Shown here: positions 1 to 64,000 of the stretch, in pieces
Position numbering within the stretch: position 1 is the first letter of the stretch
Layout of the letters: each line of letters begins with the position of its first letter
UHGV virus genome: UHGV-1356548
Origin: a virus
DNA length: 64,000 nucleotides
Reading direction: 5' to 3' (one strand)
Made by a program: the position numbers and the translations under genes
Notes under the pieces: model-generated
Database searches by the model: none
What the model saw: only the letters and a program-made list of their open reading frames with translations
What the model was told of the DNA's origin: nothing

Positions 1-51
1 CAGATGACCCTCGTATTCGGGCTGATTTAGAAGCCTCTGCCAACAAACTGG

Positions 52-82
52 AAAAAAAAAAAATGAGAGCATCCTTGCTCTC
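52..82 (-). terminator. rho-independent terminator downstream of nrdD
   Basis: Inverted repeat GAGAGCA-TCCT-TGCTCTC (65-82) followed on the minus strand by a 12-nt U tract (A run 52-63 on plus strand), immediately 3' of the nrdD stop at 94. Confidence 0.55.
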
Positions 83-93
83 CACCTCTTTCC

Positions 94-2232
94 TTATTTA
101 CTCAACGGACAACAGTCTACATTCCCAACATGTTTAACACGTTCGATAACCTCTGCTTGTTTACCTGTGTTATACGGCCTACTGTTCGGGCTGGAGAGAT
201 AGCCAGACACTCTTCGGATCACTGAGATATATTGTTCATCGTGGCATCCGCACGCAGGGCAGCAGAACCCTTTAGCTGTTGCACTGAACTCACCAGAGAA
301 ACCACACTTGAGACATTTATCCACAGGTTGGTTAATACCAAAATACATAATGTGTTTATACCCGAAGTCAACAAGAGCCTCTAAAGCATCAAGGTTGTTT
401 TTCAGGTTAGGTGTCTCTACGTATCCGATGTTGCCACCGGAGGAGATCATAGCAAAACCTTCCTCATACTCCCACTTATCAAAAGGAGAGCTATTGATCC
501 ATACTGGCTGATGGAAACTGTTGGTGAGATATTCATGCTCGTGCTTTAACACTTCTGGATATTCACGATCCAGACAGGTTGCAGCTTTATAGCATAGACT
601 CTCAGAAGGAGTGCCGTACAAGCTAAATGCTAGTCTACTTTCCTTCTTGTATCGCTCACAAGCATCTCTCATGTGCTGAAGGATTCCAAGAGCTAAAGCC
701 TTGTCACCTTCTCTGCCCAAAATCTGACAGGTTTCATACACACCAATGTACCCAATGCTGATGGAAGCGTACCCGTCATAGAAGAGTTTATCAATACTTT
801 CTTCAGGATCCAGGCGAGCAAGAGCGCCTTCACACCACATGATGGGGTTCTGCCCTGCCTTTGTTCCTTTTAGACGGTTAACCCTTACAAGGTGAGCCTC
901 GTATGCAAGATCTAAGTATTCGTCAAGAACTGCAAAGAAATCAACACCTTCCGTCTTAGCTTTTGCCGCAATCATTGGCAGGTTAAGGCTAACAACGCCT
1001 AAGTTAAATCTGCCAAGGTATTTCTCCTCGCCTGTTTCCAAGTCATTGTATTTGCTAAGAAAACTCCGGCAACCCATGCTCGTTACTTTGCCATCTGTCG
1101 AGCCTGTCACTTTTCTATTTAGTGGTACAGATACGAAGTCAGGATAGATACGTTCTGCACAGCATTCCAGAGCTAATCGTTTCAAATCATAGTTAGGATC
1201 TCTAGGGCTCATGTTGACACCCTCTTCTAGGAAGAACAGCACTTTAGGGAACACAGGTGTGATCCGTTCTTCACCAAGACCCATTTTGTGGACTTTCAAG
1301 TAATTTTTGGTAATCATTCTACCAAAGACCGAGGTATCCAGTCCTAAACTTAATGTGATGAATGGAGTTTGCCCGTTGACAGAGGTTAACGTATTGATTT
1401 GATAGAGCAAAGTCTGCATGCTGTCAAACACGTCTTTATCTGTCATTTGCATTGCAACGGTCTCAGCATCTGGCAACCAATGTTCCTGGCAAAATTTAAG
1501 GTTCTTCTCATAGGTCGCTTCAGCATACTGTGCCAGATAATGATCAATATGGCTCATAGTCTGACCACCATATTGAGCACTAGCTACCGCACTGGAGATT
1601 TGGCTAAGGATTGTTGTTGCAACCCCTATTGACTTCGGCTTACTGACATGGGCGTTACCAATGTTGAATCCGTTTTCCAGCATATCTGGATAATTTACCA
1701 AACAACAGTTTGTTAACGGACTGATCAAGTAGTCAAGATCATGCACATGGATGAAGCCTTTATTGTGCTCTTCGGAGACACGGTCTGGCAGGATCTGTGT
1801 TGATGCAAGGTGTTTGCTAAGGATGCCTGCAAGCAGGTCACGATGAGTGTGTACATGATTAGTGGGCTTATTTGCGTTTTCTTTTGTAAATTCATCACAA
1901 GTTCGATCCAAGAAGCCACTAATATCTGCAAGCAGTTTTCCACCTGCCTCTCTGTTATTATCTCTTGTCTGTCTATACTGGATGTATTCTCTGGCTGCAC
2001 ATTTTAAACCCATATCCATAAGAGCATCTTCAACAAGGATATGGATATTTTTTACAGAGATCGTGCACTGGTCGGTTGGCAGATTGTTAGCAACAACTTC
2101 ATTAACCGCACAAGCGATCCGGTAAGCTTCTTCTTCAGTATGTCCAGACTCAAGTAAGGCGGACTCTGCCGCCTTGATCACCTTAATTCCGTTATAGAAC
2201 TCTTCTCTACCGTCCCGTTTTACAACTTTCAC
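94..2232 (-). CDS. nrdD: anaerobic ribonucleoside-triphosphate reductase (class III RNR)
   Basis: 712-aa ORF; C-terminal Cys cluster (CLKCG...CPACGC) followed by glycyl-radical motif RRVSGYL; sits in an nrd gene block. Confidence 0.85.
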   Translation of the reverse strand: MKVVKRDGREEFYNGIKVIKAAESALLESGHTEEEAYRIACAVNEVVANNLPTDQCTISVKNIHILVEDALMDMGLKCAAREYIQYRQTRDNNREAGGKLLADISGFLDRTCDEFTKENANKPTNHVHTHRDLLAGILSKHLASTQILPDRVSEEHNKGFIHVHDLDYLISPLTNCCLVNYPDMLENGFNIGNAHVSKPKSIGVATTILSQISSAVASAQYGGQTMSHIDHYLAQYAEATYEKNLKFCQEHWLPDAETVAMQMTDKDVFDSMQTLLYQINTLTSVNGQTPFITLSLGLDTSVFGRMITKNYLKVHKMGLGEERITPVFPKVLFFLEEGVNMSPRDPNYDLKRLALECCAERIYPDFVSVPLNRKVTGSTDGKVTSMGCRSFLSKYNDLETGEEKYLGRFNLGVVSLNLPMIAAKAKTEGVDFFAVLDEYLDLAYEAHLVRVNRLKGTKAGQNPIMWCEGALARLDPEESIDKLFYDGYASISIGYIGVYETCQILGREGDKALALGILQHMRDACERYKKESRLAFSLYGTPSESLCYKAATCLDREYPEVLKHEHEYLTNSFHQPVWINSSPFDKWEYEEGFAMISSGGNIGYVETPNLKNNLDALEALVDFGYKHIMYFGINQPVDKCLKCGFSGEFSATAKGFCCPACGCHDEQYISVIRRVSGYLSSPNSRPYNTGKQAEVIERVKHVGNVDCCPLSK

Positions 2233-2507
2233 TTTTTCTCTCCAAAACCATTCTTAACAAAAGAGATGAAATCGTCGGCACCGCCTATATGGATACTGTC
2301 AAGATCGCTTTCTAAGAAGATCTGCGGCAACGTTCGGGGGACGATTGGACTACACTTCTCAATAAGCTCTTCTTTTGTGTAGCCCTCGCCAAGTGTCTTA
2401 TATACAAAAGGCAGACCTTTGCTGATTGCAAATTCTTTTGCTCTGACACAATGTGGGCAGTTATCCTTACCGTAAATGATGATGAAAAAAGATTTTTCGC
2501 AGCTCAT
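2229..2507 (-). CDS. glutaredoxin-like redoxin (NrdH/Grx-type)
   Basis: 92-aa ORF with N-terminal CPHC active-site motif (IYGKDNCPHCVRAKEF); 4-nt overlap with nrdD start, between nrdB and nrdD. Confidence 0.7.
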   Translation of the reverse strand: MSCEKSFFIIIYGKDNCPHCVRAKEFAISKGLPFVYKTLGEGYTKEELIEKCSPIVPRTLPQIFLESDLDSIHIGGADDFISFVKNGFGEKK

Positions 2508-2510
2508 ATA

Positions 2511-3599
2511 TTAAAACTCCCAAATTTCTTCTTCAGCGTCGTTAACAGTTGTGTTGACGCGGTAGTCAGTGTTCGACATTTCTTGGTTCGCCGTCTGTTG
2601 CAATGAAGGTTTCATCCACACCTGCATAAACGGTAGCGGGTCCTTTGTTGGCGGCACAAAGTCTTTGTCGATGTCGTAGTAATCATAAATCGGTGAGCAG
2701 TTATAGTCAACCCATTCTTTAAGCAACGGTGAGTTAAGACCTATAATCGCTCTTCCTTCGCTGAAAATATAGTCACTCCAACCGTACTCTTTGGTTCGTA
2801 CTTCATCAAGAATCTCTTTTAACTCCCCTTTTATCTCCAGGAAGCTTTTCTCCCATGCGGGATCGTTAAGCAAGATATCAATGATGGCAAAATCACCTTT
2901 CGAATGTAGCATTTCGTCAAGCATGATTTTTTGAACAAGCTGCGCCACCTGAACAAAAATACCCTGTTCAGCTACTGCGAAAGTGCATGCAAAACTTGCA
3001 ATAAACTCAATACTTTCCAGGGCTAAAAGTGCAAAAAGCGCTCTAAGAATGCATTTCCGCACAATATCTTCTTCAACACTAGAAGGATCCAGGCGGTATT
3101 TTGCACCAATAACCTCAAGCTCTTGCATGTATTTGACAATAACGCCGGATCTGCTCAGAACGTTTTGGTTTTCCTGAATCTCTTCTATAATCTCACGGGC
3201 ATTGGGGAGGCATTGTCTAACAATCTCTGAGTAAGTTAGTGCGTGAAGAACTTCAATCTCTGACTGTTTCATCAATAGAGTGAAAAGCTCACTATTAGTG
3301 ATGAATGGTGAAAAGAGGCAGATGATCGATCTTGCCGCAACGCTATCAGCCTCCCATTGCCACATCAAGGTCTGTACCATCACGTCATAAGTTGACTTTG
3401 AGCATGTTACAAAATCTGAAATAGATTGCGACAAATCCACTTCATCCTCTGCCCAATCTTGCTCTTTTTGTTTTTTGTATAGTTCAAACAGTTGTGGATA
3501 TTTTTTGTTGATAGAGTCGTACATACCCATTTGCTGTCCCAGAAACAGCGGATAGTCACCAGTTTTATGAGCGGTGTTCTCAGCATTAAATACAGCCAT
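2511..3599 (-). CDS. nrdB: ribonucleotide reductase small subunit (class Ia beta)
   Basis: Ferritin-like di-iron type sequence (ESIEFIASFA region); start trimmed to ATG at 3597-3599 (MAVFNAEN) with GAGGTAG RBS, because the longer ORF start at 3659 would overlap the nrdA 3' end and the intergenic hairpin. Confidence 0.75.
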   Translation of the reverse strand: MAVFNAENTAHKTGDYPLFLGQQMGMYDSINKKYPQLFELYKKQKEQDWAEDEVDLSQSISDFVTCSKSTYDVMVQTLMWQWEADSVAARSIICLFSPFITNSELFTLLMKQSEIEVLHALTYSEIVRQCLPNAREIIEEIQENQNVLSRSGVIVKYMQELEVIGAKYRLDPSSVEEDIVRKCILRALFALLALESIEFIASFACTFAVAEQGIFVQVAQLVQKIMLDEMLHSKGDFAIIDILLNDPAWEKSFLEIKGELKEILDEVRTKEYGWSDYIFSEGRAIIGLNSPLLKEWVDYNCSPIYDYYDIDKDFVPPTKDPLPFMQVWMKPSLQQTANQEMSNTDYRVNTTVNDAEEEIWEF

Positions 3600-3609
3600 T
3601 ATTCTACCT

Positions 3610-3630
3610 CTAAAATGGGGCCGAAGCCCC
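3610..3630 (-). terminator. intergenic stem-loop between nrdA and nrdB (attenuator or weak terminator)
   Basis: Minus-strand GGGGC-TTCG-GCCCC hairpin followed by AUUUUA, in the 38-bp gap between nrdA stop and nrdB start. Confidence 0.35.
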
Positions 3631-3637
3631 TTTAAAA

Positions 3638-5953
3638 TTATAGTGCACAGCTTTCGCAATACGGATCTTCAACTGAACTATCTGCAATCAAAGGATAGTT
3701 CTTTCTGGTTTCATCTTCAGCCTGTTTCTTGGCATGAAGTTCCTCTGCCAAGGAGTCACCAGCACCAACCCTAGAGTTTAAATAATACCATGTCTTCATC
3801 CCGAATTTAGTGGCACGGATAAGGTACCCTAACTGCTCCTTCATTGAAATTTTACCATCTTTCAACTTGGTGTAGTCTATGTATAAATCCGCGCTGATTG
3901 CCTGACCTGTGAATTTTTGAATTACAGCATACATATCGATCATGTCGTTAGTATCAACGTCCCAAGCCGAGGTGTAATACTCTTTCAACTCATCATAGTC
4001 AGGAACGATAAACAGCACCTGCCCTTGTGGCGACTTTTTAAAGATAATGTGCTCACGGACAGGATAAACCCCGTTAGTGGTGTTTGTTGCCAGCGAAGAG
4101 CTTTCATTAGGCATATATGCTTCAAGAACGCTATTACGTAGCCCACCATTTTCAATGATTTCTTTACGTAACCCTTCCCAATCCTGTTTAAGAGAAGGAT
4201 CTTTCACCACGCTATCGACCTCTTTGTTGTAGGTGTCGATTGGTAACCAACCTTCTGGATATTTTGTTTTATGCATCCACTCGCAGACACCACGCTCTTT
4301 TGCCAACCGTAAACTTGCCTTATGCAAGCTGTAGCTGTGAAGTTCTGCAAGATCGTGAACGAGCTGTTTACTTTCAGGAGATCCGTAAGTAACCTTGTGG
4401 CTGGCAATAAAATGTGCAACATTGGTAAGGCCAACCCCGATGGATCTGCGTTTTTTAACTGTGCTTTCCATATTTTCATACGGATATGTCATGATTTCCA
4501 TAACATTGTCAATCATAAGCACCGTGTAGTATGCAACATCCTCATACTCCTCTGGGGTAACCCTTCCAGCTACAAGAGATGACAGGAAGCACAATGCAAC
4601 TTCGCCATCATCAACATCGTGCTTGAAGATATTACGCATATCTGAATAGCCTTTTGTCGGGAGAGCTATTTCTGCACACAGGTTACTTGAATAGATCACA
4701 TCTTTAAAAGGTGTATGTCTATTCATCTCATCTGTCCAGTATACGTACAGTCTTCCCACCTCGGTACGCTGCGTGATCAGCTCAACAGCAAGATCTCTAG
4801 CTCGGATCCATGTTTTAGGAATACTGTCATCTTTAGCGATACGATCAACCTCTGCATCAAACTCCTCCATAGACATGGTGAAGATACCCTCATGCAGTTG
4901 AGGCGCGTGCTTATAAGAAACAAGCATCCAATCCAAATTCTTAGCCACACGGTTGATAAACGACCTATTAATACCGATGGAGTAGTCCATGGTGTTGATT
5001 CTTTTTGAAGCAACAGTCATAGGGTTTCTCAAACGGATTAGCTCATCAATCTGCGGGTCCAGTGCAAGGAATGATACTGTTGCAGAACCGCCACGTGATT
5101 GTTGTCTGTTCTCCTTAACCCCAGCATCAATACCTCGATAATATGGAATCTTACCCATATGTTTAATAGTGTTACCACGAACACCATCGCCTGCAGATCT
5201 TGATGATAAATAGTAGCCGATACCTGCTTGGTTAACCGTCATTGTGTACGCAACTTCACGTGCCACACCAATAGATTTTGCTGTATCGTCAGCTTTTATT
5301 ACACAACAAGATGCATACCCTGTCTTACCTGTGCGCAGCCCGTTTAAGTACGGTGTCGGGGCATTGATCTTTAAGTCGGACAGATAAGTGTACAATTTTA
5401 CAACATCGTTGATACGACGTTCTTTCGGCATATTCTTCATGACAGCCATTGCTATCCCCATAAACATCATCTGGGGAGATTCAAACAGGGTGTCTTTAAG
5501 AGTATCCTTGATCCCGTATTTGTCGCGAAACTGTTTAAGGACTGCATAGCCATAACCGAGATCTTTACTGTGGTCAATAACAGCGTCTAAAGTGTTTAGC
5601 TCGGTAAAGCTATAGCCCATATCCTCCCAATACCCTTTCTCAACCATGGTATTGTAAAATGATGGTAAGGAAGGGATCTTTGTAAACCCTCCAAAAGCCT
5701 CTTTATAAATCTGACCAATAAGAACACGACCAGCCATACGGGAATGTGCTTCGTCTTTACGGCTAACACAGGAGTCTATGATAGCTTGGTTAACTTCTTT
5801 GGTTGTACATCCATCATACAGTCGTTTGTATGCATCCAGTGCAATGTGTGACCAATTGCCGTTACCGTCGTCACCGAAAATAGCTGCCTTATTTAAACGT
5901 TCTGGATCGAATGCCACTTCACATCCGTTGCTTTTAATTACCTTGGTGATCAA
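3638..5953 (-). CDS. nrdA: ribonucleotide reductase large subunit (class Ia alpha)
   Basis: 771-aa ORF; N-terminal ATP-cone-like segment (VIKSNGCEVAFDPERL), C-terminal CESC redox pair; directly upstream of nrdB. Confidence 0.85.
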   Translation of the reverse strand: MITKVIKSNGCEVAFDPERLNKAAIFGDDGNGNWSHIALDAYKRLYDGCTTKEVNQAIIDSCVSRKDEAHSRMAGRVLIGQIYKEAFGGFTKIPSLPSFYNTMVEKGYWEDMGYSFTELNTLDAVIDHSKDLGYGYAVLKQFRDKYGIKDTLKDTLFESPQMMFMGIAMAVMKNMPKERRINDVVKLYTYLSDLKINAPTPYLNGLRTGKTGYASCCVIKADDTAKSIGVAREVAYTMTVNQAGIGYYLSSRSAGDGVRGNTIKHMGKIPYYRGIDAGVKENRQQSRGGSATVSFLALDPQIDELIRLRNPMTVASKRINTMDYSIGINRSFINRVAKNLDWMLVSYKHAPQLHEGIFTMSMEEFDAEVDRIAKDDSIPKTWIRARDLAVELITQRTEVGRLYVYWTDEMNRHTPFKDVIYSSNLCAEIALPTKGYSDMRNIFKHDVDDGEVALCFLSSLVAGRVTPEEYEDVAYYTVLMIDNVMEIMTYPYENMESTVKKRRSIGVGLTNVAHFIASHKVTYGSPESKQLVHDLAELHSYSLHKASLRLAKERGVCEWMHKTKYPEGWLPIDTYNKEVDSVVKDPSLKQDWEGLRKEIIENGGLRNSVLEAYMPNESSSLATNTTNGVYPVREHIIFKKSPQGQVLFIVPDYDELKEYYTSAWDVDTNDMIDMYAVIQKFTGQAISADLYIDYTKLKDGKISMKEQLGYLIRATKFGMKTWYYLNSRVGAGDSLAEELHAKKQAEDETRKNYPLIADSSVEDPYCESCAL

Positions 5954-6258
5954 TTTGCTTCCTCCACTTCACTAACGTATTTATCAAGGCAGGTATCAGT
6001 ATCTTGCTGGATAAAAGTATCCTCTTCTACAGAGATATTTATAATTTTACCTGTATACTCGTCATAATAGACATCATCATACATTTTAATATCGTTTGTC
6101 AGGCCATTGAACCAAAGCCAACCAACATACTCTGCCCGGCTTGCAAAACCAAGATCCTTCCACTTGGAGTTATGACTCATCTTCACCACCTTAGCTTTCA
6201 ATACCGAATAATTTTTCCAGGCGATGCAGATCTTCAAAATTGAAAGGTTCATCAACAA
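5950..6258 (-). CDS. hypothetical protein
   Basis: 102-aa ORF, 4-nt overlap with nrdA start; true start may be an internal Met. Confidence 0.3.
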   Translation of the reverse strand: MLMNLSILKICIAWKNYSVLKAKVVKMSHNSKWKDLGFASRAEYVGWLWFNGLTNDIKMYDDVYYDEYTGKIINISVEEDTFIQQDTDTCLDKYVSEVEEAN

Positions 6259-6691
6259 TATGAATATCTTCAGCCTTTTCAGATTGTTTTGTATACTTTC
6301 TTACATTAACACGATCCTCTACAGGGATATCATACGGAAGATCTTGAACAAGCATTGCCTCACCGGGTGCTTTATCTACATCTAAAATATCTACACCGTT
6401 ATACATTTGCGGATATCTAAAGTCTGCACGCATGACACCAGCAAATACATCTGCCTTTCGATAATGTGTTGGCTTATTTTTGCATCGAACGTTTTTTCCA
6501 CGAAGAACATCAATACTTTTTAAATCGAACCCTACGGCAAAGAGTGCAGCTCGGAGACCGTTTCGTGTGCGAACGTTAAACCCGGGAACGGTAGATAGGA
6601 AATCCAAAGTAACTGAAATAAATGTCTTTTTAGGAATCATAACATTACTCATATCTGTCTCCATTTCTGGCTCACTAACAAAGTGAGCCAT
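6191..6691 (-). CDS. hypothetical protein
   Basis: 166-aa ORF in the same operon orientation; no motif recognised. Confidence 0.35.
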   Translation of the reverse strand: MAHFVSEPEMETDMSNVMIPKKTFISVTLDFLSTVPGFNVRTRNGLRAALFAVGFDLKSIDVLRGKNVRCKNKPTHYRKADVFAGVMRADFRYPQMYNGVDILDVDKAPGEAMLVQDLPYDIPVEDRVNVRKYTKQSEKAEDIHIVDEPFNFEDLHRLEKLFGIES

Positions 6692-6750
6692 TATTATAGA
6701 TTATCTGATACTATTAGTCAACACAAAAGTTACCTATCGCTGTGATAGGA

Positions 6751-7734
6751 TTAACCTTTCACGAAGTGGTTATTAAGCAGTTGTCTGTGCTGAACCCACC
6801 CACAAAAGTTGGCAGACCAGAATTTACCATCACGGTCTTGATGGGTTACACCTTCCTGCCAAGTACTGATGTCTTGTGTGATTTCACATGAAGACAGGTA
6901 GTAGTTTAAACGTTCCATTGCGTTATCGTGATCCATAGGTGTTGCCTGGTGCTCGTAAGGGCTTGCATGAATACGATCCCCACCAATCAATTTTTTAGCC
7001 ACACTGTCTGCCTTTTCAAACGTGCTGTCAATATTTCGATAAGATACTTGTGCACAGCAACTAGCACTGATAGACAGAGCTTCTTTAGTATCGAGAATGC
7101 AGAGCTTTCCTTCTGTGTCACGCACAGCGTAGTTAAACTCTCCGTCCAAATAAACGTGCTCTACATATGGGGTGTGCCATTGACCCGGTTTAAGGATTTC
7201 AGGAGTGCTATTCCCAAGAGCCTCCCACATACAATTAGCCAACATCTGAATCGTAGGATCCGCATCGTGCCAGCAACGGAGGTGGAAAAAATTATTCCAC
7301 TCGGTGCTTGTTACAACTGTTTTCATGCGCTGAAAAGGCTCCACTAAGCGGTTACATACTTGCTTATGGTAACCAGCAAGTGCGAACTTCTCTGCATGCC
7401 AGGCTGCATTTTTGGCAGCTTCTTTCCAGAACTCTTCAGGAGAGAACTCAAGATCAGTATACTCTACACGGATCTTCTGATCGTGATCGCCACCATCCTC
7501 CATACCTCGCTGGTTTACACCAAAACGAACTGGCATTGCAGGATTTTCCACAACCTGCTGCAGCATTTTGTTAACAGGTACTGCACGAGAGGACATGGCG
7601 TTTCTGCTGAAAACTCGGTGTGTCATGAGTTCAGAGTGAATGATTCTAGGATACTCTAGCTCAAAAGTGGTTATACGCTTACCTTTCTCGGAAATGCTGT
7701 CAGCAATAATCTTTGCAGTGCACAGTTTTAGCAT
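6751..7734 (-). CDS. thyX: FAD-dependent thymidylate synthase (ThyX-like)
   Basis: 327-aa ORF with an RHR-x7-S-like segment (ELMTHRVFSRNAMSSR) typical of ThyX; nucleotide-metabolism neighbourhood. Confidence 0.5.
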   Translation of the reverse strand: MLKLCTAKIIADSISEKGKRITTFELEYPRIIHSELMTHRVFSRNAMSSRAVPVNKMLQQVVENPAMPVRFGVNQRGMEDGGDHDQKIRVEYTDLEFSPEEFWKEAAKNAAWHAEKFALAGYHKQVCNRLVEPFQRMKTVVTSTEWNNFFHLRCWHDADPTIQMLANCMWEALGNSTPEILKPGQWHTPYVEHVYLDGEFNYAVRDTEGKLCILDTKEALSISASCCAQVSYRNIDSTFEKADSVAKKLIGGDRIHASPYEHQATPMDHDNAMERLNYYLSSCEITQDISTWQEGVTHQDRDGKFWSANFCGWVQHRQLLNNHFVKG

Positions 7735-7934
7735 TATTTAGCTCTCCTTGTTTTAATTTTGGAAATTTCGTCTGGGTTTATGTTGGCCTTAAATGCAAGG
7801 TACCTGTTAAACATATCAGAGCACATATCCTGGGTGATCCTGGAAGCATACACTAGCTTTCCCTCCAGATTATATACCTCTAGCCAGTCTCCGTATCTGA
7901 CTACAGGATCGCCACCTTTAGAACATCTGCCCAT
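7734..7934 (-). CDS. hypothetical protein
   Basis: 66-aa ORF, start/stop overlap with thyX-like gene. Confidence 0.3.
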   Translation of the reverse strand: MGRCSKGGDPVVRYGDWLEVYNLEGKLVYASRITQDMCSDMFNRYLAFKANINPDEISKIKTRRAK

Positions 7935-7935
7935 T

Positions 7936-8529
7936 TCAAATACCTTCTAAAAACTTTCCTATTTTATACCAGCTATTGGCGGTATAGTCAATACTGACCT
8001 TTAACTCCTCGAATTGCTCATAAGGCGTATCTTTTAGGATTTTAATAACTTCAGGTCGTGAAGCGAATTGGTTCAGGTATTCATGCCTGTCGTCAATTAT
8101 AACATCTACAGCCACATTCCCTTTGAAATGTGTGGCGTAGAATCCGTGGCCCTGGGTGTGATCGTCCAGATCCATAAAATCACTGGTCCAACGCTTTAAG
8201 AACCTTGATTTAGATGCAAGGTGACCTTTCTTGCATACCGAGATAAACGCAAGCTTGTGACCACGAGCCACCAAATCTTTCATAACCTCAATAGCCCCCT
8301 CTTCAGGCTTAAGAAAGTCGTAAAGGAACGGGTCACTCCAGAAATCAAAAGGCCCTATGATGTTTTCTTTGGGGCGATCAGGCCAATACTTTGACAGATC
8401 GTAATACATTAACCCATTAGAAGGTTTAGCGACTGTCTTACTGGCTGGACCATACAAACGCTCCAACCACTCCCACCATGCTGTTCCTGAATCTACCAGT
8501 GTCAGATCTACATCAATTCCGATTAACAT
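7936..8529 (-). CDS. HAD-superfamily phosphatase (possible nucleotidase)
   Basis: N-terminal LIGIDVDLTLVD matches HAD motif I (DxDxT). Confidence 0.45.
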   Translation of the reverse strand: MLIGIDVDLTLVDSGTAWWEWLERLYGPASKTVAKPSNGLMYYDLSKYWPDRPKENIIGPFDFWSDPFLYDFLKPEEGAIEVMKDLVARGHKLAFISVCKKGHLASKSRFLKRWTSDFMDLDDHTQGHGFYATHFKGNVAVDVIIDDRHEYLNQFASRPEVIKILKDTPYEQFEELKVSIDYTANSWYKIGKFLEGI

Positions 8530-9140
8530 TCTTCTTGGGCCTCTTTAGCATCAATATACTTGCACACAATCTCCGATGCACACTCCCAAGGTGCACCTTC
8601 AGGGTTTACAACATCAAACTCAACCCCTTTTATTCCGTTCTTTTCCAGACTTAGGTAGGTTCTGGAATCATTTCCCCAGTCATATCCTACACGGTGAATA
8701 CGGAACAACAACAGATCTCCACCTGTACTGTATGCGTACTCACTAAGGCATGCCAGCTCCTCTTTGAATCCCCCATCGGAGTAAACAATAACCCCTTTAC
8801 CTTCAGGGAAATCTTTCTTCAAAGATGTGACTGCGGCTTTACCGAAAGCATCTTCACCAAAGATAGGTTTAATCAGATTTTCACTACAATGGATCATCCA
8901 TTCTCGCGGAGAAACATGCTTGCCGTCTATCATTAAGAAAGGGCAAGGCTCTTCTTTGTAGTGGCGGTCATAAAGGGCATTCCAGAGTTGAGGAGTTACA
9001 CCAGCTGCCTTAATTGCCACACTGAAGAGCATCTCCTTAACCTCACGGTGGTGTGAGTTAGGAATAGCTTCCAACAAGAGATCTGCAATGTGATCCTTAC
9101 CACTGCTGGGTGGGGCGTTAAGAACAATAATATCCATCAA
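8523..9140 (-). CDS. P-loop kinase-like protein (possible dNMP kinase)
   Basis: N-terminal NAPPSSGKDHIADLL resembles the GxxxxGKD P-loop of T4 gp1-type dNMP kinases. Confidence 0.4.
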   Translation of the reverse strand: MMDIIVLNAPPSSGKDHIADLLLEAIPNSHHREVKEMLFSVAIKAAGVTPQLWNALYDRHYKEEPCPFLMIDGKHVSPREWMIHCSENLIKPIFGEDAFGKAAVTSLKKDFPEGKGVIVYSDGGFKEELACLSEYAYSTGGDLLLFRIHRVGYDWGNDSRTYLSLEKNGIKGVEFDVVNPEGAPWECASEIVCKYIDAKEAQEEC

Positions 9141-9340
9141 AAACCTCCGTGGTATTCTTCAACTGCATCAATAATACTTTTACACTTATCTACCAGCTCG
9201 TTAGCCACTACAGCATCGTCTTCCCAAACAGCCTCCTCAATCTGATCAAGCAATGATCGCATCTTACTCATCATTTCTGGGATAAAGTTTTCTGAAAAGC
9301 TGTCTGGAATTGTTAACTTTAGTGTCATTGTGGTCTCCAA
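9137..9340 (-). CDS. hypothetical protein
   Basis: 67-aa acidic ORF with 4-nt overlap to upstream gene. Confidence 0.3.
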   Translation of the reverse strand: METTMTLKLTIPDSFSENFIPEMMSKMRSLLDQIEEAVWEDDAVVANELVDKCKSIIDAVEEYHGGF

Positions 9341-9355
9341 TCATATTATGCGTTA

Positions 9356-9814
9356 TTAGAAGTTTGTTTTTACACGTCCCTTTTCATCAACCTCGTTGTT
9401 AGCTAAAAGCGTTACAAAGTCTGTGAAACGGACATGAAGAACTCTTTTCTTATCAAGGTATCCTAAAGCCACCCCTGAGAAATTTAGCATCAAAGGGGCT
9501 AAAGAAGCTCTGGCACTGAAATGCTGTTGTTCTACCCTTCCAACACCCTTAGTGTAGGATGGGTTAAGATTGTAAGTTCTGAATCCCAGTTTTGTTGGAG
9601 CTTTAGAATTAAAAACAACTTTATAGCGTTTCTTACTCAACTTATGCTCCAGGATAAGCATTCCCTTATCGCCCTTGATAAGTTGAAAATCTGTAAAGTG
9701 CTCTTTTAAGACGAAAGGTAGTGCCAGTCCCATTGCCTGCCCCCTTTGTACCGCTGTCTCACCAAAAGCTTTCGCATCAGTGAGTTCTTTGGTCAAGTCT
9801 ATGCTTTTGATCAT
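9356..9814 (-). CDS. hypothetical protein
   Basis: 152-aa ORF; overlaps the 3' end of the methyltransferase ORF, so the start may be internal. Confidence 0.3.
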   Translation of the reverse strand: MIKSIDLTKELTDAKAFGETAVQRGQAMGLALPFVLKEHFTDFQLIKGDKGMLILEHKLSKKRYKVVFNSKAPTKLGFRTYNLNPSYTKGVGRVEQQHFSARASLAPLMLNFSGVALGYLDKKRVLHVRFTDFVTLLANNEVDEKGRVKTNF

Positions 9815-10625
9815 ACCTGGTCTCCAAAATGTATTGTAGTTCTTTCTTGCCTATACTCTTCATTCCGGCAGTCTTACCTGCTTCTTCTTGAAAAGAAGAA
9901 TAGCATTCAGAAAACACTCTGTCAACACCGTCAACTAAAGATTTTATGAAATATGTCGATTCTTCAGATTTTGGGTCATCATCCCCCAATACTTTTCCAG
10001 CATTATACCCAACACGTCTTACACAGAAGTCGTAGTCATCTGGAGTGCTAAAAGAAAATAACTTATTCTCTCCAATCTCTACAGGATCCCTATTACACGC
10101 CTTTTTCTCCCAAATTTGGAAAACACACGGCACGTCATAAGGTTTGCCATTAAGTAAAAACGAATTCTTAGGGCACCTTTCGCTGTAGACAAGGTGCATC
10201 GACATGTCCAATTTGTTTGCAAAAAATATTTTTTCAAATGTCCGTGGCAAGATGAAGGCTATGGCCCCTCCAAGCTCTAGCAATGATGCACAATGGTTGA
10301 AGAATTTGCAAGCTAAAGATGAATTCTTGCCAAATGGTGGGTTACCTATGAAGACATCTGCCTTGGGGTGCACCTCCAAGAAGTTTGCCTGAATGCACGG
10401 TGTTGGCCCTTCAAATTCAGGATCTGGTACTAAATCGTACGACAGTATCTCTGAAAATAGTTTTGAAAAAGAACCTCTTCCAGCAGAAGGCTCAACGTAT
10501 GCACAATTTCCATACTTATCTTTTACTTTACCAACAAGATATTCTGCATACTCAGGGTTTGTGTAATATTTGTCGTTGGACTCTTTCTTGCTCAAAGTGC
10601 CTCCAAAAGGAAAAGGGAGGCGCAA
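9777..10625 (-). CDS. DNA N6-adenine (or N4-cytosine) methyltransferase
   Basis: Motif X-like YYTNPEYAEYLV, SAM-binding EPSAGRGSF, catalytic NPPF (GNPPFG). Start uncertain because the annotated ATG lies inside a terminator hairpin; an alternative TTG start exists 9 codons downstream. Confidence 0.75.
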   Translation of the reverse strand: MRLPFPFGGTLSKKESNDKYYTNPEYAEYLVGKVKDKYGNCAYVEPSAGRGSFSKLFSEILSYDLVPDPEFEGPTPCIQANFLEVHPKADVFIGNPPFGKNSSLACKFFNHCASLLELGGAIAFILPRTFEKIFFANKLDMSMHLVYSERCPKNSFLLNGKPYDVPCVFQIWEKKACNRDPVEIGENKLFSFSTPDDYDFCVRRVGYNAGKVLGDDDPKSEESTYFIKSLVDGVDRVFSECYSSFQEEAGKTAGMKSIGKKELQYILETRYDQKHRLDQRTH

Positions 10626-10631
10626 GCCTCC
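10600..10631 (-). terminator. rho-independent terminator after exonuclease gene
   Basis: Minus-strand hairpin GGGAGGC-TTGC-GCCTCCC followed by U-rich CUUUUCCUUUU; 10 bp downstream of the stop at 10641. Confidence 0.5.
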
Positions 10632-10640
10632 CTATAATTG

Positions 10641-11624
10641 TTAGATTATCTGAATCAGGGTGTTTTTCATTTCTTCTCTGGTACGGATGTTGTTACGGTC
10701 ACGAACAACAGATCCACAACCTTCGCAGCGGTATGTTTTAAATGCACTCAGCTGAGTATATGCCAAAGCTTCTTCCTCGTGAAGGTGTTCTCCACCACAG
10801 CGTGGGCAACGAACCTTTGGCTCCTCGTCCTGGTAGTACAATGACATGTTTGGGTGCTGCTTAGCAAACGGGCGAGCCAGCAAATACAGTCCTTCCAGAG
10901 ACAGGATATCACCAACATTATACTCCCGCATCTGTTTAAATGCCTCAAGATCGCCATGGACACACTTGATCCACATTTCAAATGTGTGATCAATCAGTTT
11001 CTGTCTGGCCAGTTGGAAGTATTTGCATGCATACTCCAAAGTGTTTGCATTCAAACGGAATGCCTTCTTGATCATTTTAAGGGTGTCAACCTCTTTGTAG
11101 GGGCTTGTTGGAGGCAACCCGTGAAATGCAAATCGTTGGTTGGCCCACCCGCAGTCAAAACCTGAATTGTGGGCTACTGCGACATCGCATTTATCCAGAT
11201 AATACCACAAATCCTGAATCAATTCGAGATCATTGTGAATATCCTCATCCCACATTTTGTAATCGGGAAGAGCGCAGTCAACCACACTAGGGCTGTCTAA
11301 CCACTTACCTGCGAAAGTTAGCATATAAGGCATAACTTCAATACCACAGGTTTGAATGTTGGTCTTATAGTGCCCAAAGAACCAGCCGTTTGTTGGGGAT
11401 GTCTCTGTATCATACACCCAAACTTTAGCGCCTTTGTGCTCTTCAAGGAAGCGCTCCGTTGCTTCTCCTACAATCTCTGACATATTCTCTTGTGCACGTT
11501 TAAGCTGTAGTCGGATCCAGCTCTCACGTGACTCACGGCCTAAAAATTCACGAGCAATTTGTCTATTAGTGTATCCCTGTTGCTTTAGTGTTAAAATTTG
11601 CTCAAGAGTTAACTTTGTCATCAT
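10641..11624 (-). CDS. DEDD-type 3'-5' exonuclease with N-terminal HTH and C-terminal zinc ribbon
   Basis: Exo I-like VWVYDTETS and Exo II-like AHNSGFD motifs; N-terminal QQGYTNRQIAREF helix-turn-helix; C-terminal CPRCG...CEGCG. Confidence 0.55.
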   Translation of the reverse strand: MMTKLTLEQILTLKQQGYTNRQIAREFLGRESRESWIRLQLKRAQENMSEIVGEATERFLEEHKGAKVWVYDTETSPTNGWFFGHYKTNIQTCGIEVMPYMLTFAGKWLDSPSVVDCALPDYKMWDEDIHNDLELIQDLWYYLDKCDVAVAHNSGFDCGWANQRFAFHGLPPTSPYKEVDTLKMIKKAFRLNANTLEYACKYFQLARQKLIDHTFEMWIKCVHGDLEAFKQMREYNVGDILSLEGLYLLARPFAKQHPNMSLYYQDEEPKVRCPRCGGEHLHEEEALAYTQLSAFKTYRCEGCGSVVRDRNNIRTREEMKNTLIQII

Positions 11625-11636
11625 CGTTAAGATTCC

Positions 11637-11858
11637 TTAGTAAAACTGAAGAATGTCTTTTAAAGCGAAGTCACGATATTCGCCCTTGTCTACATCGAAG
11701 GCACGCATCAACCACTGCTCTTCTTTATGATACTCTGTAGAGCCAAACCATAAATTAGGCTCAGTAACGCAGCGATCTGCAACAACACCTTTCCAGTTAC
11801 GGTATTTCATCCTGATCAGGACTGAGTCGCAAGGATTGAATACCTTTTTCATCCCCAT
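11637..11858 (-). CDS. hypothetical protein
   Basis: 73-aa ORF. Confidence 0.3.
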   Translation of the reverse strand: MGMKKVFNPCDSVLIRMKYRNWKGVVADRCVTEPNLWFGSTEYHKEEQWLMRAFDVDKGEYRDFALKDILQFY

Positions 11859-12402
11859 AGAAATCTCTCTCCTCAGTTTTCTTTATAAACTCCTGCATGT
11901 AGAACTCAATAGCCTCATGCTTGGTGCACTCCGGATTAATGACAAGATTGAGATCTGATTCTGCTCGTGCAATGATCGTAGCTTTAGAGCATCTCCTCAA
12001 GAACTTTGTCATATCATCTCTGTAGTTTTTGTGGAGCGGGAAGTCGCTGTAGTCTTTCTCCAAATAGTCAGCCATCCGGCGCAACGCCTCTGATAAACTG
12101 CAATCTGTATACTCGTTACAGTATTTCATCCAGTATTTAAGCACATACCCCTCAAAGGTATTAGTGCATTGAGACAAAACACCCCTGCAACGACCAGTCA
12201 GATGATCATGATCTAAACAAGGCTTACGAAGTGGCTCGCACAAGATTGGATCAAGACCATCCTGCTCCTCTGACAATTCTTTTCGAAAGTTGGCTATGTC
12301 CTTAGAATCTTTTAACCACCCGTTATGAACGGGAGCTTTGACAGCTTTCTTTCTTATTTTACGCTTTGCGATAATCCCTCCAGATGCGCCCTGCCTATCC
12401 AA
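11797..12402 (-). CDS. endonuclease VII-like (T4 gp49 family) nuclease
   Basis: CLDHDHLTGRCRGVLSQCTN matches the Endo VII C-x-DHDH-x-G-x-RG-x-L-x-CN signature; start ambiguous (ORF overlaps upstream gene by 49 nt). Confidence 0.55.
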   Translation of the reverse strand: MDRQGASGGIIAKRKIRKKAVKAPVHNGWLKDSKDIANFRKELSEEQDGLDPILCEPLRKPCLDHDHLTGRCRGVLSQCTNTFEGYVLKYWMKYCNEYTDCSLSEALRRMADYLEKDYSDFPLHKNYRDDMTKFLRRCSKATIIARAESDLNLVINPECTKHEAIEFYMQEFIKKTEERDFYGDEKGIQSLRLSPDQDEIP

Positions 12403-12983
12403 TAAGCATCTGCAAGATCGGCCTTACCTTGTACCAAATTGATCCCATCTAGGAACCCAGGTTCAGATACTTCGCAGGCCTTAACCATCAACTTTTTATC
12501 CATCGTAACAGGTTTCTTCACAGTATGCTCTTTACCTGTCCTTTTGTCAAGCTTTTTCTTCTCCTCAAAAGCAAGTTCCTCAGGAAGATGACTACGAGCA
12601 AACTTTTTGGCAGTTGTTGGTGTCACTGTGTGAACCTTAAACAGGCCGTCATTTTCACAATCAGCTAAAGCATCCCAAAGCATAACTTCGAGACCGTAAA
12701 ACAACCCAGCCAGTTCACGTGTGGCATCCCCGCGTGATCCAAAGGAAAGCCCTTCCATAACCACGGTGTCAACGTGGTGCGTGTGGATATAATATCTGAC
12801 CTGTTTGCAGATCCAGTCAATACGCTCAGCAGCTGTTGCAAAAGAAACCGTCCCTGGTTTCTTCTCTTTTGCAGATGAGCTTTGAGTTCGTAACACAACC
12901 TTGTGAACAGGCTTTCCATCGTCCCATACAACGCAAGCTGTGTGTGTCAACGACTGGTCTATGGATAATAGACGCTCTCTCAT
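12354..12983 (-). CDS. RuvC-like (RNase H fold) resolvase candidate
   Basis: N-terminal LSIDQSLTHTACVVWDDG and later VVMEGLSFG resemble RuvC-family catalytic segments; weak assignment. Confidence 0.35.
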   Translation of the reverse strand: MRERLLSIDQSLTHTACVVWDDGKPVHKVVLRTQSSSAKEKKPGTVSFATAAERIDWICKQVRYYIHTHHVDTVVMEGLSFGSRGDATRELAGLFYGLEVMLWDALADCENDGLFKVHTVTPTTAKKFARSHLPEELAFEEKKKLDKRTGKEHTVKKPVTMDKKLMVKACEVSEPGFLDGINLVQGKADLADAYWIGRAHLEGLSQSVK

Positions 12984-13315
12984 GCTTCCTCATCCTCCTC
13001 TCCTTCATCAGGAGCATAAGCCTTATCTTTGAACAGGACGAGAGAGCAAAGCTTAACATCTGTTTCCACACTGGTGAACATGCATAACCGCTCGCCCTCA
13101 ATCAGCTCACAATCCTCTTTTAAAACAGCAGACCATACACGGTCATCTGCGTAATCATCCGTGTACAGGATGTATGAAATAGTGTCATCTTCATACAACC
13201 GCCACATACCTGTGGCAACAATAAATGTATTTTTTGTTTTAATGGTCCCTGTTGTATGATCATCCTCAAAAACAGCTTCCATAATTGCATTATCTACAGA
13301 ATTTTTAGTCATCAA
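12980..13315 (-). CDS. hypothetical protein
   Basis: 111-aa acidic ORF with 4-nt overlaps on both sides. Confidence 0.3.
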   Translation of the reverse strand: MMTKNSVDNAIMEAVFEDDHTTGTIKTKNTFIVATGMWRLYEDDTISYILYTDDYADDRVWSAVLKEDCELIEGERLCMFTSVETDVKLCSLVLFKDKAYAPDEGEEDEEA

Positions 13316-14451
13316 ATTGCTCCAACATTTCTAAGAACGTTAACAAGTTTTGTTTGATCATTGAATGTTCGCTTCATATACAAACAGTCAAAAATTATAC
13401 TCATCCATTGACCTACGGAAATTCTACGATCAACACCATTGAAGTCAGTATACTTAACAACACCTTTCGGGAACCACTTCTTGTACTGATCAATAATAGC
13501 CACCCACATCTCCTTTGGAGTGCTGCACTGAGACAGTAGGTAGAATGCTGAGGCATCCCCGAACTTACCCTTACCGATAAGTCCTTGATACGGCTTAATG
13601 TTGTCAGCAGAGTCACCACACAGCATTTGGTATCCGAAGAACAGCATTCCGTAACCACCAACCTCTCCATTAGGCTTCATGAAGATGTTCCCCATACCGT
13701 TATCGATCAGCATAGGGGTTTCCCTTACAAAATCCCCCTTATCGTTTCGCATGGGATCGAACACAAGCCCAGGTAGTGTTCTTTGGTCCTTATCAATAGA
13801 GATAATAAACTTGTTGAACTTACCTGTTTTTTGGTAGTGGTTCCAACCTTCAAATTGCTGAATAGCTAACCAGTCGTCAGCCTCGATACCGTTGATCACT
13901 TGAGCATTATACTGCTTTTGTAGATACTGTCTTGCATCTCCAAGCAGCAGTGGTCGAAGAGTATTGTTACGGTTGGCCTTGTATCTTTCCGGCATTGGAA
14001 GATCTAGTCTGAAGTTACCTGTGCCTCCCAACACCCCGACACATCGCTCTTCCGGAATACCTAGATAGTTAAGAACTGCATTAGCTTTACACTTAATTGT
14101 GTGTAAGCAGTTCTCTACAGGATCAGGGGTTTGGATATCCAAGACATCGAAATCTTCGCGTGTCCACGGAATAAACTCCTTTCCAGCCTTTTTACATGCG
14201 GCTTCACGGTTGGTATTCTCAGCTTTTAACCAACCACCAACGGTGTTCTTCTGCCGCCCCCAGAACTCTGTTCGTGTTTTAAACATCTTCTTGCGTCCGG
14301 AGGCTTTGTGTGTTACCTCAATTGTCCTTTTTTCACAACTTGCCGCAGCTTGATATGCAACCTGGTCGAAGTCATAATAAACTATAGCGTCAGGTTCGAG
14401 AAGATCAGCAAGACAATCTACAGATTCAATAAGTGGATATTCTCTACTCAA
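13312..14451 (-). CDS. 5'-3' exonuclease / flap endonuclease (FEN, T4 RNase H-like)
   Basis: GIEADDWLA (GxEADD) and CGDSADNIKP (GDxxDNIP) motifs characteristic of FEN/5'-exonuclease family. Confidence 0.7.
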   Translation of the reverse strand: MSREYPLIESVDCLADLLEPDAIVYYDFDQVAYQAAASCEKRTIEVTHKASGRKKMFKTRTEFWGRQKNTVGGWLKAENTNREAACKKAGKEFIPWTREDFDVLDIQTPDPVENCLHTIKCKANAVLNYLGIPEERCVGVLGGTGNFRLDLPMPERYKANRNNTLRPLLLGDARQYLQKQYNAQVINGIEADDWLAIQQFEGWNHYQKTGKFNKFIISIDKDQRTLPGLVFDPMRNDKGDFVRETPMLIDNGMGNIFMKPNGEVGGYGMLFFGYQMLCGDSADNIKPYQGLIGKGKFGDASAFYLLSQCSTPKEMWVAIIDQYKKWFPKGVVKYTDFNGVDRRISVGQWMSIIFDCLYMKRTFNDQTKLVNVLRNVGAI

Positions 14452-14752
14452 AGCCCCTCCTGTTAGTTACTCTGCAAGATGGTTGGATGCTGTAATGAAA
14501 TGCATCATCACTTTCTGCAATAAGTGACTCAACATCCCAATACTTTTCAAAAAGGAACGGATTAGACCCCCAGTGGTGGGTTATTTTCATCAAGGAGTCT
14601 GGTATCAGATAGCCACAGATCTTAATTACATCGCCAGGTTGAATTGTGTTTTCATGAAGGTTGCTTGCCTTCTTCAGAATCATACCTTTGTGATTCTCAT
14701 TTGCATACAACTGGACGATATCTTTATCTTCAACAATAAAAATTTTAAGCAT
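14444..14752 (-). CDS. hypothetical protein
   Basis: 102-aa ORF preceded by a minus-strand sigma70-like promoter. Confidence 0.3.
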   Translation of the reverse strand: MLKIFIVEDKDIVQLYANENHKGMILKKASNLHENTIQPGDVIKICGYLIPDSLMKITHHWGSNPFLFEKYWDVESLIAESDDAFHYSIQPSCRVTNRRGFE

Positions 14753-14785
14753 ACCTAGTTCTCCTAGTTAATAAATAGTTAACTG

Positions 14786-14815
14786 ATAATATCAGATCAG
14801 AGACTCATTTGTCAA
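14786..14815 (-). promoter_or_regulatory. sigma70-like promoter (minus strand)
   Basis: Minus-strand TTGACA (14815-14810), 17-18 bp spacer, TATTAT/ATATTA -10, upstream of ORF starting at 14752. Confidence 0.45.
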
Positions 14816-15105
14816 GACTTTTTAGTCTTTCTTGGAGAGCTTTTTGTTGATCTTTTTCTTTTGTGGTAAATTCCAAGTGCAGCATTTTCTTGGGCACACG
14901 TTTTAACGGTTTTTAGATCAGAGCTTTCAGCTTTAGGTAGATTAAGCTCCCACCAACCCAACCAGTAAAGCTCTGATTCCGACAACTGCTCAGATTCAGA
15001 CTTCCGATACAAGGCTTGCATACCTCTGATGATATCGTCCAGAGGTGTATCGAATACAAAAGCTGTCTTATCAAATTTCTCTTTTGCAGGTTTCTTAGCC
15101 ATCAA
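14812..15105 (-). CDS. hypothetical protein
   Basis: 97-aa Lys-rich ORF. Confidence 0.3.
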   Translation of the reverse strand: MMAKKPAKEKFDKTAFVFDTPLDDIIRGMQALYRKSESEQLSESELYWLGWWELNLPKAESSDLKTVKTCAQENAALGIYHKRKRSTKSSPRKTKKS

Positions 15106-15559
15106 GGTAACCTTCTATCCACGAAAAGTCAGTCTTCCATTCTGGAACTTTACTAAGCTCACGCCACTCTGCAAAGCAGTCTCGGTAATAGGCCTCTGCC
15201 ATACCCTTGGTGATCTTATTCACCTTAGCCAACTGATTAACTGCCTGAGCATACTTTCCACGGATATTTGCTAACCCAGGATGCACAGATGTGTGACAAT
15301 CTGGGCACAACGCTATCAGTCCGACAAGCCGGATCACTCCCTCTTCGAAAGTGTAAAGTTCATGACACTCCACTGGATGTTTGCTGCCTTTACCTCCGCA
15401 CACCTCACAAGTGTAGTTGGCTTCTCTGTAGCACTTCTTACGGATCTTATCCCACTCACTCTTCTTCACAGCGTTTCGTAGGTTATTATACCAAGCTGTT
15501 TCTGGGATCAGTTGCACAATAAGCCTGCGTTCAGACTTCATTAAACGTCCGTCTTCCAC
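15095..15559 (-). CDS. HNH-type zinc-finger endonuclease candidate
   Basis: CEVCGGKGSKHPVECHEL ... LCPDCHTSVH arrangement (CxxC...H...CxxCH) typical of HNH nucleases. Confidence 0.4.
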   Translation of the reverse strand: MEDGRLMKSERRLIVQLIPETAWYNNLRNAVKKSEWDKIRKKCYREANYTCEVCGGKGSKHPVECHELYTFEEGVIRLVGLIALCPDCHTSVHPGLANIRGKYAQAVNQLAKVNKITKGMAEAYYRDCFAEWRELSKVPEWKTDFSWIEGYLDG

Positions 15560-15568
15560 GTATTCTCC

Positions 15569-15775
15569 TCATTCAAAGAAATGGGTGCGAGGACAAGATC
15601 CAGCCTCGCCTTGTTTCACAAGCTCGTAGAGCTCACCTTGGCTTGTCTCATAAAGGCAAATACGTTTACCATTGTCCCGATATACATCGACAAGATACGC
15701 TGTTTCACCTGCAAACACGACACCACAGGCCAGACATGCTGCCATGAACAAAATTGCCAACAGAAAATCTTTCAT
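15569..15775 (-). CDS. small secreted/membrane protein (signal peptide)
   Basis: 68-aa ORF with hydrophobic N-terminus (LLAILFMAACLACGVVFA); lies downstream of the endolysin. Confidence 0.35.
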   Translation of the reverse strand: MKDFLLAILFMAACLACGVVFAGETAYLVDVYRDNGKRICLYETSQGELYELVKQGEAGSCPRTHFFE

Positions 15776-15838
15776 GGTTAAACCCTTTCGAACATTCTAT
15801 GAGGCAACAATACCACGTCCGTGTGGTTATGTCAATGA

Positions 15839-16309
15839 TCAATCAAGGACAACACCGCCTGCCTTTTTAAACACCTCGATCAACTTCTCAATCTTCTGTT
15901 CATGCTGACCATATCCAGCACCAGGTAACGAAGCCCAGCGGGAACGGCATTTATGGATAGCCTCGTGGATACGCCCTTCGTCAATGTCGGCGAGAGCCTT
16001 GCACTCACGGATCAGTTGCAACGCAATCTTGTCCTGACTGGCAGGGCCAAAATCTGGCAATCCTAACTGTTCCATGTAGTGTTTAGCAAACTTCTCCAAA
16101 ACCTGGTAACGCCCAGCAGCGGAGGAGGTAAGTTTAGCATTTAGCTTAACGTACACACCTGGATGCTTGCTGTAATCGCTAAACAGCTTGCCACCAACTA
16201 TGACATCATAGCCCCGATCCTTGGTGGGTTGTCTACCATTATCTGTGCCTTCTGAATATGCGATCATATCCAAGAAAGCTTTTCGTTGAACATTTTTATC
16301 AAGTTTCAT
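15839..16309 (-). CDS. endolysin, lambda R-like lytic transglycosylase
   Basis: Near-collinear match by eye to phage lambda R along the whole 156 aa (NVQRKAFLDMIAYSEGTDNGRQ..., GYDVIVGG, AGRYQ, WASLPGAGYGQ). Confidence 0.85.
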   Translation of the reverse strand: MKLDKNVQRKAFLDMIAYSEGTDNGRQPTKDRGYDVIVGGKLFSDYSKHPGVYVKLNAKLTSSAAGRYQVLEKFAKHYMEQLGLPDFGPASQDKIALQLIRECKALADIDEGRIHEAIHKCRSRWASLPGAGYGQHEQKIEKLIEVFKKAGGVVLD

Positions 16310-16433
16310 TTTTCATACTCTCCAGTTTACTCATAACTAACCAGATCAACAACACTACACAGTGTGGTTATGTAGGTGCCAATTGAAAAACCATCATTCG
16401 ATTGGCTACCGTTACCTACTAAACCTTCCTACA

Positions 16434-17717
16434 TCATTCCAGAACCTCCCAAGTGTCTGGGTCAACATTTCGGACGCAGATACCGACAGGGAATTGGTAG
16501 TTGTTGTCTTCTGTCCTTGATTGATATTTGAAGGTGACAAACTTGCCGATCATTTCCTGCATCCTGTCATAGCTACGCTCCTCGTGCGTGCCTTTCATCT
16601 TCATTTTAACAATAACACCTTCCTTGTCAACACAGATAAGAACACCTTCATCATTCTTATCTTTCTCAACGTCAATAACTTTCACCTCTGCGTCGTTGAA
16701 CTTTTTCCATTTCAATGCTTCAGATGTTCGCTGACCGTACTCGTATTTACCGCAGAAATTACGCATGATAGTACCTTCATATCCTTCGGACATGAATATA
16801 CCAACAGATTCTTCGCAATGATCAACTGTGTACGCAAGCTCTGCGTCAACAACCTTGATATGGTCAAGCATCAGAGTGGTAACGGTATCCTCTGCATCCA
16901 TAAGATCCTTGCAGCGTCCAGACTCTGTTTCTGGATCCCACCACACCTTGTCGCTAGGAATATCAAAAATGTGATACTCCAGATCGTAGCTACAGTACCC
17001 ACCGTAACGCAAATCATCACGAACAGGCTCAACATCGACAGGAATATCTACCTTGTTGAAGTTTTTGTATGTTGATAAACCTGCCTTAATTGCTGCATGA
17101 CGGCGTTTTTTATCTGCCTCATAGTCTTTATCGATCTCGGCCTGAATCTCTTCCTGTGTGCGCCACCGTTTAGCAAGAGACACTATTTTCTGCAAAGGAA
17201 GACCATGAATGTATAGTTCCCCATCAAGTTGTTTAATCCCAGTGGTAGAATGGAAAGAACGAAGTTGCTCTAAAAGCTTTCCTTGAATAGGGTAGGACTT
17301 ATTACCACGGGAAATAAATTTAGGCTCACCATTTTGGAAAACAACAAGCAGACGAAGGCCATCTAACTTACGCAAGATCCAGCAAGGTAATTTAAGTGCC
17401 TTGCCACGCTTCAGGTAGTCATGCACCAGCATGGGTAAAAGATCAACACCCTGCTCGCAATCTTCCATGTTTTCAACATACCCCAGACGGACTTGTTTTT
17501 CCCACTTGCTGATAGCCTCAAGCTCGGCCTGTTGCTCAGCTGTAGTCTCGTTGGCACGACCTACGTTCTTAGGTGTGCATACCGTCTCTTTGTACTGCAG
17601 TTTACCATCAAGCTTGCCAAACTCTACGATAACCTTATCACCATCCGTGAATACTTTCCACTGTTGGTAGCTGCCATCTTTATTCAGTGCGTACAGTGTT
17701 GTTTTGATCTGATGCAT
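16434..17717 (-). CDS. ATP-dependent DNA ligase (intact copy)
   Basis: Motif I KLDGLR (KxDGxR), motif III LDGELYIHG, motif IV EGTIMR, motif V LKWKK; 427 aa. Its last 47 codons lie outside the duplicated unit. Confidence 0.7.
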   Translation of the reverse strand: MHQIKTTLYALNKDGSYQQWKVFTDGDKVIVEFGKLDGKLQYKETVCTPKNVGRANETTAEQQAELEAISKWEKQVRLGYVENMEDCEQGVDLLPMLVHDYLKRGKALKLPCWILRKLDGLRLLVVFQNGEPKFISRGNKSYPIQGKLLEQLRSFHSTTGIKQLDGELYIHGLPLQKIVSLAKRWRTQEEIQAEIDKDYEADKKRRHAAIKAGLSTYKNFNKVDIPVDVEPVRDDLRYGGYCSYDLEYHIFDIPSDKVWWDPETESGRCKDLMDAEDTVTTLMLDHIKVVDAELAYTVDHCEESVGIFMSEGYEGTIMRNFCGKYEYGQRTSEALKWKKFNDAEVKVIDVEKDKNDEGVLICVDKEGVIVKMKMKGTHEERSYDRMQEMIGKFVTFKYQSRTEDNNYQFPVGICVRNVDPDTWEVLE

Positions 17718-17986
17718 TACTCGGCCTCTTCCTTAAAAATTTTAAACATCTCTTCTTTACTCATTACCAACCAGTCTCCCATAAAGTCAACTAGCCAATC
17801 TCCCTGGTACAAGACAAGGTTACCAAAAGGCTCGACAAGCTCACACATGCGACGAAGATCTCTGGTCCGAACAGGTGACGATGTAAACACACCTGTATCA
17901 ATCCACCGTTGCAGATCAGATACTGATGAAGAGCTTCCGTCAAACTGATGTGCTTCTACAGGTTTAGCAAGATTAAATAACGGCAT
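17717..17986 (-). CDS. hypothetical protein
   Basis: 89-aa ORF; stop overlaps ligase start (TAATG). Confidence 0.3.
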   Translation of the reverse strand: MPLFNLAKPVEAHQFDGSSSSVSDLQRWIDTGVFTSSPVRTRDLRRMCELVEPFGNLVLYQGDWLVDFMGDWLVMSKEEMFKIFKEEAE

Positions 17987-18281
17987 TGCAGTCCTCCTTC
18001 TGTAGTAGGTCTTTTATAGGATAAACAAGTAAGTGTGGGTCGTAATAACGTATAGTCCTATTCTGCCACACTATGAACTTTATTACAACCAAATTTACAA
18101 TATCTTTATCACCATGTAGCCCAACACACACATTTGTCCATATTTTGTGGTTGAAGACCTTGCTATCGATGTAGATTTTAGTGTCAAACTTATCTTCCAT
18201 TCTACCAATAAGTTTGATCAGCTCCTTCATCTGGTCGCCAAACACAGCATCTTTTTCAAGATCTCTGGAATGCTTGTACAT
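17973..18281 (-). CDS. hypothetical protein
   Basis: 102-aa ORF. Confidence 0.3.
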   Translation of the reverse strand: MYKHSRDLEKDAVFGDQMKELIKLIGRMEDKFDTKIYIDSKVFNHKIWTNVCVGLHGDKDIVNLVVIKFIVWQNRTIRYYDPHLLVYPIKDLLQKEDCNAVI

Positions 18282-18310
18282 AACTGACTACCTCACTGCA
18301 TACTTTCCAT

Positions 18311-18336
18311 AATAAGTAAAGCCGGGTAATCCCGGC
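18311..18336 (-). terminator. rho-independent terminator (copy 1)
   Basis: Minus-strand GCCGGG-ATTA-CCCGGC hairpin followed by UUUACUUAUU, just 3' of the MazG-like gene stop. Confidence 0.5.
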
Positions 18337-18343
18337 TATGTTG

Positions 18344-19057
18344 TTAAATATACTCTGTTACATCCTTGAAGCTCGAAGGCTTCATAATCTTACCTTTACT
18401 GTCAAGGAATATAATAACTTTATTGCCGTTGTAGAACTCCTCTTTAGCAACGAAACCTTCGTAGCGACCACCAAAACGACGCTCAAGATCTTTAATCTCC
18501 AACTCGATGAGTTGTTCAGCAGGCATATCTGCACTGGCACCGTGTGAATGCCGTAGATGGTTGATCCGTGCAAACTTACTGTCATTAGATTTTAGAACCT
18601 TCCGCATCATCCCACACACATCCCCGCTAAGCTGGAACAGCAAAGCTGTTGATAACTCCGCTAGTCGGTAAGCTGACGCTCTTTGCTTGGATGTGTTTTT
18701 CGCAGCGATCAGTGTATCATAGAACTCACCGATCTTGAACTTAAGACCTCGCGGATTATCAAACAGGTTTGACCACTTTTCGTGGTTATCATTAACAAGA
18801 TAAGCTGCATAACTTGTGACAACGTGAAGATCGCAGGCCTCTTTTAGCAGGTGATCTCCACCATCACCTTTCTCCAGCTCTTCCAAAACCTCATTGAACT
18901 CTTCCTCAATGAAGCTAAGCTGTAATTCGAATGGTGTGTATGATTTTTTCACTTTAGCTGCCACACGGTTCCAGTTTTCCACCCAGTTGGCAGACCAAAG
19001 GTAGTTTTCAGGCTGGGACAGTTTTTCCAGGTTGTCGATCAGTTTAGTATTCAGCAT
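18344..19057 (-). CDS. MazG-like nucleotide pyrophosphohydrolase domain protein
   Basis: FIEEEFNEVLEELEKGDGGDHLLKEACDLHVV fits the EExxE...E...D acidic helix pattern of MazG/NTP-PPase family; C-terminal ~100 aa unassigned. Confidence 0.4.
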   Translation of the reverse strand: MLNTKLIDNLEKLSQPENYLWSANWVENWNRVAAKVKKSYTPFELQLSFIEEEFNEVLEELEKGDGGDHLLKEACDLHVVTSYAAYLVNDNHEKWSNLFDNPRGLKFKIGEFYDTLIAAKNTSKQRASAYRLAELSTALLFQLSGDVCGMMRKVLKSNDSKFARINHLRHSHGASADMPAEQLIELEIKDLERRFGGRYEGFVAKEEFYNGNKVIIFLDSKGKIMKPSSFKDVTEYI

Positions 19058-19070
19058 TAAAGGTCTCCTT

Positions 19071-19832
19071 TTAAAGTTCCATAAAGTTTTCTACAGTTTC
19101 AATAAATGCTTTATCAGAGAAAGCGTCAACAGCACCGTTAAACCATACAGGGATCCCGCGATCCTCATATTGATAAAGGTCGCTACGTGAAATGCCACTT
19201 CCATCTGCACTCTGCGAATCATACTTGTTTACAATCAGCAGTTTTGTGCCTTTACAAGTAGCAGGAAACAATTCCCAGTTAAAATTAATAACTGTGTTAG
19301 AACAACCTACCAGGATCACCATATCATTGCTTGTGAGAGATGTCAACAGGTCATACATGTCTGTATACTTAGGAGCAACCTCACCGAAGAACACTACATT
19401 GGGCTTAACCCAGGTATACTTGCCTGTATCTACCTCCGTGTATCCGATATTTTTAATTACATCATTACCTTCAGCATCTTCGTAGGTGATTTCAGGCAAA
19501 TACCCGTGGACATGTAAAATATCTTCATGTTTTACACCAGCACGCTCCAGCAAATCATCTACATTGGTAGTAAGGTTGATCACACGACCAGACCAGCGGG
19601 AATACCACTCAGCGATCCGAAGATGTGCAAGGTTAGGATCAACACTGCCCAGAGCTACACGACGTGCATTGTAAAAGTCATGCACCTTATAGTAGTTCTT
19701 GGCAAAGGTGTGGATGTTGCACACCTCATCGATGCTGAAATTCTCCCACATTGCAGTGCTACCAGATCGGAAAGTGGGAATACCAGATTCAGCGCTCAAA
19801 CCAGCACCGGAGATAATAATCAGTCGTCGCAT
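19071..19832 (-). CDS. Sir2-family (sirtuin-like) NAD-dependent protein, Zn-module absent
   Basis: GAGLSAESGIPTFR (sirtuin GAGxSxxSGIPxFR), DPNLAHL...TTNVDDLLERAG (PNxxH...TQNxDxLhxxAG), HVHG, KPNVVFFGE (RPxVVxFGE); no CxxC...CxxC zinc tetrad. Confidence 0.8.
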   Translation of the reverse strand: MRRLIIISGAGLSAESGIPTFRSGSTAMWENFSIDEVCNIHTFAKNYYKVHDFYNARRVALGSVDPNLAHLRIAEWYSRWSGRVINLTTNVDDLLERAGVKHEDILHVHGYLPEITYEDAEGNDVIKNIGYTEVDTGKYTWVKPNVVFFGEVAPKYTDMYDLLTSLTSNDMVILVGCSNTVINFNWELFPATCKGTKLLIVNKYDSQSADGSGISRSDLYQYEDRGIPVWFNGAVDAFSDKAFIETVENFMEL

Positions 19833-19840
19833 AAGTGTCC

Positions 19841-20191
19841 TCAGTAGATGTTTTGTTTAATCTCTATTCCAAACTTCTTGAATGAGTCAGCAGCAAGCAT
19901 AAATTTACGAGCTGCCGATGGATTAGAAGTATGCACGAAAATAATCACGTTGTCAATAAGTGGTGGCTTTCCGAATACAAGTTTCTCCTCTAGCGCAGAG
20001 AAGCAGTCGTACCCTTCAAGCACTTCACCTAGATCATTGTCAAAATGCCACTCAGAAACGCGCCTGTAGAGCTTTCTATTATCGTTAATAAAATCCATGA
20101 ACTCAGAAGAGTTCTTCAGCCAAAGAGCATCTTGGATTCCGTAATTTGACGGATCTCTCAAGTCATCTAGCCACACAATCAACTTCTTCAT
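19841..20191 (-). CDS. hypothetical protein
   Basis: Start set to ATG forming an ATGA overlap with the RNA ligase stop (MKKLIVWLDD...); 116 aa. Confidence 0.4.
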   Translation of the reverse strand: MKKLIVWLDDLRDPSNYGIQDALWLKNSSEFMDFINDNRKLYRRVSEWHFDNDLGEVLEGYDCFSALEEKLVFGKPPLIDNVIIFVHTSNPSAARKFMLAADSFKKFGIEIKQNIY

Positions 20192-21123
20192 TGCATATAG
20201 TCCTCGTTGTGAAAATAGCAATCAAGTATCTCACGGCGTTCCTGCTCCAGGAGGCAGTTCCACACATCTTCTGTGTAATTGCTACGAATGAAGTTTACCA
20301 TGCCATAAAACTCTTCGTCAATACGTTTAAAGATATCATCATCCCAAATCTTCCAAGCTTTACCCCTCATTACGGCCTTCCGTGCCAAATAGTATGGAGA
20401 CTTGATCTTCAGCTGCAGGTCATAAGGGTAGTAAGGCTTACGGATCATATACCCTTCGCCCCTTGTTTCTGCAGCTAATTCTTTTGCATAGCTGAACGGG
20501 ATTTCACGCACAGTGTGAGGACGTTTTGCACCAAGGTATTTGGCAATCCCATCTAAAGCTGCTTCTGGTAGCATTATTCCAGAATCATTATATCTGCAAC
20601 CTATCAAATATGCGCCATGGTCTTCTTGAACAATATGCGGATCTGAAGGGTGACAAATTTCAAACATGAATGTCATGTTTTCATTGCCCATAACCTTCTT
20701 GATAAGATCTAAATTACCACATTGCTCTTGGATGGTTTCCTTTGCAAGGTTACAATATGGAGAATCAAGAGACCCGGTTGTTGAGAACAATAGGTCACCT
20801 TTATGAGATGATACCACACCAAGGAATCCGTTCTTTTTCTCTACCGCAGTCACAAGCTTATTGTCAGGCAGGTTGGTGGAGTTTTCTCCCAAGTTAAACA
20901 CTTTTGTGAAGGGCCATGCCACAACATTTCCTTCATTACCTACAACAATGCCTCGGCACTCCAGTAAACGAGGGGACAAATGCCATAAATTGTTGTAAAA
21001 TACTTTTCTAGCATATTTATAGATCTTTAACCCGAGATCTGGGTAATACCTACTGGTTACAAGACCTTTGTCAACTAGGTCGTCTGCATTAAAATACTTC
21101 ATCATACGTTCCTCATTTGTCAT
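20188..21123 (-). CDS. RNA ligase-like nucleotidyltransferase
   Basis: Candidate motif I VEKKNGFLG (K-x-N-G), motif IV EGYMIRKPY, motif V LKIKSPYY; 311 aa; adjacent to kinase/phosphoesterase genes. Confidence 0.55.
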   Translation of the reverse strand: MTNEERMMKYFNADDLVDKGLVTSRYYPDLGLKIYKYARKVFYNNLWHLSPRLLECRGIVVGNEGNVVAWPFTKVFNLGENSTNLPDNKLVTAVEKKNGFLGVVSSHKGDLLFSTTGSLDSPYCNLAKETIQEQCGNLDLIKKVMGNENMTFMFEICHPSDPHIVQEDHGAYLIGCRYNDSGIMLPEAALDGIAKYLGAKRPHTVREIPFSYAKELAAETRGEGYMIRKPYYPYDLQLKIKSPYYLARKAVMRGKAWKIWDDDIFKRIDEEFYGMVNFIRSNYTEDVWNCLLEQERREILDCYFHNEDYMQ

Positions 21124-21166
21124 TTTGTCAGTCTATCCTGCCACACAAATAACCTAGTGTCAACAC

Positions 21167-21195
21167 TTGAAATTAACAAAACAGTCAGGTATACT
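21167..21195 (+). promoter_or_regulatory. sigma70-like promoter, duplicated copy at the duplication junction
   Basis: TTGAAA-N17-TATACT identical to the kinase promoter at 25828-25856; here it points into the antisense of the truncated ligase copy. Confidence 0.45.
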
Positions 21196-21235
21196 ACCGT
21201 TGAAATTAAAACGGAGGGTCACTATGTCTAAAATG

Positions 21236-22378
21236 CTATATATCGTGCGTGCCTTTCATCTTCATTTTAACAATAACACCTTCCTTGTCAACACAGATAA
21301 GAACACCTTCATCATTCTTATCTTTCTCAACGTCAATAACTTTCACCTCTGCGTCGTTGAACTTTTTCCATTTCAATGCTTCAGATGTTCGCTGACCGTA
21401 CTCGTATTTACCGCAGAAATTACGCATGATAGTACCTTCATATCCTTCGGACATGAATATACCAACAGATTCTTCGCAATGATCAACTGTGTACGCAAGC
21501 TCTGCGTCAACAACCTTGATATGGTCAAGCATCAGAGTGGTAACGGTATCCTCTGCATCCATAAGATCCTTGCAGCGTCCAGACTCTGTTTCTGGATCCC
21601 ACCACACCTTGTCGCTAGGAATATCAAAAATGTGATACTCCAGATCGTAGCTACAGTACCCACCGTAACGCAAATCATCACGAACAGGCTCAACATCGAC
21701 AGGAATATCTACCTTGTTGAAGTTTTTGTATGTTGATAAACCTGCCTTAATTGCTGCATGACGGCGTTTTTTATCTGCCTCATAGTCTTTATCGATCTCG
21801 GCCTGAATCTCTTCCTGTGTGCGCCACCGTTTAGCAAGAGACACTATTTTCTGCAAAGGAAGACCATGAATGTATAGTTCCCCATCAAGTTGTTTAATCC
21901 CAGTGGTAGAATGGAAAGAACGAAGTTGCTCTAAAAGCTTTCCTTGAATAGGGTAGGACTTATTACCACGGGAAATAAATTTAGGCTCACCATTTTGGAA
22001 AACAACAAGCAGACGAAGGCCATCTAACTTACGCAAGATCCAGCAAGGTAATTTAAGTGCCTTGCCACGCTTCAGGTAGTCATGCACCAGCATGGGTAAA
22101 AGATCAACACCCTGCTCGCAATCTTCCATGTTTTCAACATACCCCAGACGGACTTGTTTTTCCCACTTGCTGATAGCCTCAAGCTCGGCCTGTTGCTCAG
22201 CTGTAGTCTCGTTGGCACGACCTACGTTCTTAGGTGTGCATACCGTCTCTTTGTACTGCAGTTTACCATCAAGCTTGCCAAACTCTACGATAACCTTATC
22301 ACCATCCGTGAATACTTTCCACTGTTGGTAGCTGCCATCTTTATTCAGTGCGTACAGTGTTGTTTTGATCTGATGCAT
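21236..22378 (-). pseudogene. 3'-truncated duplicate of ATP-dependent DNA ligase
   Basis: Identical to residues 1-377 of the 16434-17717 product, then ends ...GTHDI* at the duplication junction, losing the last 47 residues. Confidence 0.6.
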
Positions 22379-22647
22379 TACTCGGCCTCTTCCTTAAAAA
22401 TTTTAAACATCTCTTCTTTACTCATTACCAACCAGTCTCCCATAAAGTCAACTAGCCAATCTCCCTGGTACAAGACAAGGTTACCAAAAGGCTCGACAAG
22501 CTCACACATGCGACGAAGATCTCTGGTCCGAACAGGTGACGATGTAAACACACCTGTATCAATCCACCGTTGCAGATCAGATACTGATGAAGAGCTTCCG
22601 TCAAACTGATGTGCTTCTACAGGTTTAGCAAGATTAAATAACGGCAT
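22378..22647 (-). CDS. hypothetical protein (duplicate of 17717-17986)
   Basis: Identical translation to copy 1. Confidence 0.3.
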   Translation of the reverse strand: MPLFNLAKPVEAHQFDGSSSSVSDLQRWIDTGVFTSSPVRTRDLRRMCELVEPFGNLVLYQGDWLVDFMGDWLVMSKEEMFKIFKEEAE

Positions 22648-22942
22648 TGCAGTCCTCCTTCTGTAGTAGGTCTTTTATAGGATAAACAAGTAAGTGTGGG
22701 TCGTAATAACGTATAGTCCTATTCTGCCACACTATGAACTTTATTACAACCAAATTTACAATATCTTTATCACCATGTAGCCCAACACACACATTTGTCC
22801 ATATTTTGTGGTTGAAGACCTTGCTATCGATGTAGATTTTAGTGTCAAACTTATCTTCCATTCTACCAATAAGTTTGATCAGCTCCTTCATCTGGTCGCC
22901 AAACACAGCATCTTTTTCAAGATCTCTGGAATGCTTGTACAT
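22634..22942 (-). CDS. hypothetical protein (duplicate of 17973-18281)
   Basis: Identical translation to copy 1. Confidence 0.3.
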   Translation of the reverse strand: MYKHSRDLEKDAVFGDQMKELIKLIGRMEDKFDTKIYIDSKVFNHKIWTNVCVGLHGDKDIVNLVVIKFIVWQNRTIRYYDPHLLVYPIKDLLQKEDCNAVI

Positions 22943-22971
22943 AACTGACTACCTCACTGCATACTTTCCAT

Positions 22972-22997
22972 AATAAGTAAAGCCGGGTAATCCCGGC
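22972..22997 (-). terminator. rho-independent terminator (copy 2)
   Basis: Duplicate of the 18311-18336 hairpin. Confidence 0.5.
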
Positions 22998-23004
22998 TAT
23001 GTTG

Positions 23005-23718
23005 TTAAATATACTCTGTTACATCCTTGAAGCTCGAAGGCTTCATAATCTTACCTTTACTGTCAAGGAATATAATAACTTTATTGCCGTTGTAGAACTC
23101 CTCTTTAGCAACGAAACCTTCGTAGCGACCACCAAAACGACGCTCAAGATCTTTAATCTCCAACTCGATGAGTTGTTCAGCAGGCATATCTGCACTGGCA
23201 CCGTGTGAATGCCGTAGATGGTTGATCCGTGCAAACTTACTGTCATTAGATTTTAGAACCTTCCGCATCATCCCACACACATCCCCGCTAAGCTGGAACA
23301 GCAAAGCTGTTGATAACTCCGCTAGTCGGTAAGCTGACGCTCTTTGCTTGGATGTGTTTTTCGCAGCGATCAGTGTATCATAGAACTCACCGATCTTGAA
23401 CTTAAGACCTCGCGGATTATCAAACAGGTTTGACCACTTTTCGTGGTTATCATTAACAAGATAAGCTGCATAACTTGTGACAACGTGAAGATCGCAGGCC
23501 TCTTTTAGCAGGTGATCTCCACCATCACCTTTCTCCAGCTCTTCCAAAACCTCATTGAACTCTTCCTCAATGAAGCTAAGCTGTAATTCGAATGGTGTGT
23601 ATGATTTTTTCACTTTAGCTGCCACACGGTTCCAGTTTTCCACCCAGTTGGCAGACCAAAGGTAGTTTTCAGGCTGGGACAGTTTTTCCAGGTTGTCGAT
23701 CAGTTTAGTATTCAGCAT
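23005..23718 (-). CDS. MazG-like domain protein (duplicate)
   Basis: Identical translation to 18344-19057. Confidence 0.4.
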   Translation of the reverse strand: MLNTKLIDNLEKLSQPENYLWSANWVENWNRVAAKVKKSYTPFELQLSFIEEEFNEVLEELEKGDGGDHLLKEACDLHVVTSYAAYLVNDNHEKWSNLFDNPRGLKFKIGEFYDTLIAAKNTSKQRASAYRLAELSTALLFQLSGDVCGMMRKVLKSNDSKFARINHLRHSHGASADMPAEQLIELEIKDLERRFGGRYEGFVAKEEFYNGNKVIIFLDSKGKIMKPSSFKDVTEYI

Positions 23719-23731
23719 TAAAGGTCTCCTT

Positions 23732-24493
23732 TTAAAGTTCCATAAAGTTTTCTACAGTTTCAATAAATGCTTTATCAGAGAAAGCGTCAACAGCACCGTT
23801 AAACCATACAGGGATCCCGCGATCCTCATATTGATAAAGGTCGCTACGTGAAATGCCACTTCCATCTGCACTCTGCGAATCATACTTGTTTACAATCAGC
23901 AGTTTTGTGCCTTTACAAGTAGCAGGAAACAATTCCCAGTTAAAATTAATAACTGTGTTAGAACAACCTACCAGGATCACCATATCATTGCTTGTGAGAG
24001 ATGTCAACAGGTCATACATGTCTGTATACTTAGGAGCAACCTCACCGAAGAACACTACATTGGGCTTAACCCAGGTATACTTGCCTGTATCTACCTCCGT
24101 GTATCCGATATTTTTAATTACATCATTACCTTCAGCATCTTCGTAGGTGATTTCAGGCAAATACCCGTGGACATGTAAAATATCTTCATGTTTTACACCA
24201 GCACGCTCCAGCAAATCATCTACATTGGTAGTAAGGTTGATCACACGACCAGACCAGCGGGAATACCACTCAGCGATCCGAAGATGTGCAAGGTTAGGAT
24301 CAACACTGCCCAGAGCTACACGACGTGCATTGTAAAAGTCATGCACCTTATAGTAGTTCTTGGCAAAGGTGTGGATGTTGCACACCTCATCGATGCTGAA
24401 ATTCTCCCACATTGCAGTGCTACCAGATCGGAAAGTGGGAATACCAGATTCAGCGCTCAAACCAGCACCGGAGATAATAATCAGTCGTCGCAT
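23732..24493 (-). CDS. Sir2-family protein (duplicate)
   Basis: Identical translation to 19071-19832. Confidence 0.8.
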   Translation of the reverse strand: MRRLIIISGAGLSAESGIPTFRSGSTAMWENFSIDEVCNIHTFAKNYYKVHDFYNARRVALGSVDPNLAHLRIAEWYSRWSGRVINLTTNVDDLLERAGVKHEDILHVHGYLPEITYEDAEGNDVIKNIGYTEVDTGKYTWVKPNVVFFGEVAPKYTDMYDLLTSLTSNDMVILVGCSNTVINFNWELFPATCKGTKLLIVNKYDSQSADGSGISRSDLYQYEDRGIPVWFNGAVDAFSDKAFIETVENFMEL

Positions 24494-24501
24494 AAGTGTC
24501 C

Positions 24502-24852
24502 TCAGTAGATGTTTTGTTTAATCTCTATTCCAAACTTCTTGAATGAGTCAGCAGCAAGCATAAATTTACGAGCTGCCGATGGATTAGAAGTATGCACGAA
24601 AATAATCACGTTGTCAATAAGTGGTGGCTTTCCGAATACAAGTTTCTCCTCTAGCGCAGAGAAGCAGTCGTACCCTTCAAGCACTTCACCTAGATCATTG
24701 TCAAAATGCCACTCAGAAACGCGCCTGTAGAGCTTTCTATTATCGTTAATAAAATCCATGAACTCAGAAGAGTTCTTCAGCCAAAGAGCATCTTGGATTC
24801 CGTAATTTGACGGATCTCTCAAGTCATCTAGCCACACAATCAACTTCTTCAT
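24502..24852 (-). CDS. hypothetical protein (duplicate of 19841-20191)
   Basis: Identical translation to copy 1. Confidence 0.4.
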   Translation of the reverse strand: MKKLIVWLDDLRDPSNYGIQDALWLKNSSEFMDFINDNRKLYRRVSEWHFDNDLGEVLEGYDCFSALEEKLVFGKPPLIDNVIIFVHTSNPSAARKFMLAADSFKKFGIEIKQNIY

Positions 24853-25784
24853 TGCATATAGTCCTCGTTGTGAAAATAGCAATCAAGTATCTCACGGCGT
24901 TCCTGCTCCAGGAGGCAGTTCCACACATCTTCTGTGTAATTGCTACGAATGAAGTTTACCATGCCATAAAACTCTTCGTCAATACGTTTAAAGATATCAT
25001 CATCCCAAATCTTCCAAGCTTTACCCCTCATTACGGCCTTCCGTGCCAAATAGTATGGAGACTTGATCTTCAGCTGCAGGTCATAAGGGTAGTAAGGCTT
25101 ACGGATCATATACCCTTCGCCCCTTGTTTCTGCAGCTAATTCTTTTGCATAGCTGAACGGGATTTCACGCACAGTGTGAGGACGTTTTGCACCAAGGTAT
25201 TTGGCAATCCCATCTAAAGCTGCTTCTGGTAGCATTATTCCAGAATCATTATATCTGCAACCTATCAAATATGCGCCATGGTCTTCTTGAACAATATGCG
25301 GATCTGAAGGGTGACAAATTTCAAACATGAATGTCATGTTTTCATTGCCCATAACCTTCTTGATAAGATCTAAATTACCACATTGCTCTTGGATGGTTTC
25401 CTTTGCAAGGTTACAATATGGAGAATCAAGAGACCCGGTTGTTGAGAACAATAGGTCACCTTTATGAGATGATACCACACCAAGGAATCCGTTCTTTTTC
25501 TCTACCGCAGTCACAAGCTTATTGTCAGGCAGGTTGGTGGAGTTTTCTCCCAAGTTAAACACTTTTGTGAAGGGCCATGCCACAACATTTCCTTCATTAC
25601 CTACAACAATGCCTCGGCACTCCAGTAAACGAGGGGACAAATGCCATAAATTGTTGTAAAATACTTTTCTAGCATATTTATAGATCTTTAACCCGAGATC
25701 TGGGTAATACCTACTGGTTACAAGACCTTTGTCAACTAGGTCGTCTGCATTAAAATACTTCATCATACGTTCCTCATTTGTCAT
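24849..25784 (-). CDS. RNA ligase-like nucleotidyltransferase (duplicate)
   Basis: Identical translation to 20188-21123. Confidence 0.55.
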   Translation of the reverse strand: MTNEERMMKYFNADDLVDKGLVTSRYYPDLGLKIYKYARKVFYNNLWHLSPRLLECRGIVVGNEGNVVAWPFTKVFNLGENSTNLPDNKLVTAVEKKNGFLGVVSSHKGDLLFSTTGSLDSPYCNLAKETIQEQCGNLDLIKKVMGNENMTFMFEICHPSDPHIVQEDHGAYLIGCRYNDSGIMLPEAALDGIAKYLGAKRPHTVREIPFSYAKELAAETRGEGYMIRKPYYPYDLQLKIKSPYYLARKAVMRGKAWKIWDDDIFKRIDEEFYGMVNFIRSNYTEDVWNCLLEQERREILDCYFHNEDYMQ

Positions 25785-25827
25785 TTTGTCAGTCTATCCT
25801 GCCACACAAATAACCTAGTGTCAACAC

Positions 25828-25856
25828 TTGAAATTAACAAAACAGTCAGGTATACT
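25828..25856 (+). promoter_or_regulatory. sigma70-like promoter of kinase/phosphoesterase operon
   Basis: TTGAAA (25828-25833), 17-bp spacer, TATACT (25851-25856); GGAGGG RBS precedes ATG 25885; direct repeat TTGAAATTAA occurs twice in this region. Confidence 0.5.
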
Positions 25857-25884
25857 ACCGTTGAAATTAAAACGGAGGGTCACT

Positions 25885-26295
25885 ATGTCTAAAATGCTAT
25901 ATATCGTGCGTGGTCTACCAGGGTCTGGCAAATCAACACTGGCAAATGCGCTATCTTTAGAGGGTCTGTATCCACATTTTGAGAACGACATGTTCTGGTA
26001 TGACGATGACGGCAATTACAACTGGGATGCAAGTAAAGTAACACTCGCAGCAAAATGGTGCAAAGATAACGTAGAAGATATGATGCGTATGGGATACGAC
26101 CGTATCGTGGTAAGTAATACGTTTACAAAAGAAAAACATGTGCAGGAATATGTTGACATGGCAATCAGTCATGGGTATAGTTATACCGTGATCGTGGTTG
26201 AAAACCGCCACGGTAATAAAAGCATTCATGATGTTCCAGACAAGGTTGTGGATCGTATGGAACGCCAGCTTAAAAACTGCATTAAACTTAAATGA
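25885..26295 (+). CDS. P-loop polynucleotide 5'-kinase-like protein
   Basis: Walker A RGLPGSGKST at residues 9-18 and overall resemblance to the kinase domain of T4 Pnk; start moved to ATG 25885 (the ORF-track TTG start at 25828 lies in the promoter). Confidence 0.55.
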   Translation: MSKMLYIVRGLPGSGKSTLANALSLEGLYPHFENDMFWYDDDGNYNWDASKVTLAAKWCKDNVEDMMRMGYDRIVVSNTFTKEKHVQEYVDMAISHGYSYTVIVVENRHGNKSIHDVPDKVVDRMERQLKNCIKLK

Positions 26296-26302
26296 GGAAT
26301 GT

Positions 26303-26857
26303 ATGAAATACTTTGTAACAAGCGACACACACTTTCTCCACCAGCGGGTCATGGAGTTTGATTCATGTCAAAAACACAGATCTCAGTATGATCACAATCT
26401 TGACAGTATGAATGCGGGAATCATCGCCAAGTGGAACTCTGTTGTGTCACCTGCAGACACTGTGTTCCACTTGGGAGATATTGCGTGCACTAATGATAAG
26501 AATATCAACAACTTACTTCCAGATATTCTAAATATGTTGAACGGACATATTATTCTTGTTCGTGGCAACCATGACACAAGGACGACTGTCAGAATTATGA
26601 AAGAGTTCGGTCATGAGGTTGTAGATTATTACGAGCTTCGCCACAACAAGAATTTGATCTGTATGAGCCATTACCAGTTTGCAAAGTGGAACAGAAAGCC
26701 TCACGGATCAGTCCAACTGTTCGGTCATGCTCACGGAACCACACAACAGTTGTTTGGCAGGCAGCTTGATGTCGGTTGGGATGTGTGGGGGAGACTCTTA
26801 CCATTAGAAGAGGCATACCGTATTGCAATGAGTTTTGATATTGACAGCAGGGAGTAA
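26303..26857 (+). CDS. calcineurin-like metallophosphoesterase
   Basis: Motifs VTSDTHF (DxH), GDIA (GD), GNHD, GHAH in canonical order; start at ATG 26303 (MKYFVTSDTHF). Confidence 0.7.
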   Translation: MKYFVTSDTHFLHQRVMEFDSCQKHRSQYDHNLDSMNAGIIAKWNSVVSPADTVFHLGDIACTNDKNINNLLPDILNMLNGHIILVRGNHDTRTTVRIMKEFGHEVVDYYELRHNKNLICMSHYQFAKWNRKPHGSVQLFGHAHGTTQQLFGRQLDVGWDVWGRLLPLEEAYRIAMSFDIDSRE

Positions 26858-26870
26858 TCCCTGCTATTTT
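26846..26870 (+). terminator. rho-independent terminator
   Basis: AGCAGGGA-GTAA-TCCCTGCT hairpin (stop codon in loop) followed by ATTTT. Confidence 0.5.
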
Positions 26871-26904
26871 AAAGAAAATTGCCACACAAGGAGAATCAGG
26901 AGAT

Positions 26905-27255
26905 ATGAAAGATGGGGATAAGCTGCTATATCTTAAAGTCCCCCTTGAAATACTATCTATGTCAAAAGTTTTGAATGACACAACTGGGGAGGTTGTTGTT
27001 CTTGACTTGTATGACAAGATCGTATACTGCTACCTGCACAACTGGTATAAGCTTGGAGGAAATTCACGCTTCACACCAAGCACAAGGAAAATTGCAGCAG
27101 ATGTTGGGATAAAGAAAACAAAAGCAGCAGCGTGCGTTAAAACTTTAGAATGTGCAGGAGTGGTTGAAACATCCACACAAGGGAGAGGTAAAAGATGCAC
27201 ATTTTCCAAAGTTTTGCCACCAGAAGAAGTTATTCGGATGTCAACAACTGGTTAG
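26905..27255 (+). CDS. small putative DNA-binding protein (possible winged-helix)
   Basis: 116-aa ORF with AGGAGA RBS; segment PSTRKIAADVGIKKTKAAACVKTLECAGVVE resembles an HTH/winged-helix recognition region; sits directly upstream of the iteron array. Confidence 0.3.
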   Translation: MKDGDKLLYLKVPLEILSMSKVLNDTTGEVVVLDLYDKIVYCYLHNWYKLGGNSRFTPSTRKIAADVGIKKTKAAACVKTLECAGVVETSTQGRGKRCTFSKVLPPEEVIRMSTTG

Positions 27256-27329
27256 ACCAGTAAAAACTTAAATATCTGTACTATAAGGATTCGTATGTTT
27301 TATGTTCGCCATGGAACGGATACTATTAA

Positions 27330-27412
27330 CTGTCCGTGATACGGACACTACTGTCCGTCACGCGGACACATCTGCCCGTAATACGGACACTAGCTGTCCG
27401 TGATACGGACAC
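27330..27412. repeat. iteron array: four 19-bp dyad-symmetric repeats
   Basis: CTGTCCGTGATACGGACAC (27330), CTGTCCGTCACGCGGACAC (27351), CTGCCCGTAATACGGACAC (27372), CTGTCCGTGATACGGACAC (27394); spacing 21/21/22 bp; each has inverted half-sites GTCCG...CGGAC; a degenerate half-site ACGGATAC sits at about 27316. Confidence 0.85.
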
Positions 27413-27916
27413 ATAAAGAATATAACTAAAATAACTAAATAATAAAAAAATAAAAGATCTAGTACTTATGGTACTAAGTACATATACTTAACTTATGTAG
27501 AATATACTAGATCCTAAGTACCATGTTTTAAATTTATTACTTACTATGGGCAGTGTCGGCCCTTCATTGGCACTCGCCTACGAGGGGCGAGATGCCGGGC
27601 CTCTTTGGTGCACACAATAACAGAAGTTCATACATACAGGTCTGTTAACATGTGTGGGAGCGAAGCGATAGCGCAGGCCAAAGGCCGAGCACTGATGTGG
27701 ACCACCGACGAAAGCTTGCCAGCGCCGTAAGGAGTCGGTTGAGAGTCTCCCGCGCGAGCTTGGATGAAGTTTATGTGTGGAAACTGACAAGAAGGCCCCT
27801 AAATCGCTCCACAGCTATATAAACTATACCAGGTAATGCAATCGCACCAGTTTGATAGAAAAGCTCGTTACAAAGCGATACAGTTAGTTTTTCTATAACT
27901 TGAAGAGGAGGCAGCT

Positions 27917-28495
27917 ATGGGTTCACGCAAAGATGACCGTGAAAAGATTGCAAAACGTTATCAGAATGAAGAACAGATGGAGAAAACTTTCAAGTGGAAG
28001 CCCGGTTTCCAGCGTAATCATTCTAACGCTCGTGATCGTAAGCATCCGGATAAGTGGCTAACACCGCCAAATGATGGCATGCAGGTTGGGGATGAGAAGG
28101 AGATGTCGCCTGGAAAAGATGGCAACTACATTCGCACTAAGGACGCTGGTCCAAAGGATGACAGCTATCTTGTAGATAAGGTTCTTGATGGTATCAATGT
28201 AGATGTTGACACTGCACGAAACCTTTTTCTTGGGTGGTATCGCACAGGTTTTTTCGACATCAAGGCTATTCGTCGTGTTTGTGATATTAAAAAGTCTGCA
28301 TATGATGACGACTCGTTACATCGCACCCTGAGACAATATTCAGAAAGATATGGTCATCCGGTTATCACTCTTGACGATGTTAACGAAGTGATGTATCATG
28401 CAGAGGTTGTTGCAGGAAGATTTGGTGATGCATATCTTGATATCCTTTCTGCAAAGGATGAGGTAATGTTAAATAAGATTTACTATGAACGCTGA
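27917..28495 (+). CDS. hypothetical protein
   Basis: 192-aa ORF with GAGGAGG RBS. Confidence 0.4.
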   Translation: MGSRKDDREKIAKRYQNEEQMEKTFKWKPGFQRNHSNARDRKHPDKWLTPPNDGMQVGDEKEMSPGKDGNYIRTKDAGPKDDSYLVDKVLDGINVDVDTARNLFLGWYRTGFFDIKAIRRVCDIKKSAYDDDSLHRTLRQYSERYGHPVITLDDVNEVMYHAEVVAGRFGDAYLDILSAKDEVMLNKIYYER

Positions 28496-28505
28496 GGAGC
28501 GCTTA

Positions 28506-28694
28506 ATGAACAACCCGGTAGCAAAGAACTGTAATAAGTTCAACAAGTCTGCAATTCACACTGACAGGAAAAAGAGCTGGTCTCCTGACATTGACGAGGA
28601 GCTTGAGAGTTACTTTGAAGACCTGGTCACTAATGCAGATGAGGTTGCGATTAAAGAATACGCAGACAGGAAGGATAAGGCCGGAATCTGTTGA
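28506..28694 (+). CDS. hypothetical protein
   Basis: Start trimmed to ATG 28506 (RBS GAGGAG) to avoid overlap with the upstream stop; acidic small protein. Confidence 0.3.
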   Translation: MNNPVAKNCNKFNKSAIHTDRKKSWSPDIDEELESYFEDLVTNADEVAIKEYADRKDKAGIC

Positions 28695-28719
28695 CAAAAA
28701 TAGTGTTACCTGATAAGAT
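28691..28719 (+). promoter_or_regulatory. sigma70-like promoter with extended -10
   Basis: TTGACA, 17-bp spacer ending TGA, TAAGAT; upstream of ORF 28771. Confidence 0.5.
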
Positions 28720-28770
28720 CTGCAATATGATGTGATGCAATTTTAACTTACGAGGTCTACAGGTAATGCT

Positions 28771-29013
28771 ATGTTTAAGGTTAAGCTCGTTTTTCGTTCC
28801 ATGAATGAGGATTATTTAGAAGATGAAGGTGAATTTCGTGCACTGGATGATGCAATAGATTTTGCCAACGACTTAGCTTGTATGAATACGGGTTATGGGC
28901 TATGCTGTTGGGATGGTGGTGTTCAGATCGGTGATAGCAAGATCTTCTACTTCTACCCTGAGCCTGATAACAAACAAATTAAGTATGTTTTATTTATTTG
29001 TGCTTTACAATGA
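28771..29013 (+). CDS. hypothetical protein
   Basis: 80-aa ORF downstream of promoter. Confidence 0.35.
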   Translation: MFKVKLVFRSMNEDYLEDEGEFRALDDAIDFANDLACMNTGYGLCCWDGGVQIGDSKIFYFYPEPDNKQIKYVLFICALQ

Positions 29014-29300
29014 GGTTGTTTTCGTGTATCATGATGAATATCCAATTTAAAGATGAATTTGATGGCTTTATCTCCGGATGCTTTGAAACAGGGTTCGGAG
29101 AAGGCTGAGTTCCCCTTAGAGGGCTTGATAGTGCACCACACTTAAAATGGTAGGGGCAGCCAGCACATGACGATGTGACCCCAGCCAACCTGTAATAAGG
29201 TCGAGCCAAAGTGCGGTAATGGGCTCTGGTAACCCACTTGTTGGGTCTTTCTGGTCCAGGACGCTGGACAAGTCGCAGGGAATACCACCCTGCGGCGAAC

Positions 29301-29329
29301 TTGACAATCAGTATTTGCTATGATAAAAT
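29301..29329 (+). promoter_or_regulatory. sigma70-like promoter with extended -10
   Basis: TTGACA (29301-29306), 17-bp spacer ending TGA, TAAAAT (29324-29329); followed by GGAGGA RBS and ATG 29358. Confidence 0.55.
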
Positions 29330-29357
29330 CCACCTATCACGTGATAATGGAGGAAAC

Positions 29358-29696
29358 ATGGCGGATACAACTAAAAAGCGTCGCCGTAGAGGCAGACCTC
29401 TGAAAGAGGAGTCCAACGCCATTCAGCTAGAGAAGAACATCCTTGATATGAAGGAATCTTTTATAGCGATGGTTCCAGAAGCTCACAAAGTTTTAAGAGA
29501 GCTGATGTTGGACCCGAAAACCAAACAAAATATTCGTCAAAGCATTGCAGAGTATGTTCTTGATAAGGCAGACCGAATGCAGGAAGAATATGATGAGATG
29601 TTTGGTGAAGAGGAAGAGGTGGTAGTAGAAGAGGCTGAAAAACCAGCACCTTTTATGCCATTTACCACAGAAATACAACCTGTTAGCAATAGCTAA
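29358..29696 (+). CDS. small basic/acidic protein with AT-hook-like motif
   Basis: Start at ATG 29358 (MADTTKKRRRRGRPLK...); RGRP AT-hook-like N-terminus and acidic C-terminal tail; the longer ORF-track start at 29238 lies upstream of the promoter. Confidence 0.4.
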   Translation: MADTTKKRRRRGRPLKEESNAIQLEKNILDMKESFIAMVPEAHKVLRELMLDPKTKQNIRQSIAEYVLDKADRMQEEYDEMFGEEEEVVVEEAEKPAPFMPFTTEIQPVSNS

Positions 29697-29705
29697 AATA
29701 TTTTC

Positions 29706-29734
29706 TTGACAAACTTTGCTTAACAGTGTAATAT
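29706..29734 (+). promoter_or_regulatory. sigma70-like promoter of tRNA cluster
   Basis: TTGACA (29706-29711), 17-bp spacer, TAATAT (29729-29734), about 60 bp upstream of the first tRNA. Confidence 0.5.
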
Positions 29735-29792
29735 TGTAAACATGGTCTCCCACCTTTTCTGGCGGCTAAGGTGTAAAAGAAAGCCACCCAGT

Positions 29793-29867
29793 GCCCTGTT
29801 AGCTTAGTGGATAAAGCAGCGGCCTTCTAAGCCGTTGACACTGGTTCGAGTCCAGTACGGGGTGCCA
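29793..29867 (+). tRNA. tRNA-Arg (anticodon UCU)
   Basis: Cloverleaf by hand: acceptor GCCCTGT/ACGGGGT, D-arm GCTT...AAGC, anticodon loop CTTCTAA, T-loop TTCGAGT, encoded CCA. Confidence 0.75.
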
Positions 29868-29871
29868 AATT

Positions 29872-29958
29872 GGGGAGTTATCCCGTAGGGGTAGCGGTGT
29901 AGACTGTAAATCTATTGTCATTGCGACTCGGGTGGTTCGACTCCACCACTCCCCACCA
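29872..29958 (+). tRNA. tRNA-Tyr (anticodon GUA), class II
   Basis: Acceptor GGGGAGT/ACTCCCC, anticodon loop CTGTAAA, long variable arm resembling E. coli tRNA-Tyr, T-loop TTCGACT, encoded CCA. Confidence 0.8.
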
Positions 29959-30072
29959 AATTTATAGTTTTAAATGCATAAATCATACAGATAATGGCAT
30001 TGATATTTATCGTCGTTTATACTAGTCACTAACTGCTCGAAAATCAGTGTCATTATCAGTATTGTTTATAAA

Positions 30073-30163
30073 TGAGGGTAGGGAGCAATGGTGCTCAAGC
30101 GGTCTTGAAAACCGTCCCGTTGAGGATGACTTGATGATGGTTCGATTCCATTACCCTCAGCCA
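30073..30163 (+). tRNA. tRNA-Ser (anticodon UGA), class II
   Basis: Acceptor TGAGGGT/ACCCTCA, anticodon arm GCGGT-CTTGAAA-ACCGT, long variable arm, T-loop TTCGATT, encoded CCA; 5' boundary +/-1 nt. Confidence 0.7.
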
Positions 30164-30260
30164 TATTGTTGACCTTGTAATTAAGCGAAAGCCGGAAGCA
30201 GAACCGGATTATCAAATGTTACAGTCGTCATCGCCGACTAGCAACATGGTCAACATACTG

Positions 30261-30359
30261 AGCTAGGTAAGCCCTTTGGCAAGGGCGAGGATTTTTAATC
30301 CTGAAAATAGACGAGGTAGTCGTTGAATACATAGGTGGTTCGATTCCATCACCTAGCAC
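30261..30359 (+). tRNA. atypical tRNA-like gene, Lys-type anticodon loop (UUU), oversized variable region
   Basis: Perfect 7-bp acceptor GCTAGGT/ACCTAGC, D-arm GCCC-TTTGGCAA-GGGC, anticodon arm AGGA-TTTTTAA-TCCT, T-arm GGTGG-TTCGATT-CCATC, but 32 nt (with its own GACGA-GGTAG-TCGTT hairpin) between anticodon and T arms; 3' end is CCT not CCA. Confidence 0.4.
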
Positions 30360-30364
30360 CTTTT

Positions 30365-30440
30365 TGCTGATGTAGCACAATTGGTAGTGCAATTGATTTG
30401 TAATCAATAGGTTGCAGGTTCAAGTCCTGCCATCAGCACC
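30365..30440 (+). tRNA. tRNA-Thr (anticodon UGU)
   Basis: Acceptor GCTGATG/CATCAGC, anticodon arm ATTGA-TTTGTAA-TCAAT, T-loop TTCAAGT, encoded CCA. Confidence 0.85.
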
Positions 30441-30441
30441 A

Positions 30442-30516
30442 TGGCCCTGTAGCTGGAAGGTTCAAGCAAGCGACTCATAATCGCCAGACGGTGGTTCAAT
30501 TCCACCCAGGGCCACC
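30442..30516 (+). tRNA. tRNA-Met (anticodon CAU; elongator or Ile-lysidine type)
   Basis: Acceptor GGCCCTG/CAGGGCC with G1-C72 pair, anticodon arm GCGA-CTCATAA-TCGC, T-loop TTCAATT, encoded CCA. Confidence 0.8.
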
Positions 30517-30527
30517 AAATAATAAAT

Positions 30528-30604
30528 ACTCCGCGTAGCTCAGCTTGGTAGAGCGCCTGATTTGGGATCAGGAGGTCGAGTGTTCGAATCACTCCGTGGA
30601 GACC
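30528..30604 (+). tRNA. tRNA-Pro (anticodon UGG)
   Basis: Acceptor CTCCGCG/CGTGGAG with the C1-G72 pair typical of bacterial tRNA-Pro, D-arm GCTC...GAGC, anticodon arm CCTGA-TTTGGGA-TCAGG, T-loop TTCGAAT, encoded CCA. Confidence 0.85.
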
Positions 30605-30650
30605 ACTTTCAGTTATACTTTAAACATATACAAACAAAAGGAACCTTTAA

Positions 30651-30921
30651 AATGTATACACTTAAAATTGTAGAGCGTGTAAATCCAACCCATACCGTAG
30701 ATTTTCGTGACGATTTCAATCCTCTGGCTGTAAATCTTCGAGAGTCATATCATGAACTCAGCTGCGATGCAGTGGTGGTCTTTTTTGAAGACAACTCTGA
30801 AGGGGCGGTAGCTTGTGTTGTTGATAGTGAGCAGAAGTTTTATATTTACAGAGATGTAGATGCATACTTGATGAATGAAAATGCAGTTACTGTTAGAATC
30901 ATCCACCGAGTGCCTCGATAA
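30651..30921 (+). CDS. hypothetical protein
   Basis: Start trimmed to ATG 30651 (MYTLKIVERV) because the longer ORF overlaps tRNA-Pro. Confidence 0.4.
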
Positions 30922-30972
30922 GTATTAGTCTCCTTTTAGTTAGTTTCGATCTATTTAGGTTACTCAATTTTA

Positions 30973-31010
30973 ACCCGCCCCGTTAGCTGTATAGCTGCGG
31001 GGTTTTTTCG
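30973..31010 (+). terminator. rho-independent terminator
   Basis: CCCCG...AGCTGTATAGCT...CGGGG hairpin followed by TTTTTT. Confidence 0.55.
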
Positions 31011-31026
31011 TTTCTGGAGCCTTAAA

Positions 31027-31425
31027 ATGATTTCAGTTTTAACATGGCTGAGCAGGTATAGAGGGATCATAAAAGGTTTAGTTTTTGCAGCTGCGATAGG
31101 TACAGCTTATCTTGGGGCCGTGTATTGGTTTAACTCTAAGCTTAATGATGCCTACCAAGAAGGTGTGTCAGCAACAGAGTTAAAGTGGGAACGGATCCTT
31201 GATCAGCAACAAAAGCAGGCCGACAAAATTAAAATGGGCCACGCAGAGGAGGTTAAAAACCTTGAAAAATCCCTTTCTGATCTACAGGATAAATTAAATA
31301 TGGCTGAGAAGGCAGGTAAAGAAAAGCAGATTATTTACCTCCAGTCACCTGAGGGTAAGAAGTCAACACTCCCTGATCAGCTTATAGATATTTATAATGA
31401 GAGTATTAATCAGGAGGGTAGATGA
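31027..31425 (+). CDS. i-spanin (Rz-like)
   Basis: N-terminal transmembrane helix (GIIKGLVFAAAIGTAYLGAVYWF) then charged coiled-coil-like periplasmic domain; ATGA overlap with the downstream lipoprotein gene. Confidence 0.6.
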   Translation: MISVLTWLSRYRGIIKGLVFAAAIGTAYLGAVYWFNSKLNDAYQEGVSATELKWERILDQQQKQADKIKMGHAEEVKNLEKSLSDLQDKLNMAEKAGKEKQIIYLQSPEGKKSTLPDQLIDIYNESINQEGR

Positions 31426-31709
31426 GAGTTGCTACACTGTTTATTGTGTGCTTGTTATTATGTGGGTGTGCAACCAGCGTTGAGAGAGAATACAAGATTG
31501 ACCCTCCGGATGTAGGAAGGTTGATTGTTAAACCCCCGGAAGGTGCCATGAAACCACCTGCTAAAGCTATGCCTTTGAAGAAAGGTGCGCCAGATGCAGT
31601 GAATTCTGGCATTATGAGGGATAATAATCTGTCTTGTAGCAATGATAGAGCTAAATTGATCATTTTGCAAGACTATATTAGAACACTGTTTCCAAAGGAG
31701 AGAGGTTAA
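31422..31709 (+). CDS. o-spanin (Rz1-like outer-membrane lipoprotein)
   Basis: Signal peptide with lipobox-like LLLCGCA, proline-rich mature region (PPDVG...KPPEGAMKPPAKAMP). Confidence 0.6.
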   Translation: MRVATLFIVCLLLCGCATSVEREYKIDPPDVGRLIVKPPEGAMKPPAKAMPLKKGAPDAVNSGIMRDNNLSCSNDRAKLIILQDYIRTLFPKERG

Positions 31710-33256
31710 TGTCTAAGATTTACGGACCGTGTTCTGAAAAGCAGAAGATGATCCTAGAAAACGATGCAGATATTTTGGTAATCGGCGGTGCCGCAGGGTC
31801 TGGCAAGTCGTTCCTCTTGCAGTTGATGCCACTTAAAATTATTGATGACCCCCACAGCTCTGTGGTTATGTTCCGAAGAACAACCCCACAGTTGGAAGGT
31901 GAGGGTGGACTATGGCCTAAAGCAGTAGCTATTTACAGTGATCTGCCTGAAAACATTAAGCCAAAGTTCAGAGAGAAGGATCATAAGTTCATTTTTCCAC
32001 GGTTTGATCCGAACACTGGTAAGTGGGATAGAAGCAAAAAGGGAGCTGTTGTAAAATACTGCCATATGGAGTATGTACAAGATAAGCTTAACCATCAGGG
32101 GCTTGAGTACACCATGGTTTGCTTCGATGAGGGCACGCAGTTCGAATGGGAGCAGATAGACTATCTGATGTCTCGTCTGCGATCTCAGTCAAAGTATCCA
32201 TCAAGAATGGTTATCAGCTGTAACCCCGATTCAGAACACATGCTTGCCAAACTGGTTAGATGGTGGTTGGACGATGAAGGGTATCCAGATCCGGAGAAAT
32301 GCGGTAAGAAAAGATATTTTATCCGACGCGACGGTGAATTTATCTGGGGAGACTCTAAAGAAGAGTTGATAGAGAAATACACCACGGTTAACGGACTTGG
32401 CGTAGAGATCAAGCCAAGACCGTTGTCATTCTCGTTCATAGGCGCAACAATATTCGATAATCCTGTCTGTTTGAGAGACAACCCAGAATACCTTGCTTTC
32501 CTCGAAGGTCTACCAGAGCTGGAAAAAGCTCAGCTTCTCCATGGTAACTGGTTTGCAAAGCCTGAGGGTGCAAACTATTTTCAAAGATCTTTCCTTCGTG
32601 ATGCCGATAGAGTACCTCTTGGGTCAGTATCTTGCAGGGCATGGGATAAGGCAGGAACCGAGAGAACTTCCGGTAATAAATTTCCTGACTTTACTGCCAG
32701 TATTAAGGTAAGTAAAGATAGCGACGGCTTTTATTACCTGTCCGGTGATTATTGTCCTGAGAACGTGGATGACGGGAGGTATTCCACAGGTCTGGAAGGC
32801 AAGTTCTGTAAAAAGGCTGGTGAACGAGATGTGATCATCAGGAAACAGGCGCAGTTCGATGGTGATGATTGCATAATCGTCTTCTCTGTGGACCCAGGGC
32901 AGGCAGGTAAGAGTGAGTTCTTAACCTCCTCCAGATCCTTGCTTGCCGAAGGGTTCAGGGTTGAAGAAGACCCAATGCCTTCCAACAAGTCTAAACTGAC
33001 AAGGTTCTCACCTTTTGCCAATCTTGCCCAACAAGGAATGGTGAGGATTGTAAAATCCAGTTTCCATCCTGATACTCTGGAAGCATTTCTGACTGAACTT
33101 GAAAAATTCAACGGGGAAAGATCAACATTTAACAGAAAAGACGACTGGGCCGACTGTGTAGCTTCTGCGATTAATTTCCTAGAGAAAGAGGAGGTAGCAC
33201 TTCCTTGTGTGATTCCATCAATCTCATCACCTTCTATGTTCAAGCGTTTTATCTAA
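31709..33256 (+). CDS. terminase large subunit
   Basis: 515 aa; Walker A ADILVIGGAAGSGKSFLL near N-terminus; acidic nuclease-type C-terminal half; precedes portal-sized ORF. Confidence 0.8.
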   Translation: MSKIYGPCSEKQKMILENDADILVIGGAAGSGKSFLLQLMPLKIIDDPHSSVVMFRRTTPQLEGEGGLWPKAVAIYSDLPENIKPKFREKDHKFIFPRFDPNTGKWDRSKKGAVVKYCHMEYVQDKLNHQGLEYTMVCFDEGTQFEWEQIDYLMSRLRSQSKYPSRMVISCNPDSEHMLAKLVRWWLDDEGYPDPEKCGKKRYFIRRDGEFIWGDSKEELIEKYTTVNGLGVEIKPRPLSFSFIGATIFDNPVCLRDNPEYLAFLEGLPELEKAQLLHGNWFAKPEGANYFQRSFLRDADRVPLGSVSCRAWDKAGTERTSGNKFPDFTASIKVSKDSDGFYYLSGDYCPENVDDGRYSTGLEGKFCKKAGERDVIIRKQAQFDGDDCIIVFSVDPGQAGKSEFLTSSRSLLAEGFRVEEDPMPSNKSKLTRFSPFANLAQQGMVRIVKSSFHPDTLEAFLTELEKFNGERSTFNRKDDWADCVASAINFLEKEEVALPCVIPSISSPSMFKRFI

Positions 33257-33259
33257 GTG

Positions 33260-33288
33260 TTGCCAATCTTAATTAGATGTGGTACAAT
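33260..33288 (+). promoter_or_regulatory. sigma70-like promoter with extended -10
   Basis: TTGCCA, 17-bp spacer ending TGG, TACAAT; followed by a hairpin (33307-33324) in the 5' leader of the portal gene. Confidence 0.4.
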
Positions 33289-33356
33289 AAAGTAATTGGA
33301 GATACTAGCCCTCTGACGAGGGCTATTTTGTTATACTGTTTTGAGGGGTAAAGCTT

Positions 33357-34913
33357 GTGTCCAAAAAGAACCGCAGGAAACACAACGCCACAGCCAAAAC
33401 TGTGAATAAATCTGGGAACGCAGGCGCACCAACTCATAATGTTCGTATGAGTGAGATCGGTTCTGGCGCACTTTCCCAAATTATGGCAGAATCGCAATCT
33501 ATGATGGTTGAGGAATTGCGTTGGCCTCAGCTGATTGCCACAGTGGAGACTATGAAATGTGATTCCACAGTTGCTACTGCCTTAGATACAAAATATGTTT
33601 TCATCACGAAAGCATTCAATGATTTTAAGATCCTTTATAATGTTAAAAGTGAAGACTCTAAGAAAGCTGCCGAGCTTATAGAGTATTCTTTGCGTAATTT
33701 GGCAAACCAACAAACTCTTCGAGATATTGCAAGAAGCGCAGCTACCTTTAACGAGTATGGTTTTTCACTGTTTGAGAAAGTATACCGCAGAGAGAAAGAA
33801 GGTAAATATGCCGGGATGCTTCTTATCGATAAAATTGCATTCCGGCCTCAGGCCAGCCTGTCCAGATCAGAGCCGTTTGTTTTTGATAAGAATAGCAGAA
33901 CACTGACAGGTATTTATCAGTCACCTAATGCATTTCTAAACACTCAGAATGCACGCTGGGCTGGACCTCTTGCTGCAATGCCTTCAAAAGGCTTTAATGA
34001 GCCTGAAATTTTCATCCCTGCTAAAAAGCTTATGCTCATGACCCTGTCAGGAACAGAATCTAACCCTGCAGGTGTGTCACCTATGATAGGTTGCTACAGA
34101 TCTTTCCGTGAGAAAGTTCTGATTGAAAACCTTGAGGTTGTTGGCTGTTCCAAAGACCTTGGTGGTGTGCTTGAGCTGAAAATTCCTTCCAATATTTTGA
34201 ACAAGGCCAGCATTGACCCGAATTCAATGGAAGGGAGAATGGTTGCAGACCTTATGCTTGACGCAGCAAACGCCCATAGTGGTGAGCAAAGTTTCTTTAT
34301 ACTTCCGTCTGATAGAGATAAGTCTGGTAAAGAGCTTTACTCCATGACCCTGAAGGGGGTTGACGGTATGGGTAAGCAGTATTCCACTAAAGATTTGATT
34401 GATGCCCGTAAGAAGGCGATTCTTGACCGTTTCGGTGCTGGCTTTATTAACCTCGGTAACGATAACGTTGGATCCTTCTCTCTGTCTGAGTCAAAACAGT
34501 CTATCCATGGTCATTTTGTTCAGCGTGATATAGATATTATCACTGAAGCCTTCAATAAGGATCTTATTCCACAGCTTCTGGCATTGAATGGTATCATCCT
34601 TGAAGATGATGATATGCCTAAACTGAAACCTGGTCTGATTGAAGAAGTGGATATGGAGAGCTTCTCCAAGTTTGTCCAGAGGATCGGTGCTGTAGGTTAC
34701 TTGCCAAAAACTCCTGCAGTAATTAATAAGATTCTTGAAGTAGGCGGGTTTGATGAAAGATTTGACGAGGACATGGATCAGGAAGAGCTGATGAAGCTCT
34801 TGGGCCAGGACATCAGTAGAGCTGGTGATGGAATGGCTGCAGGATCCACTGGCAACGGCACTTCTAAGATATCATCAACCAGAGATAATTCCATATCCAA
34901 CATGGAAAATTAA
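33357..34913 (+). CDS. portal protein (candidate)
   Basis: 518-aa ORF immediately after terminase, GTG start; assignment by position and size only. Confidence 0.5.
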   Translation: MSKKNRRKHNATAKTVNKSGNAGAPTHNVRMSEIGSGALSQIMAESQSMMVEELRWPQLIATVETMKCDSTVATALDTKYVFITKAFNDFKILYNVKSEDSKKAAELIEYSLRNLANQQTLRDIARSAATFNEYGFSLFEKVYRREKEGKYAGMLLIDKIAFRPQASLSRSEPFVFDKNSRTLTGIYQSPNAFLNTQNARWAGPLAAMPSKGFNEPEIFIPAKKLMLMTLSGTESNPAGVSPMIGCYRSFREKVLIENLEVVGCSKDLGGVLELKIPSNILNKASIDPNSMEGRMVADLMLDAANAHSGEQSFFILPSDRDKSGKELYSMTLKGVDGMGKQYSTKDLIDARKKAILDRFGAGFINLGNDNVGSFSLSESKQSIHGHFVQRDIDIITEAFNKDLIPQLLALNGIILEDDDMPKLKPGLIEEVDMESFSKFVQRIGAVGYLPKTPAVINKILEVGGFDERFDEDMDQEELMKLLGQDISRAGDGMAAGSTGNGTSKISSTRDNSISNMEN

Positions 34914-34980
34914 AAATTATCAACACAGGGGGTTGCAAAACCTCCTTTGGCGTGATAAAATAATCCACATGGGGAATAAG

Positions 34981-35400
34981 ATGCCACAGGAAGAAATGAT
35001 TTCCTACGAAATCATCTACGAGCCTGACACTAAAGATGCTCACGGTGAGTGGATGAGTAAAGACACCATCAAAAAGGCTAAAGATAACTGGGACGCAGCA
35101 TACGCTGCAGGCCTAGTTTCTGAAAACCTTTTCCACTTGACCTCTACAGATGCTTTCACTATTGAAAAGACGTGGATTCAAGAAGAGTTTGATGTTGTAG
35201 TAATTGGCACTGAGCAGGTCATCAAGGCTGGCTCTTGGGTTGCTAAAGTTAAATACAATAATCCTGAACTATGGGAAGCTAAGAAGGCTGGCATTGTCGG
35301 TGGCCTAAGCATTCAGGCAACAGGTAATGTTGATGAAGAAACTGGTGAAATTACCAACGTAAACTTCGGGATCAGTGTTGTAGAAGAGGGCAATGAATAA
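34981..35400 (+). CDS. hypothetical head-morphogenesis protein
   Basis: Start at ATG 34981 with GGGGA RBS; between portal and scaffold. Confidence 0.3.
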   Translation: MPQEEMISYEIIYEPDTKDAHGEWMSKDTIKKAKDNWDAAYAAGLVSENLFHLTSTDAFTIEKTWIQEEFDVVVIGTEQVIKAGSWVAKVKYNNPELWEAKKAGIVGGLSIQATGNVDEETGEITNVNFGISVVEEGNE

Positions 35401-36377
35401 TGTCTGAAAAAACGATTACTATTAAAGAGAAGGGGATCGCCCTGTGCCATAAGGCGCAAGGCTATAGCGCTAACAACAGACCTGTATCTCTTTTGATGAA
35501 GAGTGATCTTAAGCCGGAGCAGTTAACAGACGATATTGTTAAGGCACTTCGCCAAGTTACTGTGGAGCTTAGTTTTGAAGAATACCTGCGTCGTTTCTTC
35601 GATATGTGGTATGATGATGCTAAAGCACTTGCACACATGCTTGGTTTTGAGATTGAAGAAGAGGCTTGGGCTAAAGAGCACCCCGATTGGGAATGGGCGC
35701 AAGCTGACGCAGAGTCTTGTATTGCATGGCTGGAAGAGCGTTGTGATAACGTGACCATTCATAAAGCTGCAAAAGAAGGCAAGCAGCTTAGTGTGGTAGA
35801 TCAGTACAGTCTGTTAAAAACACAACAGATTTTTGAACAAGTAACCGCTGATCTCTTCGATAAAGAAGGGAACCTGATCAAGGCGGTACAGGAACCTGCT
35901 GAGGTGGATAAAACTACCGAGGTGGATGATGTTGCAAAATCCGCAAATACCGAGGAGAATCCGGTGGACGTAACCAAAACTAAAGAGTATCTGGATCTGC
36001 TGAAGCAAGTAGAAGAGCTGAAAGCAACCCAGAGTAAAGCTGAAGAAATTATCAAGGCCCAGGTTGAAGTTGAAAAAGCTAAAATGCTGACTAAGGCTCA
36101 AGCTTTAAGCTTTGTTGGTGAAGAAGATCACGCAACCCTGGTTGACTTCATGCTGGAAAAAGCTAACGAACCTATCGTAGCTATGCTGGAGAAAGCTCAA
36201 GCAAAAATTGAAGAGCTGGAAGCAGAGGTTCATAAAACCAAAGAAGAGTTTGCCACCACTGAACATGGTAATGATGGCGAACCTGTTGTGGATGATATTG
36301 CAAAATCCGCAGAAGAAATTCTTGCTGAAAACGTTGCAAAAGCACTTGCTCGTGCACGTGCAGAATCTAACAAATAA
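35400..36377 (+). CDS. scaffolding protein (candidate)
   Basis: 325-aa highly acidic, helix-rich sequence with repeated DD(V/I)AKSA segments; immediately upstream of capsid genes. Confidence 0.5.
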   Translation: MSEKTITIKEKGIALCHKAQGYSANNRPVSLLMKSDLKPEQLTDDIVKALRQVTVELSFEEYLRRFFDMWYDDAKALAHMLGFEIEEEAWAKEHPDWEWAQADAESCIAWLEERCDNVTIHKAAKEGKQLSVVDQYSLLKTQQIFEQVTADLFDKEGNLIKAVQEPAEVDKTTEVDDVAKSANTEENPVDVTKTKEYLDLLKQVEELKATQSKAEEIIKAQVEVEKAKMLTKAQALSFVGEEDHATLVDFMLEKANEPIVAMLEKAQAKIEELEAEVHKTKEEFATTEHGNDGEPVVDDIAKSAEEILAENVAKALARARAESNK

Positions 36378-36397
36378 GACATTAACGGGGGAAATAA

Positions 36398-36787
36398 ATG
36401 ATTACCGCTCAATATTCTGATATCGTGCTCGGCAAAGTTGATTCTAGCGATGCTGGCTACAATTTTAAAGAGATGGAAATTACACTGACAGAGCACCATC
36501 ATGCTGGCACGGTTGTGACCAAAGATGGCAGCATTGCTAATCAGGACGGTTCAGACGCCTACGGCGTTCTGGTGGATCGTGCTTTAATTCCAGACTCTGC
36601 TGGTAAAGTACATATCGCTGAACCTCTTGGCACAAAGAAATATAAACTGGTTGTTGCTGTGCGTGGTGTTACTTTTGCCAAGGATAAATTGCTGGCAACT
36701 GGTGGCGCTAAAGCAGAACAGGCTGTGTTAGACAAGCTTGAGGCTCTGGGCAACAAGGTTCAGGTCCAGACTCTTGGTGAAGAGTAA
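36398..36787 (+). CDS. hypothetical head protein (possible decoration protein)
   Basis: 129-aa ORF between scaffold and major capsid genes. Confidence 0.3.
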   Translation: MITAQYSDIVLGKVDSSDAGYNFKEMEITLTEHHHAGTVVTKDGSIANQDGSDAYGVLVDRALIPDSAGKVHIAEPLGTKKYKLVVAVRGVTFAKDKLLATGGAKAEQAVLDKLEALGNKVQVQTLGEE

Positions 36788-36835
36788 GCCCTAAATTGTT
36801 CGGGAAAATATTTAAGTTTTATTTTGGAGAAATAA

Positions 36836-37846
36836 ATGATTACTCGTAAAGATGAATTTGGCATTGTTGATTTAGGTGCTACTCTGGACCTTGTTCCGCG
36901 TCAATTCCGCCTGATTACTGGTATGGATCTGTTCGAAACTCGTCTCGGCACCTCAACAATTGCTCAGATCGAACGTGTTGATGAAGTTGTAACCGACATT
37001 CCGGCACGCCGTCGTGGTGGTGAGCGTAACTACGTTGGTAGTGAACGTGCTCAGGTTAAAAACCTGAACATCCCGTTCTTCCCTCTGGACAAAGGCATCA
37101 CTGCCGCAGATGTTCAGAACTTCCGTCGTTACTTCACTCCTGATGCTCCGAAAACTGTTCAGGACGTAGTAACCCGCGTTGTTCGCCGTATCCGTGTTTC
37201 TCATGAAGCACTGCGTGAGAAAGCGCTGTTCCAGGCTATTCTGGGTAAATCCTATGCACCTGGTGACACCACCTGTCAGTATGATTACTACACTCTGTGG
37301 GGTGTGTCTCAGAAATCTGTTGAAATTGACCCTGCAAAAGCAGATCAGGATCCTATGGAGGTTCTGGAAGAAGCTCGTCTGCACATCGCACTGCAAGCTG
37401 GTGATAATGCAGCTGGCTATCGTATTGTAGCCCTGTGCTCACCAGAGTTCTTCAGTGCTATTACCCATCACCCGCTGGTAGAACTGGCATACACCTATTA
37501 CGGCTCTGCTCAGGAACCTCTGCGTCGCCGTCTGGGTGCTGGCGGTCAAGACAGCGTATACCGTGTGTTTGAGCATAAAGGTATCACCTTTATCGAAGAT
37601 ATCTCTGGCAATATTCCTAAGAAAGAAGCTCGCATTCTGCCGATGGGTATTGATCAGATGTTCCAGCTGCACTTTGCTCCGGCAGACGATGTTAACGAAG
37701 CAAATACCCCAGCACAGGAACTGTATATGTGGTATAAACACTCTGCATACCTGCGTGAAGAGAAGATTGAATCTGAAACTTCTATGCTGGCAGTTAACAC
37801 CCGCCCAGAGCTGGTTGTTAAAGTAACTCTGAAAAACGGTGGCTAA
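36836..37846 (+). CDS. major capsid protein (candidate)
   Basis: 336-aa ORF with strongly biased high-expression codon usage (CTG, CGT, GGT), followed by a strong terminator; position after scaffold. Confidence 0.6.
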   Translation: MITRKDEFGIVDLGATLDLVPRQFRLITGMDLFETRLGTSTIAQIERVDEVVTDIPARRRGGERNYVGSERAQVKNLNIPFFPLDKGITAADVQNFRRYFTPDAPKTVQDVVTRVVRRIRVSHEALREKALFQAILGKSYAPGDTTCQYDYYTLWGVSQKSVEIDPAKADQDPMEVLEEARLHIALQAGDNAAGYRIVALCSPEFFSAITHHPLVELAYTYYGSAQEPLRRRLGAGGQDSVYRVFEHKGITFIEDISGNIPKKEARILPMGIDQMFQLHFAPADDVNEANTPAQELYMWYKHSAYLREEKIESETSMLAVNTRPELVVKVTLKNGG

Positions 37847-37870
37847 TCACTAAGGTGATTCATCCCATAT

Positions 37871-37900
37871 GGGGAGGGGGTTCTCCCCTCCCCTTTTTAT
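37871..37900 (+). terminator. rho-independent terminator
   Basis: GGGGAGGGGG-TTCT-CCCCTCCCC hairpin followed by TTTTTATTTATT. Confidence 0.7.
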
Positions 37901-37926
37901 TTATTAGGGTTTAACAGGAGTGTCCC

Positions 37927-38772
37927 GTGAAGAGAGCTGTATATCCAGTTGAGTATGATCCTCTATTAAGAGTTTTCAACAATCAATTAAGTTTTTATCA
38001 ATTTTTAGCACAATACAATCAAGAAATCAATGTTGGTTTATCAGCTCTGCTGCCACCAACAGAATTCGTTATTGGCAGTGTTCACTATCCATGTAGAACG
38101 ATTGTAGACTTCTTCGAGAAGATTGCAAAACATACAGGCCTGCCAATTGATACTGGTATTTCAACTATCCGTATGGGTGTTATTCTTCTGTTCTTCACAG
38201 AGAACCTTGATGAAAGCACTTTAACACTGCAAAGCGGGGATGTCAATATCACCCTCACCCCGTCAGTGTTTAAAGAGGTAGATGCTGCTTTCCAAGTTTC
38301 CGTGGCAGAGGGCCATCTATGGGACCCTGTAGGGATGCCTAAAAAAGTGACCATAAACGATGAGCAATGCAACATTGTTTATGAAGAAGATACCCAAACT
38401 TTCACCATTGAGTGGCCTAAGAAACGTTCTCAGGTTGTAAATCTTGGACTGGTTTCTACGATAGCTCCACCGCCTGAACCAGAACCGGAGCTGCCTGTAG
38501 GTCCTACTGAACCTGGTGGTGACGGTGAAGAATCCCCAGATCCGGCTGCACCGGGAGGTACTGAGCAGGATCCTGAACAGGCACAAGAATCAAGATCTTC
38601 TCGCAGTGATATTGATGCCATACTGCAGCAGGCCGCAGCTCTTAACAACGAAGATGACAAAAGTGGTTCAAAAGATGCACTCCAAACCTTCGCCAAAGAG
38701 CACGGTGTTACCTTAAGTAAGGCAAAAACTTTCCAAAATATGATGAAAGATTTTGAGGCTGCACTGGCATAA
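37927..38772 (+). CDS. hypothetical structural protein
   Basis: 281-aa ORF (GTG start) with Pro/Glu-rich linker PPPEPEPELPVGPTEPGG. Confidence 0.35.
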   Translation: MKRAVYPVEYDPLLRVFNNQLSFYQFLAQYNQEINVGLSALLPPTEFVIGSVHYPCRTIVDFFEKIAKHTGLPIDTGISTIRMGVILLFFTENLDESTLTLQSGDVNITLTPSVFKEVDAAFQVSVAEGHLWDPVGMPKKVTINDEQCNIVYEEDTQTFTIEWPKKRSQVVNLGLVSTIAPPPEPEPELPVGPTEPGGDGEESPDPAAPGGTEQDPEQAQESRSSRSDIDAILQQAAALNNEDDKSGSKDALQTFAKEHGVTLSKAKTFQNMMKDFEAALA

Positions 38773-38782
38773 TTTTGTTAAG

Positions 38783-38816
38783 GCCCCTTCCAAATCAGGA
38801 ATGGGGCTTTATTTTT
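38783..38816 (+). terminator. rho-independent terminator (imperfect stem)
   Basis: GCCCCTTCC...GGAATGGGGC hairpin followed by TTTATTTTT. Confidence 0.45.
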
Positions 38817-38831
38817 ACGAGGTATTTTCAA

Positions 38832-39452
38832 ATGGCATGGTATGAAGATGAAGAGATTATCCCGTCCCCGCCTAACCATGATGGTGTAGTCGATACCCCA
38901 GAAGAACCACCAAAAGAAGATCCTGTACCTCCGGAACCTGATCCAGACCAACCTCTTATTAATATTATGAGGTTGTTGCTTGGCAATGTTGATGAGGAAA
39001 CCCTCCCTGATGAGGTAATTAAAACATTCCTTGACATGGAGAAGTTGAAACTAAATTATCCGGCAGATCCTGATAAGCTGCCCCTGCTTAAGTACAATGT
39101 GCTTGTGCAGCTTGTGCGGTGGCTGATGATGCAGGAAGTGTCCAGCGGTAATGCAAGTATAACTTCCCGTCTGGAAAAAATAGGTGATGAGACCATAGAG
39201 ATTCGTGGTGGATCTTCCTACGCCCAATGGAAAGATTTCCTTGATTGGCTGCTGGCACACCCAGACTATGTAGATTCTGAGCTAGATGCTTACAGCAGAA
39301 TGATTATCATTGGTGGTGTTCGTGTAGATGAAGGAATTCGGGTTAAATTTAATGAAAACAGCAACGGGCCGTTCGATGTCCAGGGTATTACACCTATCAG
39401 TGGTCTAAATAACCAACCTCCCCGCCACCCAAGACGCAAACGCAGTTTTTAA
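38832..39452 (+). CDS. hypothetical structural protein
   Basis: Start at ATG 38832 (MAWYEDEE); acidic, Pro-rich N-terminus. Confidence 0.35.
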   Translation: MAWYEDEEIIPSPPNHDGVVDTPEEPPKEDPVPPEPDPDQPLINIMRLLLGNVDEETLPDEVIKTFLDMEKLKLNYPADPDKLPLLKYNVLVQLVRWLMMQEVSSGNASITSRLEKIGDETIEIRGGSSYAQWKDFLDWLLAHPDYVDSELDAYSRMIIIGGVRVDEGIRVKFNENSNGPFDVQGITPISGLNNQPPRHPRRKRSF

Positions 39453-39458
39453 AAATTG

Positions 39459-39487
39459 TTGCTTTTGATGTATCTTTGTGGTAAAAT
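39459..39487 (+). promoter_or_regulatory. sigma70-like promoter with extended -10 (TGgTAAAAT)
   Basis: TTGCTT, 17-bp spacer ending TGG, TAAAAT; the TGGTAAAATA motif recurs at 43001, 57143 and 62414. Confidence 0.5.
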
Positions 39488-39505
39488 ACATTAGTGAGGG
39501 ATATA

Positions 39506-39964
39506 ATGCTAAAGGTTAAATGTCAAACAAGGTTCAACCTAAAGCGTTTAGATAGCTTCTACAAAGAACTTGTGAGACTTGAAAGTAAAACAATAACCTA
39601 CGGCTTTTATGATGAACCTCACCCGTCAGGCTTAAATATGGCAACATTGGCAGCCATTCACAACTTCGGTTGGAACGGGCTGCCTGTTCGCAATTTCATG
39701 GAGACAGCCTTTGCATTTCACAGCACTCAACTACAGACCTTGACAGAAAAATTGTTGAGAGCTATGGCTAGAGGATCAAGTGCAGAGGCTATTCTTAAGC
39801 AGATGGGGGACACAGGGGCCAAAGCTATCCAGTTTGTTATTGAGGCTGGGCAGTTTAGTAATCCTACTGTTAGCGAGCAGTGGGCACAAGAGAAAGGCTT
39901 CAACGAGGCTATGCGGCATTACGATGTGCTGCTTGAATCTGCAACCTTTAAAATCGGACAGTAA
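39506..39964 (+). CDS. hypothetical protein (head-tail region)
   Basis: Start at ATG 39506 with GAGGG RBS. Confidence 0.35.
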   Translation: MLKVKCQTRFNLKRLDSFYKELVRLESKTITYGFYDEPHPSGLNMATLAAIHNFGWNGLPVRNFMETAFAFHSTQLQTLTEKLLRAMARGSSAEAILKQMGDTGAKAIQFVIEAGQFSNPTVSEQWAQEKGFNEAMRHYDVLLESATFKIGQ

Positions 39965-39980
39965 AAAATAAGGGGGTTGA

Positions 39981-40406
39981 GTGGCAGCAGGTTATAAGCT
40001 GATAGGAAAGAACAGACTAATACCTCGTAAAACATTCAAAGGTCGCCACAGAGTGTATAACAAAACAGTTGGTGGCCCTTTTGCCAACGAGGGGTTAGAA
40101 CTTGAGTATGAAGAGTTTGATGTCTTAGAGTGTGTTGTGCAGCCGTTGACAGGAAGGGCAGCTAAAGATTACTCCTCTCAAATAAACCCTGAAGGTGACA
40201 GACAGTACGAGGCTTTTACAGTTTACTCCTCAACCAAGTTGTATAGTCCGGACGAAGGAACATATGCAATGGCTGACCAAATTCAGCTGCCTGACATCCG
40301 TGGTGACTTGAAATGGTTTACTGTTTTAAAATGCGATGCATATGTTACCTCTGGTGGTGGGAGATATAGATTTTTTGTGGTAGAAGAGCCTGAAGGAGAA
40401 AACTGA
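39981..40406 (+). CDS. hypothetical protein (head-tail region)
   Basis: GTG start after AGGGGG RBS; 141 aa. Confidence 0.35.
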   Translation: MAAGYKLIGKNRLIPRKTFKGRHRVYNKTVGGPFANEGLELEYEEFDVLECVVQPLTGRAAKDYSSQINPEGDRQYEAFTVYSSTKLYSPDEGTYAMADQIQLPDIRGDLKWFTVLKCDAYVTSGGGRYRFFVVEEPEGEN

Positions 40407-40957
40407 TGGAAGCTTTCGAAAAAGTTTTTTCTGATCTTGAAACAACCATTGCTAAGCTTGTCAAGGTTGCCACAGGAAGAACTGTAGTTCTGGCAGAAAG
40501 CTCTACCATACCGAAGCCGGAAGGTGAGTTTGTACTCTTACAAACCTTGGCGATCAATCCCACCACTTGGGAAGATAATGAGTTTCAAGATGCGGAGGGT
40601 AATGCTTACGTCACCCACAGCTACACTGTTACTTATCTGTTAACAGCTTATCGTGGCAGGGCATATGCTGCACTTAGCAGAGTATTGCAAGCAATAAACC
40701 TTCCAATGTTTTATGACAAGTATTTCCCTCTGGGATCGTGCTTTGCCTACTCTAACAATTCAACAATCTCACCTCAAAGAGTGCCGTTGAATAAGCAGAC
40801 GTATGAAAATAGAGCCACTGTGATGCTGACATTTAACGTAAGGTTTGTTGAAACAGACATTGGGGCTTTTGAGGATCTTCAGGGAATTAAGGCTGAAATA
40901 ACCACACACTTCCCTTCACCCAATTCTGGTAAAGCGGTTACAGACAGTGGTCAGTAA
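40406..40957 (+). CDS. hypothetical protein (head-tail region)
   Basis: 183-aa ORF, ATGA overlap with upstream gene. Confidence 0.35.
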   Translation: MEAFEKVFSDLETTIAKLVKVATGRTVVLAESSTIPKPEGEFVLLQTLAINPTTWEDNEFQDAEGNAYVTHSYTVTYLLTAYRGRAYAALSRVLQAINLPMFYDKYFPLGSCFAYSNNSTISPQRVPLNKQTYENRATVMLTFNVRFVETDIGAFEDLQGIKAEITTHFPSPNSGKAVTDSGQ

Positions 40958-41029
40958 TCGTTATAATTGTGTAGTGTAATGATTACACTGCGTGTTTGAT
41001 ATCCGTGCACAGATATTAAGAGGAAACAA

Positions 41030-42406
41030 ATGCCATATTTAGATAAAGTGGTAGATGTTACAGTTAACCTCGGAACCCAGCCTATTGACACTGTAGGTTT
41101 CGAAACTCCCCTGTTCATCGCTATCCACAACAACTTTACTGAGCGAGCTCGCGTATATGCAGAGCTGGATCAGATGGTGGAAGATGGTTTCGCACAAGGC
41201 TCTGCAGCGTATGAGTTTGCAGCAAAAGCTTTTGGTGGTGTATTCCCTCCACAATACGTTATGATCGGCAGACAGGCCAAAGAAAAGACCACTGTAGATT
41301 TTAAAGGTATTGCTGCCGCAGCTGATACCGATGTCGTAATGACTATTGCAAAAGGTAGCTACAATACCTCTTTGATAGTCCCTATCTCTGGTGGAACAGC
41401 TGCAACTCAGATTGCAGAGTCAATGAAGACTAAAATCGAAGCAGATGATAACTTGGACGATATCACTGTAGAGGCTGCTGATGGTGTTATCACCATCACT
41501 GGTGACTGTACTGTTGGTTACCATACTGGTAACTATACAATCAAAAATATCGCCAATGCTGAAAAACCTTCTACAGTAGTTGATAAGATCAATGCTGAGC
41601 GTGACAATTGGTACTTCCTGTGCCATGAAGACCACACCGACATTGAAGCATGTGCTAAGTGGGCTCAGGCTAACTACAAGCTGCATGTCTACTCTACTGC
41701 AGAAGATGTGACTGGTAAAGATAATAACATCGCCACCAAACTGAAATCTGCACAATATGACAGTGTCGGCATGTACGATCCTCGTGCAGATAAGGACTTC
41801 CCGGAGGGTGGTATCATAGGTGCTATGGCATCCAACGATCCGTCTTACGGCGACAGCTTGCACTTAAAACAGATGCCAGGTGTGATTGCACCGTCTCTGA
41901 CTTTAACTCAGCGTATGGCTATTTGGGAAAACCACGTTAACTTCTACAGAATGATTAACGGTGTTGGCGCTTTCTGGGAAGGTAAGTGTGCTTCAGGTCA
42001 GTATGCAGACGCTATTCGTTTTGCACACTGGATCAAGTTCAGATCTGAAGAATCTATGTTTGGGTACATGCATCGTCGCTCCAACATGGGTTTAAGCATG
42101 AAGATGTCTGATGATGATCTTCCGGTTATCAAGTCTGTTCTGATGAACAACCCGATCAATACTGGCATTAAGAATGGCGCGATCCTGACAGGTTTTGACG
42201 AAGACAACAATGTGTTCTACGACCCGATCATCACAGTTCCTAAACGTGCAGAAATCCCAACCAATCAGTTGGCTGCTCGTGTTCTGGAAGGTGTGAAAGT
42301 AGAACTGGTGTATAACAACGCCCTGCACTTCGTTCGTATCCGGATCAACGTCCTTCTGGACAAAGTTGGTTCTAAATCCACCAATGCTGTTGCAATGACT
42401 GAATAA
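41030..42406 (+). CDS. major tail structural protein (sheath-like or large tube-class, undetermined)
   Basis: 458-aa ORF with high-expression codon usage, two genes upstream of the chaperone pair and tape measure; family cannot be decided by eye. Confidence 0.45.
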   Translation: MPYLDKVVDVTVNLGTQPIDTVGFETPLFIAIHNNFTERARVYAELDQMVEDGFAQGSAAYEFAAKAFGGVFPPQYVMIGRQAKEKTTVDFKGIAAAADTDVVMTIAKGSYNTSLIVPISGGTAATQIAESMKTKIEADDNLDDITVEAADGVITITGDCTVGYHTGNYTIKNIANAEKPSTVVDKINAERDNWYFLCHEDHTDIEACAKWAQANYKLHVYSTAEDVTGKDNNIATKLKSAQYDSVGMYDPRADKDFPEGGIIGAMASNDPSYGDSLHLKQMPGVIAPSLTLTQRMAIWENHVNFYRMINGVGAFWEGKCASGQYADAIRFAHWIKFRSEESMFGYMHRRSNMGLSMKMSDDDLPVIKSVLMNNPINTGIKNGAILTGFDEDNNVFYDPIITVPKRAEIPTNQLAARVLEGVKVELVYNNALHFVRIRINVLLDKVGSKSTNAVAMTE

Positions 42407-42416
42407 GGAAGCCTAG

Positions 42417-42890
42417 ATGGAAACTCAAATTTTAACTCCTTATGCGTATGACCCTAAAAAGGTCAAACTGTATCTGATGCAGCAGCGTGTCACTGGCTTC
42501 GCTGCTGACACCAAGATTGTTGTTTCAAGAAACGAAGACAACATTTATCCTCACGTTGGTGTGGATGGTGAAATGTCTGCAGCTCTGTCCCGTAACCAAT
42601 CTGGTGTTATGACTGTGTCTTTGCAGAACACTTCTGTATGGAACGCTTACCTTTCTGACTGGCAGAAACAGGCATCTATTACTGGCCTGGTATTCTTCCC
42701 GGTTCTGCTGGAAGGTAGCCAGGGCCCTGGTATTTCCACAATCGGTTGGATCCAGAAACAGCCTGACCTGACTTACGGAACCGAAGTAGGTCAACTGGAC
42801 TGGGATATCGGTATTCTGGATGCATGGCTCAACCGTGATAACATTACTGGTGCTCTCACTGGCCTCGCAGGTCTTGCAGGTATTATCTAA
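42417..42890 (+). CDS. tail tube-like protein (candidate)
   Basis: 157-aa ORF with high-expression codon usage, followed by a terminator and then the chaperone/tape-measure genes. Confidence 0.4.
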   Translation: METQILTPYAYDPKKVKLYLMQQRVTGFAADTKIVVSRNEDNIYPHVGVDGEMSAALSRNQSGVMTVSLQNTSVWNAYLSDWQKQASITGLVFFPVLLEGSQGPGISTIGWIQKQPDLTYGTEVGQLDWDIGILDAWLNRDNITGALTGLAGLAGII

Positions 42891-42918
42891 GGGCACATTT
42901 TAGCATAAGCCTCACCTT

Positions 42919-42945
42919 AGGGTGGGGCTTTTTGCTTTTATGGTT
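42919..42945 (+). terminator. rho-independent terminator
   Basis: GCCTCACC-TTAG-GGTGGGGC hairpin (one G-U pair) followed by TTTTT. Confidence 0.6.
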
Positions 42946-42980
42946 TTGACACACGTTCTTGAATTGCTTGAAAGGTTAAA

Positions 42981-43009
42981 TTGACAATGCACCATAATCA
43001 TGGTAAAAT
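42981..43009 (+). promoter_or_regulatory. sigma70-like promoter with extended -10
   Basis: TTGACA, 17-bp spacer ending TGG, TAAAAT; upstream of the tail assembly chaperone gene. Confidence 0.55.
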
Positions 43010-43052
43010 ACACAAATATGGTGCACAACATGACTAATAAGGATGCTATAAA

Positions 43053-43526
43053 ATGGCTATAAACTTTAGACCTACAACAGAGATTGATTTAGCAGGGCAC
43101 AACTTTGTGATCACCCACTGGGGACCGATGAAAGCAATGAAAAACATGCCTAAAATCGGTAAGATTGTGGCTGTCCCGCTAGGTGCTATCGGTGGATCTA
43201 TTATCTCTGGTGGTCAGAATATGGCAGAGGTCCTTCCTACTGCTCTGGCTTACCTGTTCCAAGAACTTGATGATAATTCTATTGAAGAGTTATTTAAAAT
43301 CTTGTTCGAAGATATTACCGTAGATGGTGTGGATAAGCTTAACCCGGATGTTGTGTTTGCAGGGCATCTGCTGGAGATGATTAAGCTGGCAGGTAAGGTT
43401 CTGGAGGTTAACTACGGCTGTTTTTTCACACAAGACGGTTTAGGAAGCCTTCTGGAGATGTTACAGCAGATGGGTATGATTCAGCAGGTGAACAACCTGG
43501 ATCAGACTCCGGAAGAGCAGGAATAA
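43053..43526 (+). CDS. tail assembly chaperone (G-like)
   Basis: 157-aa acidic ORF immediately upstream of the tape measure gene; contains an internal slippery heptamer. Confidence 0.55.
   Translation: MAINFRPTTEIDLAGHNFVITHWGPMKAMKNMPKIGKIVAVPLGAIGGSIISGGQNMAEVLPTALAYLFQELDDNSIEELFKILFEDITVDGVDKLNPDVVFAGHLLEMIKLAGKVLEVNYGCFFTQDGLGSLLEMLQQMGMIQQVNNLDQTPEEQE
43421..43427 (+). promoter_or_regulatory. programmed -1 ribosomal frameshift slippery site
   Basis: U UUU UUC heptamer in the zero frame (codons TTT 43422-43424, TTC 43425-43427); the -1 frame is open from here to 43786. Confidence 0.5.
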
Positions 43527-43786
43527 GTAAGGTTGTTGTGAGGGCCAGTGAGTGGGCAGCCAAGAACAGTTCACTCAACTGGTTCGACTTTCTTTGGTGC
43601 AGGGTGCTCAAGAATTTCAAAGGGGAAAATTTTGAATCGCTAAATCTTGCAGATATGGCGTATTTCCTGAAGCTCTGTGAGTATCTTGATATCGAAGAAT
43701 TCCTAGATACCGTCCAAAACAGGGAAATGGAGCGGGAGCAGAAGGCTGCCGCAGCTGCTGCGAAAGCTAAGCGCAGGAGAGGATAA
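43427..43786 (+). CDS. tail assembly chaperone frameshift extension (GT-like)
   Basis: -1 frame open with no stop from 43427 to 43786; would yield a fusion of about 244 aa (43053-43426 plus 43427-43786), as in lambda G/GT. Confidence 0.45.
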   Translation, partial: HTRRFRKPSGDVTADGYDSAGEQPGSDSGRAGISKVVVRASEWAAKNSSLNWFDFLWCRVLKNFKGENFESLNLADMAYFLKLCEYLDIEEFLDTVQNREMEREQKAAAAAAKAKRRRG

Positions 43787-43840
43787 TCTAAGGGCCGGAT
43801 TCCTTTTCTGGGATCTGGCCCTTTTTATTATGAGGAAACC

Positions 43841-46177
43841 ATGGCTACAAACAAAATAGTTGCCACAACAGTCAACAAGATTGGCTTTGAGATAGAGAAC
43901 TCCTCCTACAAAAAAGCTGTAGAGAAAATTCGCAGTATTGGGAGGGAGTTCAGGAAACTGGGCGAAGATTTTAACTCAGCCAACCCCATGAGCAGATGGC
44001 AGGCGGTAGCTGTTAAAACCCAGCAGACAATGCAGCGGGTTGCCAGACAGCAATCTCAGGCAAATGCTAAACTGCACAGAGAGAGCGTAGCACAGGCCAA
44101 GAAAGAGGCTGCAGTAAGGGCTGCAATAGAACGTAGGGAGAATGCGAGACGTAAACAAGCTGTAGGTAATCTTACCGCTAAAAATCCAGAAATGGCTAGG
44201 ATGCGTAAGTTCTACCAGCAGCAAGCTAAAGAGGCCAAAAAGGCTGCCAAATCTGCACCAGTGTCTTACGGTGGTTATAAGGCACCTAAGGCAAGAGTTT
44301 TGGCTAATGCCAAATCTTTCAAATATATCCCCGGTAACCCTAATATGGGTGGTGTGGCTTCCGACCCTAACCTTGTGAAAGCTCAGACAGCCGCTATGAA
44401 TCGTTATCATAGACAGCTAAGAAGAGACAGTAAAGCTGGTATGGATAATAAGCTTATGTCGGATCGTGAGGCAAGGAGAACCCACCTCTACAACTCCGCG
44501 ATAAGACTTTCTGCCAAGTATGGGGCCGGATTCCGTGGAAGCTTACCAGGATACTCAGAGTTAGAGTCCAGGTTTGCTCGCGGGGAGATGAAGAAGTCAA
44601 CCTTTAACGCCCACCTGTCAGCGCTGCAGTCTGGGTTTAAAAGCGCCACCAGCCAAACGCTTACACTAGGCGATGCCATGAGAGACTTACGTAGATCTGT
44701 TATTAATGCAACAGCTGCGTATACGGCTTTTTCTGGATTTGCTGCGGTTAACAGATCCGGTCACATGATGGAGGGGGCAAGTGCTGCTCTTACTGCTGTT
44801 ACTGGAGATCCAAACAAAGCCAACAGTGAGGTTGCGTTTGTCCAGCAAGAGGCTATGCGTCTTGGTTTTGATCTCAAATCTGGTCTTCAAGGTTACGCCC
44901 AGATGTCGGTAAACGCCAAAAACCAGATGACAAATCAGGAAGTGCATGAGCTGTTTTCTGCATACTCACAGTATGCTGCTGCTTATGGTGCCGATGAGGT
45001 AAAATACCAGCGCGGTATTATGGCTATCCAACAGATGCTTGGCAAGGGACAAGTAATGTCCGAAGAACTGAAGCAACAACTTGCTGAAGCATTGCCCGGT
45101 GCATACGAACCTTTTATCAAGGCCACCAAAGAGGCTTTTGGTCTTTCTGAACTCTCCATGGATCAGTTCATGGACATGATGAAGAAAGGTGAGGTTAAAA
45201 CAGCCAAGATCATGAAGTATGTGGCTAAGTACATGAACGAGGCATCTGCAGCTGGTTATGAAAGAATGCAGAAGTCTAACGTGCTGGCAGAAAACAGACT
45301 GAAAACCTTCATCGAACTGACTCGTCAGAAACTGTTCACCCGTTGGTCCGACGAACTAACAGAGTTCTATTATACACTAATCCGCACTGGTGAGACTCTG
45401 CAATTTGTGTGGGATGCCTCTGGTGATTTTGTTAGCGGGTTTGTGAGAGGCCTTAACTGGGTAGTTGGTGAACTAAACAACACCATAGTCAAGATCCGCA
45501 TGTTTTTCCTTGAATGGGGGATTAAATGGGGATTCATAACAGCTAAGACGAAGGAATATTCTGAAGAGCTTCATGACACCTTTAGCTATGCTAAATGGGC
45601 AGGGTTTGCTGCTGCCATCATGCTGGTAGTCAATGCCCTAACAAAAGGTTTTGTCATGGCATCCATGCTTGTAAAAACCTTTAAATTCCTTAACTCTCTA
45701 AGGGGTGCAGCCGGAGCAGCGGGTGCCGCTACTACAGAAGGATCTGGTGGTGGAGCTCCGGCAGGAAAAGGTGGGGGTGGCCTCAAGACACCTGGTGGCA
45801 AAGTTGGTCTGCTCGGTAAGCTGGGCATTATCGGTACAATACTAAGCGCCGGGGAATTATTTAATGACCGTTACAACCCACTAAGTGAAAGAAATCAGCA
45901 GCTGGACACTATCAGCGATATGATTCGCAAAGATATCATATCGGGAGGTAACGGGTTTGTTAATCCTTTGGACACCTTACCGGGCGGGACTCTTCCGTTG
46001 CCGGGTGGCCCTGGTTTTGCTTCTCAATTAAGAACTATGGAAATGCTACCTTTAGAGATCAGTGATGGGAAAATCACGATTTCAATAGATGAGGGTGAGT
46101 TTAACAAAATATTTGATGCAAAACTTGAGTGGGAGAACAATAAAGATATCAACTTCATGTCTACCGACCTTTGGTAA
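43841..46177 (+). CDS. tail tape measure protein
   Basis: 778-aa ORF, extended helical/Ala-Lys-rich N-terminal half, Gly-rich hydrophobic segment (GGGAPAGKGGGGLKTPGGKVGLLGKLGIIGTILSAG); directly follows the chaperone pair. Confidence 0.75.
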   Translation: MATNKIVATTVNKIGFEIENSSYKKAVEKIRSIGREFRKLGEDFNSANPMSRWQAVAVKTQQTMQRVARQQSQANAKLHRESVAQAKKEAAVRAAIERRENARRKQAVGNLTAKNPEMARMRKFYQQQAKEAKKAAKSAPVSYGGYKAPKARVLANAKSFKYIPGNPNMGGVASDPNLVKAQTAAMNRYHRQLRRDSKAGMDNKLMSDREARRTHLYNSAIRLSAKYGAGFRGSLPGYSELESRFARGEMKKSTFNAHLSALQSGFKSATSQTLTLGDAMRDLRRSVINATAAYTAFSGFAAVNRSGHMMEGASAALTAVTGDPNKANSEVAFVQQEAMRLGFDLKSGLQGYAQMSVNAKNQMTNQEVHELFSAYSQYAAAYGADEVKYQRGIMAIQQMLGKGQVMSEELKQQLAEALPGAYEPFIKATKEAFGLSELSMDQFMDMMKKGEVKTAKIMKYVAKYMNEASAAGYERMQKSNVLAENRLKTFIELTRQKLFTRWSDELTEFYYTLIRTGETLQFVWDASGDFVSGFVRGLNWVVGELNNTIVKIRMFFLEWGIKWGFITAKTKEYSEELHDTFSYAKWAGFAAAIMLVVNALTKGFVMASMLVKTFKFLNSLRGAAGAAGAATTEGSGGGAPAGKGGGGLKTPGGKVGLLGKLGIIGTILSAGELFNDRYNPLSERNQQLDTISDMIRKDIISGGNGFVNPLDTLPGGTLPLPGGPGFASQLRTMEMLPLEISDGKITISIDEGEFNKIFDAKLEWENNKDINFMSTDLW

Positions 46178-46188
46178 TAAACTGTGCA

Positions 46189-46213
46189 GGGGGCTCCGGC
46201 CCCCTTTATTTTA
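46189..46213 (+). terminator. rho-independent terminator
   Basis: GGGGGC-TCCG-GCCCCC hairpin followed by TTTATTTTA. Confidence 0.65.
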
Positions 46214-46219
46214 TCGGTG

Positions 46220-46248
46220 TTGTAAAAACGGCTATTTTATGATACAAT
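46220..46248 (+). promoter_or_regulatory. sigma70-like promoter with extended -10
   Basis: TTGTAA, 17-bp spacer ending TGA, TACAAT. Confidence 0.45.
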
Positions 46249-46281
46249 ATCTAGATGGTATAGGAGTGTCCTGGAGAGGTT

Positions 46282-47166
46282 ATGCCAAGCAATATAGTTG
46301 ATGAAAAAGACCTGTACAAGCCTCAAGAGGTTAAATCTCCAAAGGCTGAAAAGGCAGAGCAGCAAACTGAAAGCGATGTAAAGTATACTATGTTTGTCAG
46401 CGGTCTTAACTATGGTGGTCGCAATACGGAGATGAAGGGTAAAAACTTTACTAACGATCTTGCCATTATCTTCGATCAGGTTGAGAATTACTCTTTCAAA
46501 CATTCTGTTGATAAGACTGGGTTTGCGGTGGAAGATAAATCTACCCTGTCAGACCACGCTGTAATTAAAGATGGTGTATTTTCTTTTACTGGCAGGGTAA
46601 ATACATCTCCACATATAATCTATGAGCAAAACTACATTGACAGGAATACTGACTCTAAAAACCCTGCAGCATCTATGCGACCGGGCGCTGCACTGGAGGC
46701 TTTGACTGAGATCATTAATAAGCGCCAGTTGGTTTCTTTGGTTACCGAGGAGAGACTTCTTGAGAACTACATCATAACCAGTCTTTCTGCCAACAAGTCT
46801 GTTGGTGAAGGCGCTGCAATGGTGTTTGATGTAGAACTTACAGAGTTCCGCACATTCTACTTGAATAAGGTTGTTAATGCAACTGTATACAGCAATCCTA
46901 AGAAAGTAGGCAAGACCCAACAAAAAGGCGCTGTCAACGACTGTAAGAATGGTAGTAACGTAGGTAACAAGAGGGACACAGGAGCATTCGCAGACACTGC
47001 ATCCACAAACGCTGCAGAGGAGTGGCAGCCATACAAATCTATGATGTGGACAGATGAAAACGGTGTTACCCAATCGGCTGCGGATTGGTATTATCAGGAA
47101 TATGGAAGACCTTCTACCATAGTCCCATCTGAGCAGGGAAACTACAACAAAGTTAACGGGAAATAA
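46282..47166 (+). CDS. hypothetical tail protein
   Basis: 294-aa ORF first after the tape measure. Confidence 0.35.
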   Translation: MPSNIVDEKDLYKPQEVKSPKAEKAEQQTESDVKYTMFVSGLNYGGRNTEMKGKNFTNDLAIIFDQVENYSFKHSVDKTGFAVEDKSTLSDHAVIKDGVFSFTGRVNTSPHIIYEQNYIDRNTDSKNPAASMRPGAALEALTEIINKRQLVSLVTEERLLENYIITSLSANKSVGEGAAMVFDVELTEFRTFYLNKVVNATVYSNPKKVGKTQQKGAVNDCKNGSNVGNKRDTGAFADTASTNAAEEWQPYKSMMWTDENGVTQSAADWYYQEYGRPSTIVPSEQGNYNKVNGK

Positions 47167-47178
47167 GGGGAGCGTATA

Positions 47179-47559
47179 ATGGAGCTTAAAGATTGGTGCA
47201 TAATCACCTTTGTGTGGGACATTGACGGCTTTCCTGATCAAACCATGCGTGTTGTTTTAGACAATGAAACGTATGAAATGCGTATGCAATGGAATGAGAG
47301 GGATGAGTCCTGGTGGTTATCTCTTGGTCCAGTAGGTGACAGTCCTTTAGTAACCAGAAAAGTAACAGCTTGTCAAGATATTTTAGACGGACTGCATTAC
47401 AGAGATGATTTACCGAAAGGTAGACTGATGGCGCTGTCGTTTAAAGACGATCAATATTGGGGCAGGGTTGGAAGATATAACCTTGGGGCGAGATCTGAGC
47501 TACAACTTGTATACGGCACCCCGGTTGATCTTTACAAGGAACAGCAAGGGTTAGAATAA
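47179..47559 (+). CDS. hypothetical tail protein
   Basis: 126-aa ORF. Confidence 0.3.
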   Translation: MELKDWCIITFVWDIDGFPDQTMRVVLDNETYEMRMQWNERDESWWLSLGPVGDSPLVTRKVTACQDILDGLHYRDDLPKGRLMALSFKDDQYWGRVGRYNLGARSELQLVYGTPVDLYKEQQGLE

Positions 47560-48563
47560 TGGCAGAGTACAGACGTAGAACATGGCGATTATTGTTTGGT
47601 CGTCCTGTAGAACATGGCGGCAAATCAAAAACCAATATCCCAAAATCTGTTGAAAAGAAAGGGGAGAGTGATTCCGGAGTTTATGAAGTTAGCTCGGACA
47701 CTGGTGCTGCCAATATAGAGTTTGACATACAAAAGGACAATACCAAAGAGCCAAACAAAGGTTATGTGACAGTTTACAACCTGTCTGACGATACAGTTAA
47801 CTACTTGGATATGCATCAGGCTGATGCCCTTGCAGTTATGTTTGAAGCTGGCTATGATAATGAGAACCAGTTGATATTCTCCGGAACTGTGGAGTTTGTT
47901 GAAGACAGATGGGAAGGCCCTACCAGAAAAACTAAGTTCATCTTTGGGGATGGCACTGAGAACATCATTAAGTGCCAAAGCACAAGATCTTATCAGAAAG
48001 GCACGCCTCTGAACTCTGTGCTTAATGACCTACTGAAGGATATGAACTTGCCAAAAGGTAGGGTTGTTGGTTTTGGAAACCAGACTTTACAATACTCTAT
48101 GGCTTTCTCTGGAAACACTGCAGAGAACCTCCGCAGGTTTGCAAGGCTGACCAACTCCACATTTAGCGTTCAGGATGGGGCTTTGTATTGGACCAAGGTT
48201 GGAAAAAGGTTCAAAGACTCTGTGTTTGAAATAAGTGCAGAGTCTGGGATGCACGGATCTCCTACCCCTAAAAATCCAGAACCTGCTAAAAAACGAAAAG
48301 CTAAAGCTGCTGCCAAAGGTGGTTCGACATCTAAAAAGAAAAAGAAAAACCCGAGAGAGGATGTTGGCCTTACTGTAACCACATGCCTTAACGGAGCTAT
48401 CCTCCCAGAGTCCACTATTTATCTTAAAAGCAAGCAATATACAGGCTTCTATAAGGTGATCACGGTGCATCATAAAGGAACCATAGAAGGAGGTGATTAC
48501 ATCACAGAGCTTGGCCTTGGGGAAACAGTCGGTGGGGTTGTTGACAAAACTGAGGAGGTATAA
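47559..48563 (+). CDS. hypothetical tail/baseplate protein
   Basis: 334-aa ORF with Lys-rich segment KKRKAKAAAKGGSTSKKKKKNP; function guessed from position only. Confidence 0.3.
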   Translation: MAEYRRRTWRLLFGRPVEHGGKSKTNIPKSVEKKGESDSGVYEVSSDTGAANIEFDIQKDNTKEPNKGYVTVYNLSDDTVNYLDMHQADALAVMFEAGYDNENQLIFSGTVEFVEDRWEGPTRKTKFIFGDGTENIIKCQSTRSYQKGTPLNSVLNDLLKDMNLPKGRVVGFGNQTLQYSMAFSGNTAENLRRFARLTNSTFSVQDGALYWTKVGKRFKDSVFEISAESGMHGSPTPKNPEPAKKRKAKAAAKGGSTSKKKKKNPREDVGLTVTTCLNGAILPESTIYLKSKQYTGFYKVITVHHKGTIEGGDYITELGLGETVGGVVDKTEEV

Positions 48564-49240
48564 TGGCAATAAATAGGAAAGATGCTGCTGTAAGATCCTT
48601 TATAGAAAAAATAATGAGGGACTACCACACCAGTATCAGGGCCAGAGTTGTCAGTGTAGACTACAGTATCCCTTCTGCAGCCGTGCAGCCAATAGCTGAA
48701 ACCACGTTTGATGATGGAGATGTGGAGAGATACCCTCTTATCTATGACGTTCCAATTCAAGTGATGTCTGCAAACAGTGGAAAGGCAAGGTTAACACTTC
48801 CTATTAAAGCTGGTGATGTTGTAGGATTGCAGTTTTCAGAGAGAAATGAAAACAATAACGACGATCAACAAACTCACGGCCTGTTTCCTGGGTGGGCAAT
48901 AACCTCTGTTCATTCAGACTCAAACGCTTTACAGATCGATCCTGATAACGTAGAGTTATGGAATGATAAGGTCTATTTTAAACTGACACCTTCTGGAGAT
49001 TTTGAGCTTCAAACACCGGGTGGGACATTACGGTGCGACAGCAGCGGGGAGTTTTCTTTCACTAACGGTGCTGCCAATTTGCGAGCTGCTGTGGATGGAA
49101 ATATCAGAATGAATGGTGCCACAATAGACCCATCTGGTAGAATTATAACTGCTGCTGGTGTGGATTTGGATTCATTCTATGCAGAATATAAAGGTCATAC
49201 CCACTCTTGCCCTGATGGCGAGACAAGTGGACCGCACTAA
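48563..49240 (+). CDS. hypothetical tail/baseplate protein (possible spike)
   Basis: 225-aa ORF, start overlaps previous stop. Confidence 0.3.
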   Translation: MAINRKDAAVRSFIEKIMRDYHTSIRARVVSVDYSIPSAAVQPIAETTFDDGDVERYPLIYDVPIQVMSANSGKARLTLPIKAGDVVGLQFSERNENNNDDQQTHGLFPGWAITSVHSDSNALQIDPDNVELWNDKVYFKLTPSGDFELQTPGGTLRCDSSGEFSFTNGAANLRAAVDGNIRMNGATIDPSGRIITAAGVDLDSFYAEYKGHTHSCPDGETSGPH

Positions 49241-49252
49241 TAGAGGGCTTTC

Positions 49253-49969
49253 ATGGCTACGCTTTATAGTGATATATTGATGGACCCACAGACAGGCGAT
49301 TTGGCGATAGACAAAGGTCTTGAGTTGATAGATTCAAACCAGGTAAGTCTGCGCCAGCGCTTGTGGATGAGGTTTAATACGTGGAAGGGGAGCTGGTACT
49401 TTGACGAGTTGTTTGGCTTCCCTTATATGGACTTTCTCAGTAAGAAGGTCATGAAGACTGTTCTTGATAACAAGATTATGGAAGTGGCAAGACAAGAGCC
49501 GGATGTGCTAAACATCGTAAACTTCCAGTCTACCATGGATCGAAGATCGAGAACATACCAAGCGTTCTTTGAGGTTGTTACCAAAGAGAACGAGATTGTA
49601 AGGCTGGCTTTCGTAGGTCTTGATCAGTTTACCTACCCACAGCCTGATTCTGGGACAACCTCTCTCTGTGATGATGAAGGTTGGATTAAGTGGGCCAATA
49701 AACTGTACTACCTGATCAACTTCAGATTGCCTAGAACCGGAGATGCCACATGGTGGAACCAGTATGCTGGTCCTGAGATGGAAAACCCTATCCCTGTAGG
49801 CTCTCTGTTGACTCAGGATAAAGATCTGCTGATGACCGAGGCAGAACAAACCATTAACCGCAATACCTGGACTCTTGCTCCAGATGAGCGCGAATACTCT
49901 GGTGTTATTGCTACCTCCAATGATGAGGCTATTGCCAACCAGTCTGGTCGTGCTATTGATGTTAACTAA
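49253..49969 (+). CDS. hypothetical tail/baseplate protein
   Basis: 238-aa ORF. Confidence 0.3.
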   Translation: MATLYSDILMDPQTGDLAIDKGLELIDSNQVSLRQRLWMRFNTWKGSWYFDELFGFPYMDFLSKKVMKTVLDNKIMEVARQEPDVLNIVNFQSTMDRRSRTYQAFFEVVTKENEIVRLAFVGLDQFTYPQPDSGTTSLCDDEGWIKWANKLYYLINFRLPRTGDATWWNQYAGPEMENPIPVGSLLTQDKDLLMTEAEQTINRNTWTLAPDEREYSGVIATSNDEAIANQSGRAIDVN

Positions 49970-49978
49970 GGAGAAATC

Positions 49979-50647
49979 ATGGCTGTAGCTTATCCTACAA
50001 TACCAATTCCAGATCTTGAAGATGCAGAAACAGTCCTGAGTGATGACTTCTTGGTTGTCAACCAGACTGATGGGACAAGAAAGGCTAAGATTGACGATGT
50101 TGTCAACGATCTTAGCATTACTAAGATAGTCTATTTCACAGAGGGTGGTTATCTTAAGAGCAAGAAGGACTTTGCTTATGATCCAGAAACTAAGCGCTAC
50201 TACACGTGGAACGGGGATTATCCTAAAATAATCCTCCCAGACTCCACTGTAGAGGGTGCTGGGGGTGTGTCTGCAAACGCCTGGTCTGTTTTTGGTGAGC
50301 TTGCTGCAACTTCTTCTGGCAGAATAGTTGATTACGGATCTATCGGTGGTCAGCTTGATATGGATCTTGAAGTTGCGGATACCTTTAAGGTTCGACTAAC
50401 TTCAAATACCACAATCTCTTTTGAAAATCAAACAGAAGGTCTTGAAGGGGTGGCGAGAACTATAACCGTATGCATTACTCAGACCTCTGGCGGCAACAAA
50501 GTCTATTGGCCTGGTAATGTTAAATGGTCCTACGGAAGAGATCCTATCCTAACATTTACAGCTGGTGCAACAGACATTTTCAAGTTGGAAACCTACGACA
50601 ACGGGTTAACTTGGTACGGGGCATTGATTATCGCAGGAGCTATCTAA
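49979..50647 (+). CDS. tail fiber-related protein sharing N-terminal anchor motif with the long tail fiber
   Basis: N-terminus (DDFLVVNQTDGTRKAKIDDVVNDL) parallels the N-terminus of the 53283 product (DDYLVVQQPDLTRRVKIGDVVHV). Confidence 0.4.
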   Translation: MAVAYPTIPIPDLEDAETVLSDDFLVVNQTDGTRKAKIDDVVNDLSITKIVYFTEGGYLKSKKDFAYDPETKRYYTWNGDYPKIILPDSTVEGAGGVSANAWSVFGELAATSSGRIVDYGSIGGQLDMDLEVADTFKVRLTSNTTISFENQTEGLEGVARTITVCITQTSGGNKVYWPGNVKWSYGRDPILTFTAGATDIFKLETYDNGLTWYGALIIAGAI

Positions 50648-50648
50648 G

Positions 50649-53246
50649 ATGCGTATTCAACACAACATTGATAACGTATTTCAGATGATTGAGGGGCACA
50701 GGAAGTGCCTCGATAACAACACAGGTATTACCAACACACCTACACAAAATAAGCTAGTAAACCCTGATGGTCTTATAGCTGCAGGGTGGGCAGGTAATAA
50801 GATAAATAACGATTGGGCAATGCATGAGTCCCAAGCTGTGTTGATTCTGGGATACATTGAAGCATACAGGGCATCGAAAAGCGATTTCTATCTGGATAGG
50901 GCAAAAGATGCTTGGGAAGCTTACAATAGTCATCTTCTGGGTGCATATGCCGTAGAAAGTAAAATGCAAAGATTGTCCCACTACCCTCTATCCACAGATG
51001 GGGTTCCATCACACGGTGGGTTTAAAGATGTGGTAGTGTCTTTTACCAACGGTAGAGGAAAAATCCCAGCTGGATCTCCGACATGGGGGGAATACCTGGA
51101 CAAGGCATTCCAAGCGTATAACGGTGTGTTAGGAAGAAACACTGTAGACTCTGATGTTTACGGTGGCACAGATGCTAACCCAGATTGGACAACATCAGGA
51201 TTAAGTTGGTGGGTTGAGTGGTACATAGCATGGGATGGTAACCGCTATTGGGCTAACGGGAGCATAGCCGACAGTGGGCATACGTCTATAGAGTTCGGCA
51301 CAATCCAATTACAAGATAAGGGTGTTACAGGAAGCCACAAGGTGACCTATTGTGTAAGATTACCTCAAGAGCAGGGTGGATCGGTGATACCTGCTGGATC
51401 CCCTGTAATTGTAAATCCTATAAACGTGGTTGCAGATAATCAGGCCCCAGAGTTGGACGGGGAAGAAATGTGGTGTGACGCTTGTTATCAACTCTACACC
51501 TTGACAGGTGAGGAAAAGTATTACACCGCGTTTAAACAGTCTTACAACAAGTTGCTTAATTTCAGTGATATAAACGCCTACGACAAGTTGTTTAGAAAGA
51601 CCACGTTGATTAAGGCACCGTTTACAGACGGTACTTGTCTTGTTGCAGGAACAGTTCCTGTCATGAGCAGAGACAGTGACGGGTATATCAATTTTAGAAT
51701 GAACGCACGCCAGCCTTGCGAAATAATTCAAAAAGGGACTACATACAAAATAGGCAGAGATGCTGAAATTGTTATGAATTTCGGAGGAGAAGGGGTTCTG
51801 TTCCAGCCACATTTCATCCTTAATGATGGCAACAATAACAAAAAACAGTACAGGATAGGGGTTCCTTTTGGAGGGGCAGAGGTAACAGAAATAGTTGCCA
51901 AGGTTACTGATTTCGTAGAGGTAGTTGGTAAAGACGGTAATCCGTACCTCTTACCTAAAGAGGAAAACATTGCCGTGAGCGGTGGTGCCAGTGTTAGTAT
52001 GCAGTACGATACTGACATTTACAACCACTCTGACAACTTCACCCGTTGTAATATAGCAAGAGGCAAAGTAACTTTCAACTTTGGAAGAGAGATTTCTTTA
52101 AACTCAGTAACTTATCGATCAGATGATGAGATGGTAAGGGTCAAATTTCTTGACAAAGACAGGTGGTTATGGTATGCTGATCTATATGCCACTAATGGAC
52201 AATGGATAACAGAAACTCTTACTCTAGGAGATTTCAAACTAGATCCGACACAACCTCATCACACTGAAGAAGAGATTAAACCTTTCTTTGCTAATCCTAA
52301 GGGACTCACCTCTGTAGATTTCAGCCTAAGCGACAGGCAGATAGGTAATGGCTTGTTTGATCTATATTGCGTCAACACACTGCCGCAATTCTATATTGCA
52401 GATAGGGATGCTTATCTAATCTGGTTTAGCGTATGGATGGCAAGCAAGACAGAATCAACCGCCAAGGTTGGTGATTGCTATGTCAGAAACTACAAGCAAG
52501 GTGCATACAGGCACACACCAGGTGTGTTCCCTGCCGGAAAGGTGATAGATAAGGAAAACTATCTCTTAGAGGAAAGGCCAAATTGGCCCTACCCTGGCAT
52601 GCAATACCCAGCAGTCTACTGCATGGGTGCAGAAAACATAGATCGCCATAGATTGTCAAATACAATAGGCTTTCTGTATGACGCTCAAGTCTGGTATAAT
52701 AATACATTTAAGACAGAGGGTCCAGTTGCCTCACGTTATGTATGGCAAAGAGGTAATGAAGGGTTGACTGGTTGGTGGGAGATGGTAGATAACTCTAAGC
52801 TCCAGTCAAGATCTTTTGTTGCTGCGTGCCGCACAATATATGAGCTCAAGAAACATAAAGAACCTGTTGATGAAAGACTATTCCTGTTCTGCCAGAAATG
52901 GGCATGGTTCCTCAACAGATTCCAGTCATCTCATTCAGGAAATCTGCCTACAGACTTTAACACCTCTGGGGGATATTCTTATCAGGACAGAGGAGACAGG
53001 ATGTGGGTGGTAGGTGAATGGCTTGCAGGTTGCTGCTGGCTAGGTCTGTGCGGGTATTCAGAGACAATACCTCAAATAGATATTGTTGTGGAAGCCTGTG
53101 TGAAGCTACTGCAAAAGCACCACTTCATTAATGGGGATAATATTTTAAACGGCTGCTGGGCAGTTTCTGATCCGGTTGGCTATCACTCTGGCGAAATCCT
53201 TCGCGGTCTGGGCCTTTATGCTCAATACCGTGGATTGTACCTTTAA
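50649..53246 (+). CDS. large tail-associated protein (possible tailspike/enzymatic fiber)
   Basis: 865-aa Trp/Tyr/Gly-rich ORF between the two anchor-motif proteins; no motif recognised by eye. Confidence 0.3.
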   Translation: MRIQHNIDNVFQMIEGHRKCLDNNTGITNTPTQNKLVNPDGLIAAGWAGNKINNDWAMHESQAVLILGYIEAYRASKSDFYLDRAKDAWEAYNSHLLGAYAVESKMQRLSHYPLSTDGVPSHGGFKDVVVSFTNGRGKIPAGSPTWGEYLDKAFQAYNGVLGRNTVDSDVYGGTDANPDWTTSGLSWWVEWYIAWDGNRYWANGSIADSGHTSIEFGTIQLQDKGVTGSHKVTYCVRLPQEQGGSVIPAGSPVIVNPINVVADNQAPELDGEEMWCDACYQLYTLTGEEKYYTAFKQSYNKLLNFSDINAYDKLFRKTTLIKAPFTDGTCLVAGTVPVMSRDSDGYINFRMNARQPCEIIQKGTTYKIGRDAEIVMNFGGEGVLFQPHFILNDGNNNKKQYRIGVPFGGAEVTEIVAKVTDFVEVVGKDGNPYLLPKEENIAVSGGASVSMQYDTDIYNHSDNFTRCNIARGKVTFNFGREISLNSVTYRSDDEMVRVKFLDKDRWLWYADLYATNGQWITETLTLGDFKLDPTQPHHTEEEIKPFFANPKGLTSVDFSLSDRQIGNGLFDLYCVNTLPQFYIADRDAYLIWFSVWMASKTESTAKVGDCYVRNYKQGAYRHTPGVFPAGKVIDKENYLLEERPNWPYPGMQYPAVYCMGAENIDRHRLSNTIGFLYDAQVWYNNTFKTEGPVASRYVWQRGNEGLTGWWEMVDNSKLQSRSFVAACRTIYELKKHKEPVDERLFLFCQKWAWFLNRFQSSHSGNLPTDFNTSGGYSYQDRGDRMWVVGEWLAGCCWLGLCGYSETIPQIDIVVEACVKLLQKHHFINGDNILNGCWAVSDPVGYHSGEILRGLGLYAQYRGLYL

Positions 53247-53250
53247 CATA

Positions 53251-53272
53251 GGGGGGCTGTTTGCCCCCTTTC
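53251..53272 (+). terminator. stem-loop / weak terminator
   Basis: GGGGGC-TGTT-TGCCCCC hairpin followed by TTTC, then RBS AGGAGA for the fiber gene. Confidence 0.4.
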
Positions 53273-53282
53273 AGGAGAAAGA

Positions 53283-56200
53283 ATGGCTGATATTAAAGTT
53301 GTCAGAATTGAATCTCTTCCTGCCACTACCGCAGTGACAGAGGATGATTACCTGGTTGTTCAACAACCAGACCTGACCCGTCGTGTAAAAATTGGCGATG
53401 TTGTCCATGTTGATGGGACTGTTTCTCATGTAATCTCCTTTAAGGAAGGTGGTAAGTTAAACGGCCCAATGGATTTTGCCTACTTCGAAGAGGAAGACCT
53501 CTACCTACGTTGGAAAGGCGAATTTCCGCACACTGTTCCTGCACTGTCTTCACCGTACTCCGATGGTGGGATCACTGATGCTGCATGGATGGTATATACT
53601 GACCCGTCCTTAAGGGAGGAGCTGGAATCTACCATTGGCGCATCTATGATCATGACAGCCGAAGGGCAGTCTGTCCAGGATGTAATGGATGTTACTGTTC
53701 AGACAGCTAACGATGCCAAAGCACTTGCACAGCGTGTAGATTTTGGTACAGTGCACACTGTAGGCGATGTTATTCACCTTGATAACTTTGTTGGCCCTGC
53801 AGTTATTGAAGAGGGAAGAACTACCAACTACCCTTCTGTAGCAGCTGGTGAAAAATTTCTGAACGGTGTGGTATCTCGTCGTGATACTACAACTGTTGAT
53901 GGTATTTTCCGTGGCGCTACCACCGGAGCCATGTACACCATTGCAGTAACCAACGGTGTAGCAACAACGAAAAGAATAGCACTTCGTGATGAATTTAAAC
54001 GCCTAGAGGCAAACAACCCAACAAGAACAGTTATCCGTGCTGGAGATGATTTAAATACGGCAGGGTACTTGCAGCTTGATGCAACAGGCCGTTGGGGTAT
54101 GTGGAACCAACAAACAGCTTCGTGGCAACCTCTTGCTATAGAGCAAGGCGGCACAGGGGCTAGAGATGCCGCTGGAGTCCGTATCAATATCGGTGCTTTC
54201 TATAAGCAACGTGCAGCCCTTGAGCCAAATTTCAATATCAATAACTTGACTGGTAATCAGGATGGTGTATACTACCAGCCGATGACTGCTTATGCAACTG
54301 AGGCAAATGGTTACCCTGCAGGTTCTGGTGCTGGTCACTTGATTGTCTGGCAGAACAATGCTAACGGCGGTACAGGTTGTCGTCAGGAATACTATCCATT
54401 CTCTAACGTAGATGTTTGGTATTTGAGAACCTATCAGGCCAACACAAATCAGTGGACTGCATGGCAGCCGATGGTCAGACCTCGTAACGATGATACCTTT
54501 AGATCGCACATCGGTCTCGGGTCTAGAAATACCCCTACCTTCGGGCACCTTTACCTATCTCAAAGCACTTCTGAGGTTAAGTCTCCATCAGGTATTCTCC
54601 ATGGGGATAAATACGGCGCTGACGGTGTCCTTGAGCATGGGTATAGGATCTACTCTGAGGTAAGAAACGACAATAAGGCTTGGTTGACAATCCACCTGCA
54701 CAAAGGCGCAAAAGGATCTGAAACTCATAGCTATTTAGGCTTCCGTGAGGATGGGGTCTTAGATTGTCCTAAATATATGCAGGTTGGTGATCTGAACGGT
54801 CAGCTGGCAAACTGGGGACTTGGAGAGTGGATCCGTAGTTCAGGGGCAGAAAGAGGCTTCTGGGGGTCCAAGAAAGCCGCCAAGATGGTTGTCTGGGATG
54901 GCGGTATGGACGAGCAAGGTGAAGGAACGCTTGAATGGGGTGTTTATAACAACCGGAAGGCCAAGTGGGAACCTCTACCTCAAGCCGCAGGTGGCACTGG
55001 GGCTACAACTTTAGCAGATGCTCAGAATCTGTTCAAAGTTCCTATAGCAGCAGGTGTAAAAGACTTCTTAACACTGCCAAGAACCGCAGGGATGGAAGAT
55101 GGGAAATACTACCCAATCATCGTTAGAACAGATCCGTATTACGCCCCTTCGACAGGTACAGATATTACTATAGTCACCAGGTCTTCATCTGGAAATGACC
55201 CTATGAACTGTGCGACCTTACAGTGTCACTATAGAACTGGTGGTTGGACAGACAGAGGAGACTCTTTCTACGGGGTAGTAAATTTCTACCAGAATGAAAA
55301 AGCACTTCTTGGGATGGTTGCTCCAACAAGGGGTAAACAAGAATATGTTGCTTTCTATGCAGAGGCGCGTGCTTTCCCTGTCAGCATATACGCAAGTAGA
55401 AATGTTGTCGAGGTGTTTACCAGGGAGCAAGATTACCAGGTTGGCTCTGTAACAGACAATCAGGACGGTGTTAAGTTCGTTGCACCTCTCCAGTCAGCAG
55501 ATTTGAATCTTGCTGTTCTTGGAGATAATAATACCAACACCAGACCTATTGTTGACTTCAAAGGGACTTCAGGGTTCTACACTGGTGGCGGCACACAGTG
55601 GCACTATATAGGCACTGCTGAACGCTATGCTGTGATGAGCAAAATGAATATGCCAAAAGTCGAGCTATGGGCAGACGGTCTTAACTATTTGTGCTACGGC
55701 AGTCCTAGAAAGGCGTTATTCTCTAATGCAGGCTTCCAGTGTGCATCAGATGGGACAGAGGATCTGACTAACGGTACGTTTACCTCTAAATGCGGTAATG
55801 GTGCTGGTCTCAAAGGACAGGCAGAGTTCAGATCTACTCCAGAGGCTGGTCAAGTTATTGTTCGTGATGTTGTAGGTTCTGCTCACAAATTCTACAACTT
55901 CAACAAAGATGGCACTTTCTCAGCTCCTGGTGGTTTTGTATGCCACACAGGTGCAGACTGGAACAACCAGTTCGGAAATAACAACCCTTCTAAAATAATG
56001 GCTGGTAACGTCAACGGACCTGAAGGTTCCATGGTTGTAGCAGGGTTGTCGGTTGGTTTTTCTGGAAACTACGCTTTCCAGATGGCAGGTCGTTTAGACC
56101 AGCTGTACACTCGTTCCATAGAGCAGGGAAACCACAGAGCGTGGAACAAAGTTATTCAGCACCGTGGTCAAGGGTTGGGAACTAATGACCTTAACGACTA

Positions 56201-57083
56201 CAAAGGGGATAGAGAGGGTTTTTATCACCAAGAGGCCAATGCTCAGGCCACTCCGGAGAGAAACTACCCTTGTGCTCAGGCAGGTACACTTATTGTGTAC
56301 AGGAATTACGCCAACGTGCCTGAGAGCTGTGTGCAGGAATATGTATCATATCTTGGGGAAAAATTCCTGCGTTATGGAACAACAATAGGTAGTGTTTTCA
56401 CATGGGGACCTTGGCAGCAGCTTGGTGGCAAAGGGATCACTTTGAAAACTCAAGGTTCGAATCTTGACCCAGAGTTTATAATCCACACTGGCGGCGGAGC
56501 TACTGTTGGCAACAGTTCCAACATACCTGCTAATACAGGTAGGTTATATTATTGGGGCAATGGTGCAGACCGGAAGAATGTGCTTGAGTTCCAGATAAGT
56601 GATAACTCAACACTCTCCAACTGGGTATTCCATTGCGGGGCCAAGACAGATGAGGCCAAATCAAGATATTTTGCTGTCAATGGTGCAGTAGAATGCACCA
56701 CTGTTAGTCAAAGTTCTGACCGTGACCTGAAGGATAATATCGAGGTCATACCTAACGCTGTAGAAGCTATCCGGAAGATGAAAGGCTATACCTATACTTT
56801 AAAAGAGAATGGTATGCCTTACGCAGGGGTAATTGCTCAAGAAGTTATGGAAGCATTACCAGAAGCGGTTGGGTCTTTCGTGCAAAGGAAAGAGGTTCCA
56901 GGGCCTACTCAAGACGGCACCCCTCTGATGACTGAGGAAAGATTCTATAACGTTGACTATGCAGCTGTAACAGGCTTGCTTGTCCAGGTTTGCAGGGAAC
57001 AGGACGATAAAATAACCGCCCTTGAGGAGCAGGTTAAAAAATTGACAGAGGTTGTTACTGGGTTGCAAGAGAAACTGAAGTAA
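53283..57083 (+). CDS. long tail fiber with C-terminal S74-type intramolecular chaperone (autoproteolytic) domain
   Basis: 1266 aa; C-terminal SDRDLKDNIEV...GVIAQEV...coiled-coil signature of endosialidase/L-shaped-fiber chaperone domains; internal duplicated module (GHLIVWQNNANGGTGCRQEYYPF / GTLIVYRNYANVPESCVQEYVSY). Confidence 0.75.
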   Translation: MADIKVVRIESLPATTAVTEDDYLVVQQPDLTRRVKIGDVVHVDGTVSHVISFKEGGKLNGPMDFAYFEEEDLYLRWKGEFPHTVPALSSPYSDGGITDAAWMVYTDPSLREELESTIGASMIMTAEGQSVQDVMDVTVQTANDAKALAQRVDFGTVHTVGDVIHLDNFVGPAVIEEGRTTNYPSVAAGEKFLNGVVSRRDTTTVDGIFRGATTGAMYTIAVTNGVATTKRIALRDEFKRLEANNPTRTVIRAGDDLNTAGYLQLDATGRWGMWNQQTASWQPLAIEQGGTGARDAAGVRINIGAFYKQRAALEPNFNINNLTGNQDGVYYQPMTAYATEANGYPAGSGAGHLIVWQNNANGGTGCRQEYYPFSNVDVWYLRTYQANTNQWTAWQPMVRPRNDDTFRSHIGLGSRNTPTFGHLYLSQSTSEVKSPSGILHGDKYGADGVLEHGYRIYSEVRNDNKAWLTIHLHKGAKGSETHSYLGFREDGVLDCPKYMQVGDLNGQLANWGLGEWIRSSGAERGFWGSKKAAKMVVWDGGMDEQGEGTLEWGVYNNRKAKWEPLPQAAGGTGATTLADAQNLFKVPIAAGVKDFLTLPRTAGMEDGKYYPIIVRTDPYYAPSTGTDITIVTRSSSGNDPMNCATLQCHYRTGGWTDRGDSFYGVVNFYQNEKALLGMVAPTRGKQEYVAFYAEARAFPVSIYASRNVVEVFTREQDYQVGSVTDNQDGVKFVAPLQSADLNLAVLGDNNTNTRPIVDFKGTSGFYTGGGTQWHYIGTAERYAVMSKMNMPKVELWADGLNYLCYGSPRKALFSNAGFQCASDGTEDLTNGTFTSKCGNGAGLKGQAEFRSTPEAGQVIVRDVVGSAHKFYNFNKDGTFSAPGGFVCHTGADWNNQFGNNNPSKIMAGNVNGPEGSMVVAGLSVGFSGNYAFQMAGRLDQLYTRSIEQGNHRAWNKVIQHRGQGLGTNDLNDYKGDREGFYHQEANAQATPERNYPCAQAGTLIVYRNYANVPESCVQEYVSYLGEKFLRYGTTIGSVFTWGPWQQLGGKGITLKTQGSNLDPEFIIHTGGGATVGNSSNIPANTGRLYYWGNGADRKNVLEFQISDNSTLSNWVFHCGAKTDEAKSRYFAVNGAVECTTVSQSSDRDLKDNIEVIPNAVEAIRKMKGYTYTLKENGMPYAGVIAQEVMEALPEAVGSFVQRKEVPGPTQDGTPLMTEERFYNVDYAAVTGLLVQVCREQDDKITALEEQVKKLTEVVTGLQEKLK

Positions 57084-57090
57084 CTGTTTT

Positions 57091-57118
57091 GCCCTCGCTT
57101 CGGCGGGGGCTTTTTGTT
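57091..57118 (+). terminator. rho-independent terminator
   Basis: GCCCTCGC-TTCG-GCGGGGGC hairpin followed by TTTTT. Confidence 0.65.
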
Positions 57119-57122
57119 TGTA

Positions 57123-57151
57123 TTGCGTATTAACTCAAAATCTGGTAAAAT
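57123..57151 (+). promoter_or_regulatory. sigma70-like promoter with extended -10 (TGgTAAAAT)
   Basis: TTGCGT, 17-bp spacer ending TGG, TAAAAT. Confidence 0.5.
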
Positions 57152-57182
57152 AACTATCATGATTGTTTAACCTGGAGGCACA

Positions 57183-57773
57183 ATGTTTTTATGGGAAAGG
57201 CCTAGATACCTTCCAGATATTAGATTGGAGCTGCTGGCAGATATTGTTACGTTTAAAAGTCCGTTTACAGGTAAAACGCAAAAAGTAACCTATGCCACAC
57301 CTAACTGGAAAGGCACTTTGACGGTCTCCAATATCAGCGAGTCACAGTTGCTAGAGCTTAAGAGCTTTGTTGATCAGGTGTATAAAGATGGGAACATCTT
57401 TCTTATTAAAACTTACGGTCACTCTGTAACAGCTAACGAGCCAATCGCCCTTGGGCCTACTGGTAACGACGATTTTTTGAAGACGGTCGGGTGGGAGCCA
57501 AACAGAGACATAGCCAGAGCTGGTGATAAAATATCTGTGAACGATGAGTTGAAAGTGGTAACAGCTCCAGTGCGTAGTGATGGTGTTGGGTCTGCTGTTA
57601 TAGGCATATCTCCAAGACTTAGAAAACCTATTGCCGCAGGGGACACCATGAAGATAATAACTCAATCTCCGAAGGGTAGGTTTCATATCAGAGATATTTA
57701 TAAAATTAAGCAAAAAGTCGATGCTATGCAAAAAGGTGATAATATAGTTATCAACTTCTTTGAGGATTTTTAA
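57183..57773 (+). CDS. minor tail protein (candidate)
   Basis: 196-aa ORF opening the operon that ends with the J-like gene. Confidence 0.35.
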   Translation: MFLWERPRYLPDIRLELLADIVTFKSPFTGKTQKVTYATPNWKGTLTVSNISESQLLELKSFVDQVYKDGNIFLIKTYGHSVTANEPIALGPTGNDDFLKTVGWEPNRDIARAGDKISVNDELKVVTAPVRSDGVGSAVIGISPRLRKPIAAGDTMKIITQSPKGRFHIRDIYKIKQKVDAMQKGDNIVINFFEDF

Positions 57774-57774
57774 G

Positions 57775-58326
57775 ATGATCAGAGCGCCATTAGATAATTT
57801 ATTTCTTGAAAAGCTGGAGCTTGATGGTGTTGAGATCTTAATTGCTGCAAAGCTGGAGCTACCGACAGGAACTGTCAGAGTGTGCTCAGGCACTGGTGTT
57901 GTAGTAATTGAGGGGCAACATTTTATAGGGATAGGTGGATCAGCAACATTAACTGCTGTGTCTGAGAAAGATGCCACCAACTTCGGATCTGTGGTAGCAA
58001 CATTAAACGGGTTTGATCCCAAGTATGTGGGTGATCTGCTGAAGACGGAGTATTCTGGTTGTCGTGCCACGTTGTACATTACCGCTATGGAGAATGGTCT
58101 ACCTGTTACAACTAATGGCTTGTTTGACGGACTTATAACAGATATGGCTATTCAGACAGGTGAGAATAGTGCTTTGTCCATATCCATCTCTTCCATCTTC
58201 AACAGCTGGTTAAGAGGTTTTCCTTATCGGTACACGGAGGAAAGCCACAGCTCAAGAAACGATAATGACAGATTTTTTAAATATGTGGATCAGGTGGCGA
58301 GCCGCCCGATCATTTGGGAGGTTTAA
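57775..58326 (+). CDS. minor tail protein (candidate)
   Basis: Start at ATG 57775 right after the previous stop; 183 aa. Confidence 0.35.
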   Translation: MIRAPLDNLFLEKLELDGVEILIAAKLELPTGTVRVCSGTGVVVIEGQHFIGIGGSATLTAVSEKDATNFGSVVATLNGFDPKYVGDLLKTEYSGCRATLYITAMENGLPVTTNGLFDGLITDMAIQTGENSALSISISSIFNSWLRGFPYRYTEESHSSRNDNDRFFKYVDQVASRPIIWEV

Positions 58327-58751
58327 TGAGCACACACCCTCGTTTAGTGGATTGGCAAGAAAGATTGTGGAGAGTGTTTGACGAAGAGGCCACCATACCT
58401 TTTGAATGGGGATTCCACGATTGCTGCACCTTTGCAGCTAAGTGTGTTGATGCCCAATACGGAACAGATTTTCTTTCTAACTTCGAAGGAACGTATAAAA
58501 CAGAGTTGGAAAGCAAAAGATGGTGCATGCTCCGTTTCAAAACCACACACCTGCCTACTATTTTTGATCTCTTTATGACTCGACTAGATACTCCTAAACA
58601 GGTTCAGCGTGGCGATATTGTTATCTTCGAAGGTCTGAACGGGCTCACCGCTGGTGTGTTCTGGAACAACCAGATTTGGGCGAAAGGTGATAAAGGGGTC
58701 TTTATGTTCGACATGAAAGATTCTATCGTTGTTGATGTCTGGAGGTATTAA
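58326..58751 (+). CDS. minor tail protein (candidate, Cys/His-containing)
   Basis: Start ATG overlapping previous stop (TAATG); WGFHDCCTF segment; 141 aa. Confidence 0.35.
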   Translation: MSTHPRLVDWQERLWRVFDEEATIPFEWGFHDCCTFAAKCVDAQYGTDFLSNFEGTYKTELESKRWCMLRFKTTHLPTIFDLFMTRLDTPKQVQRGDIVIFEGLNGLTAGVFWNNQIWAKGDKGVFMFDMKDSIVVDVWRY

Positions 58752-61700
58752 TGCCAATTGCAATGATTGATAACATCGTTGCTTCTGCAAGATCTTCAAG
58801 TTATGACTGGAACGCATCCAAGGCAGCTCTGGCTGACAGCCTGAACACTGTTACCACCAGAACTCTGGATAAGATTTTTGAGGGCAACAAATCTTACAGA
58901 AGTCAGCAAGATAGACAAAAGCTTCTCAGATCTTCTGCTGCACCCTGCTCTGTAGTGTATGGGAAGACACGCACGTCTGGACTGCTTGCGTTTTTGGAGC
59001 AGGACAGAGACAGAACCCTCCATTGTGCCATTGTTCTTGCTAATCATCCTCTGGAAGGTATAGAGGACATACTCATCGACGGTAATCCTATTTCCTCGTA
59101 TGGAGATCTGGTATCGTGGGAGCTACATAACGACAGAAAAACATCTGATCCTTTCATGGGTACACACTGCCCATCATGGTCACCTGACATGATAGGTAGA
59201 GGGATCAGTTGGCTACGTGCCAGCTTCAGGTTTGACCCTAACAAGTTTCCTTTTGGGTTGCCAAACGTTACACTCGTTAAGGTTGGTAAAAAATGCTATG
59301 ATCCTCGCATCAGTAAAGAGGTGTATACCAATAACGCGGCCTTGGTGATTCTAGACTATTTAAGAACGTACCTTAAATGTCCTGACGAAACCATCAACTG
59401 GGAGTCCTTCAAGGAGGCTGCTAACATATGCGACGAGGCGGTAAAAAACGCAGACGGAACCAGTGAGCGCCGATACACCATTAATGGCGAGTTTGACATG
59501 GACGAGGCTCCGGCAAGCATTATGGCAGAGATGCTGAAAGCTTGTGGCGCAGATCTCAGCTATGTAGCTGGTAAGTATGGTTTGCTGGTTGGTGCATACT
59601 ATGGCCCGGCAACAATGACGCTGAGTGAGGATTGTGTCTGTGGTGAGGTCAAGATCTATCCGGAAGCCTCATTTGACAAAAGATCCAACACAATAACTGG
59701 CAGATTCACTAGTCCGACCAAAGGGTATTCTGAAACAGATTTTCCATCAGTGTTTGTCCCAGAGTGGATAGGGAAGGATGGAGAAAGAAAGATAATCGAT
59801 ATAGACTATCGCTTTGTTACCAGTCCTTATCAAGCTCAACGTGTTTCTGCAATCTTCCTAAGACGTGCCAGAGCTGGCAGGATTATTGAAGTCACCTGCA
59901 ATATGCGAGGTTTCAAATTTAAACCTGGTCGTTACGTTACAATGGACCTCCCAAGTATTGGTATAGTAGGCCAAGAAATGAGAGTTCTTGAATGGGAGTT
60001 TACCAAAAAGGGTGGTGTCAAGGTAAAACTTCGTCAAGATGCTAAAGAGTGGAATGATGCCACAGGGCAACTTCCGGATTCTGGCGATGTAGATATTCCG
60101 ATATCTCCATCTGGTGTAGCTCAACCGCAAAACTTCAGATATTCCGTTCTCCAAGCTGGAGAAGTAACTCACGGTGTTTTGGCTTGGGACAACGTTGGGA
60201 CTTATGCTCAAAACATTGTGCAGGTCAGGAAAAACGGAGAGATTGTCTGGACAGCGCAGACAGTTGAGCAGTTTGTCCGTGTTGAAGGTCTGACTAAAGG
60301 TTCCTACACAGCCACTGTTGTTGCAACATCTTATAAAGGTGGTGTATCTCCAGAAGCATACTGTGAGTTTAACATTCAGGCACCTGAGGCTCCGGTTTCT
60401 GTAGAAGTTAAACAGGGATACTTTGCTATTACCCTGATCCCGCATAGCAGAGCCTTGGCCAGTGTAAGCACCCAATATGACTTTTGGACATCTGGGATGA
60501 CAAGATTGCCAGATACCAGTGATGCAACCGTTACTTCAAAAGCCACTCGTATGGGTGTTGGTTCAACTTGGACATCTGAAGGTCTGCAGAACGATAAGAT
60601 TTATTATTGGTATATCAGGACAACAAATGCTTTTGGTTCATCTGCTTTTGTGGAGTGTGCAGCCCACTGTTACACATCCATAGAAGATCTTATGCCGCAG
60701 ATTGATGCTGAGTTCAAAAAGACAGAGACTTATAAAGAGCTTACCGCCAATCTCGATAATGCAGTCAAGGAAATGGATAAAAATGTTGGTGCAGTCAATG
60801 ACCGTGTTACTAGCATTTTTGAAGAGCTTGGAGATACAATAGAGGGTGTTGTCAGAGAGACGACAGAAAAATTTACAGGGGTTAATGGAGAAATTTCTGC
60901 CCTTAACAGTAAGCTGGTAGCAGCTCAGCAATCCTTTGACGATAAACTTGCAGCAGAGTCTGGTAGGCTTGGGTCACTAATCGAGACAACAAATAGATCA
61001 ACCGTTGATCTTGTTAATCGTAAAACTCAAGCATTGAGTGAGCAAATAACTGCAACTCAAGGTACTCTGCGGGAAGAGTTGAAGAACACTGAGAGCAAAC
61101 TTAACTCCTCTATTCAAGAAACCAACAAGGCAACAACCGACCTGCTAAATAAGACAACGGAAGCTATTAAGCAGGATCTGGTGGCAGCTACAGGGAAGAT
61201 CACCAAGCTGGAAGATGATGTGCAGAAAGAGGTTGCCAATCTGCAAGCATCTATTCAAGAAACTAATAGTACAACAGTTGATCTTGTTAATAATACAGCC
61301 ACAGCGATCCGTCAAGAACTTACCTCTGCAAAACAAGAAATTGTTGACGAAATGGGTAATATTGATGAGCTTAGGGCTACAGTATCTAATACCTCTAAAG
61401 CTGTAACAACACTTGAGGGTAAAATAGATGCTCAGTGGGGGGCTAAGATTCAGGTTGACAGCCATGGTAATAAATATGTGGCAGGTATCCAGCTGGGCAT
61501 GGAGGGGTCTGGAGGACAAGTTCAATCATACTTTATGGTTAGTGCAAACAACTTTGCGGTGTACAACCCTGGTAACGGCACAGCAACCCTTGCTTTCGCA
61601 ATCAAGAATAACCAAGCGTTCTTGAAAGACGCTTTTATAGAGAATGGCACGATCTCCTCTGCCAAGATCGCACAAGAAATTTCGTCAAACAACTACGATA

Positions 61701-62350
61701 GCAACGGGTACCATAACTACGGTTGGTATATTAACAAGAACGGGCACGCCCAATTTATGGATGTGTGGGTGAAAGGTAACATCAACGCCAGTTCTGGTAA
61801 CTTCACAGGGGCAGTTAACGCCACCAGTGGTACCTTCCGTGGTGATGTTTATGCCAATAATGGTAGCTTTAGAGGCACCATAGATGCAACCGGAGGTACC
61901 TTCCGTGGTCGTGTAGAAGCTTCTGTTATCCGTGCTAACCAGTTCGAAGGTGCGATTGTTGCACACAGGACTTACGGAGATTGTGCTCCAGTATATAACT
62001 CCCGGCAAAGGGTTTGCCGTTGGAGGTGGAGATACGTAGATAACGTTTCAGGTCAGGGTAAGAACGTAACATTCTTCTTTAAACTGAACGGTACTCTTGC
62101 CAGCTCCCAACTGAATGCATGGATAGCTGGTCATCAGATCCTTGCTGGCAAGAAGTATTTTAACGACAACAACGGCATGTGTGCGGTAGGGATAACAGGT
62201 CTGGGTGAACAAACTATAGACATTGTTATCGAGATTTACACACCGTGGTCAACGTCGAGCGTGACAGGTGTCACAATCTCCTGTCCCACTGTGATCGTTA
62301 GTCGTTCTAACTCAAGCTTCCAGGGACCTTGGAACGAGTCTCACGACTAA
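58751..62350 (+). CDS. host-specificity / central tail fiber protein, lambda J-like
   Basis: 1199 aa; several blocks align by eye to lambda gpJ (GYFAITLIPH vs GYFQITATPH; IRTTNAFGSSAFVE vs IRSVNTVGKSAFVE; KYVAGIQLGMEG vs HYVAGIGLSMED; YFMVSANNFAVYNPGNG vs QFLVAANRIAFIDPANG); C-terminal about 150 aa diverge. Confidence 0.7.
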   Translation: MPIAMIDNIVASARSSSYDWNASKAALADSLNTVTTRTLDKIFEGNKSYRSQQDRQKLLRSSAAPCSVVYGKTRTSGLLAFLEQDRDRTLHCAIVLANHPLEGIEDILIDGNPISSYGDLVSWELHNDRKTSDPFMGTHCPSWSPDMIGRGISWLRASFRFDPNKFPFGLPNVTLVKVGKKCYDPRISKEVYTNNAALVILDYLRTYLKCPDETINWESFKEAANICDEAVKNADGTSERRYTINGEFDMDEAPASIMAEMLKACGADLSYVAGKYGLLVGAYYGPATMTLSEDCVCGEVKIYPEASFDKRSNTITGRFTSPTKGYSETDFPSVFVPEWIGKDGERKIIDIDYRFVTSPYQAQRVSAIFLRRARAGRIIEVTCNMRGFKFKPGRYVTMDLPSIGIVGQEMRVLEWEFTKKGGVKVKLRQDAKEWNDATGQLPDSGDVDIPISPSGVAQPQNFRYSVLQAGEVTHGVLAWDNVGTYAQNIVQVRKNGEIVWTAQTVEQFVRVEGLTKGSYTATVVATSYKGGVSPEAYCEFNIQAPEAPVSVEVKQGYFAITLIPHSRALASVSTQYDFWTSGMTRLPDTSDATVTSKATRMGVGSTWTSEGLQNDKIYYWYIRTTNAFGSSAFVECAAHCYTSIEDLMPQIDAEFKKTETYKELTANLDNAVKEMDKNVGAVNDRVTSIFEELGDTIEGVVRETTEKFTGVNGEISALNSKLVAAQQSFDDKLAAESGRLGSLIETTNRSTVDLVNRKTQALSEQITATQGTLREELKNTESKLNSSIQETNKATTDLLNKTTEAIKQDLVAATGKITKLEDDVQKEVANLQASIQETNSTTVDLVNNTATAIRQELTSAKQEIVDEMGNIDELRATVSNTSKAVTTLEGKIDAQWGAKIQVDSHGNKYVAGIQLGMEGSGGQVQSYFMVSANNFAVYNPGNGTATLAFAIKNNQAFLKDAFIENGTISSAKIAQEISSNNYDSNGYHNYGWYINKNGHAQFMDVWVKGNINASSGNFTGAVNATSGTFRGDVYANNGSFRGTIDATGGTFRGRVEASVIRANQFEGAIVAHRTYGDCAPVYNSRQRVCRWRWRYVDNVSGQGKNVTFFFKLNGTLASSQLNAWIAGHQILAGKKYFNDNNGMCAVGITGLGEQTIDIVIEIYTPWSTSSVTGVTISCPTVIVSRSNSSFQGPWNESHD

Positions 62351-62359
62351 CCTTTAAAG

Positions 62360-62386
62360 CCCCGCTTCGGCGGGGTTTATTTTTAT
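62360..62386 (+). terminator. rho-independent terminator
   Basis: CCCCGC-TTCG-GCGGGG hairpin followed by TTTATTTTTAT. Confidence 0.7.
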
Positions 62387-62393
62387 GCTCAGA

Positions 62394-62422
62394 TTGACTA
62401 TTGTTACAAAATTTGGTAAAAT
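62394..62422 (+). promoter_or_regulatory. sigma70-like promoter with extended -10 (TGgTAAAAT)
   Basis: TTGACT, 17-bp spacer ending TGG, TAAAAT; followed by GGAGGA RBS and a GTG start at 62456. Confidence 0.5.
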
Positions 62423-62455
62423 ACCTTGTAGAGATTTTCATACCGGAGGAGTGAC

Positions 62456-63946
62456 GTGGCTAAGTATGGATTGACAGAGGCTGGTTTCGTTATACCAACC
62501 CTAAATGACCTAATCGTTGAAACTAAGCAAAGCCTGATCCGTGCTTTTGGCGAAAACTTCAACGTACAGAGTAACTCCGTTGCAGATAAGCTGACCACTA
62601 TCTTCAACGAGCGAGAGTATCAACTTATTCTTATGGCAGCATCTGTATACGCATCACAGACGCTGTATGGGGCAGAAGGTATTTACCTAGATGAGCTTCT
62701 TGGAAGACAGGGTATTTACCGAAGAGGCCGTTCTAAATCATCAGGTACCTGCCAGTTGACAATCAACACAACTGTGCCGTACAATATGATTTATGATTCC
62801 AAAACTTATACGCTGGACAGTGGCAACTTTGTTCTTAGCAACGATGTGCAAGTAGCAGGGAATCTTATTGCTCACAGAATAAATGCTCCAGACCTAAGGA
62901 TTGGGAAATACAACTTCCAAATTACCAACCAGACAGATGGAAGTATCAAAACAAAAAGCCTGGTTTTAACAGATAAGTCTCTGGACTCTTCTGATTTGCC
63001 AAGCTTTTACGGAGAGATTAAGCAATTCATTGTCGATAATACAACCCTGTTGAACGACGATTTGATTCAGATCGATATGTTGACAGGAACGTTGTGGATA
63101 GGGTACAATTCGAATCTTGATCAAGTTGGGCTTAACAGCAGGGTAGATTTCAGAGTATCCCCGATTGTAGGGGAAAGAACTATCACACTGGATGTTATCG
63201 CTAACGAGGCTGGTGAGCTGTCAAGAGAAGCAGAAACCGTGACAACAATGTCACCTACTCCTAGTGGATTTATCAAGCTTACCAACCGAGAAAGATTCAA
63301 TGAGGGCAGGGATGTTGAGAAAGACTCAGAGTATCGCTTAAGAGCTTCCAGCACAAAACAGTTAACATCTAAGGCTACCCGTCCTGCAATCCTTAGCGCT
63401 GTAAGCGAGGTGAAAGGTGTTGAGAAAGTGAGAGTGTTCTCCAACAACACCGATAAAACTGATGCTAAAGGTATACCTCCTTACAAGTTCCAAGTGGTTG
63501 TGTTTGGTGGTGCAACGGAAGACATTTGCCAAGCACTTTACCAAACTATAGCCTGTACGAACAGGACTTATGGTAATATTTTCTACGATGTCACTACATC
63601 TGACGGTCAAACTGAAAGAATTTATTACTCCAAGGCAAACACCTACCGCCTGGATATGAGAATTACCTACTCCGGTGCTGCGCTTTCTACAACCGAAAAA
63701 GATGCCATTATAGAGGCTCTTTTGCAGGTTGTTAACGGACTGGATGTTGCAGATACGTTGTATAATATCCAATTGGTAGGTGCTGCATCTGCTGCTGTGT
63801 CAATAGGCAGATTTAATAGACTGGTAATTCAAGTTAAATCCGTAGGAGCTTCTGATGAAGCTTACACTACAAACGATATTGTTGCGAACATGACCGAGGT
63901 GTTTGACCTCGACGAAAGTAATATAACTTTCCAACAAACTATTTAA
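62456..63946 (+). CDS. hypothetical tail protein
   Basis: 496-aa ORF after the J-like gene. Confidence 0.35.
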   Translation: MAKYGLTEAGFVIPTLNDLIVETKQSLIRAFGENFNVQSNSVADKLTTIFNEREYQLILMAASVYASQTLYGAEGIYLDELLGRQGIYRRGRSKSSGTCQLTINTTVPYNMIYDSKTYTLDSGNFVLSNDVQVAGNLIAHRINAPDLRIGKYNFQITNQTDGSIKTKSLVLTDKSLDSSDLPSFYGEIKQFIVDNTTLLNDDLIQIDMLTGTLWIGYNSNLDQVGLNSRVDFRVSPIVGERTITLDVIANEAGELSREAETVTTMSPTPSGFIKLTNRERFNEGRDVEKDSEYRLRASSTKQLTSKATRPAILSAVSEVKGVEKVRVFSNNTDKTDAKGIPPYKFQVVVFGGATEDICQALYQTIACTNRTYGNIFYDVTTSDGQTERIYYSKANTYRLDMRITYSGAALSTTEKDAIIEALLQVVNGLDVADTLYNIQLVGAASAAVSIGRFNRLVIQVKSVGASDEAYTTNDIVANMTEVFDLDESNITFQQTI

Positions 63947-63957
63947 GGCGGCGAGAT

Positions 63958-64000
63958 ATGGCAGAGATTAAGTCGGATGTTAACCACATCCACGCTCTGC
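63958..64000 (+). CDS. hypothetical protein (5' fragment, runs off window)
   Basis: ATG at 63958 (MAEIKSDVNHIHAL...) open to the window end. Confidence 0.25.
   Translation, partial: MAEIKSDVNHIHAL

Follow-up and report, generated by a model that had tools for sequence, protein, structure and literature searches.

A zinc-less sirtuin of class III descent in the RNA-repair neighbourhood of an rV5-like phage

Introduction

The closest described counterpart of the locus analysed here is the gene neighbourhood of phage V5 published by Iyer, Burroughs, Anantharaman and Aravind (2022, Viruses 14:1977, section 3.7.3; PMC9503650), in which a sirtuin is accompanied by a T4-like RNA ligase, a cREC protein, a kinase, MazG and a calcineurin-like phosphoesterase. 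According to the prediction made in that report, the sirtuin removes 2'-phosphates from RNA in the manner of KptA/Tpt1, and cREC, together with MazG or Nudix partners, processes ADPr derivatives; cREC-Nudix fusions adjoin the sirtuin homologues of jumbo phages. Tpt1 itself belongs to the ART superfamily (PMC9503650). Tpt1/KptA enzymes have an unrelated fold and no sequence similarity to the phage sirtuin, and the proposed likeness is one of functional analogy.

A second report concerns the Vibrio schizoT4-like phages phiSt2, phiGrn1 and KVP40, whose Sir2/CobB protein, modelled on E. coli CobB, is reported to lack the zinc ligand in the finger domain (PMC5107563). The absence of zinc ligands from phage Sir2/CobB proteins has accordingly been on record since 2016, and T5 and other phages were listed there as carrying the same protein. 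Literature searches returned no experimental study of any phage sirtuin, enzyme assays included. The Sir2 superfamily also comprises the NADases of bacterial defence systems (ThsA, DSR1/2, SIR2-HerA, SIR2-pAgo), in which, to our knowledge, the canonical zinc tetrad is absent.

Here we describe the sirtuin gene encoded in a stretch of 64,000 nucleotides of viral DNA (UHGV-1356548), referred to as the window. The window belongs to Vequintavirus and is identical to Escherichia phage I29 save for one tandem duplication. The preliminary description of the gene implied novelty. That implication is unsupported: annotations of the gene exist for I29 and for over 1000 phage records, zinc loss in phage Sir2/CobB was published in 2016 and the present neighbourhood in 2022. 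The gene product shares 100% identity with I29_77, annotated as “putative Sir2-like protein”, and tblastn finds matches to it in 1012 deposited phage genomes, T5 among them. Gene, zinc loss, neighbourhood and the idea of RNA repair were thus all known already, and no discovery is made from this window. What our analysis adds is the origin from class III sirtuins with a retained YxxR pair, the change of a conserved glutamine to threonine, a zinc-ribbon fold predicted to persist, and the four-gene operon.

Results

A stand-alone sirtuin with a predicted intact active site

The open reading frame at 19071..19832 (minus strand) runs from an ATG to a stop codon, is preceded by a GAGGA Shine-Dalgarno sequence 6 nt 5' of the start, and encodes 253 amino acids. 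The signature motifs on which the preliminary description had relied are all present, namely GAGLSAESGIPTFR at residue 9, PNLAH at 66, TTNVDDLLERAG at 88, HG at 109 and PNVVFFGE at 144. Pfam SIR2 (PF02146) matches residues 9-181 over profile positions 1-178 of 180 (E=6.9e-28; score 98.2 bits, cut-off 24), and PHROG 2162 gives a full-length match to residues 1-252 (E=1.5e-108). The gene belongs to the clade defined by PHROG 2162 and PMC9503650; it has the same neighbours, and the gene itself displays no difference from that clade.

The AF2 model (pLDDT 89.3, pTM 0.88) has the Rossmann and small domains of a sirtuin. In Foldseek searches of the PDB, sirtuins made up the whole of the top 50 matches (best E 3e-18, TM 0.7-0.84), with CobB, Sir2Af1 and human SIRT5 in the lead, and the best PDB match by sequence was likewise E. 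coli CobB (1s5p, E=3e-21). The expected sirtuin fold and catalytic residues are therefore borne out by model and profile, and the protein does not fall into an unrelated Rossmann family. Across 34 diverse clade members, all 34 share G9, A10, G11, S16, G17, F21 and R22; F53, Y54, R57 and R58; T89, N90, V91 and D92; H109 and G110; K143 and P144; F148, F149 and E151; G176, S178 and N179; and N202. The GAGxS, FR, NxD, catalytic His-Gly, FGE and G-x-S motifs and the distal Asn are hence kept, the exception being a glutamine that is replaced by T89 in the 34 members. It is close to certain that the protein is a stand-alone NAD+-binding Sir2 domain, with an active site predicted to be intact, and that it is the sirtuin of rV5-like phages. 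NAD-dependent chemistry appears likely because the clade shows no variation in the NAD-contacting motifs or the catalytic His, and the gene probably encodes a genuine NAD-using sirtuin that is predicted to be active.

The likeness to NAD-depleting defence proteins raised in the preliminary description found no support. No PADLOC defence family matched the protein at E<=0.01, and its nearest relatives are the deacylases CobB, SIRT5 and Sir2Af1; on these grounds we reject a defence-type Sir2 NADase. Moreover, the defence proteins differ in architecture, the phage protein being a single 253-aa domain without sensor or partner (SLOG, HerA, pAgo or a long C-terminal domain), encoded by the phage in an early metabolic/repair operon. 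An enzyme that consumes or remodels small molecules, either NAD+/ADP-ribose metabolites or immune signals, for counter-defence or metabolism, and whose products are cleared by cREC and a MazG-like protein, seems improbable to us. The intact NAD site would suit such an enzyme, as would the predicted role of cREC and MazG/Nudix proteins as processors of ADPr derivatives, the cREC-Nudix fusions beside jumbo-phage homologues (PMC9503650), and the NAD-salvage neighbours seen in our scan (NAMPT once, AAA_28 three times). Against it, the protein shows no likeness to defence or signalling Sir2 models and keeps the catalytic His and acyl-lysine-type tunnel residues, which a simple NADase does not need; the phage itself requires NAD+ and would suffer from a free NADase, and no precedent turned up in the literature searched.

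Class III descent and loss of the zinc ligands

Only three cysteines (C38, C177 and C193) occur in the protein; there is no CxxC anywhere in it, and no Cys between H109 and P144, the usual site of the tetrad. The missing CxxC...CxxC tetrad had been noted from the outset, and a Cys4 zinc site is absent from all 34 aligned clade members as well. Among the nearest 150 representatives, 136 are 215-320 aa long; of these, 52 are without the site and 84 have it. The initial statement that the zinc module itself is lacking must, however, be corrected on the strength of the model. The segment from HG to KPN has its usual length of 34 residues, and AF2 predicts zinc-ribbon strands at 110-118, 124-128 and 142-146 with pLDDT of about 95. 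The zinc-ribbon fold is thus predicted to persist without the cysteines, the metal ligands alone being gone.

Comparison with CobB and SIRT5 reveals a GAGxSAESGIxTFR loop, FYxxRR, N-x-D, the catalytic HG and KPxVVxFGE in common, whereas the phage protein lacks the zinc cysteines, has T for Q, has GCSN-VIN in place of GTS-VYP, and differs in its C-terminal third. Y54 and R57, both invariant in the clade, align with FYHYRR of SIRT5 and FYNARR of CobB. In SIRT5 the corresponding Tyr-x-x-Arg pair is Y102/R105, which binds the acidic acyl group; the equivalent residues bind the succinyl-lysine carboxylate in both SIRT5 and CobB. Judged by alignment, the YxxR anion-binding pair of class III sirtuins is retained in the phage protein, and descent from class III (CobB/SIRT5-type) sirtuins with loss of the four zinc-binding cysteines is close to certain. 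In the aligned sequences zinc loss is accompanied by the Q-to-T change in the QNxD motif, T89 (in TQNID) aligning with Q140 of SIRT5. In addition, the strand ordinarily responsible for stapling the substrate peptide has changed from GTS-x-V-x-P to G(C/A)SN-x-VIN in the clade.

These features bear on the possibility that the protein is a CobB-like lysine deacylase (deacetylase or desuccinylase) that reactivates host or phage proteins during infection by stripping inhibitory acyl groups, for instance from acetyl-CoA synthetase, aminoacyl-tRNA synthetases or the phage's own repair enzymes. We consider this a close rival to a role in RNA repair, if on its own terms a doubtful one. By sequence and structure the protein is closest to E. 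coli CobB, SIRT5 and Sir2Af1, the best NCBIfam matches are of CobB type, and His109, the FGE motif and the succinyl-lysine-binding YxxR pair of class III are invariant. On the other hand, all seven NCBIfam matches (NF001753, NF040867 and others) fall under their cut-offs, the best reaching 122.6 against 243 bits; scores so far below every curated threshold rule out a true CobB orthologue. The lost zinc ligands, the replaced glutamine and the altered peptide-stapling strand likewise speak against a deacylase, and the host already has CobB. A deacylase was proposed for the Vibrio-phage homologue, which is transcribed during infection (Skliros et al. 2016, PMC5107563), Acs deacetylation being the suggested role. 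That homologue aligns with the window protein over residues 3-194 at 46% identity in the KVP40-like phage nt-1 (tblastn), diverges past about residue 200, and has NAD-salvage neighbours instead of Rnl1-cREC.

Four-gene operon and adjoining genes

The Sir2 gene lies in a tight operon of four genes on the minus strand. It begins with a T4 Rnl1-type RNA ligase (20188..21123; RNA_lig_T4_1 E=1.1e-14, PHROG 562 E=7e-66), followed by cREC_REC (19841..20191; I29_76), a cyclic-phosphate-processing receiver-like protein (Pfam PF20274 E=5.7e-14; PHROG 1479), by Sir2, and by a candidate MazG-like nucleotide pyrophosphohydrolase (18344..19057; PHROG 671 E=1.9e-21). The cREC start overlaps the ligase stop (ATGA), and the gaps are 8 nt between cREC and Sir2 and 13 nt between Sir2 and the MazG-like gene. 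Sir2 had been placed between the MazG-like gene and the RNA ligase; the MazG-like gene is indeed directly downstream, but the immediate upstream neighbour is cREC, with the ligase one gene further. Past the MazG-like gene, a consensus scan picks out by pattern match a terminator-like GC-rich hairpin (18320..18337, minus strand) with a 7-bp stem of which 6 pairs are GC, the probable end of the transcription unit. The MazG-like label is based on PHROG 671, on a weak PRA-PH match that was the only one in Pfam (E=0.08), and on the published assignment of the gene in this position to the MazG superfamily (PMC9503650); PDB sequences gave no match at E<=1.

Divergent from the operon on the plus strand are a P-loop kinase (25885..26295; I29_74), polynucleotide-kinase-like by its AAA_33 match (Pfam E=1e-10), and a calcineurin-like metallophosphoesterase (26303..26857; I29_73; Metallophos_2 and Metallophos, E about 1e-6), a candidate RNA 3'-end healing enzyme. 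Ligase, cREC, kinase, MazG-like gene and phosphoesterase all lie within 7 kb of Sir2 in the window (5 of 5), and seven tRNA genes follow about 3 kb past the kinase and metallophosphoesterase. An intact ATP-dependent DNA ligase gene is present at 16434..17717 (minus strand; DNA_ligase_A_M and OB_2). Pfam and PHROG matches thus uphold the placement of the gene in a cassette of RNA/DNA end-repair functions.

The neighbourhood also bears on whether the protein could be a mono-ADP-ribosyltransferase of host or phage proteins, like SirTM or, functionally, T4 Alt/ModA/ModB. SirTM has a macro-domain partner in its operon, whereas no macro-domain gene was found among the neighbours in the window by Pfam or the I29 annotation, and the same holds for this phage sirtuin clade (PMC9503650). 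Sirtuins can ADP-ribosylate proteins (PMC9503650) and the NAD site is intact; nonetheless the clade is nearest class III and not class M, and it keeps the catalytic His typical of deacylases. We judge this the least probable of the activities considered.

Neighbourhoods in other phages

The linkage of the phage sirtuin to RNA-end processing genes recurs in several lineages but is not universal. A Mydovirus-like phage has the same gene set, rearranged, around Sir2, and in T5 the gene adjoins a phosphatase of the HAD_SAK_2 type (“Swiss-army-knife RNA repair”). Among 26 Sir2 lineages in IMG/VR, ligase, cREC, kinase, phosphoesterase or MazG lies within 10 kb in about 5, and HAD_SAK in 4. In about 14 of the 26 no recognisable RNA-repair gene was found within roughly 2.6-10 kb. 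Neighbours in lineages without seed matches, given as family counts across loci and not per locus, comprised DUF7275/7277, NrdD, DUF7415, AAA_28 (three), Metallophos (two), RlaP (one) and NAMPT (one); the RNA-repair gene RlaP was thus near Sir2 in one lineage otherwise without seed neighbours. Phapecoctavirus-type phages have Rnl1-cREC about 30 kb from Sir2. No RNA ligase was present within 10 kb of Sir2 in T5-like loci, and T5.100, which at 126 aa has the same length as cREC, was rejected as a hidden cREC (BLASTP E=1.7, no Pfam match).

This distribution cuts both ways for a lysine deacylase. RNA-repair neighbours are missing from about half of the Sir2 lineages, and NAD-salvage neighbours such as NAMPT occur in some, although the latter would fit any NAD-consuming enzyme. 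Deacylation, however, leaves unexplained the recurrent linkage with three unrelated types of RNA-end-processing enzyme.

A tandem duplication in the window

A perfect tandem duplication with a 4661-bp unit occupies 16582..25912 (first copy 16582..21242, second copy 21243..25903) and is bounded by the 9-bp microhomology TCGTGCGTG, as revealed by self-comparison of the assembled window. It yields second copies, all on the minus strand, of Sir2 (23732..24493, identical in translation), cREC (24502..24852), RNA ligase (24849..25784), the MazG-like gene (23005..23718) and the hairpin (22981..22998), as well as a DNA ligase copy (21236..22378, minus strand) truncated by its last 47 codons. The sirtuin is therefore present twice, as first stated, but in this window and not in the phage family. 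The cassette is single-copy in I29 and 121 related records, none of which spans the junction, so that duplication as a family feature is ruled out. A search of 50,697 phage records did not find the junction, nor did IMG/VR contain its 42-nt string; the chimeric 380-aa product of the truncated ligase was likewise missing from the assembly collection. The 4661-bp duplication is peculiar to this window as assembled.

Discussion

A role in repairing tRNAs, or RNAs of other kinds, after cleavage by host anticodon nucleases is the best-supported reading of our data, though we advance it tentatively. Following Iyer et al. (2022), the sirtuin would be co-expressed with the Rnl1-type ligase, cREC and the MazG-like protein, with kinase, metallophosphoesterase and tRNA cluster adjacent. 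A phosphate on the damaged RNA, namely the 2'-phosphate remaining once a 2',3'-cyclic end has been opened, would attack NAD+ at C1'' within the active site of the sirtuin, with release of nicotinamide, as in Tpt1/KptA. The invariant Tyr54/Arg57 pair could hold the RNA phosphate, and the product of the sirtuin step would then be degraded by cREC and the MazG-like enzyme. The analysis shows a sirtuin fold, conserved residues, an operon and a linkage that recurs in several phage lineages; substrate and products are what we infer. The more specific proposal, that the zinc-less sirtuin is a non-homologous analogue of Tpt1/KptA that removes or ADP-ribosylates a phosphate on damaged tRNA at the expense of NAD+, with Tyr and Arg holding the phosphate and cREC and the MazG-like enzyme destroying ADP-ribose cyclic-phosphate, is offered with somewhat greater reserve.

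Several lines of evidence favor RNA repair: the intact active site, the confident model, the tight operon, the end-processing neighbours, and the recurrence of such linkage in a Mydovirus-like phage and T5. Furthermore, the published prediction covers the same neighbourhood and names V5 (PMC9503650). The reading should nevertheless be viewed with some caution. About 14 of 26 lineages have no RNA-repair neighbour, Rnl1-cREC is distant in Phapecoctavirus-type phages, no ligase is near the Sir2 of T5-like phages, and every one of the closest relatives with a characterised activity is a protein deacylase; literature searches found no experiment on any family member. We know of no sirtuin that acts on nucleic acid. 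As judged from T4 Pnkp/Rnl1 biochemistry, kinase, phosphoesterase and Rnl1 make up a complete heal-and-seal pathway that leaves no 2'-phosphate, and by this analogy the complete set nearby would count against a 2'-phosphate substrate. The clade is also strongly acidic (median pI 5.1, net charge about -12) and gives no hint of a general RNA-binding surface; since the phage's DNA ligase shows the same acidity, overall charge fails to discriminate on RNA binding.

In conclusion, more than 1000 sequenced phages, the model phage T5 among them, carry this sirtuin family, whose function is so far a matter of prediction. Should the protein be a deacylase, it would represent a virus resetting the host acylome. 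If RNA repair is true, it would be the first sirtuin shown to act on RNA, and the chemistry of sirtuins would then reach beyond proteins to nucleic acids. Such a role would add a new phage counter-defence step against anticodon nucleases, and would explain the resistance of rV5-, T5- and phi92-like phages to defences that cut tRNA.

Results

The Sir2 gene (19071..19832, minus strand) is an intact reading frame of 253 amino acids from ATG to stop, preceded at a distance of 6 nt by a GAGGA ribosome-binding site, which bears out its treatment as a real gene in the preliminary description. All five sirtuin motifs quoted there were found, at residues 9, 66, 88, 109 and 144, and the Pfam SIR2 profile matches residues 9-181 over nearly the whole model (98 bits, E=6.9e-28). 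As read from the sequence, the NAD site and the catalytic His are intact, and the protein is probably active as an enzyme. Sirtuins carry their Cys4 zinc site in the stretch that runs from the catalytic His-Gly to Lys-Pro. Here the three cysteines are at positions 38, 177 and 193, there is no CxxC in the 253 residues, and no cysteine falls between His109-Gly110 and Lys143-Pro144, confirming that the zinc tetrad is absent. The wording that the protein lacks the zinc module is correct insofar that the metal ligands are gone, but the module itself is not deleted, as the segment has normal length and predicted strands. In the AlphaFold model (mean pLDDT 89.3, and ∼95 in the former zinc segment) these strands span 110-118, 124-128 and 142-146, and the fold of the segment is predicted to persist despite ligand loss.

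A PDB sequence search placed E. coli CobB (1s5p, E=3e-21) and SIRT5 at the top, followed by Sir2Af1/Af2, Sir2Tm and SIRT2. Foldseek with the model returned the same ranking (CobB TM 0.74-0.84), so that the structural check supported the sirtuin fold with CobB and SIRT5 nearest. The only NCBIfam matches were to CobB-type deacylase models, none reaching cut-off (best 122.6 vs 243 bits), and the PADLOC defence models gave no match to the protein. From the PDB and Foldseek order, the low NCBIfam scores and the empty PADLOC result we infer descent from class III deacylases and not from the defence Sir2 clades; the earlier comparison with defence-type Sir2 therefore does not fit. Orthology to CobB was rejected, since the scores fall far under the cut-offs.

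An alignment of 34 homologues with 49-93% identity revealed invariant residues at G9, A10, G11, S16, G17, F21 and R22; F53, Y54, R57 and R58; T89, N90, V91 and D92; H109 and G110; K143 and P144; F148, F149 and E151; G176, S178 and N179; and N202. None of the 34 carries a zinc tetrad. Y54 and R57 align to the Tyr/Arg pair with which SIRT5 and CobB recognise the carboxylate of succinyl-lysine. The alignments thus argue firmly for class III ancestry with this anion-binding pair retained.

To place the zinc loss in the wider family, an exhaustive representative search (E≤1e-3) yielded 5496 homologues, of which the nearest 150 (50%-identity representatives) were aligned and 136, of 215-320 aa, counted. 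All four zinc cysteines are kept in 84 of the 136 and none in 52. The Q of the QNxD motif is T in 37/52 zinc-less vs 11/84 zinc-keeping representatives, G(C/A/S)S in place of GTS also accompanies the loss, and the median pI is 5.1 in the zinc-less vs 6.2 in the zinc-keeping group. Some close relatives, among them P0135, retain CxxC...CxxC within the same IGY...KPxVVFFGE framework, which shows the path of ligand loss.

On the minus strand, the Rnl1 RNA ligase gene (20188..21123) comes first, and its stop is overlapped by the ATG of a cREC_REC gene (19841..20191). Sir2 follows after 8 nt, and a MazG-like gene (18344..19057) after a further 13 nt, with a GC-rich hairpin (18337..18320, minus strand) behind it; the four genes look like a single tight operon. 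Sir2 had been placed between the MazG-like gene and the RNA ligase. The former side stands, but on the other cREC_REC intervenes and the ligase lies one gene beyond. Certain records give cREC the name "RNA ligase 1 and tail attachment protein". Two genes diverge from the operon, one for a P-loop kinase (AAA_33) resembling polynucleotide kinases and one for a calcineurin-like phosphoesterase; downstream of it lies an ATP-dependent DNA ligase gene. Some 3 kb away from the RNA-repair genes, at 29793..30605 (plus strand), ARAGORN called seven tRNA genes: Arg-TCT, Tyr-GTA, Ser-TGA, Thr-TGT, Met-CAT, Pro-TGG and a 99-nt tRNA-like sequence with a 4-base anticodon (30262..30360). The record of Escherichia phage I29 annotates just four tRNAs across this stretch.

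Much of this region is doubled: 16582..21251 equals 21243..25912 exactly (period 4661 bp, whole span 16582..25912), with the 9-bp microhomology TCGTGCGTG at the boundaries of the copies and the junction at 21243..21251. Rnl1, cREC, Sir2, the MazG-like gene and two small ORFs are present twice, and the DNA ligase as one intact and one 3'-truncated gene (21236..22378). A chimeric ORF (21167..21736, plus strand) runs from the first nine kinase codons through the microhomology into antisense ligase sequence. The statement that Sir2 is present twice is accurate for the window but not for the phage family, as I29 and 121 related records are all single-copy and none spans the junction; the junction string was not found in IMG/VR, and the assembly collection has no record of the chimeric truncated-ligase product. 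Because the copies are perfectly identical and flanked by microhomology, they could stem from a very recent illegitimate recombination that amplified the repair cassette, or equally be an artefact of assembly.

By tblastn, Sir2 is present in 1012 of 50,697 phage records (877 at ≥80% coverage). Carriers include Vequintavirinae, T5 (T5.102, 57% identity) and many other Demerecviridae, Mydovirus-like Klebsiella phages, Phapecoctavirus- and phi92-like phages, KVP40-like Vibrio phages and jumbo phages. PHROG 2162, "Sir2 (NAD-dependent deacetylase)", matches end to end (E=1.5e-108). Megablast of 16000-24500 returned 122 phage records, for the most part Escherichia Vequintavirus (rV5-like), with I29 (ON286975.1) at 100%; 6 kb on each side differ from I29 by 0 and 1 mismatches. 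I29 lists the gene as I29_77, "putative Sir2-like protein"; the names "NAD-dependent deacetylase" and "sirtuin domain NAD-dependent deacetylase" also occur, in other records. Some 18-25 GenBank "Campylobacter phage" records (host C. jejuni; e.g. MG065653.1, MG065676.1) match E. coli Vequintavirus or phi92-like sequence at 99-100% identity across the Sir2 region, which suggests mislabelling or contamination. Among the protein clusters P0038 and P0008, a Klebsiella phage sirtuin is misnamed "tail assembly protein", and a Salmonella "hypothetical protein" lies on a 111-kb contig that is probably T5-like phage DNA.

Klebsiella phage Iguana_ER37 has the window's repair gene set around Sir2 in a different order. 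The T5 gene (6142..7481 of the locus) belongs to an early operon in which Sir2 is followed by a HAD_SAK_2 "Swiss-army-knife RNA repair" phosphatase (T5.105, E=4e-20) and by two DUF7415 proteins (T5.106 and T5.107, two repeats apiece); the T5 record lists all three only as "conserved hypothetical". In Phapecoctavirus-like phages (Escherichia phage ukendt, 1797..5795 of the locus) Sir2 is not adjacent to Rnl1-cREC. The conserved block around it encodes a Dcm methylase, a DUF7277-DUF7275 protein and several proteins without a Pfam family. A census of 76 IMG/VR loci, forming 26 Sir2 lineages, found Rnl1, cREC, a kinase, a phosphoesterase or MazG no more than 10 kb away in ∼5 lineages, HAD_SAK in 4 (23 T5-like loci among them) and none of these in ∼14. 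Neighbours in the last group are mixed: DUF7275/7277 (4 of 106 scanned neighbour proteins), NrdD, AAA_28, two Metallophos, one RlaP and one NAMPT. With these lineages, and with cREC and Rnl1 ∼30 kb away in Phapecoctavirus-type phages, the RNA-repair linkage is real and recurrent, yet not universal.

Discussion

Neither the Sir2 gene nor its lack of zinc ligands nor its RNA-repair setting is new: all three have been annotated and published. Skliros et al. (2016, PMC5107563) took E. coli CobB as the template for modelling the Sir2/CobB of Vibrio phages, noted that the zinc ligand is absent, also in KVP40, suggested salt bridges as a substitute, and named T5 and other phages as carriers. Iyer et al. 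(2022, PMC9503650) named Escherichia phage V5 with the same neighbourhood and the T5-like phage SP15 with a HAD phosphatase, and predicted that the sirtuin strips 2'-phosphates from RNA as KptA/Tpt1 does; their main text does not mention zinc. Our literature search turned up no experiments on phage sirtuins of this clade. Our results add, as minor points, that alignments place the class III YxxR pair across the clade, that, in the aligned sequences, loss of the zinc site and the Q-to-T change are correlated, and that the operon structure is resolved and the context linkage quantified as partial.

The chief alternative to a role in RNA repair is activity as a CobB-like deacylase. All characterised relatives are protein deacylases, which weighs against RNA repair, and Skliros et al. 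reported transcription of the Vibrio phage gene and proposed Acs deacetylation (PMC5107563). About half of the lineages have no repair context, and the kinase, phosphoesterase and Rnl1 could mend RNA without ever leaving a 2'-phosphate; both points weigh against a role of Sir2 in RNA repair. In favor of that role, and against a deacylase, stands the recurrence of the repair context with three unrelated end-processing enzyme types, and we consider a deacylase somewhat less likely than RNA repair. The processing of small-molecule NAD or ADP-ribose appears improbable, and ADP-ribosylation of proteins slightly more so.

Sir2 shares an operon with the Rnl1, cREC and MazG-like genes, and we tentatively favor a Tpt1-like part in RNA repair, without regarding it as an even chance. 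According to this proposal Sir2 would move ADP-ribose from NAD+ onto a phosphate of damaged RNA and resolve the adduct in the manner of Tpt1, the RNA 2'-phosphotransferase, while cREC and the MazG-like enzyme may clear the by-product of the reaction.

Follow-up and report, generated by a model that had tools for sequence, protein, structure and literature searches.

A chimeric antisense reading frame where two identical 4,661-bp tandem copies meet in a Vequintavirus genome sequence

In the 64,000-nt stretch of viral DNA analyzed here (UHGV-1356548, referred to below as the window), the start signals of a kinase gene stand directly ahead of an open reading frame (ORF) that runs antisense to a truncated copy of a DNA ligase gene. 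The locus raises the question of whether a tandem duplication has created a new gene or an antisense transcript, or whether the ORF is a by-product of a joint, which itself may have arisen either in the phage or during the handling of its DNA.

The duplicated unit and its joint

By sequence similarity, the window belongs to a Vequintavirus (rV5-like) coliphage. When the duplication was collapsed by removing copy 2, the window was colinear with phage I29 in one alignment with 99.958% identity, the differences being a SNP at 31063, two SNPs near 62000 and a differing patch at 63648-63688. The Logan contig SRR18842488_235 matched the collapsed window at 100.000% over the fetched stretches (approximately 28.3 kb and 4.5 kb), and agreed with the window at all sites where GenBank I29 deviates from it. 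GenBank I29 was rejected as the origin of the window sequence on the basis of these differences, and SRR18842488_235 is an independent assembly of the same phage lineage.

The region 16582-25912 is an exact head-to-tail duplication of a 4,661-bp unit, with a total length of 2 x 4661 + 9 bp. In a self-comparison at offset 4661, positions 16582-21251 and 21243-25912 were identical at 4670 of 4670 positions with a period of 4661, an exactness far beyond chance, and the duplication on which the initial annotation had made its reading conditional is thus present in the sequence. Copy 1 occupies 16582-21242 and copy 2 occupies 21243-25903, the removal of which gives the sequence colinear with I29. 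The 9-mer TCGTGCGTG was read at three positions, namely at the left end within the intact ligase gene (16582-16590), at the joint (21243-21251) and at the right end in codons 7-10 of the kinase gene (25904-25912), and both ancestral sites were found in the single-copy I29 and in relatives. Among 2 million simulated duplications with random endpoints, a microhomology of at least 9 bp occurred with p = 4.75e-5, which argues against a random misjoin. As possible substrates, the collapsed window holds 3,765 pairs of directly repeated 9-mers at a spacing of 0.5-10 kb. The two copies showed zero differences, and nothing indicates persistence of the arrangement.

Six genes are doubled in their entirety, a larger consequence that the initial annotation did not mention; all of them are encoded on the minus strand. 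RNA ligase 1 (copy 1, 20188-21123; copy 2, 24849-25784) was recognized by Pfam RNA_lig_T4_1 and PHROG 562, the cREC_REC protein (19841-20191 and 24502-24852; 116 aa in related contigs) by Pfam PF20274, the Sir2-family protein (19071-19832 and 23732-24493) by Pfam SIR2 (6.9e-28) and PHROG 2162, and a 237-aa protein of the MazG-like nucleotide pyrophosphohydrolase family (18344-19057 and 23005-23718) by PHROG 671. The remaining two are small ORFs of 89 and 102 aa (17717-18281 and 22378-22942), matching PHROGs 14585 and 7684 of unknown function. No gene is lost by the duplication, as one intact ligase and one intact kinase remain. The rV5 genome has been reported to be circularly permuted, and the duplication would enlarge the genome by about 3.4%. 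Circular permutation usually reflects headful packaging, which tolerates some extra length. No compensating deletion was found in the 59 kb of the window aligned colinearly to I29, the rest of the genome lying outside the window.

The genes at the two breakpoints are affected differently in their two copies. The intact ATP-dependent DNA ligase (427 aa; 16434-17717, minus strand) was identified by matches to Pfam DNA_ligase_A_M and DNA_ligase_OB_2, by PDB ligase matches and by the I29 annotation. The truncated copy (21236-22378, minus strand) retains 378 of the 427 native residues, and the last 49 residues, including QFPVGICVRNVD, which we take to be the C-terminal motif VI, are replaced by two new residues, D and I. 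The truncated copy keeps the nucleotidyltransferase domain (DNA_ligase_A_M match) with the KxDG adenylation motif present as ILRKLDG, and has lost the OB_2 match seen at residues 356-416 of the full ligase, so that most of the OB domain is gone. No exact match to the truncated product was on record as a gene product. The intact AAA_33 (polynucleotide-kinase-like) kinase (136 aa; 25885-26295, plus strand) was identified by Pfam and PHROG, and its P-loop, GLPGSGKS, begins at residue 10, immediately past the breakpoint.

Start signals and body of the chimeric reading frame

The duplicated copy of the predicted kinase sigma-70 promoter, TTGAAA-N17-TATACT, lies on the plus strand at 21167-21195 (TTGAAA, 21167-21172; TATACT, 21190-21195; 17-nt spacer), as the initial annotation had proposed, and agrees with the consensus at 10 of 12 positions. 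Its native counterpart lies at 25828-25856. Because hexamer pairs resembling promoters abound in this region (32 as compared with 22.9 +/- 5.1 in shuffled sequences), hexamers alone are weak evidence. The site at 21167 stands out because it lies in a 100-bp divergent intergenic region and coincides with the published predicted rV5 promoter P081 (Kropinski et al. 2013, Additional file 4), with which it shares the hexamers, the 17-nt spacing, the neighboring bases and the location ahead of the kinase gene (gene 81). A single spacer base differs, and, unlike P081, the copy at 21167 stands in a new context, facing the ligase copy. P081 is itself a bioinformatic prediction in Table S4 of the rV5 study, given without a mapped start site (Kropinski et al. 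2013), and the matches listed by a literature search for transcriptome data on Vequintavirus included no study of this genus. In 10 fetched loci both hexamers were invariant, with variation at three nearby positions only. This conservation carries little weight, since the relatives are 92-100% identical in the promoter region and give little power.

The kinase ribosome-binding site GGAGGG (21213-21218, plus strand) precedes the ATG at 21224 by 5 nt, and is identical to that before the intact kinase. From this ATG, a chimeric ORF of 170 aa extends to 21736 on the plus strand (21224-21736, stop included). Its N-terminus, MSKMLYIVR, is identical to the first 9 residues of the intact 136-aa kinase, and the following 161 residues are read, from 21243 on, in the codon-aligned frame antisense to the ligase copy. 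The anatomy of the joint described in the initial annotation, with the ribosome-binding site, the nine kinase codons and a 170-aa ORF antisense to the truncated ligase, was thus confirmed in all its parts.

The further claim that the joint creates the ORF holds for the start signals, which are fused in frame, and fails for the length. The intact ligase gene already contains a native shadow ORF of 184 codons (16521-17075, plus strand) whose frame is that of the chimeric ORF's body, and the two end at equivalent stops (17075 + 4661 = 21736). Since 184 codons of this antisense frame are uninterrupted even in the intact ligase, only the signals for starting come from the joint. The frame is free of stops because TTA, CTA and TCA codons are missing from the intact ligase gene between residues 215 and 400. 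Of the seven antisense frames in the window that stay open for 150 codons or more, six were codon-aligned in the same way. The long ORF is, then, a codon-aligned shadow ORF of the ordinary kind, already present in the intact ligase gene. It resembles other shadow ORFs in that its 161-residue body lies in the codon-aligned antisense frame of a real gene, and differs from ordinary ones, which have no promoter, ribosome-binding site or ATG, in having taken all three from the kinase gene.

The product of the chimeric ORF, to which the peptide AFHLHFNNNTFLVNTDK belongs, is rich in Leu, Ile, Val, Asn and Phe, lacks the kinase P-loop and has one moderately hydrophobic stretch at residues 29-48. It gave no match in Pfam or PHROG, and the exact product was not on record among 153 billion gene positions. 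We conclude that the chimeric ORF is a by-product of the duplication joint, either a recent accident or an artefact, and not a new gene.

The surrounding transcription signals were also examined. A candidate terminator after the chimeric ORF (21752-21766) was rejected, as its folding was no better than that of shuffled sequences (z -0.06). A G+C-rich hairpin, AGCCGGG-N4-CCCGGCT, is found at 22981-22998, with its other copy at 18320-18337. On the plus strand it has a predicted folding energy of -16.5 kcal/mol (z -4.2) and is followed by a poor U-tract; on the minus strand its z is -3.2 and it is followed by UUUACUUAUUAU. According to this folding model, the hairpin would be the first stable structure met by a plus-strand transcript from the duplicated promoter. 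On the minus strand, a predicted promoter-like site in the 3' part of the ligase gene, TTGACA-N16-TAAAAT with a TG (11 of 12 consensus positions), is present in copy 2 at 21264-21291, directed across the joint toward copy 1 of RNA ligase 1, and has its native copy at 16603-16630. A search of Rfam gave no match within 15500-27000.

Origin of the joint

We give about even chances to a very recent origin in the phage itself, in which case the feature marks the new joint of an exact tandem duplication of 4,661 bp. In the ancestral sequence, a distance of 4,661 bp separates two occurrences of TCGTGCGTG, one within the 3' portion of the DNA ligase gene and the other in codons 7-10 of the kinase gene, which is divergently oriented. 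On this reading, a template switch or unequal recombination between the two 9-mers would have produced the order 9-mer, unit, 9-mer, unit, 9-mer, as has been described for the segmental amplifications of T4. The unit spans the entire divergent promoter region lying between two gene blocks out of the four proposed to be transcriptional units of rV5 (Kropinski et al.). Because this entire region is included, P081 recurs at the joint together with the kinase ribosome-binding site and nine kinase codons. These run into the minus-strand ligase copy, cut at residue 378, and by chance the fusion keeps to the ligase's codon-aligned antisense frame.

If the duplication exists in the phage, the predicted promoter would fire early on the host RNA polymerase, and the resulting RNA would be antisense to the second ligase copy and head-on to the leftward operon. 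Its translation would give a 170-aa protein with no evolved fold, a nonsense by-product. The sequence itself shows the anatomy, the microhomology, the absence of the joint from relatives and the want of homologues to the ORF, whereas promoter activity, translation and a switch in the phage rather than in vitro are what we infer. The alternative offered by the initial annotation, a nonsense fusion protein or an antisense transcript if the duplication is real, is a reasonable reading of the anatomy, except that the long ORF was not made by the joint. The two 4.66-kb copies should, moreover, readily collapse by homologous recombination.

The joint was sought in other sequences. A 241-bp probe spanning it gave half-length matches only in a megablast search of 50,697 phage records, and no match in E. 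coli genomes. The joint was absent from 122 related phage records and from 20 fetched independent loci on 19 different contigs, and an exact 48-mer spanning it was absent from IMG/VR, GTDB genomes and JGI metagenome contigs. No amplification at this locus was seen in the relatives or the sibling assembly examined, and a literature search found no paper combining Vequintavirus with tandem duplication. The contig SRR18842488_235 is single-copy and continuous across both breakpoints, and the joint is therefore absent or rare in the SRR18842488 read set.

These results bear on a second explanation, which we hold to be a serious one of somewhat less than even probability, namely that the phage population at large lacks the joint, which represents either an in-vitro template-switch chimera, produced for example in multiple displacement amplification (MDA) or library PCR, or else a variant of low frequency. 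It includes the artefact that, according to the initial annotation, would refute its own reading. The joint would then have entered the consensus when a graph-based assembler walked once round a simple loop, and the chimeric ORF would be confined to the assembly or to a minor fraction of the molecules. This is favored by the same-lineage contig SRR18842488_235, which is 100.000% identical, single-copy and unbroken at both breakpoints, by the absence of the joint and both joint-specific proteins from every collection searched, and by the perfect identity of the copies. Contigs with an identical NrdD protein come from several SRR9161xxx runs as well, which also speaks for this explanation; we suspect these runs to be faecal virome samples.

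A further point on this side is a second unique joint at positions 51-55 of the window, where the sequence is joined in inverted orientation to sequence 2.0 kb away at a 4-bp microhomology. It was found in no other contig, and an inverted joint with an intervening deletion is the commonest type of MDA chimera (PMC1855051). The joint at 51-55 suggests that the source assembly or DNA preparation was prone to rearrangement, and raises the probability of an artefact.

However, any one chimera is rare and normally loses out to the majority of reads in a consensus. The 9-bp repeat is also far shorter than the word length of any assembler, so that the joint must have occurred in reads, and an error of the graph alone cannot explain it. 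More than 70% of MDA chimera joints carry a complementarity of 2-21 nt (Lasken and Stockwell 2007, PMC1855051), and because they do, the microhomology cannot separate in-vivo recombination from in-vitro switching; the 9 bp suit recombination of the T4 type and template switching in vitro equally well. The present joint is like MDA chimeras in joining nearby sites of one molecule at a complementarity within this range. It is unlike the typical ones in that it is direct, joints in direct orientation being a minority among MDA chimeras (PMC1855051), and in that a chimera would have to reach consensus level.

A third possibility, which we regard as improbable, is that the duplication is real and was selected, the dose of RNA ligase 1, cREC, Sir2 and the MazG-like protein being doubled against an RNA-cutting host defence with the chimeric ORF as a passenger. 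The unit consists of six complete genes with their own upstream region, and these genes belong to a neighborhood prototyped by phage V5 and predicted to repair cleaved RNA (PMC9503650). In addition, T4 resists toxIN via tandem amplification at microhomologies of 6-10 bp, by which tifA is amplified (PMC9391042). However, there are two copies only, the 59 kb of the window show no compensating deletion, the kinase and phosphoesterase halves of the neighborhood are not doubled, and neither a relative nor the sibling assembly has an amplification here.

We consider it very improbable that the 170-aa ORF or its antisense RNA is functional, either as a newly born gene or as a regulator of the ligase and the RNA-repair operon. 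The borrowed predicted promoter, the strong ribosome-binding site and the ATG, together with the moderately hydrophobic stretch, could be taken as support. However, the product has no Pfam or PHROG homologue and is absent from the recorded gene products, six more codon-aligned shadow ORFs like its body occur in the window, and the unique arrangement with zero copy differences leaves no time for shaping by selection.

Exact tandem repeats in phage records often stem from direct terminal repeats written twice or from untrimmed overlaps of circular contigs after rotation, and an origin of this kind would make the duplication a packaging feature or a finishing error. This explanation has hardly any probability left and was rejected, as rV5 is reported to be circularly permuted and not to have fixed terminal repeats, both endpoints lie within genes at a 9-bp repeat, and arbitrary contig ends would give such a microhomology with p about 5e-5.

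Implications and comparison with known systems

The chimeric ORF itself is no discovery on either of the two leading readings, origin in the phage or artefact. If the duplication is real, it would be a clean natural example of how large lytic phages quickly change gene dose, in which a single recombination event at a 9-bp repeat suffices to double six accessory genes with no gene lost, and in which a meaningless antisense frame is incidentally given full expression signals. It would also make it possible to ask whether, against host defences, rV5-like phages are limited by the dose of their predicted RNA-repair cassette. If it is real and was selected as well, the leftward half of the predicted sirtuin/cREC/RNA-ligase cassette would have been doubled, promoter included, against an RNA-cleaving defence, as a natural gene-accordion event of a kind known so far mainly from laboratory evolution of T4 and poxviruses; a shadow ORF with a ready-made promoter, ribosome-binding site and start codon would then be a first step of de novo gene birth. 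If the joint is an artefact, it would illustrate that exact tandem repeats and inverted joints with a microhomology of a few bases can enter phage assemblies, and that such joints yield spurious fusion genes and pseudogenes in annotation.

The gene content of the unit corresponds to the sirtuin-linked neighborhood prototyped by Escherichia phage V5, for which a role in the repair of cleaved RNA has been predicted and of which a MazG-type enzyme is a named member (Iyer et al. 2022, PMC9503650). As in V5, a T4-like RNA ligase, cREC, a sirtuin, a MazG-like enzyme, a nucleotide kinase and a calcineurin-like phosphoesterase are found together. The gene set is ordinary for the genus and its function is a predicted one; only its partial doubling is new as compared with V5 (PMC9503650).

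The closest parallel for the doubling itself is found in T4, whose segmental amplifications are bounded by microhomologies of 6-10 bp, with one copy left between neighboring repeats (PMC9391042). Unlike the amplifications of dmd-tifA in T4 (Srikant, Guegler and Laub 2022, PMC9391042), the present duplication has two copies only and no compensating deletion in view, is known from an assembly alone, and belongs to a phage of another family. It is like them in its head-to-tail repeats, in the short flanking repeat of which one copy remains at each joint, in its occurrence in the genome of a large lytic coliphage, and in a unit that includes the promoter driving the amplified genes (PMC9391042).

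Structure and gene content of the duplicated segment

Self-comparison of the window at an offset of 4661 showed that 16582-21251 and 21243-25912 are identical at 4,670 of 4,670 positions. The repeat totals 2 x 4661 + 9 bases, and the 9-mer TCGTGCGTG thus occurs three times: at its left boundary (16582), at the joint of the two copies (21243) and at its right boundary (25904). The single-copy ancestor would have carried two such 9-mers, 4,661 bp apart, one inside the gene for DNA ligase, in its 3' part, and one in kinase codons 7-10. Microhomology of at least 9 bp was rare when 2 million duplications were simulated with endpoints drawn at random (p = 4.75e-5). Recombination substrates are plentiful, as the collapsed window (the window with the second copy of the unit removed) has 3,765 pairs of directly repeated 9-mers at distances of 0.5-10 kb.

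The duplicated unit begins at ligase codon 378 and ends at kinase codon 9, doubling six genes and the entire divergent intergenic region; one ligase and one kinase stay intact, and the joint holds a stub of each. The minus strand encodes the intact DNA ligase (427 aa, 16434-17717; DNA_ligase_A_M and DNA_ligase_OB_2), two small ORFs (89 and 102 aa), a MazG-like protein (237 aa), Sir2 (253 aa), a cREC_REC protein and RNA ligase 1 (311 aa). A 100-bp divergent intergenic region separates RNA ligase 1 from the plus-strand AAA_33 kinase (136 aa, 25885-26295), which is followed by a phosphoesterase on the same strand. In rV5, this region lies between genes 81 and 82, at the border of two of the four gene blocks proposed as transcriptional units (Kropinski et al.). 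This same neighborhood, with Escherichia phage V5 as its prototype, is a predicted RNA-repair system comprising a sirtuin, a T4-like RNA ligase, cREC, a nucleotide kinase, MazG and a calcineurin-like phosphoesterase (Iyer et al., PMC9503650). The start of RNA ligase 1 was ambiguous (21100-21123, minus strand), as no ribosome-binding site precedes the first ATG (21123) and GAGGAA (21114-21109) lies upstream of in-frame ATGs at 21105 and 21102; gene calls in related contigs give a 304-aa form in some and a 311-aa form in others.

The chimeric ORF and its predicted transcription

The initial annotation placed a duplicated kinase promoter and a chimeric ORF at the joint, and its sequence statements were all correct. 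TTGAAA-N17-TATACT was found at 21167-21195, followed by GGAGGG at 21213-21218 and an ATG at 21224 that opens a plus-strand ORF of 170 aa, with its stop at 21736. Residues 1-9 (MSKMLYIVR) are those of the kinase, whose P-loop, GLPGSGKS, begins at residue 10 and is missing from the chimera. The truncated ligase copy (21236-22378) combines 378 residues of the native enzyme with a new D and I. It retains the nucleotidyltransferase match but not that to the OB domain, lacks the final 49 residues and is most likely inactive.

The body of the chimeric ORF runs in the antisense frame that is codon-aligned with the ligase. Because ligase residues 215-400 include no TTA, CTA or TCA codons, which are stops in that frame, the same plus-strand frame is open for 184 codons in the intact ligase (16521-17075), up to the equivalent stop. 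Of seven antisense frames in the window that stay open for 150 codons or more, six are codon-aligned. The product matched no Pfam or PHROG family and was unrecorded as a gene product in an exact-product look-up, and the stretch had no Rfam match. All that the joint adds is expression signals and a start that happens to be in frame, for which the chance is one in three. The proposal that a real duplication would yield either a nonsense fusion or an antisense transcript is reasonable. The ORF is a by-product made from a pre-existing shadow ORF, and the arrangement is unsupported outside the window.

The element at 21167-21195 is the predicted P081 (rV5 paper, Additional file 4), sharing its hexamers, 17-nt spacing and neighboring bases and differing at one spacer base. 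The hexamers were invariant across ten fetched loci, in which three nearby positions vary, these relatives being too close for a strong test. Promoter-like hexamer pairs are frequent in the region, at 32 against 22.9 +/- 5.1 in shuffles. The top hits of a literature search included no transcript mapping for Vequintavirus, and the duplicated promoter, predicted from sequence, is plausible but unproven. A predicted terminator just 3' of the chimeric ORF was no better than shuffles (z -0.06), and the first stable hairpin downstream of the promoter is at 22981-22998 (z -4.2), with a poor U-tract on the plus strand. RNA initiated at this promoter would accordingly be transcribed against the leftward operon of copy 2, head-on, over ~1.8 kb or more, unless Rho stopped it after the ORF.

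Kropinski et al. anticipated bidirectional promoters between genes 81 and 82, and their table has P081 and none for gene 82. We noticed a candidate leftward promoter of the RNA ligase operon (21135-21163, minus strand; second copy, 25796-25824), composed of TTGACA (21163-21158), 17 nt and TGgCAGGAT (21143-21135), back to back with the P081 -35 with 3 nt between; its -10 is weak (3/6), hence unlisted by the promoter scan. The ligase 3' part contains a further, strong promoter-like sequence (16603-16630 and 21264-21291, minus strand), TTGACA-N16-TAAAAT preceded by a TG (11/12); the native copy faces the lysozyme gene and that in copy 2 faces RNA ligase copy 1 across the joint.

Related phages and a second joint

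Matches to the segment 15500-27000 came from 130 phage records. Almost all of these are rV5-like (Vequintavirus) coliphages, and each spans only ~6,840 of 11,501 query bases, equivalent to a single copy of the doubled part. The top match, Escherichia phage I29 (ON286975), is colinear with the collapsed window at 99.958% identity, the differences being a few SNPs, a short divergent patch (63648-63688) and the first 51 bases. In the I29 record, substitutions and small indels at this patch split a baseplate gene (I29 27177-28668) into 426-aa and 74-aa ORFs; the window has a single 496-aa ORF (62456-63946), whose exact product is present in 38 blocks of the contig collection. Since the Logan assembly SRR18842488 sides with the window, the I29 sequence may contain a local error there. 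Two adjacent 62-nt direct repeats (61787-61914; 71% identical, 66 bp apart) within a 1,199-aa tail protein gene look like a repeated protein motif. The gene for the terminase large subunit is unbroken in the window's lineage; three related contigs (L015, L018 and L022) have an HNH or Endonuclease_7 gene inserted into it.

The match to bases 1-55 of the window lies ~2.0 kb away on the other strand of the same lineage, at plus strand 7127-7181 of L034, a fetched locus, within a 116-aa ORF beyond nrdG. From base 52 on, the window matches L034 in reverse complement, running down from 5181. This joint is an inversion or fold-back at a poly-A run, with a 4-bp AAAA microhomology (52-55) and an implied inverted segment of 1996-2004 bp, its partner joint falling beyond the window. 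It was absent from all five fetched loci that cover the spot, among them the SRR18842488 contig, which is otherwise identical. Immediately 3' of nrdD, a poly-T/A run (window 40-65) measures 12-14 bases across contigs L034-L038, and two short-read contigs stop at or just past it. This homopolymer is fragile in assembly and is the site of the inverted joint.

Origin of the duplication

There is a substantial, if less than even, chance that the duplication joint is an in vitro or assembly product. It was seen in the window sequence alone, being absent from 122 related phage records, three contig collections, E. coli genomes and 20 loci from 19 independent contigs that encode either the exact ligase or the spanin variant of the window. 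Judged by these sequences, the whole arrangement is without support beyond the window, which counts against a real event or, at the least, against its fixation. The most telling case is Logan contig SRR18842488_235, a single-copy assembly of the same lineage, which is 100.000% identical over collapsed 8434-36764 and window 59456-64000, including all sites where I29 departs, differs in gene spacing by exactly 4,661 bp and is unbroken through both breakpoints. As a k-mer assembler normally breaks at such a loop if the joint is abundant, the joint is probably absent or rare in that read set. Two unique rearrangement joints, with zero point differences from a sibling assembly, are what a rearrangement-prone DNA preparation or assembly is expected to give. 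The microhomology does not decide between in vivo and in vitro switching, since MDA chimeras, mostly inverted with an intervening gap, have 2-21 nt complementarity in >70% of cases (PMC1855051). Adaptive doubling of the RNA-repair genes, which alone would give the event wider interest, appears very improbable. An untrimmed contig overlap or terminal repeat, which would have arbitrary endpoints, is excluded by the microhomology.

We consider a real, very recent duplication, possibly in just a subpopulation, to be an evenly balanced prospect. The reported circular permutation of rV5 (Kropinski et al.) counts in its favor, as do the 9-bp microhomology, which rules out arbitrary endpoints, and the architecture shared with T4 segmental amplifications. 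Such events are well known; those of T4 arise at microhomologies of 6-10 bp (PMC9391042), and there, as with the 9 bp in the window, a single copy of the microhomology is left between units.

Follow-up and report, generated by a model that had tools for sequence, protein, structure and literature searches.

Organization of the locus

The window analyzed here, a 64-kb stretch of DNA, belongs to a Vequintavirus and is 100% identical to phage I29; counts given for the whole genome rest on a reconstructed 137-kb I29 genome. A 661-bp non-coding region of this window (27256-27916) is flanked by two genes on the + strand. On its left lies an ORF (26905..27255) for a 116-aa homologue of rV5 gp075, and on its right a gene (27917..28495) for a 192-aa homologue of rV5 gp073, which falls in PHROG 12226 and has no assigned function. 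Differences between the left-hand ORF and phage Aya are mostly at third positions (7/8/28 by codon position), which fits a coding gene. It had been proposed from the bare sequence to encode a small winged-helix protein, which the ORF, Pfam, AF2 modeling and Foldseek all upheld. The non-coding region itself comprises a spacer, an array of four dyad repeats, an AT-rich tract and a GC-rich element.

The locus is situated 1.5 kb inside a rightward transcription unit that starts at a divergent point near 25.8 kb, with a tRNA cluster and late structural genes downstream. Its initial placement at the boundary between early and late gene blocks was only approximately right. Cumulative GC skew over the whole genome is lowest at window position ~25860, 1.5 kb from the array, a closeness that would suit an origin but that coincides with the switch in transcription direction. 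In the rV5 genome paper, skew changes were ascribed to transcription, and the origin was not located, as skew analysis could not separate replication from transcription.

The sole promoter-like match in 26700-28100 is a sigma-70-type promoter at 26841..26870 (+ strand), upstream of the winged-helix gene (TTGACA-18-TATTTT, 10/12, with a 7-bp dyad within its spacer). It corresponds to P76, annotated in RefSeq rV5, and has a counterpart (TTGACA...TATACT) in the divergent contig L064 described below. This promoter would drive early expression by the host RNA polymerase as well as transcription into the repeat region. A scan for sigma-70-like promoters and for terminators found neither in 27256-27916, and neither is given for the non-coding region in rV5 Table S4. 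Candidate -10/-35 elements picked by eye in this region were weak and unconserved across lineages, and a DnaA box at ~27774-27783 (match 8/9) was dropped, as it is not conserved in Aya.

The spacer between stop codon and array (27256..27326) consists, in the alignment, of 49 conserved bp followed by 22 hypervariable ones, with 12% of sites variable in the first part vs 73% in the second (27305-27326). The array (27329..27412) starts 72 bp past the stop codon at 27255, i.e. outside the gene, and was recovered by repeat search, Tandem Repeats Finder and motif scan; in I29 coordinates it lies at ~63.7 kb. Its repeats are 17-19 bp long, of the form TGTCCGT-N3-ACGGACA, and begin at 27331, 27352, 27373 and 27395; the dyad core is TGTCCGTGATACGGACA in the first and last (27331-27347 and 27395-27411), TGTCCGTCACGCGGACA in the second (27352-27368) and TGCCCGTAATACGGACA in the third (27373-27389). 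The repeat search delimited a 22-nt unit occurring four times (27327/27348/27369/27391) in steps of 21, 21 and 22 bp, a phasing of about two helical turns, and Tandem Repeats Finder returned 27329-27412 (period 21, 4.0 copies) as the strongest tandem array of the window. The four dyad-symmetric repeats, spaced 21/21/22 bp, thus stand at the positions given in the sequence-only reading. With up to two mismatches, TGTCCGTNNNNCGGACA has 11 strand matches vs 0.66 expected, a number equaled in none of 100 shuffles (0/100). With at most one mismatch, all matches in the reconstructed 137-kb I29 genome fall inside the array, and this genome-wide scan, returning one locus only, found the motif absent from the winged-helix gene's own promoter.

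Directly adjoining the array is an AT-rich tract of 133 bp (27413..27545; 19.5% GC), a candidate DNA-unwinding element. It includes the unit ATAACTAAA about four times, GATC twice and an inverted repeat pairing 27468-27478 with 27514-27524. At lengths of 60-130 bp, no segment of the window forms a less stable duplex than this tract (z 4.9-6.1), and in the whole genome it again ranks first for instability (z 6.05, the second-ranked having z 4.5). Only 8% of its positions vary among nine relatives. AT-rich DNA with short inverted repeats had been expected after the array, and was found there. Of the span originally assigned to the whole feature, 27256-27540, the first part, 27256-27326, is only spacer.

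The remaining feature is a conserved GC-rich non-coding element on the + strand (27546..27830; 285 bp, 54% GC); no other 250 bp of the window are as rich in GC. A hairpin domain (27555-27603, +) with two compensatory pairs forms its 5' part, and its core (27651-27756, +) holds a stem, 27704-27709/27734-27739, that encloses an invariant 24-nt loop. In 11 distinct sequences every pair of this stem is kept (100%), three of the six having changed on both sides. Single-sequence folding of 27546-27860 was not significant on either strand (z -1.25 and -1.02), so the case for structure is made solely by covariation; on that evidence a structured RNA of the + strand, or else single-stranded DNA, is probable. 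Searches of Rfam with the phage and episome copies (gathering; E up to 10) gave nothing relevant, the matches to rli43 and mir being due to chance. Two ORFs annotated within the element, 27652-27822 (+, rV5 gp074) and 27578-27790 (-), were discarded as gene candidates: their variable sites show no preference for any codon position (10/8/10 and 12/10/8), and replacements relative to L064 are nearly all non-synonymous.

Conservation and exchange among relatives

The sequence-only reading had called for a search for the same repeats in related phages. The array was found in all 119 matching relatives. Natural isolates have two, three, four or six repeats, with unit, phase and dyad unchanged. Among nine relatives the half-sites TGTCCG/CGGACA are invariant, and variation is confined to repeat centers and spacers. 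Such invariance next to variable centers and spacers fits recognition by a protein, as judged from these alignments.

Contig L064 is more divergent. It retains the flanking genes as well as the GC-rich element, and its small protein shares only 28% identity with the gp075 homologue (E 7e-7). The repeats differ (GATACATATTTGYATCAGAT), and the AT tract is replaced by another A-rich tract. Protein, repeats and AT tract have thus been replaced jointly, which in sequence terms is a swap of a cognate module.

Wider scans added little. Matches from 14-mer and 17-mer scans of IMG/VR were nearly all due to chance. The same held for 18-mers in contigs from genomes and metagenomes, which gave ~200 loci, mainly in high-GC genomes. 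After BLAST filtering there were left only Vequintavirus-type loci (L308, L372, L374), the divergent L064/L366 lineage and episome loci (L301, L321). The only motif common to three origin regions was the 7-mer TAACTAA, judged to be chance. An O-like initiator encoded at L041, where iteron half-sites are shared, did not match the gp075 homologue significantly by BLASTP (E 0.67).

Homologues of the GC-rich element are present in L064 and also in 13.7-kb E. coli episomes carrying rV5-like tail genes. These episomes encode capsid and tape measure proteins and may be satellites of rV5-like phages; the array repeats are not shared by them. Among the E. coli strains that carry such episomes are 190 and RM10740.

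The candidate initiator protein

The gp075 homologue is a single stand-alone winged helix that ends ~15 residues past the wing and lacks a C-terminal recruitment domain. Its main PHROG match is 12838 ('replication initiation protein'; E 5e-80), with weaker ones to the initiator PHROGs 8102, 428 and 270. Pfam DUF6945 and HTH_36 match slightly under cut-off, and HTH_CodY, LexA and TrmB match weakly, with all regulator HTH families under Pfam cut-offs (E 0.008-0.2). Neither RepA_N (PF06970) nor Phage_rep_O was matched in Pfam at E up to 1. In the PDB, the best phmmer match is 4RO3 (E 3e-6).

A first AlphaFold model, built on a 5-sequence alignment, was unusable (pLDDT 45) and was replaced by an AF2 model from an alignment to which two remote homologues were added (pLDDT 78.8; topology b-b-H-H-H-b-b-H). 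With this model, Foldseek again placed 4RO3 first (TM 0.65, identity 28%), followed by the RepA_N initiators 4PQL/5KBJ/4PT7/4PTA (TM ~0.54), of which 5KBJ is a Rep-DNA complex, and at lower ranks by MarR, SlyA, CodY and ArsR regulators. The remote homologues P0008, P0009 and P0011 match O-like, DnaD-like and initiator PHROGs with E down to 1.8e-27; P0009 and P0011 sit on contigs of 1.7-1.8 kb, where gene context is uninformative. No homologues of gp075 or gp073 beyond the genus were detected by tblastn against 50,697 phage records. From sequence and predicted fold we infer that the gp075 homologue falls in replication-initiator families, and iteron binding is predicted for it.

A probable replication origin

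Tandem direct repeats in helical phase, as expected of an origin, lie at the locus beside an easily melted AT-rich tract, and the adjoining gene has initiator homology and co-varies with the repeats in L064. The locus is probably the initiator-dependent replication origin of this Vequintavirus, or one of several, of the iteron-plus-unwinding-element type. The sequence-only reading had left the choice between an iteron-type origin and a cooperative operator array; initiator homology, the unique motif, the meltable AT tract, the lack of any predicted sigma-70 promoter or terminator in the region and the L064 swap favor the former. The candidate initiator is unusual in consisting of a DNA-binding domain alone, as is the candidate origin in lying outside its gene.

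In the proposed mechanism, the 116-aa winged-helix protein would be made early from its own sigma-70 promoter, and its dimers would bind the four repeats TGTCCGT-N3-ACGGACA. Because the repeats are two helical turns apart, the dimers would line up on one face of the DNA and could form an O-some-like nucleoprotein complex. This complex would strain the adjoining 133-bp AT tract, which would open, perhaps aided by rightward transcription across it. The phage carries its own T7-gp4-like primase-helicase and family-A polymerase, and these would then load. The computed part of this account comprises the anatomy, its single occurrence in the genome, the way conservation is distributed, the homology of the protein to iteron-binding initiators and the co-replacement of protein and repeats; to these we add, by inference, the steps of binding, unwinding and replisome loading. 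Against the origin reading, the gp075 homologue has no known helicase- or loader-recruiting domain through which a replisome would be brought in. A second AT-rich non-coding region, of 2.3 kb at I29 104-106 kb (z 4.5), also speaks against the origin reading, as it could be an alternative or extra origin. Large lytic phages can also begin replication from transcripts or recombination intermediates.

Alternative readings

Winged helices are a generic fold, and the array might instead be an operator on which the protein, as a transcription factor, binds four dyads cooperatively. It could repress or activate a promoter in the AT tract, or block read-through from P76, and so set the expression of the structured RNA, of gp073 and of the tRNA cluster downstream, perhaps also the entry into late genes. 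Dyad sites in helical phase are also typical of dimeric repressors, and the array is followed by 500 bp of conserved non-coding sequence and by co-oriented genes. The regulators MarR, SlyA, CodY and ArsR in the Foldseek list, the weak Pfam matches to HTH_CodY, LexA and TrmB, and the label 'putative transcriptional regulator' that many GenBank records give to the gp075 homologue point the same way. However, the closest relatives in both sequence and fold are initiators, not regulators, and the region has no sigma-70-like promoter or terminator in either the scan or the rV5 list. Moreover, just one binding locus occurs in the 137 kb, away from the promoter of the protein itself, and regulation alone leaves unexplained both the extreme instability of the AT tract and the joint replacement in L064. 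An operator is thus rather unlikely, though it is the chief competitor; a regulatory role could also exist alongside origin function.

A more elaborate proposal, which we regard as improbable, is that of a tripartite origin made of iterons, AT tract and structured element, in which initiator and iterons are swappable and the episomes are satellites using the constant part. The GC-rich element would be that constant part, recognized by the Vequintavirus replisome; it might, for example, serve as primer, form an R-loop or provide the site where the helicase-primase loads. The episomes would have captured it beside an initiator and iterons of their own, and would thereby hijack replication of the helper.

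Another kind of cis site is very improbable, whether for packaging (pac), recognized by a winged helix resembling a small terminase, or for partition, in the manner of a centromere. Small terminases and centromere-binding proteins do place winged-helix or HTH domains on tandem repeats, and assembly MG065672 begins exactly at the array; yet assemblies of equal length are unbroken there, so its start probably reflects a repeat at which the assembler broke off. Neither a ParA/ParM-type nor a terminase gene is adjacent, the relatives of the protein are initiators, partition is unneeded in a strictly lytic phage, and the repeats are missing from the candidate satellite episomes, which would be expected to share a pac site. 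Scarcely credible is a functionless minisatellite of drifting copy number, born of slippage or duplication, which would account for the two to six copies among close relatives but not for invariant half-sites next to 22 bp that are 73% variable, the presence of the array in all 119 matching relatives, the dyad and helical phasing kept in each copy-number variant, or the different array that L064 has in the same place beside a different protein allele.

Significance

Phages of the rV5 type have been isolated widely and find use in the biocontrol of E. coli O157 and in phage-therapy cocktails. To our knowledge, their replication origin has never been located. If the origin reading is true, the origin-initiator pair would allow origin-based engineering, e.g. 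of replicons, reporters and conditional mutants, and would serve as a compact model for the passage of an opened origin from an initiator reduced to a DNA-binding domain to the T7-like replisome of the phage; this question of hand-over has been raised for PLE RepA, too (PMC7145576). The structured element and the episomes, if real, would represent a new helper-satellite system in E. coli.

Comparison with known systems

The best solved relative of the gp075 homologue (phmmer E 3e-6, TM 0.65) is the RepA of the Vibrio cholerae satellite PLE, whose N-terminal domain is 4RO3 (Barth et al., NAR 2019, PMC7145576). A winged-helix dimer formed by this domain binds semi-palindromic direct repeats in a non-coding origin; iteron binding was demonstrated by EMSA, and the protein drives satellite replication in phage infection, using the replisome of the lytic phage and not that of the host (PMC7145576). 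ICP1 and PLE were followed there by time-resolved marker-frequency sequencing. Semi-palindromic direct-repeat iterons are common to our array and RepA_N/PLE origins (PMC7145576), although the PLE iteron sequences are unrelated to the array repeats. PLE RepA also has a C-terminal domain, whereas the gp075 homologue corresponds to the N-terminal domain alone (116 aa) and is encoded by the lytic phage itself, not by a satellite.

PLE RepA was put in the RepA_N family by structure alone (PMC7145576). The modeled gp075 homologue likewise appears to have the N-terminal winged-helix fold of RepA_N, while lacking the lineage-specific C-terminal domain. The staphylococcal RepA_N proteins of pSK41 and pTZ2162 (4PQL, 4PT7, 4PTA, 5KBJ) match it in fold (TM ~0.54), with sequence similarity at noise level (E ~0.8); these are encoded by plasmids, carry a host-specific C-terminal domain and have their origin inside the rep gene.

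The MarR/GntR/CodY regulators resemble the predicted initiator in being small winged helices that bind palindromic sites as dimers. However, they rank lower in Foldseek and fall under Pfam thresholds for the gp075 homologue, and the array differs from their operators in having no sigma-70-like promoter predicted over its sites and in being the one locus per genome.

In lambda, a dimer of the O N-terminal domain binds the iterons, and the C-terminal domain of O recruits P-DnaB. The lambda origin is part of the O gene itself and is activated when the region is transcribed. The candidate origin described here lies instead 72 bp past the stop codon, and the gp075 homologue is a single winged helix without a Phage_rep_O match, whereas O has two domains. 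Unlike lambda, the window phage encodes its own primase-helicase and polymerase. The layout is nevertheless oriLambda-like, with four ~19-bp imperfect inverted repeats followed by an AT tract. Origins of the oriLambda layout contain four iterons, or 4-6 in Stx phages, each a 19-bp imperfect inverted repeat, and two iterons plus the AT tract suffice for unwinding (PMC7466680). The natural copy number found here, two to six, is the range that works in lambdoid phages.

Repeat array and AT tract

The 1.1 kb surrounding the locus are 100% identical to Escherichia phage I29 (ON286975), and 118 further records match them at 90-99.7% identity, nearly all labelled Vequintavirus or rV5-like. Window positions (p) convert to I29 positions as 91124 - p, and the 137,044-bp I29 genome was reassembled from the window and two fetched pieces. 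Eighteen records labelled 'Campylobacter phage' match this E. coli phage locus closely (93.9-99.2% DNA identity among those listed). With a 601-bp query spanning the locus, CP057073.1, a 137.6-kb 'E. coli plasmid' that is probably an rV5-like phage genome, shows 97% identity. Such matches may stem from contamination, from a carrier state or from wrongly labelled hosts.

The iteron array (27327-27412) consists of four copies of a 21-22-bp unit, carried in several GenBank records as 'repeat_region' only. Inside every copy lies the 17-bp dyad TGTCCGT-N3-ACGGACA, a pattern with 11 strand hits against 0.66 expected (0 of 100 shuffles equalled that count) and, at up to one mismatch, confined to the array and absent elsewhere in the 137-kb genome. 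The sequence-only reading had described four phased dyad repeats followed by AT-rich DNA, which is borne out by the repeat coordinates (spacing 21/21/22 bp), the shuffles and the 19.5% GC of the adjoining tract. It had also proposed looking for the same repeat in related phages, where it is indeed present: in an intergenic-region alignment of nine relatives, the half-sites TGTCCG/CGGACA are invariant, and what little variation the array shows is confined to repeat centres and the stretches separating the repeats. Isolates differ in how many copies they carry, with the register kept (two in navn, three in nomo and FFH2, four in most and six in O157 typing phage 14).

The AT tract (27413-27545, 133 bp) starts directly after the last repeat and directly abuts the 250 bp with the window's highest GC content (56%). 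Nearest-neighbour stacking energies rank the tract as the window's least stable segment at lengths of 60, 100 and 130 bp (z 4.9-6.1), and genome-wide no DNA is less stable (z 6.05; runner-up z 4.5). Its variability among the nine relatives is just 8%, versus 73% in the 22 bp directly 5' of the array (27305-27326), a segment itself flanked by two well-conserved blocks. The combination of repeats and AT tract is real. Outside the window, I29 104042-106371 (L388 13043-15372) comprises 2.3 kb without annotated genes at a strand switch. This region contains the genome's runner-up in instability (I29 105.7 kb, z 4.5), sits close to a local peak in cumulative GC skew, and might serve as a second origin or as a terminus.

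The candidate initiator

The small gene upstream of the array (26905-27255, +) encodes a 116-aa protein named in records as 'putative transcriptional regulator', 'DNA-binding protein' or 'hypothetical protein', and in RefSeq as 'replication initiation protein'. Its Pfam matches are near-threshold only (DUF6945, 27.4 bits against a cut-off of 28; HTH_36, 24.5 against 25). In PHROGs it falls in phrog_12838, 'replication initiation protein' (E 5e-80), with weaker matches to N-terminal parts of the larger initiator families 8102, 428 and 270. The family is tiny, with five clusters at 90% identity among 5.8 billion proteins and eight hits among 1.84 billion representatives; three remote homologues (P0008, P0009 and P0011) themselves match initiator, 'O-like' and DnaD-like-loader PHROGs strongly (E down to 1.8e-27).

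An AlphaFold model whose input included two of these remote homologues has winged-helix topology (pLDDT 78.8, pTM 0.75). The PDB entry ranked first in both sequence comparison (phmmer, E 3e-6) and fold comparison (Foldseek, TM 0.65, 28% identity) is 4RO3, the N-terminal domain of RepA from the Vibrio cholerae PLE satellite (Barth et al., PMC7145576). In EMSA, PLE RepA bound the iterons of the PLE origin, and replication occurs only with the ICP1 phage replisome (PMC7145576). The next Foldseek matches (4PQL, 5KBJ, 4PT7 and 4PTA, TM about 0.54) are iteron-binding N-terminal domains of staphylococcal RepA_N plasmid initiators, and MarR, CodY and SlyA-type regulators rank below these. Because of these sequence, PHROG and fold matches, the protein is best described as a stand-alone RepA_N/PLE-RepA-like origin-binding domain, with neither a C-terminal domain nor a part for recruiting a helicase. 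P0009, P0011 and an initiator-like protein from E. coli episomes (L057 10592-11503, -) have acidic C-terminal tails ending in APF or IPY, similar to the tips through which SSB and T7 gp2.5 bind their partners; the window protein has no such tail.

In a divergent contig of 137 kb from IMG/VR (L064; 3300010279_000001), the surroundings are retained (metallophosphatase gene, promoter, GC-rich element and gp073 homologue) and the block between them, at 1960-2770 (-), is swapped. Within this block, the counterpart protein (143 aa) shares just 28% identity with the window protein (E 7e-7) and matches the same initiator PHROGs, while the dyad repeats (GATACATATTTGYATCAGAT) and the A-rich tract also differ. 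A cognate initiator-origin module would be expected to change in this way, its protein, repeats and AT tract being exchanged as one. The lineage of L064, which includes L366, is Vequintavirus-like and is not among 50,697 isolated phage records.

A conserved GC-rich element shared with episomes

Beyond the reported span, within the same 661-bp non-coding region, lies a conserved GC-rich element (27546-27830, +) for which an Rfam search gave no match. Two ORFs annotated within it by some records were rejected as coding, because variable sites are spread over codon positions (10/8/10 and 12/10/8), unlike the differences in the adjacent real gene (7/8/28, window vs Aya). Homologous pieces (84-87% identity) occur in circular E. 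coli 'plasmids' of about 13 kb (NZ_CP020521, whose record NZ_CP020521.1, L057, is 13,689 bp; NZ_CP043822, 39.6 kb, an apparent trimer; NZ_CP178698; NZ_CP035869; CP148565) and in two metagenome contigs (L301, 13,895 bp, and L321); further homologues lie at L056 1000-1310, L058 1438-1540 and L064 1605-1953 (-).

The stem 27704-27709/27734-27739 reads ACCGAC/GUCGGU in the phage and GCUGCC/GGCAGC in the episome, with a G-U intermediate in two phage lineages. It is 100% paired in 11 distinct sequences (slid controls, 0-50%), with three of six pairs altered on both sides, and two further pairs are altered in a 5' hairpin (27569-27596); the independent lineages number just two or three. The 24-nt loop GAAAGCUUGCCAGCGCCGKAAGGA does not otherwise vary, and the G-U pairs favour the + strand. 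Because lineages are few and single-sequence folding was not significant, the putative structure is supported but not fully defined.

In every case, in rV5-like phages and episomes, the element lies downstream of an iteron array and an AT-rich tract. The episome array comprises seven dyad repeats of ACCCCGGTAAATATTTCCG type, partly 23-bp spaced, followed by AT-rich repeated palindromes, and the episome copy of the element is upstream of the gene for a protein of 303 aa that weakly matches O-like initiators. The episomes also code for a tape measure protein (706 aa), a major head protein, a protein for neck/tail completion and a member of PHROG 5197; no terminase, portal or polymerase is recognisable among their genes. 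Three of these proteins share 38-54% identity with the products of window genes (39593-39934, 44183-45136 and 46411-46968). The episomes may be a satellite or mini-phage of rV5-like phages, and no paper on them was found.

Genomic setting

At about 25.8 kb the coding strand changes, with a - block to the left (Sir2-like, RNA-ligase-like and others) and a + block to the right, and the GC skew changes sign there. The genome-wide cumulative skew minimum lies at I29 65264 (window about 25860), 1.5 kb from the array. The rV5 genome paper sought an origin by skew and assigned none because every switch coincided with a change in transcription direction (PMC3606486).

The small gene has its own sigma-70 promoter (P76, 26841-26870), whose spacer holds a 7-bp perfect dyad, GCAGGGA...TCCCTGC; the stem is kept in L064 while the loop differs, and the dyad could be an upstream-gene terminator, a regulatory hairpin or an operator. 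The promoter table of the rV5 paper places sigma-70 promoters along this 9-kb stretch and lists no promoter or terminator within the non-coding region (PMC3606486). The suggestion that the locus sits at the early/late boundary holds approximately: the segment is early-type and upstream of the late promoters, but not at the exact boundary, since those promoters begin only further downstream.

The locus shares its orientation with the tRNA cluster (29793-30605) and the structural genes, and lies upstream of both. Within the cluster, a tRNA-like gene of 97-99 nt (30262-30360, +) has a four-base anticodon by ARAGORN (atcc) and only 35.5 bits to Rfam tRNA, and is named tRNA-Lys(TTT) or 'tRNA-OTHER' in other records. 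Just left of the origin candidate, 3 kb from the cluster, lies an RNA-repair-type gene set (24849-26857): an Rnl1-like RNA ligase (24849-25784, -), a P-loop kinase of polynucleotide-kinase type (25828-26295) and a metallophosphoesterase (26198-26857).

A candidate replication origin

The best supported reading, which we consider reasonably probable, is that the locus is a replication origin. Dimers of the window protein, made early, would occupy the four dyads on one DNA face; this complex, aided by negative supercoiling and possibly by rightward transcription from P76, would open the AT tract, and the phage gp4-like primase-helicase (I29_207) and family-A polymerase (I29_206) would then take over. 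The main alternative, an operator array for a transcription regulator, is compatible with an origin and keeps a smaller chance of being correct; counting against it are the initiator homology of the window protein, the occurrence of just one such locus in each genome, the failure to detect a promoter and the extreme character of the AT tract, and of the two layouts originally offered the iteron-type origin is preferred on these grounds. A packaging or partition site, or a neutral minisatellite, is unlikely.

Three related phage contigs of high GC (61-66%) carry five TGTCCG(T/C)CTCCCGGACA repeats at 22-25-bp spacing (L036 2685-2795; L041 2065-2170; L051 11945-12055), with the same half-sites as the window array. 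These sit within a lambda-O-like initiator gene, the classic within-gene arrangement, and this initiator has no detectable similarity to the window protein beyond fold; the shared half-sites, suggestive only, might reflect convergence in unrelated phages.

The putative origin is of the familiar iteron-plus-unwinding-element kind, nearest to PLE RepA/RepA_N and oriLambda. Lambdoid phages have 4-6 iterons, with a two-iteron minimum for unwinding (PMC7466680), and the copy numbers among relatives of the window agree with this. It differs from PLE RepA/RepA_N and oriLambda in three respects: the initiator is a DNA-binding domain only, the origin lies outside the gene, and a conserved, apparently structured element adjoins it.
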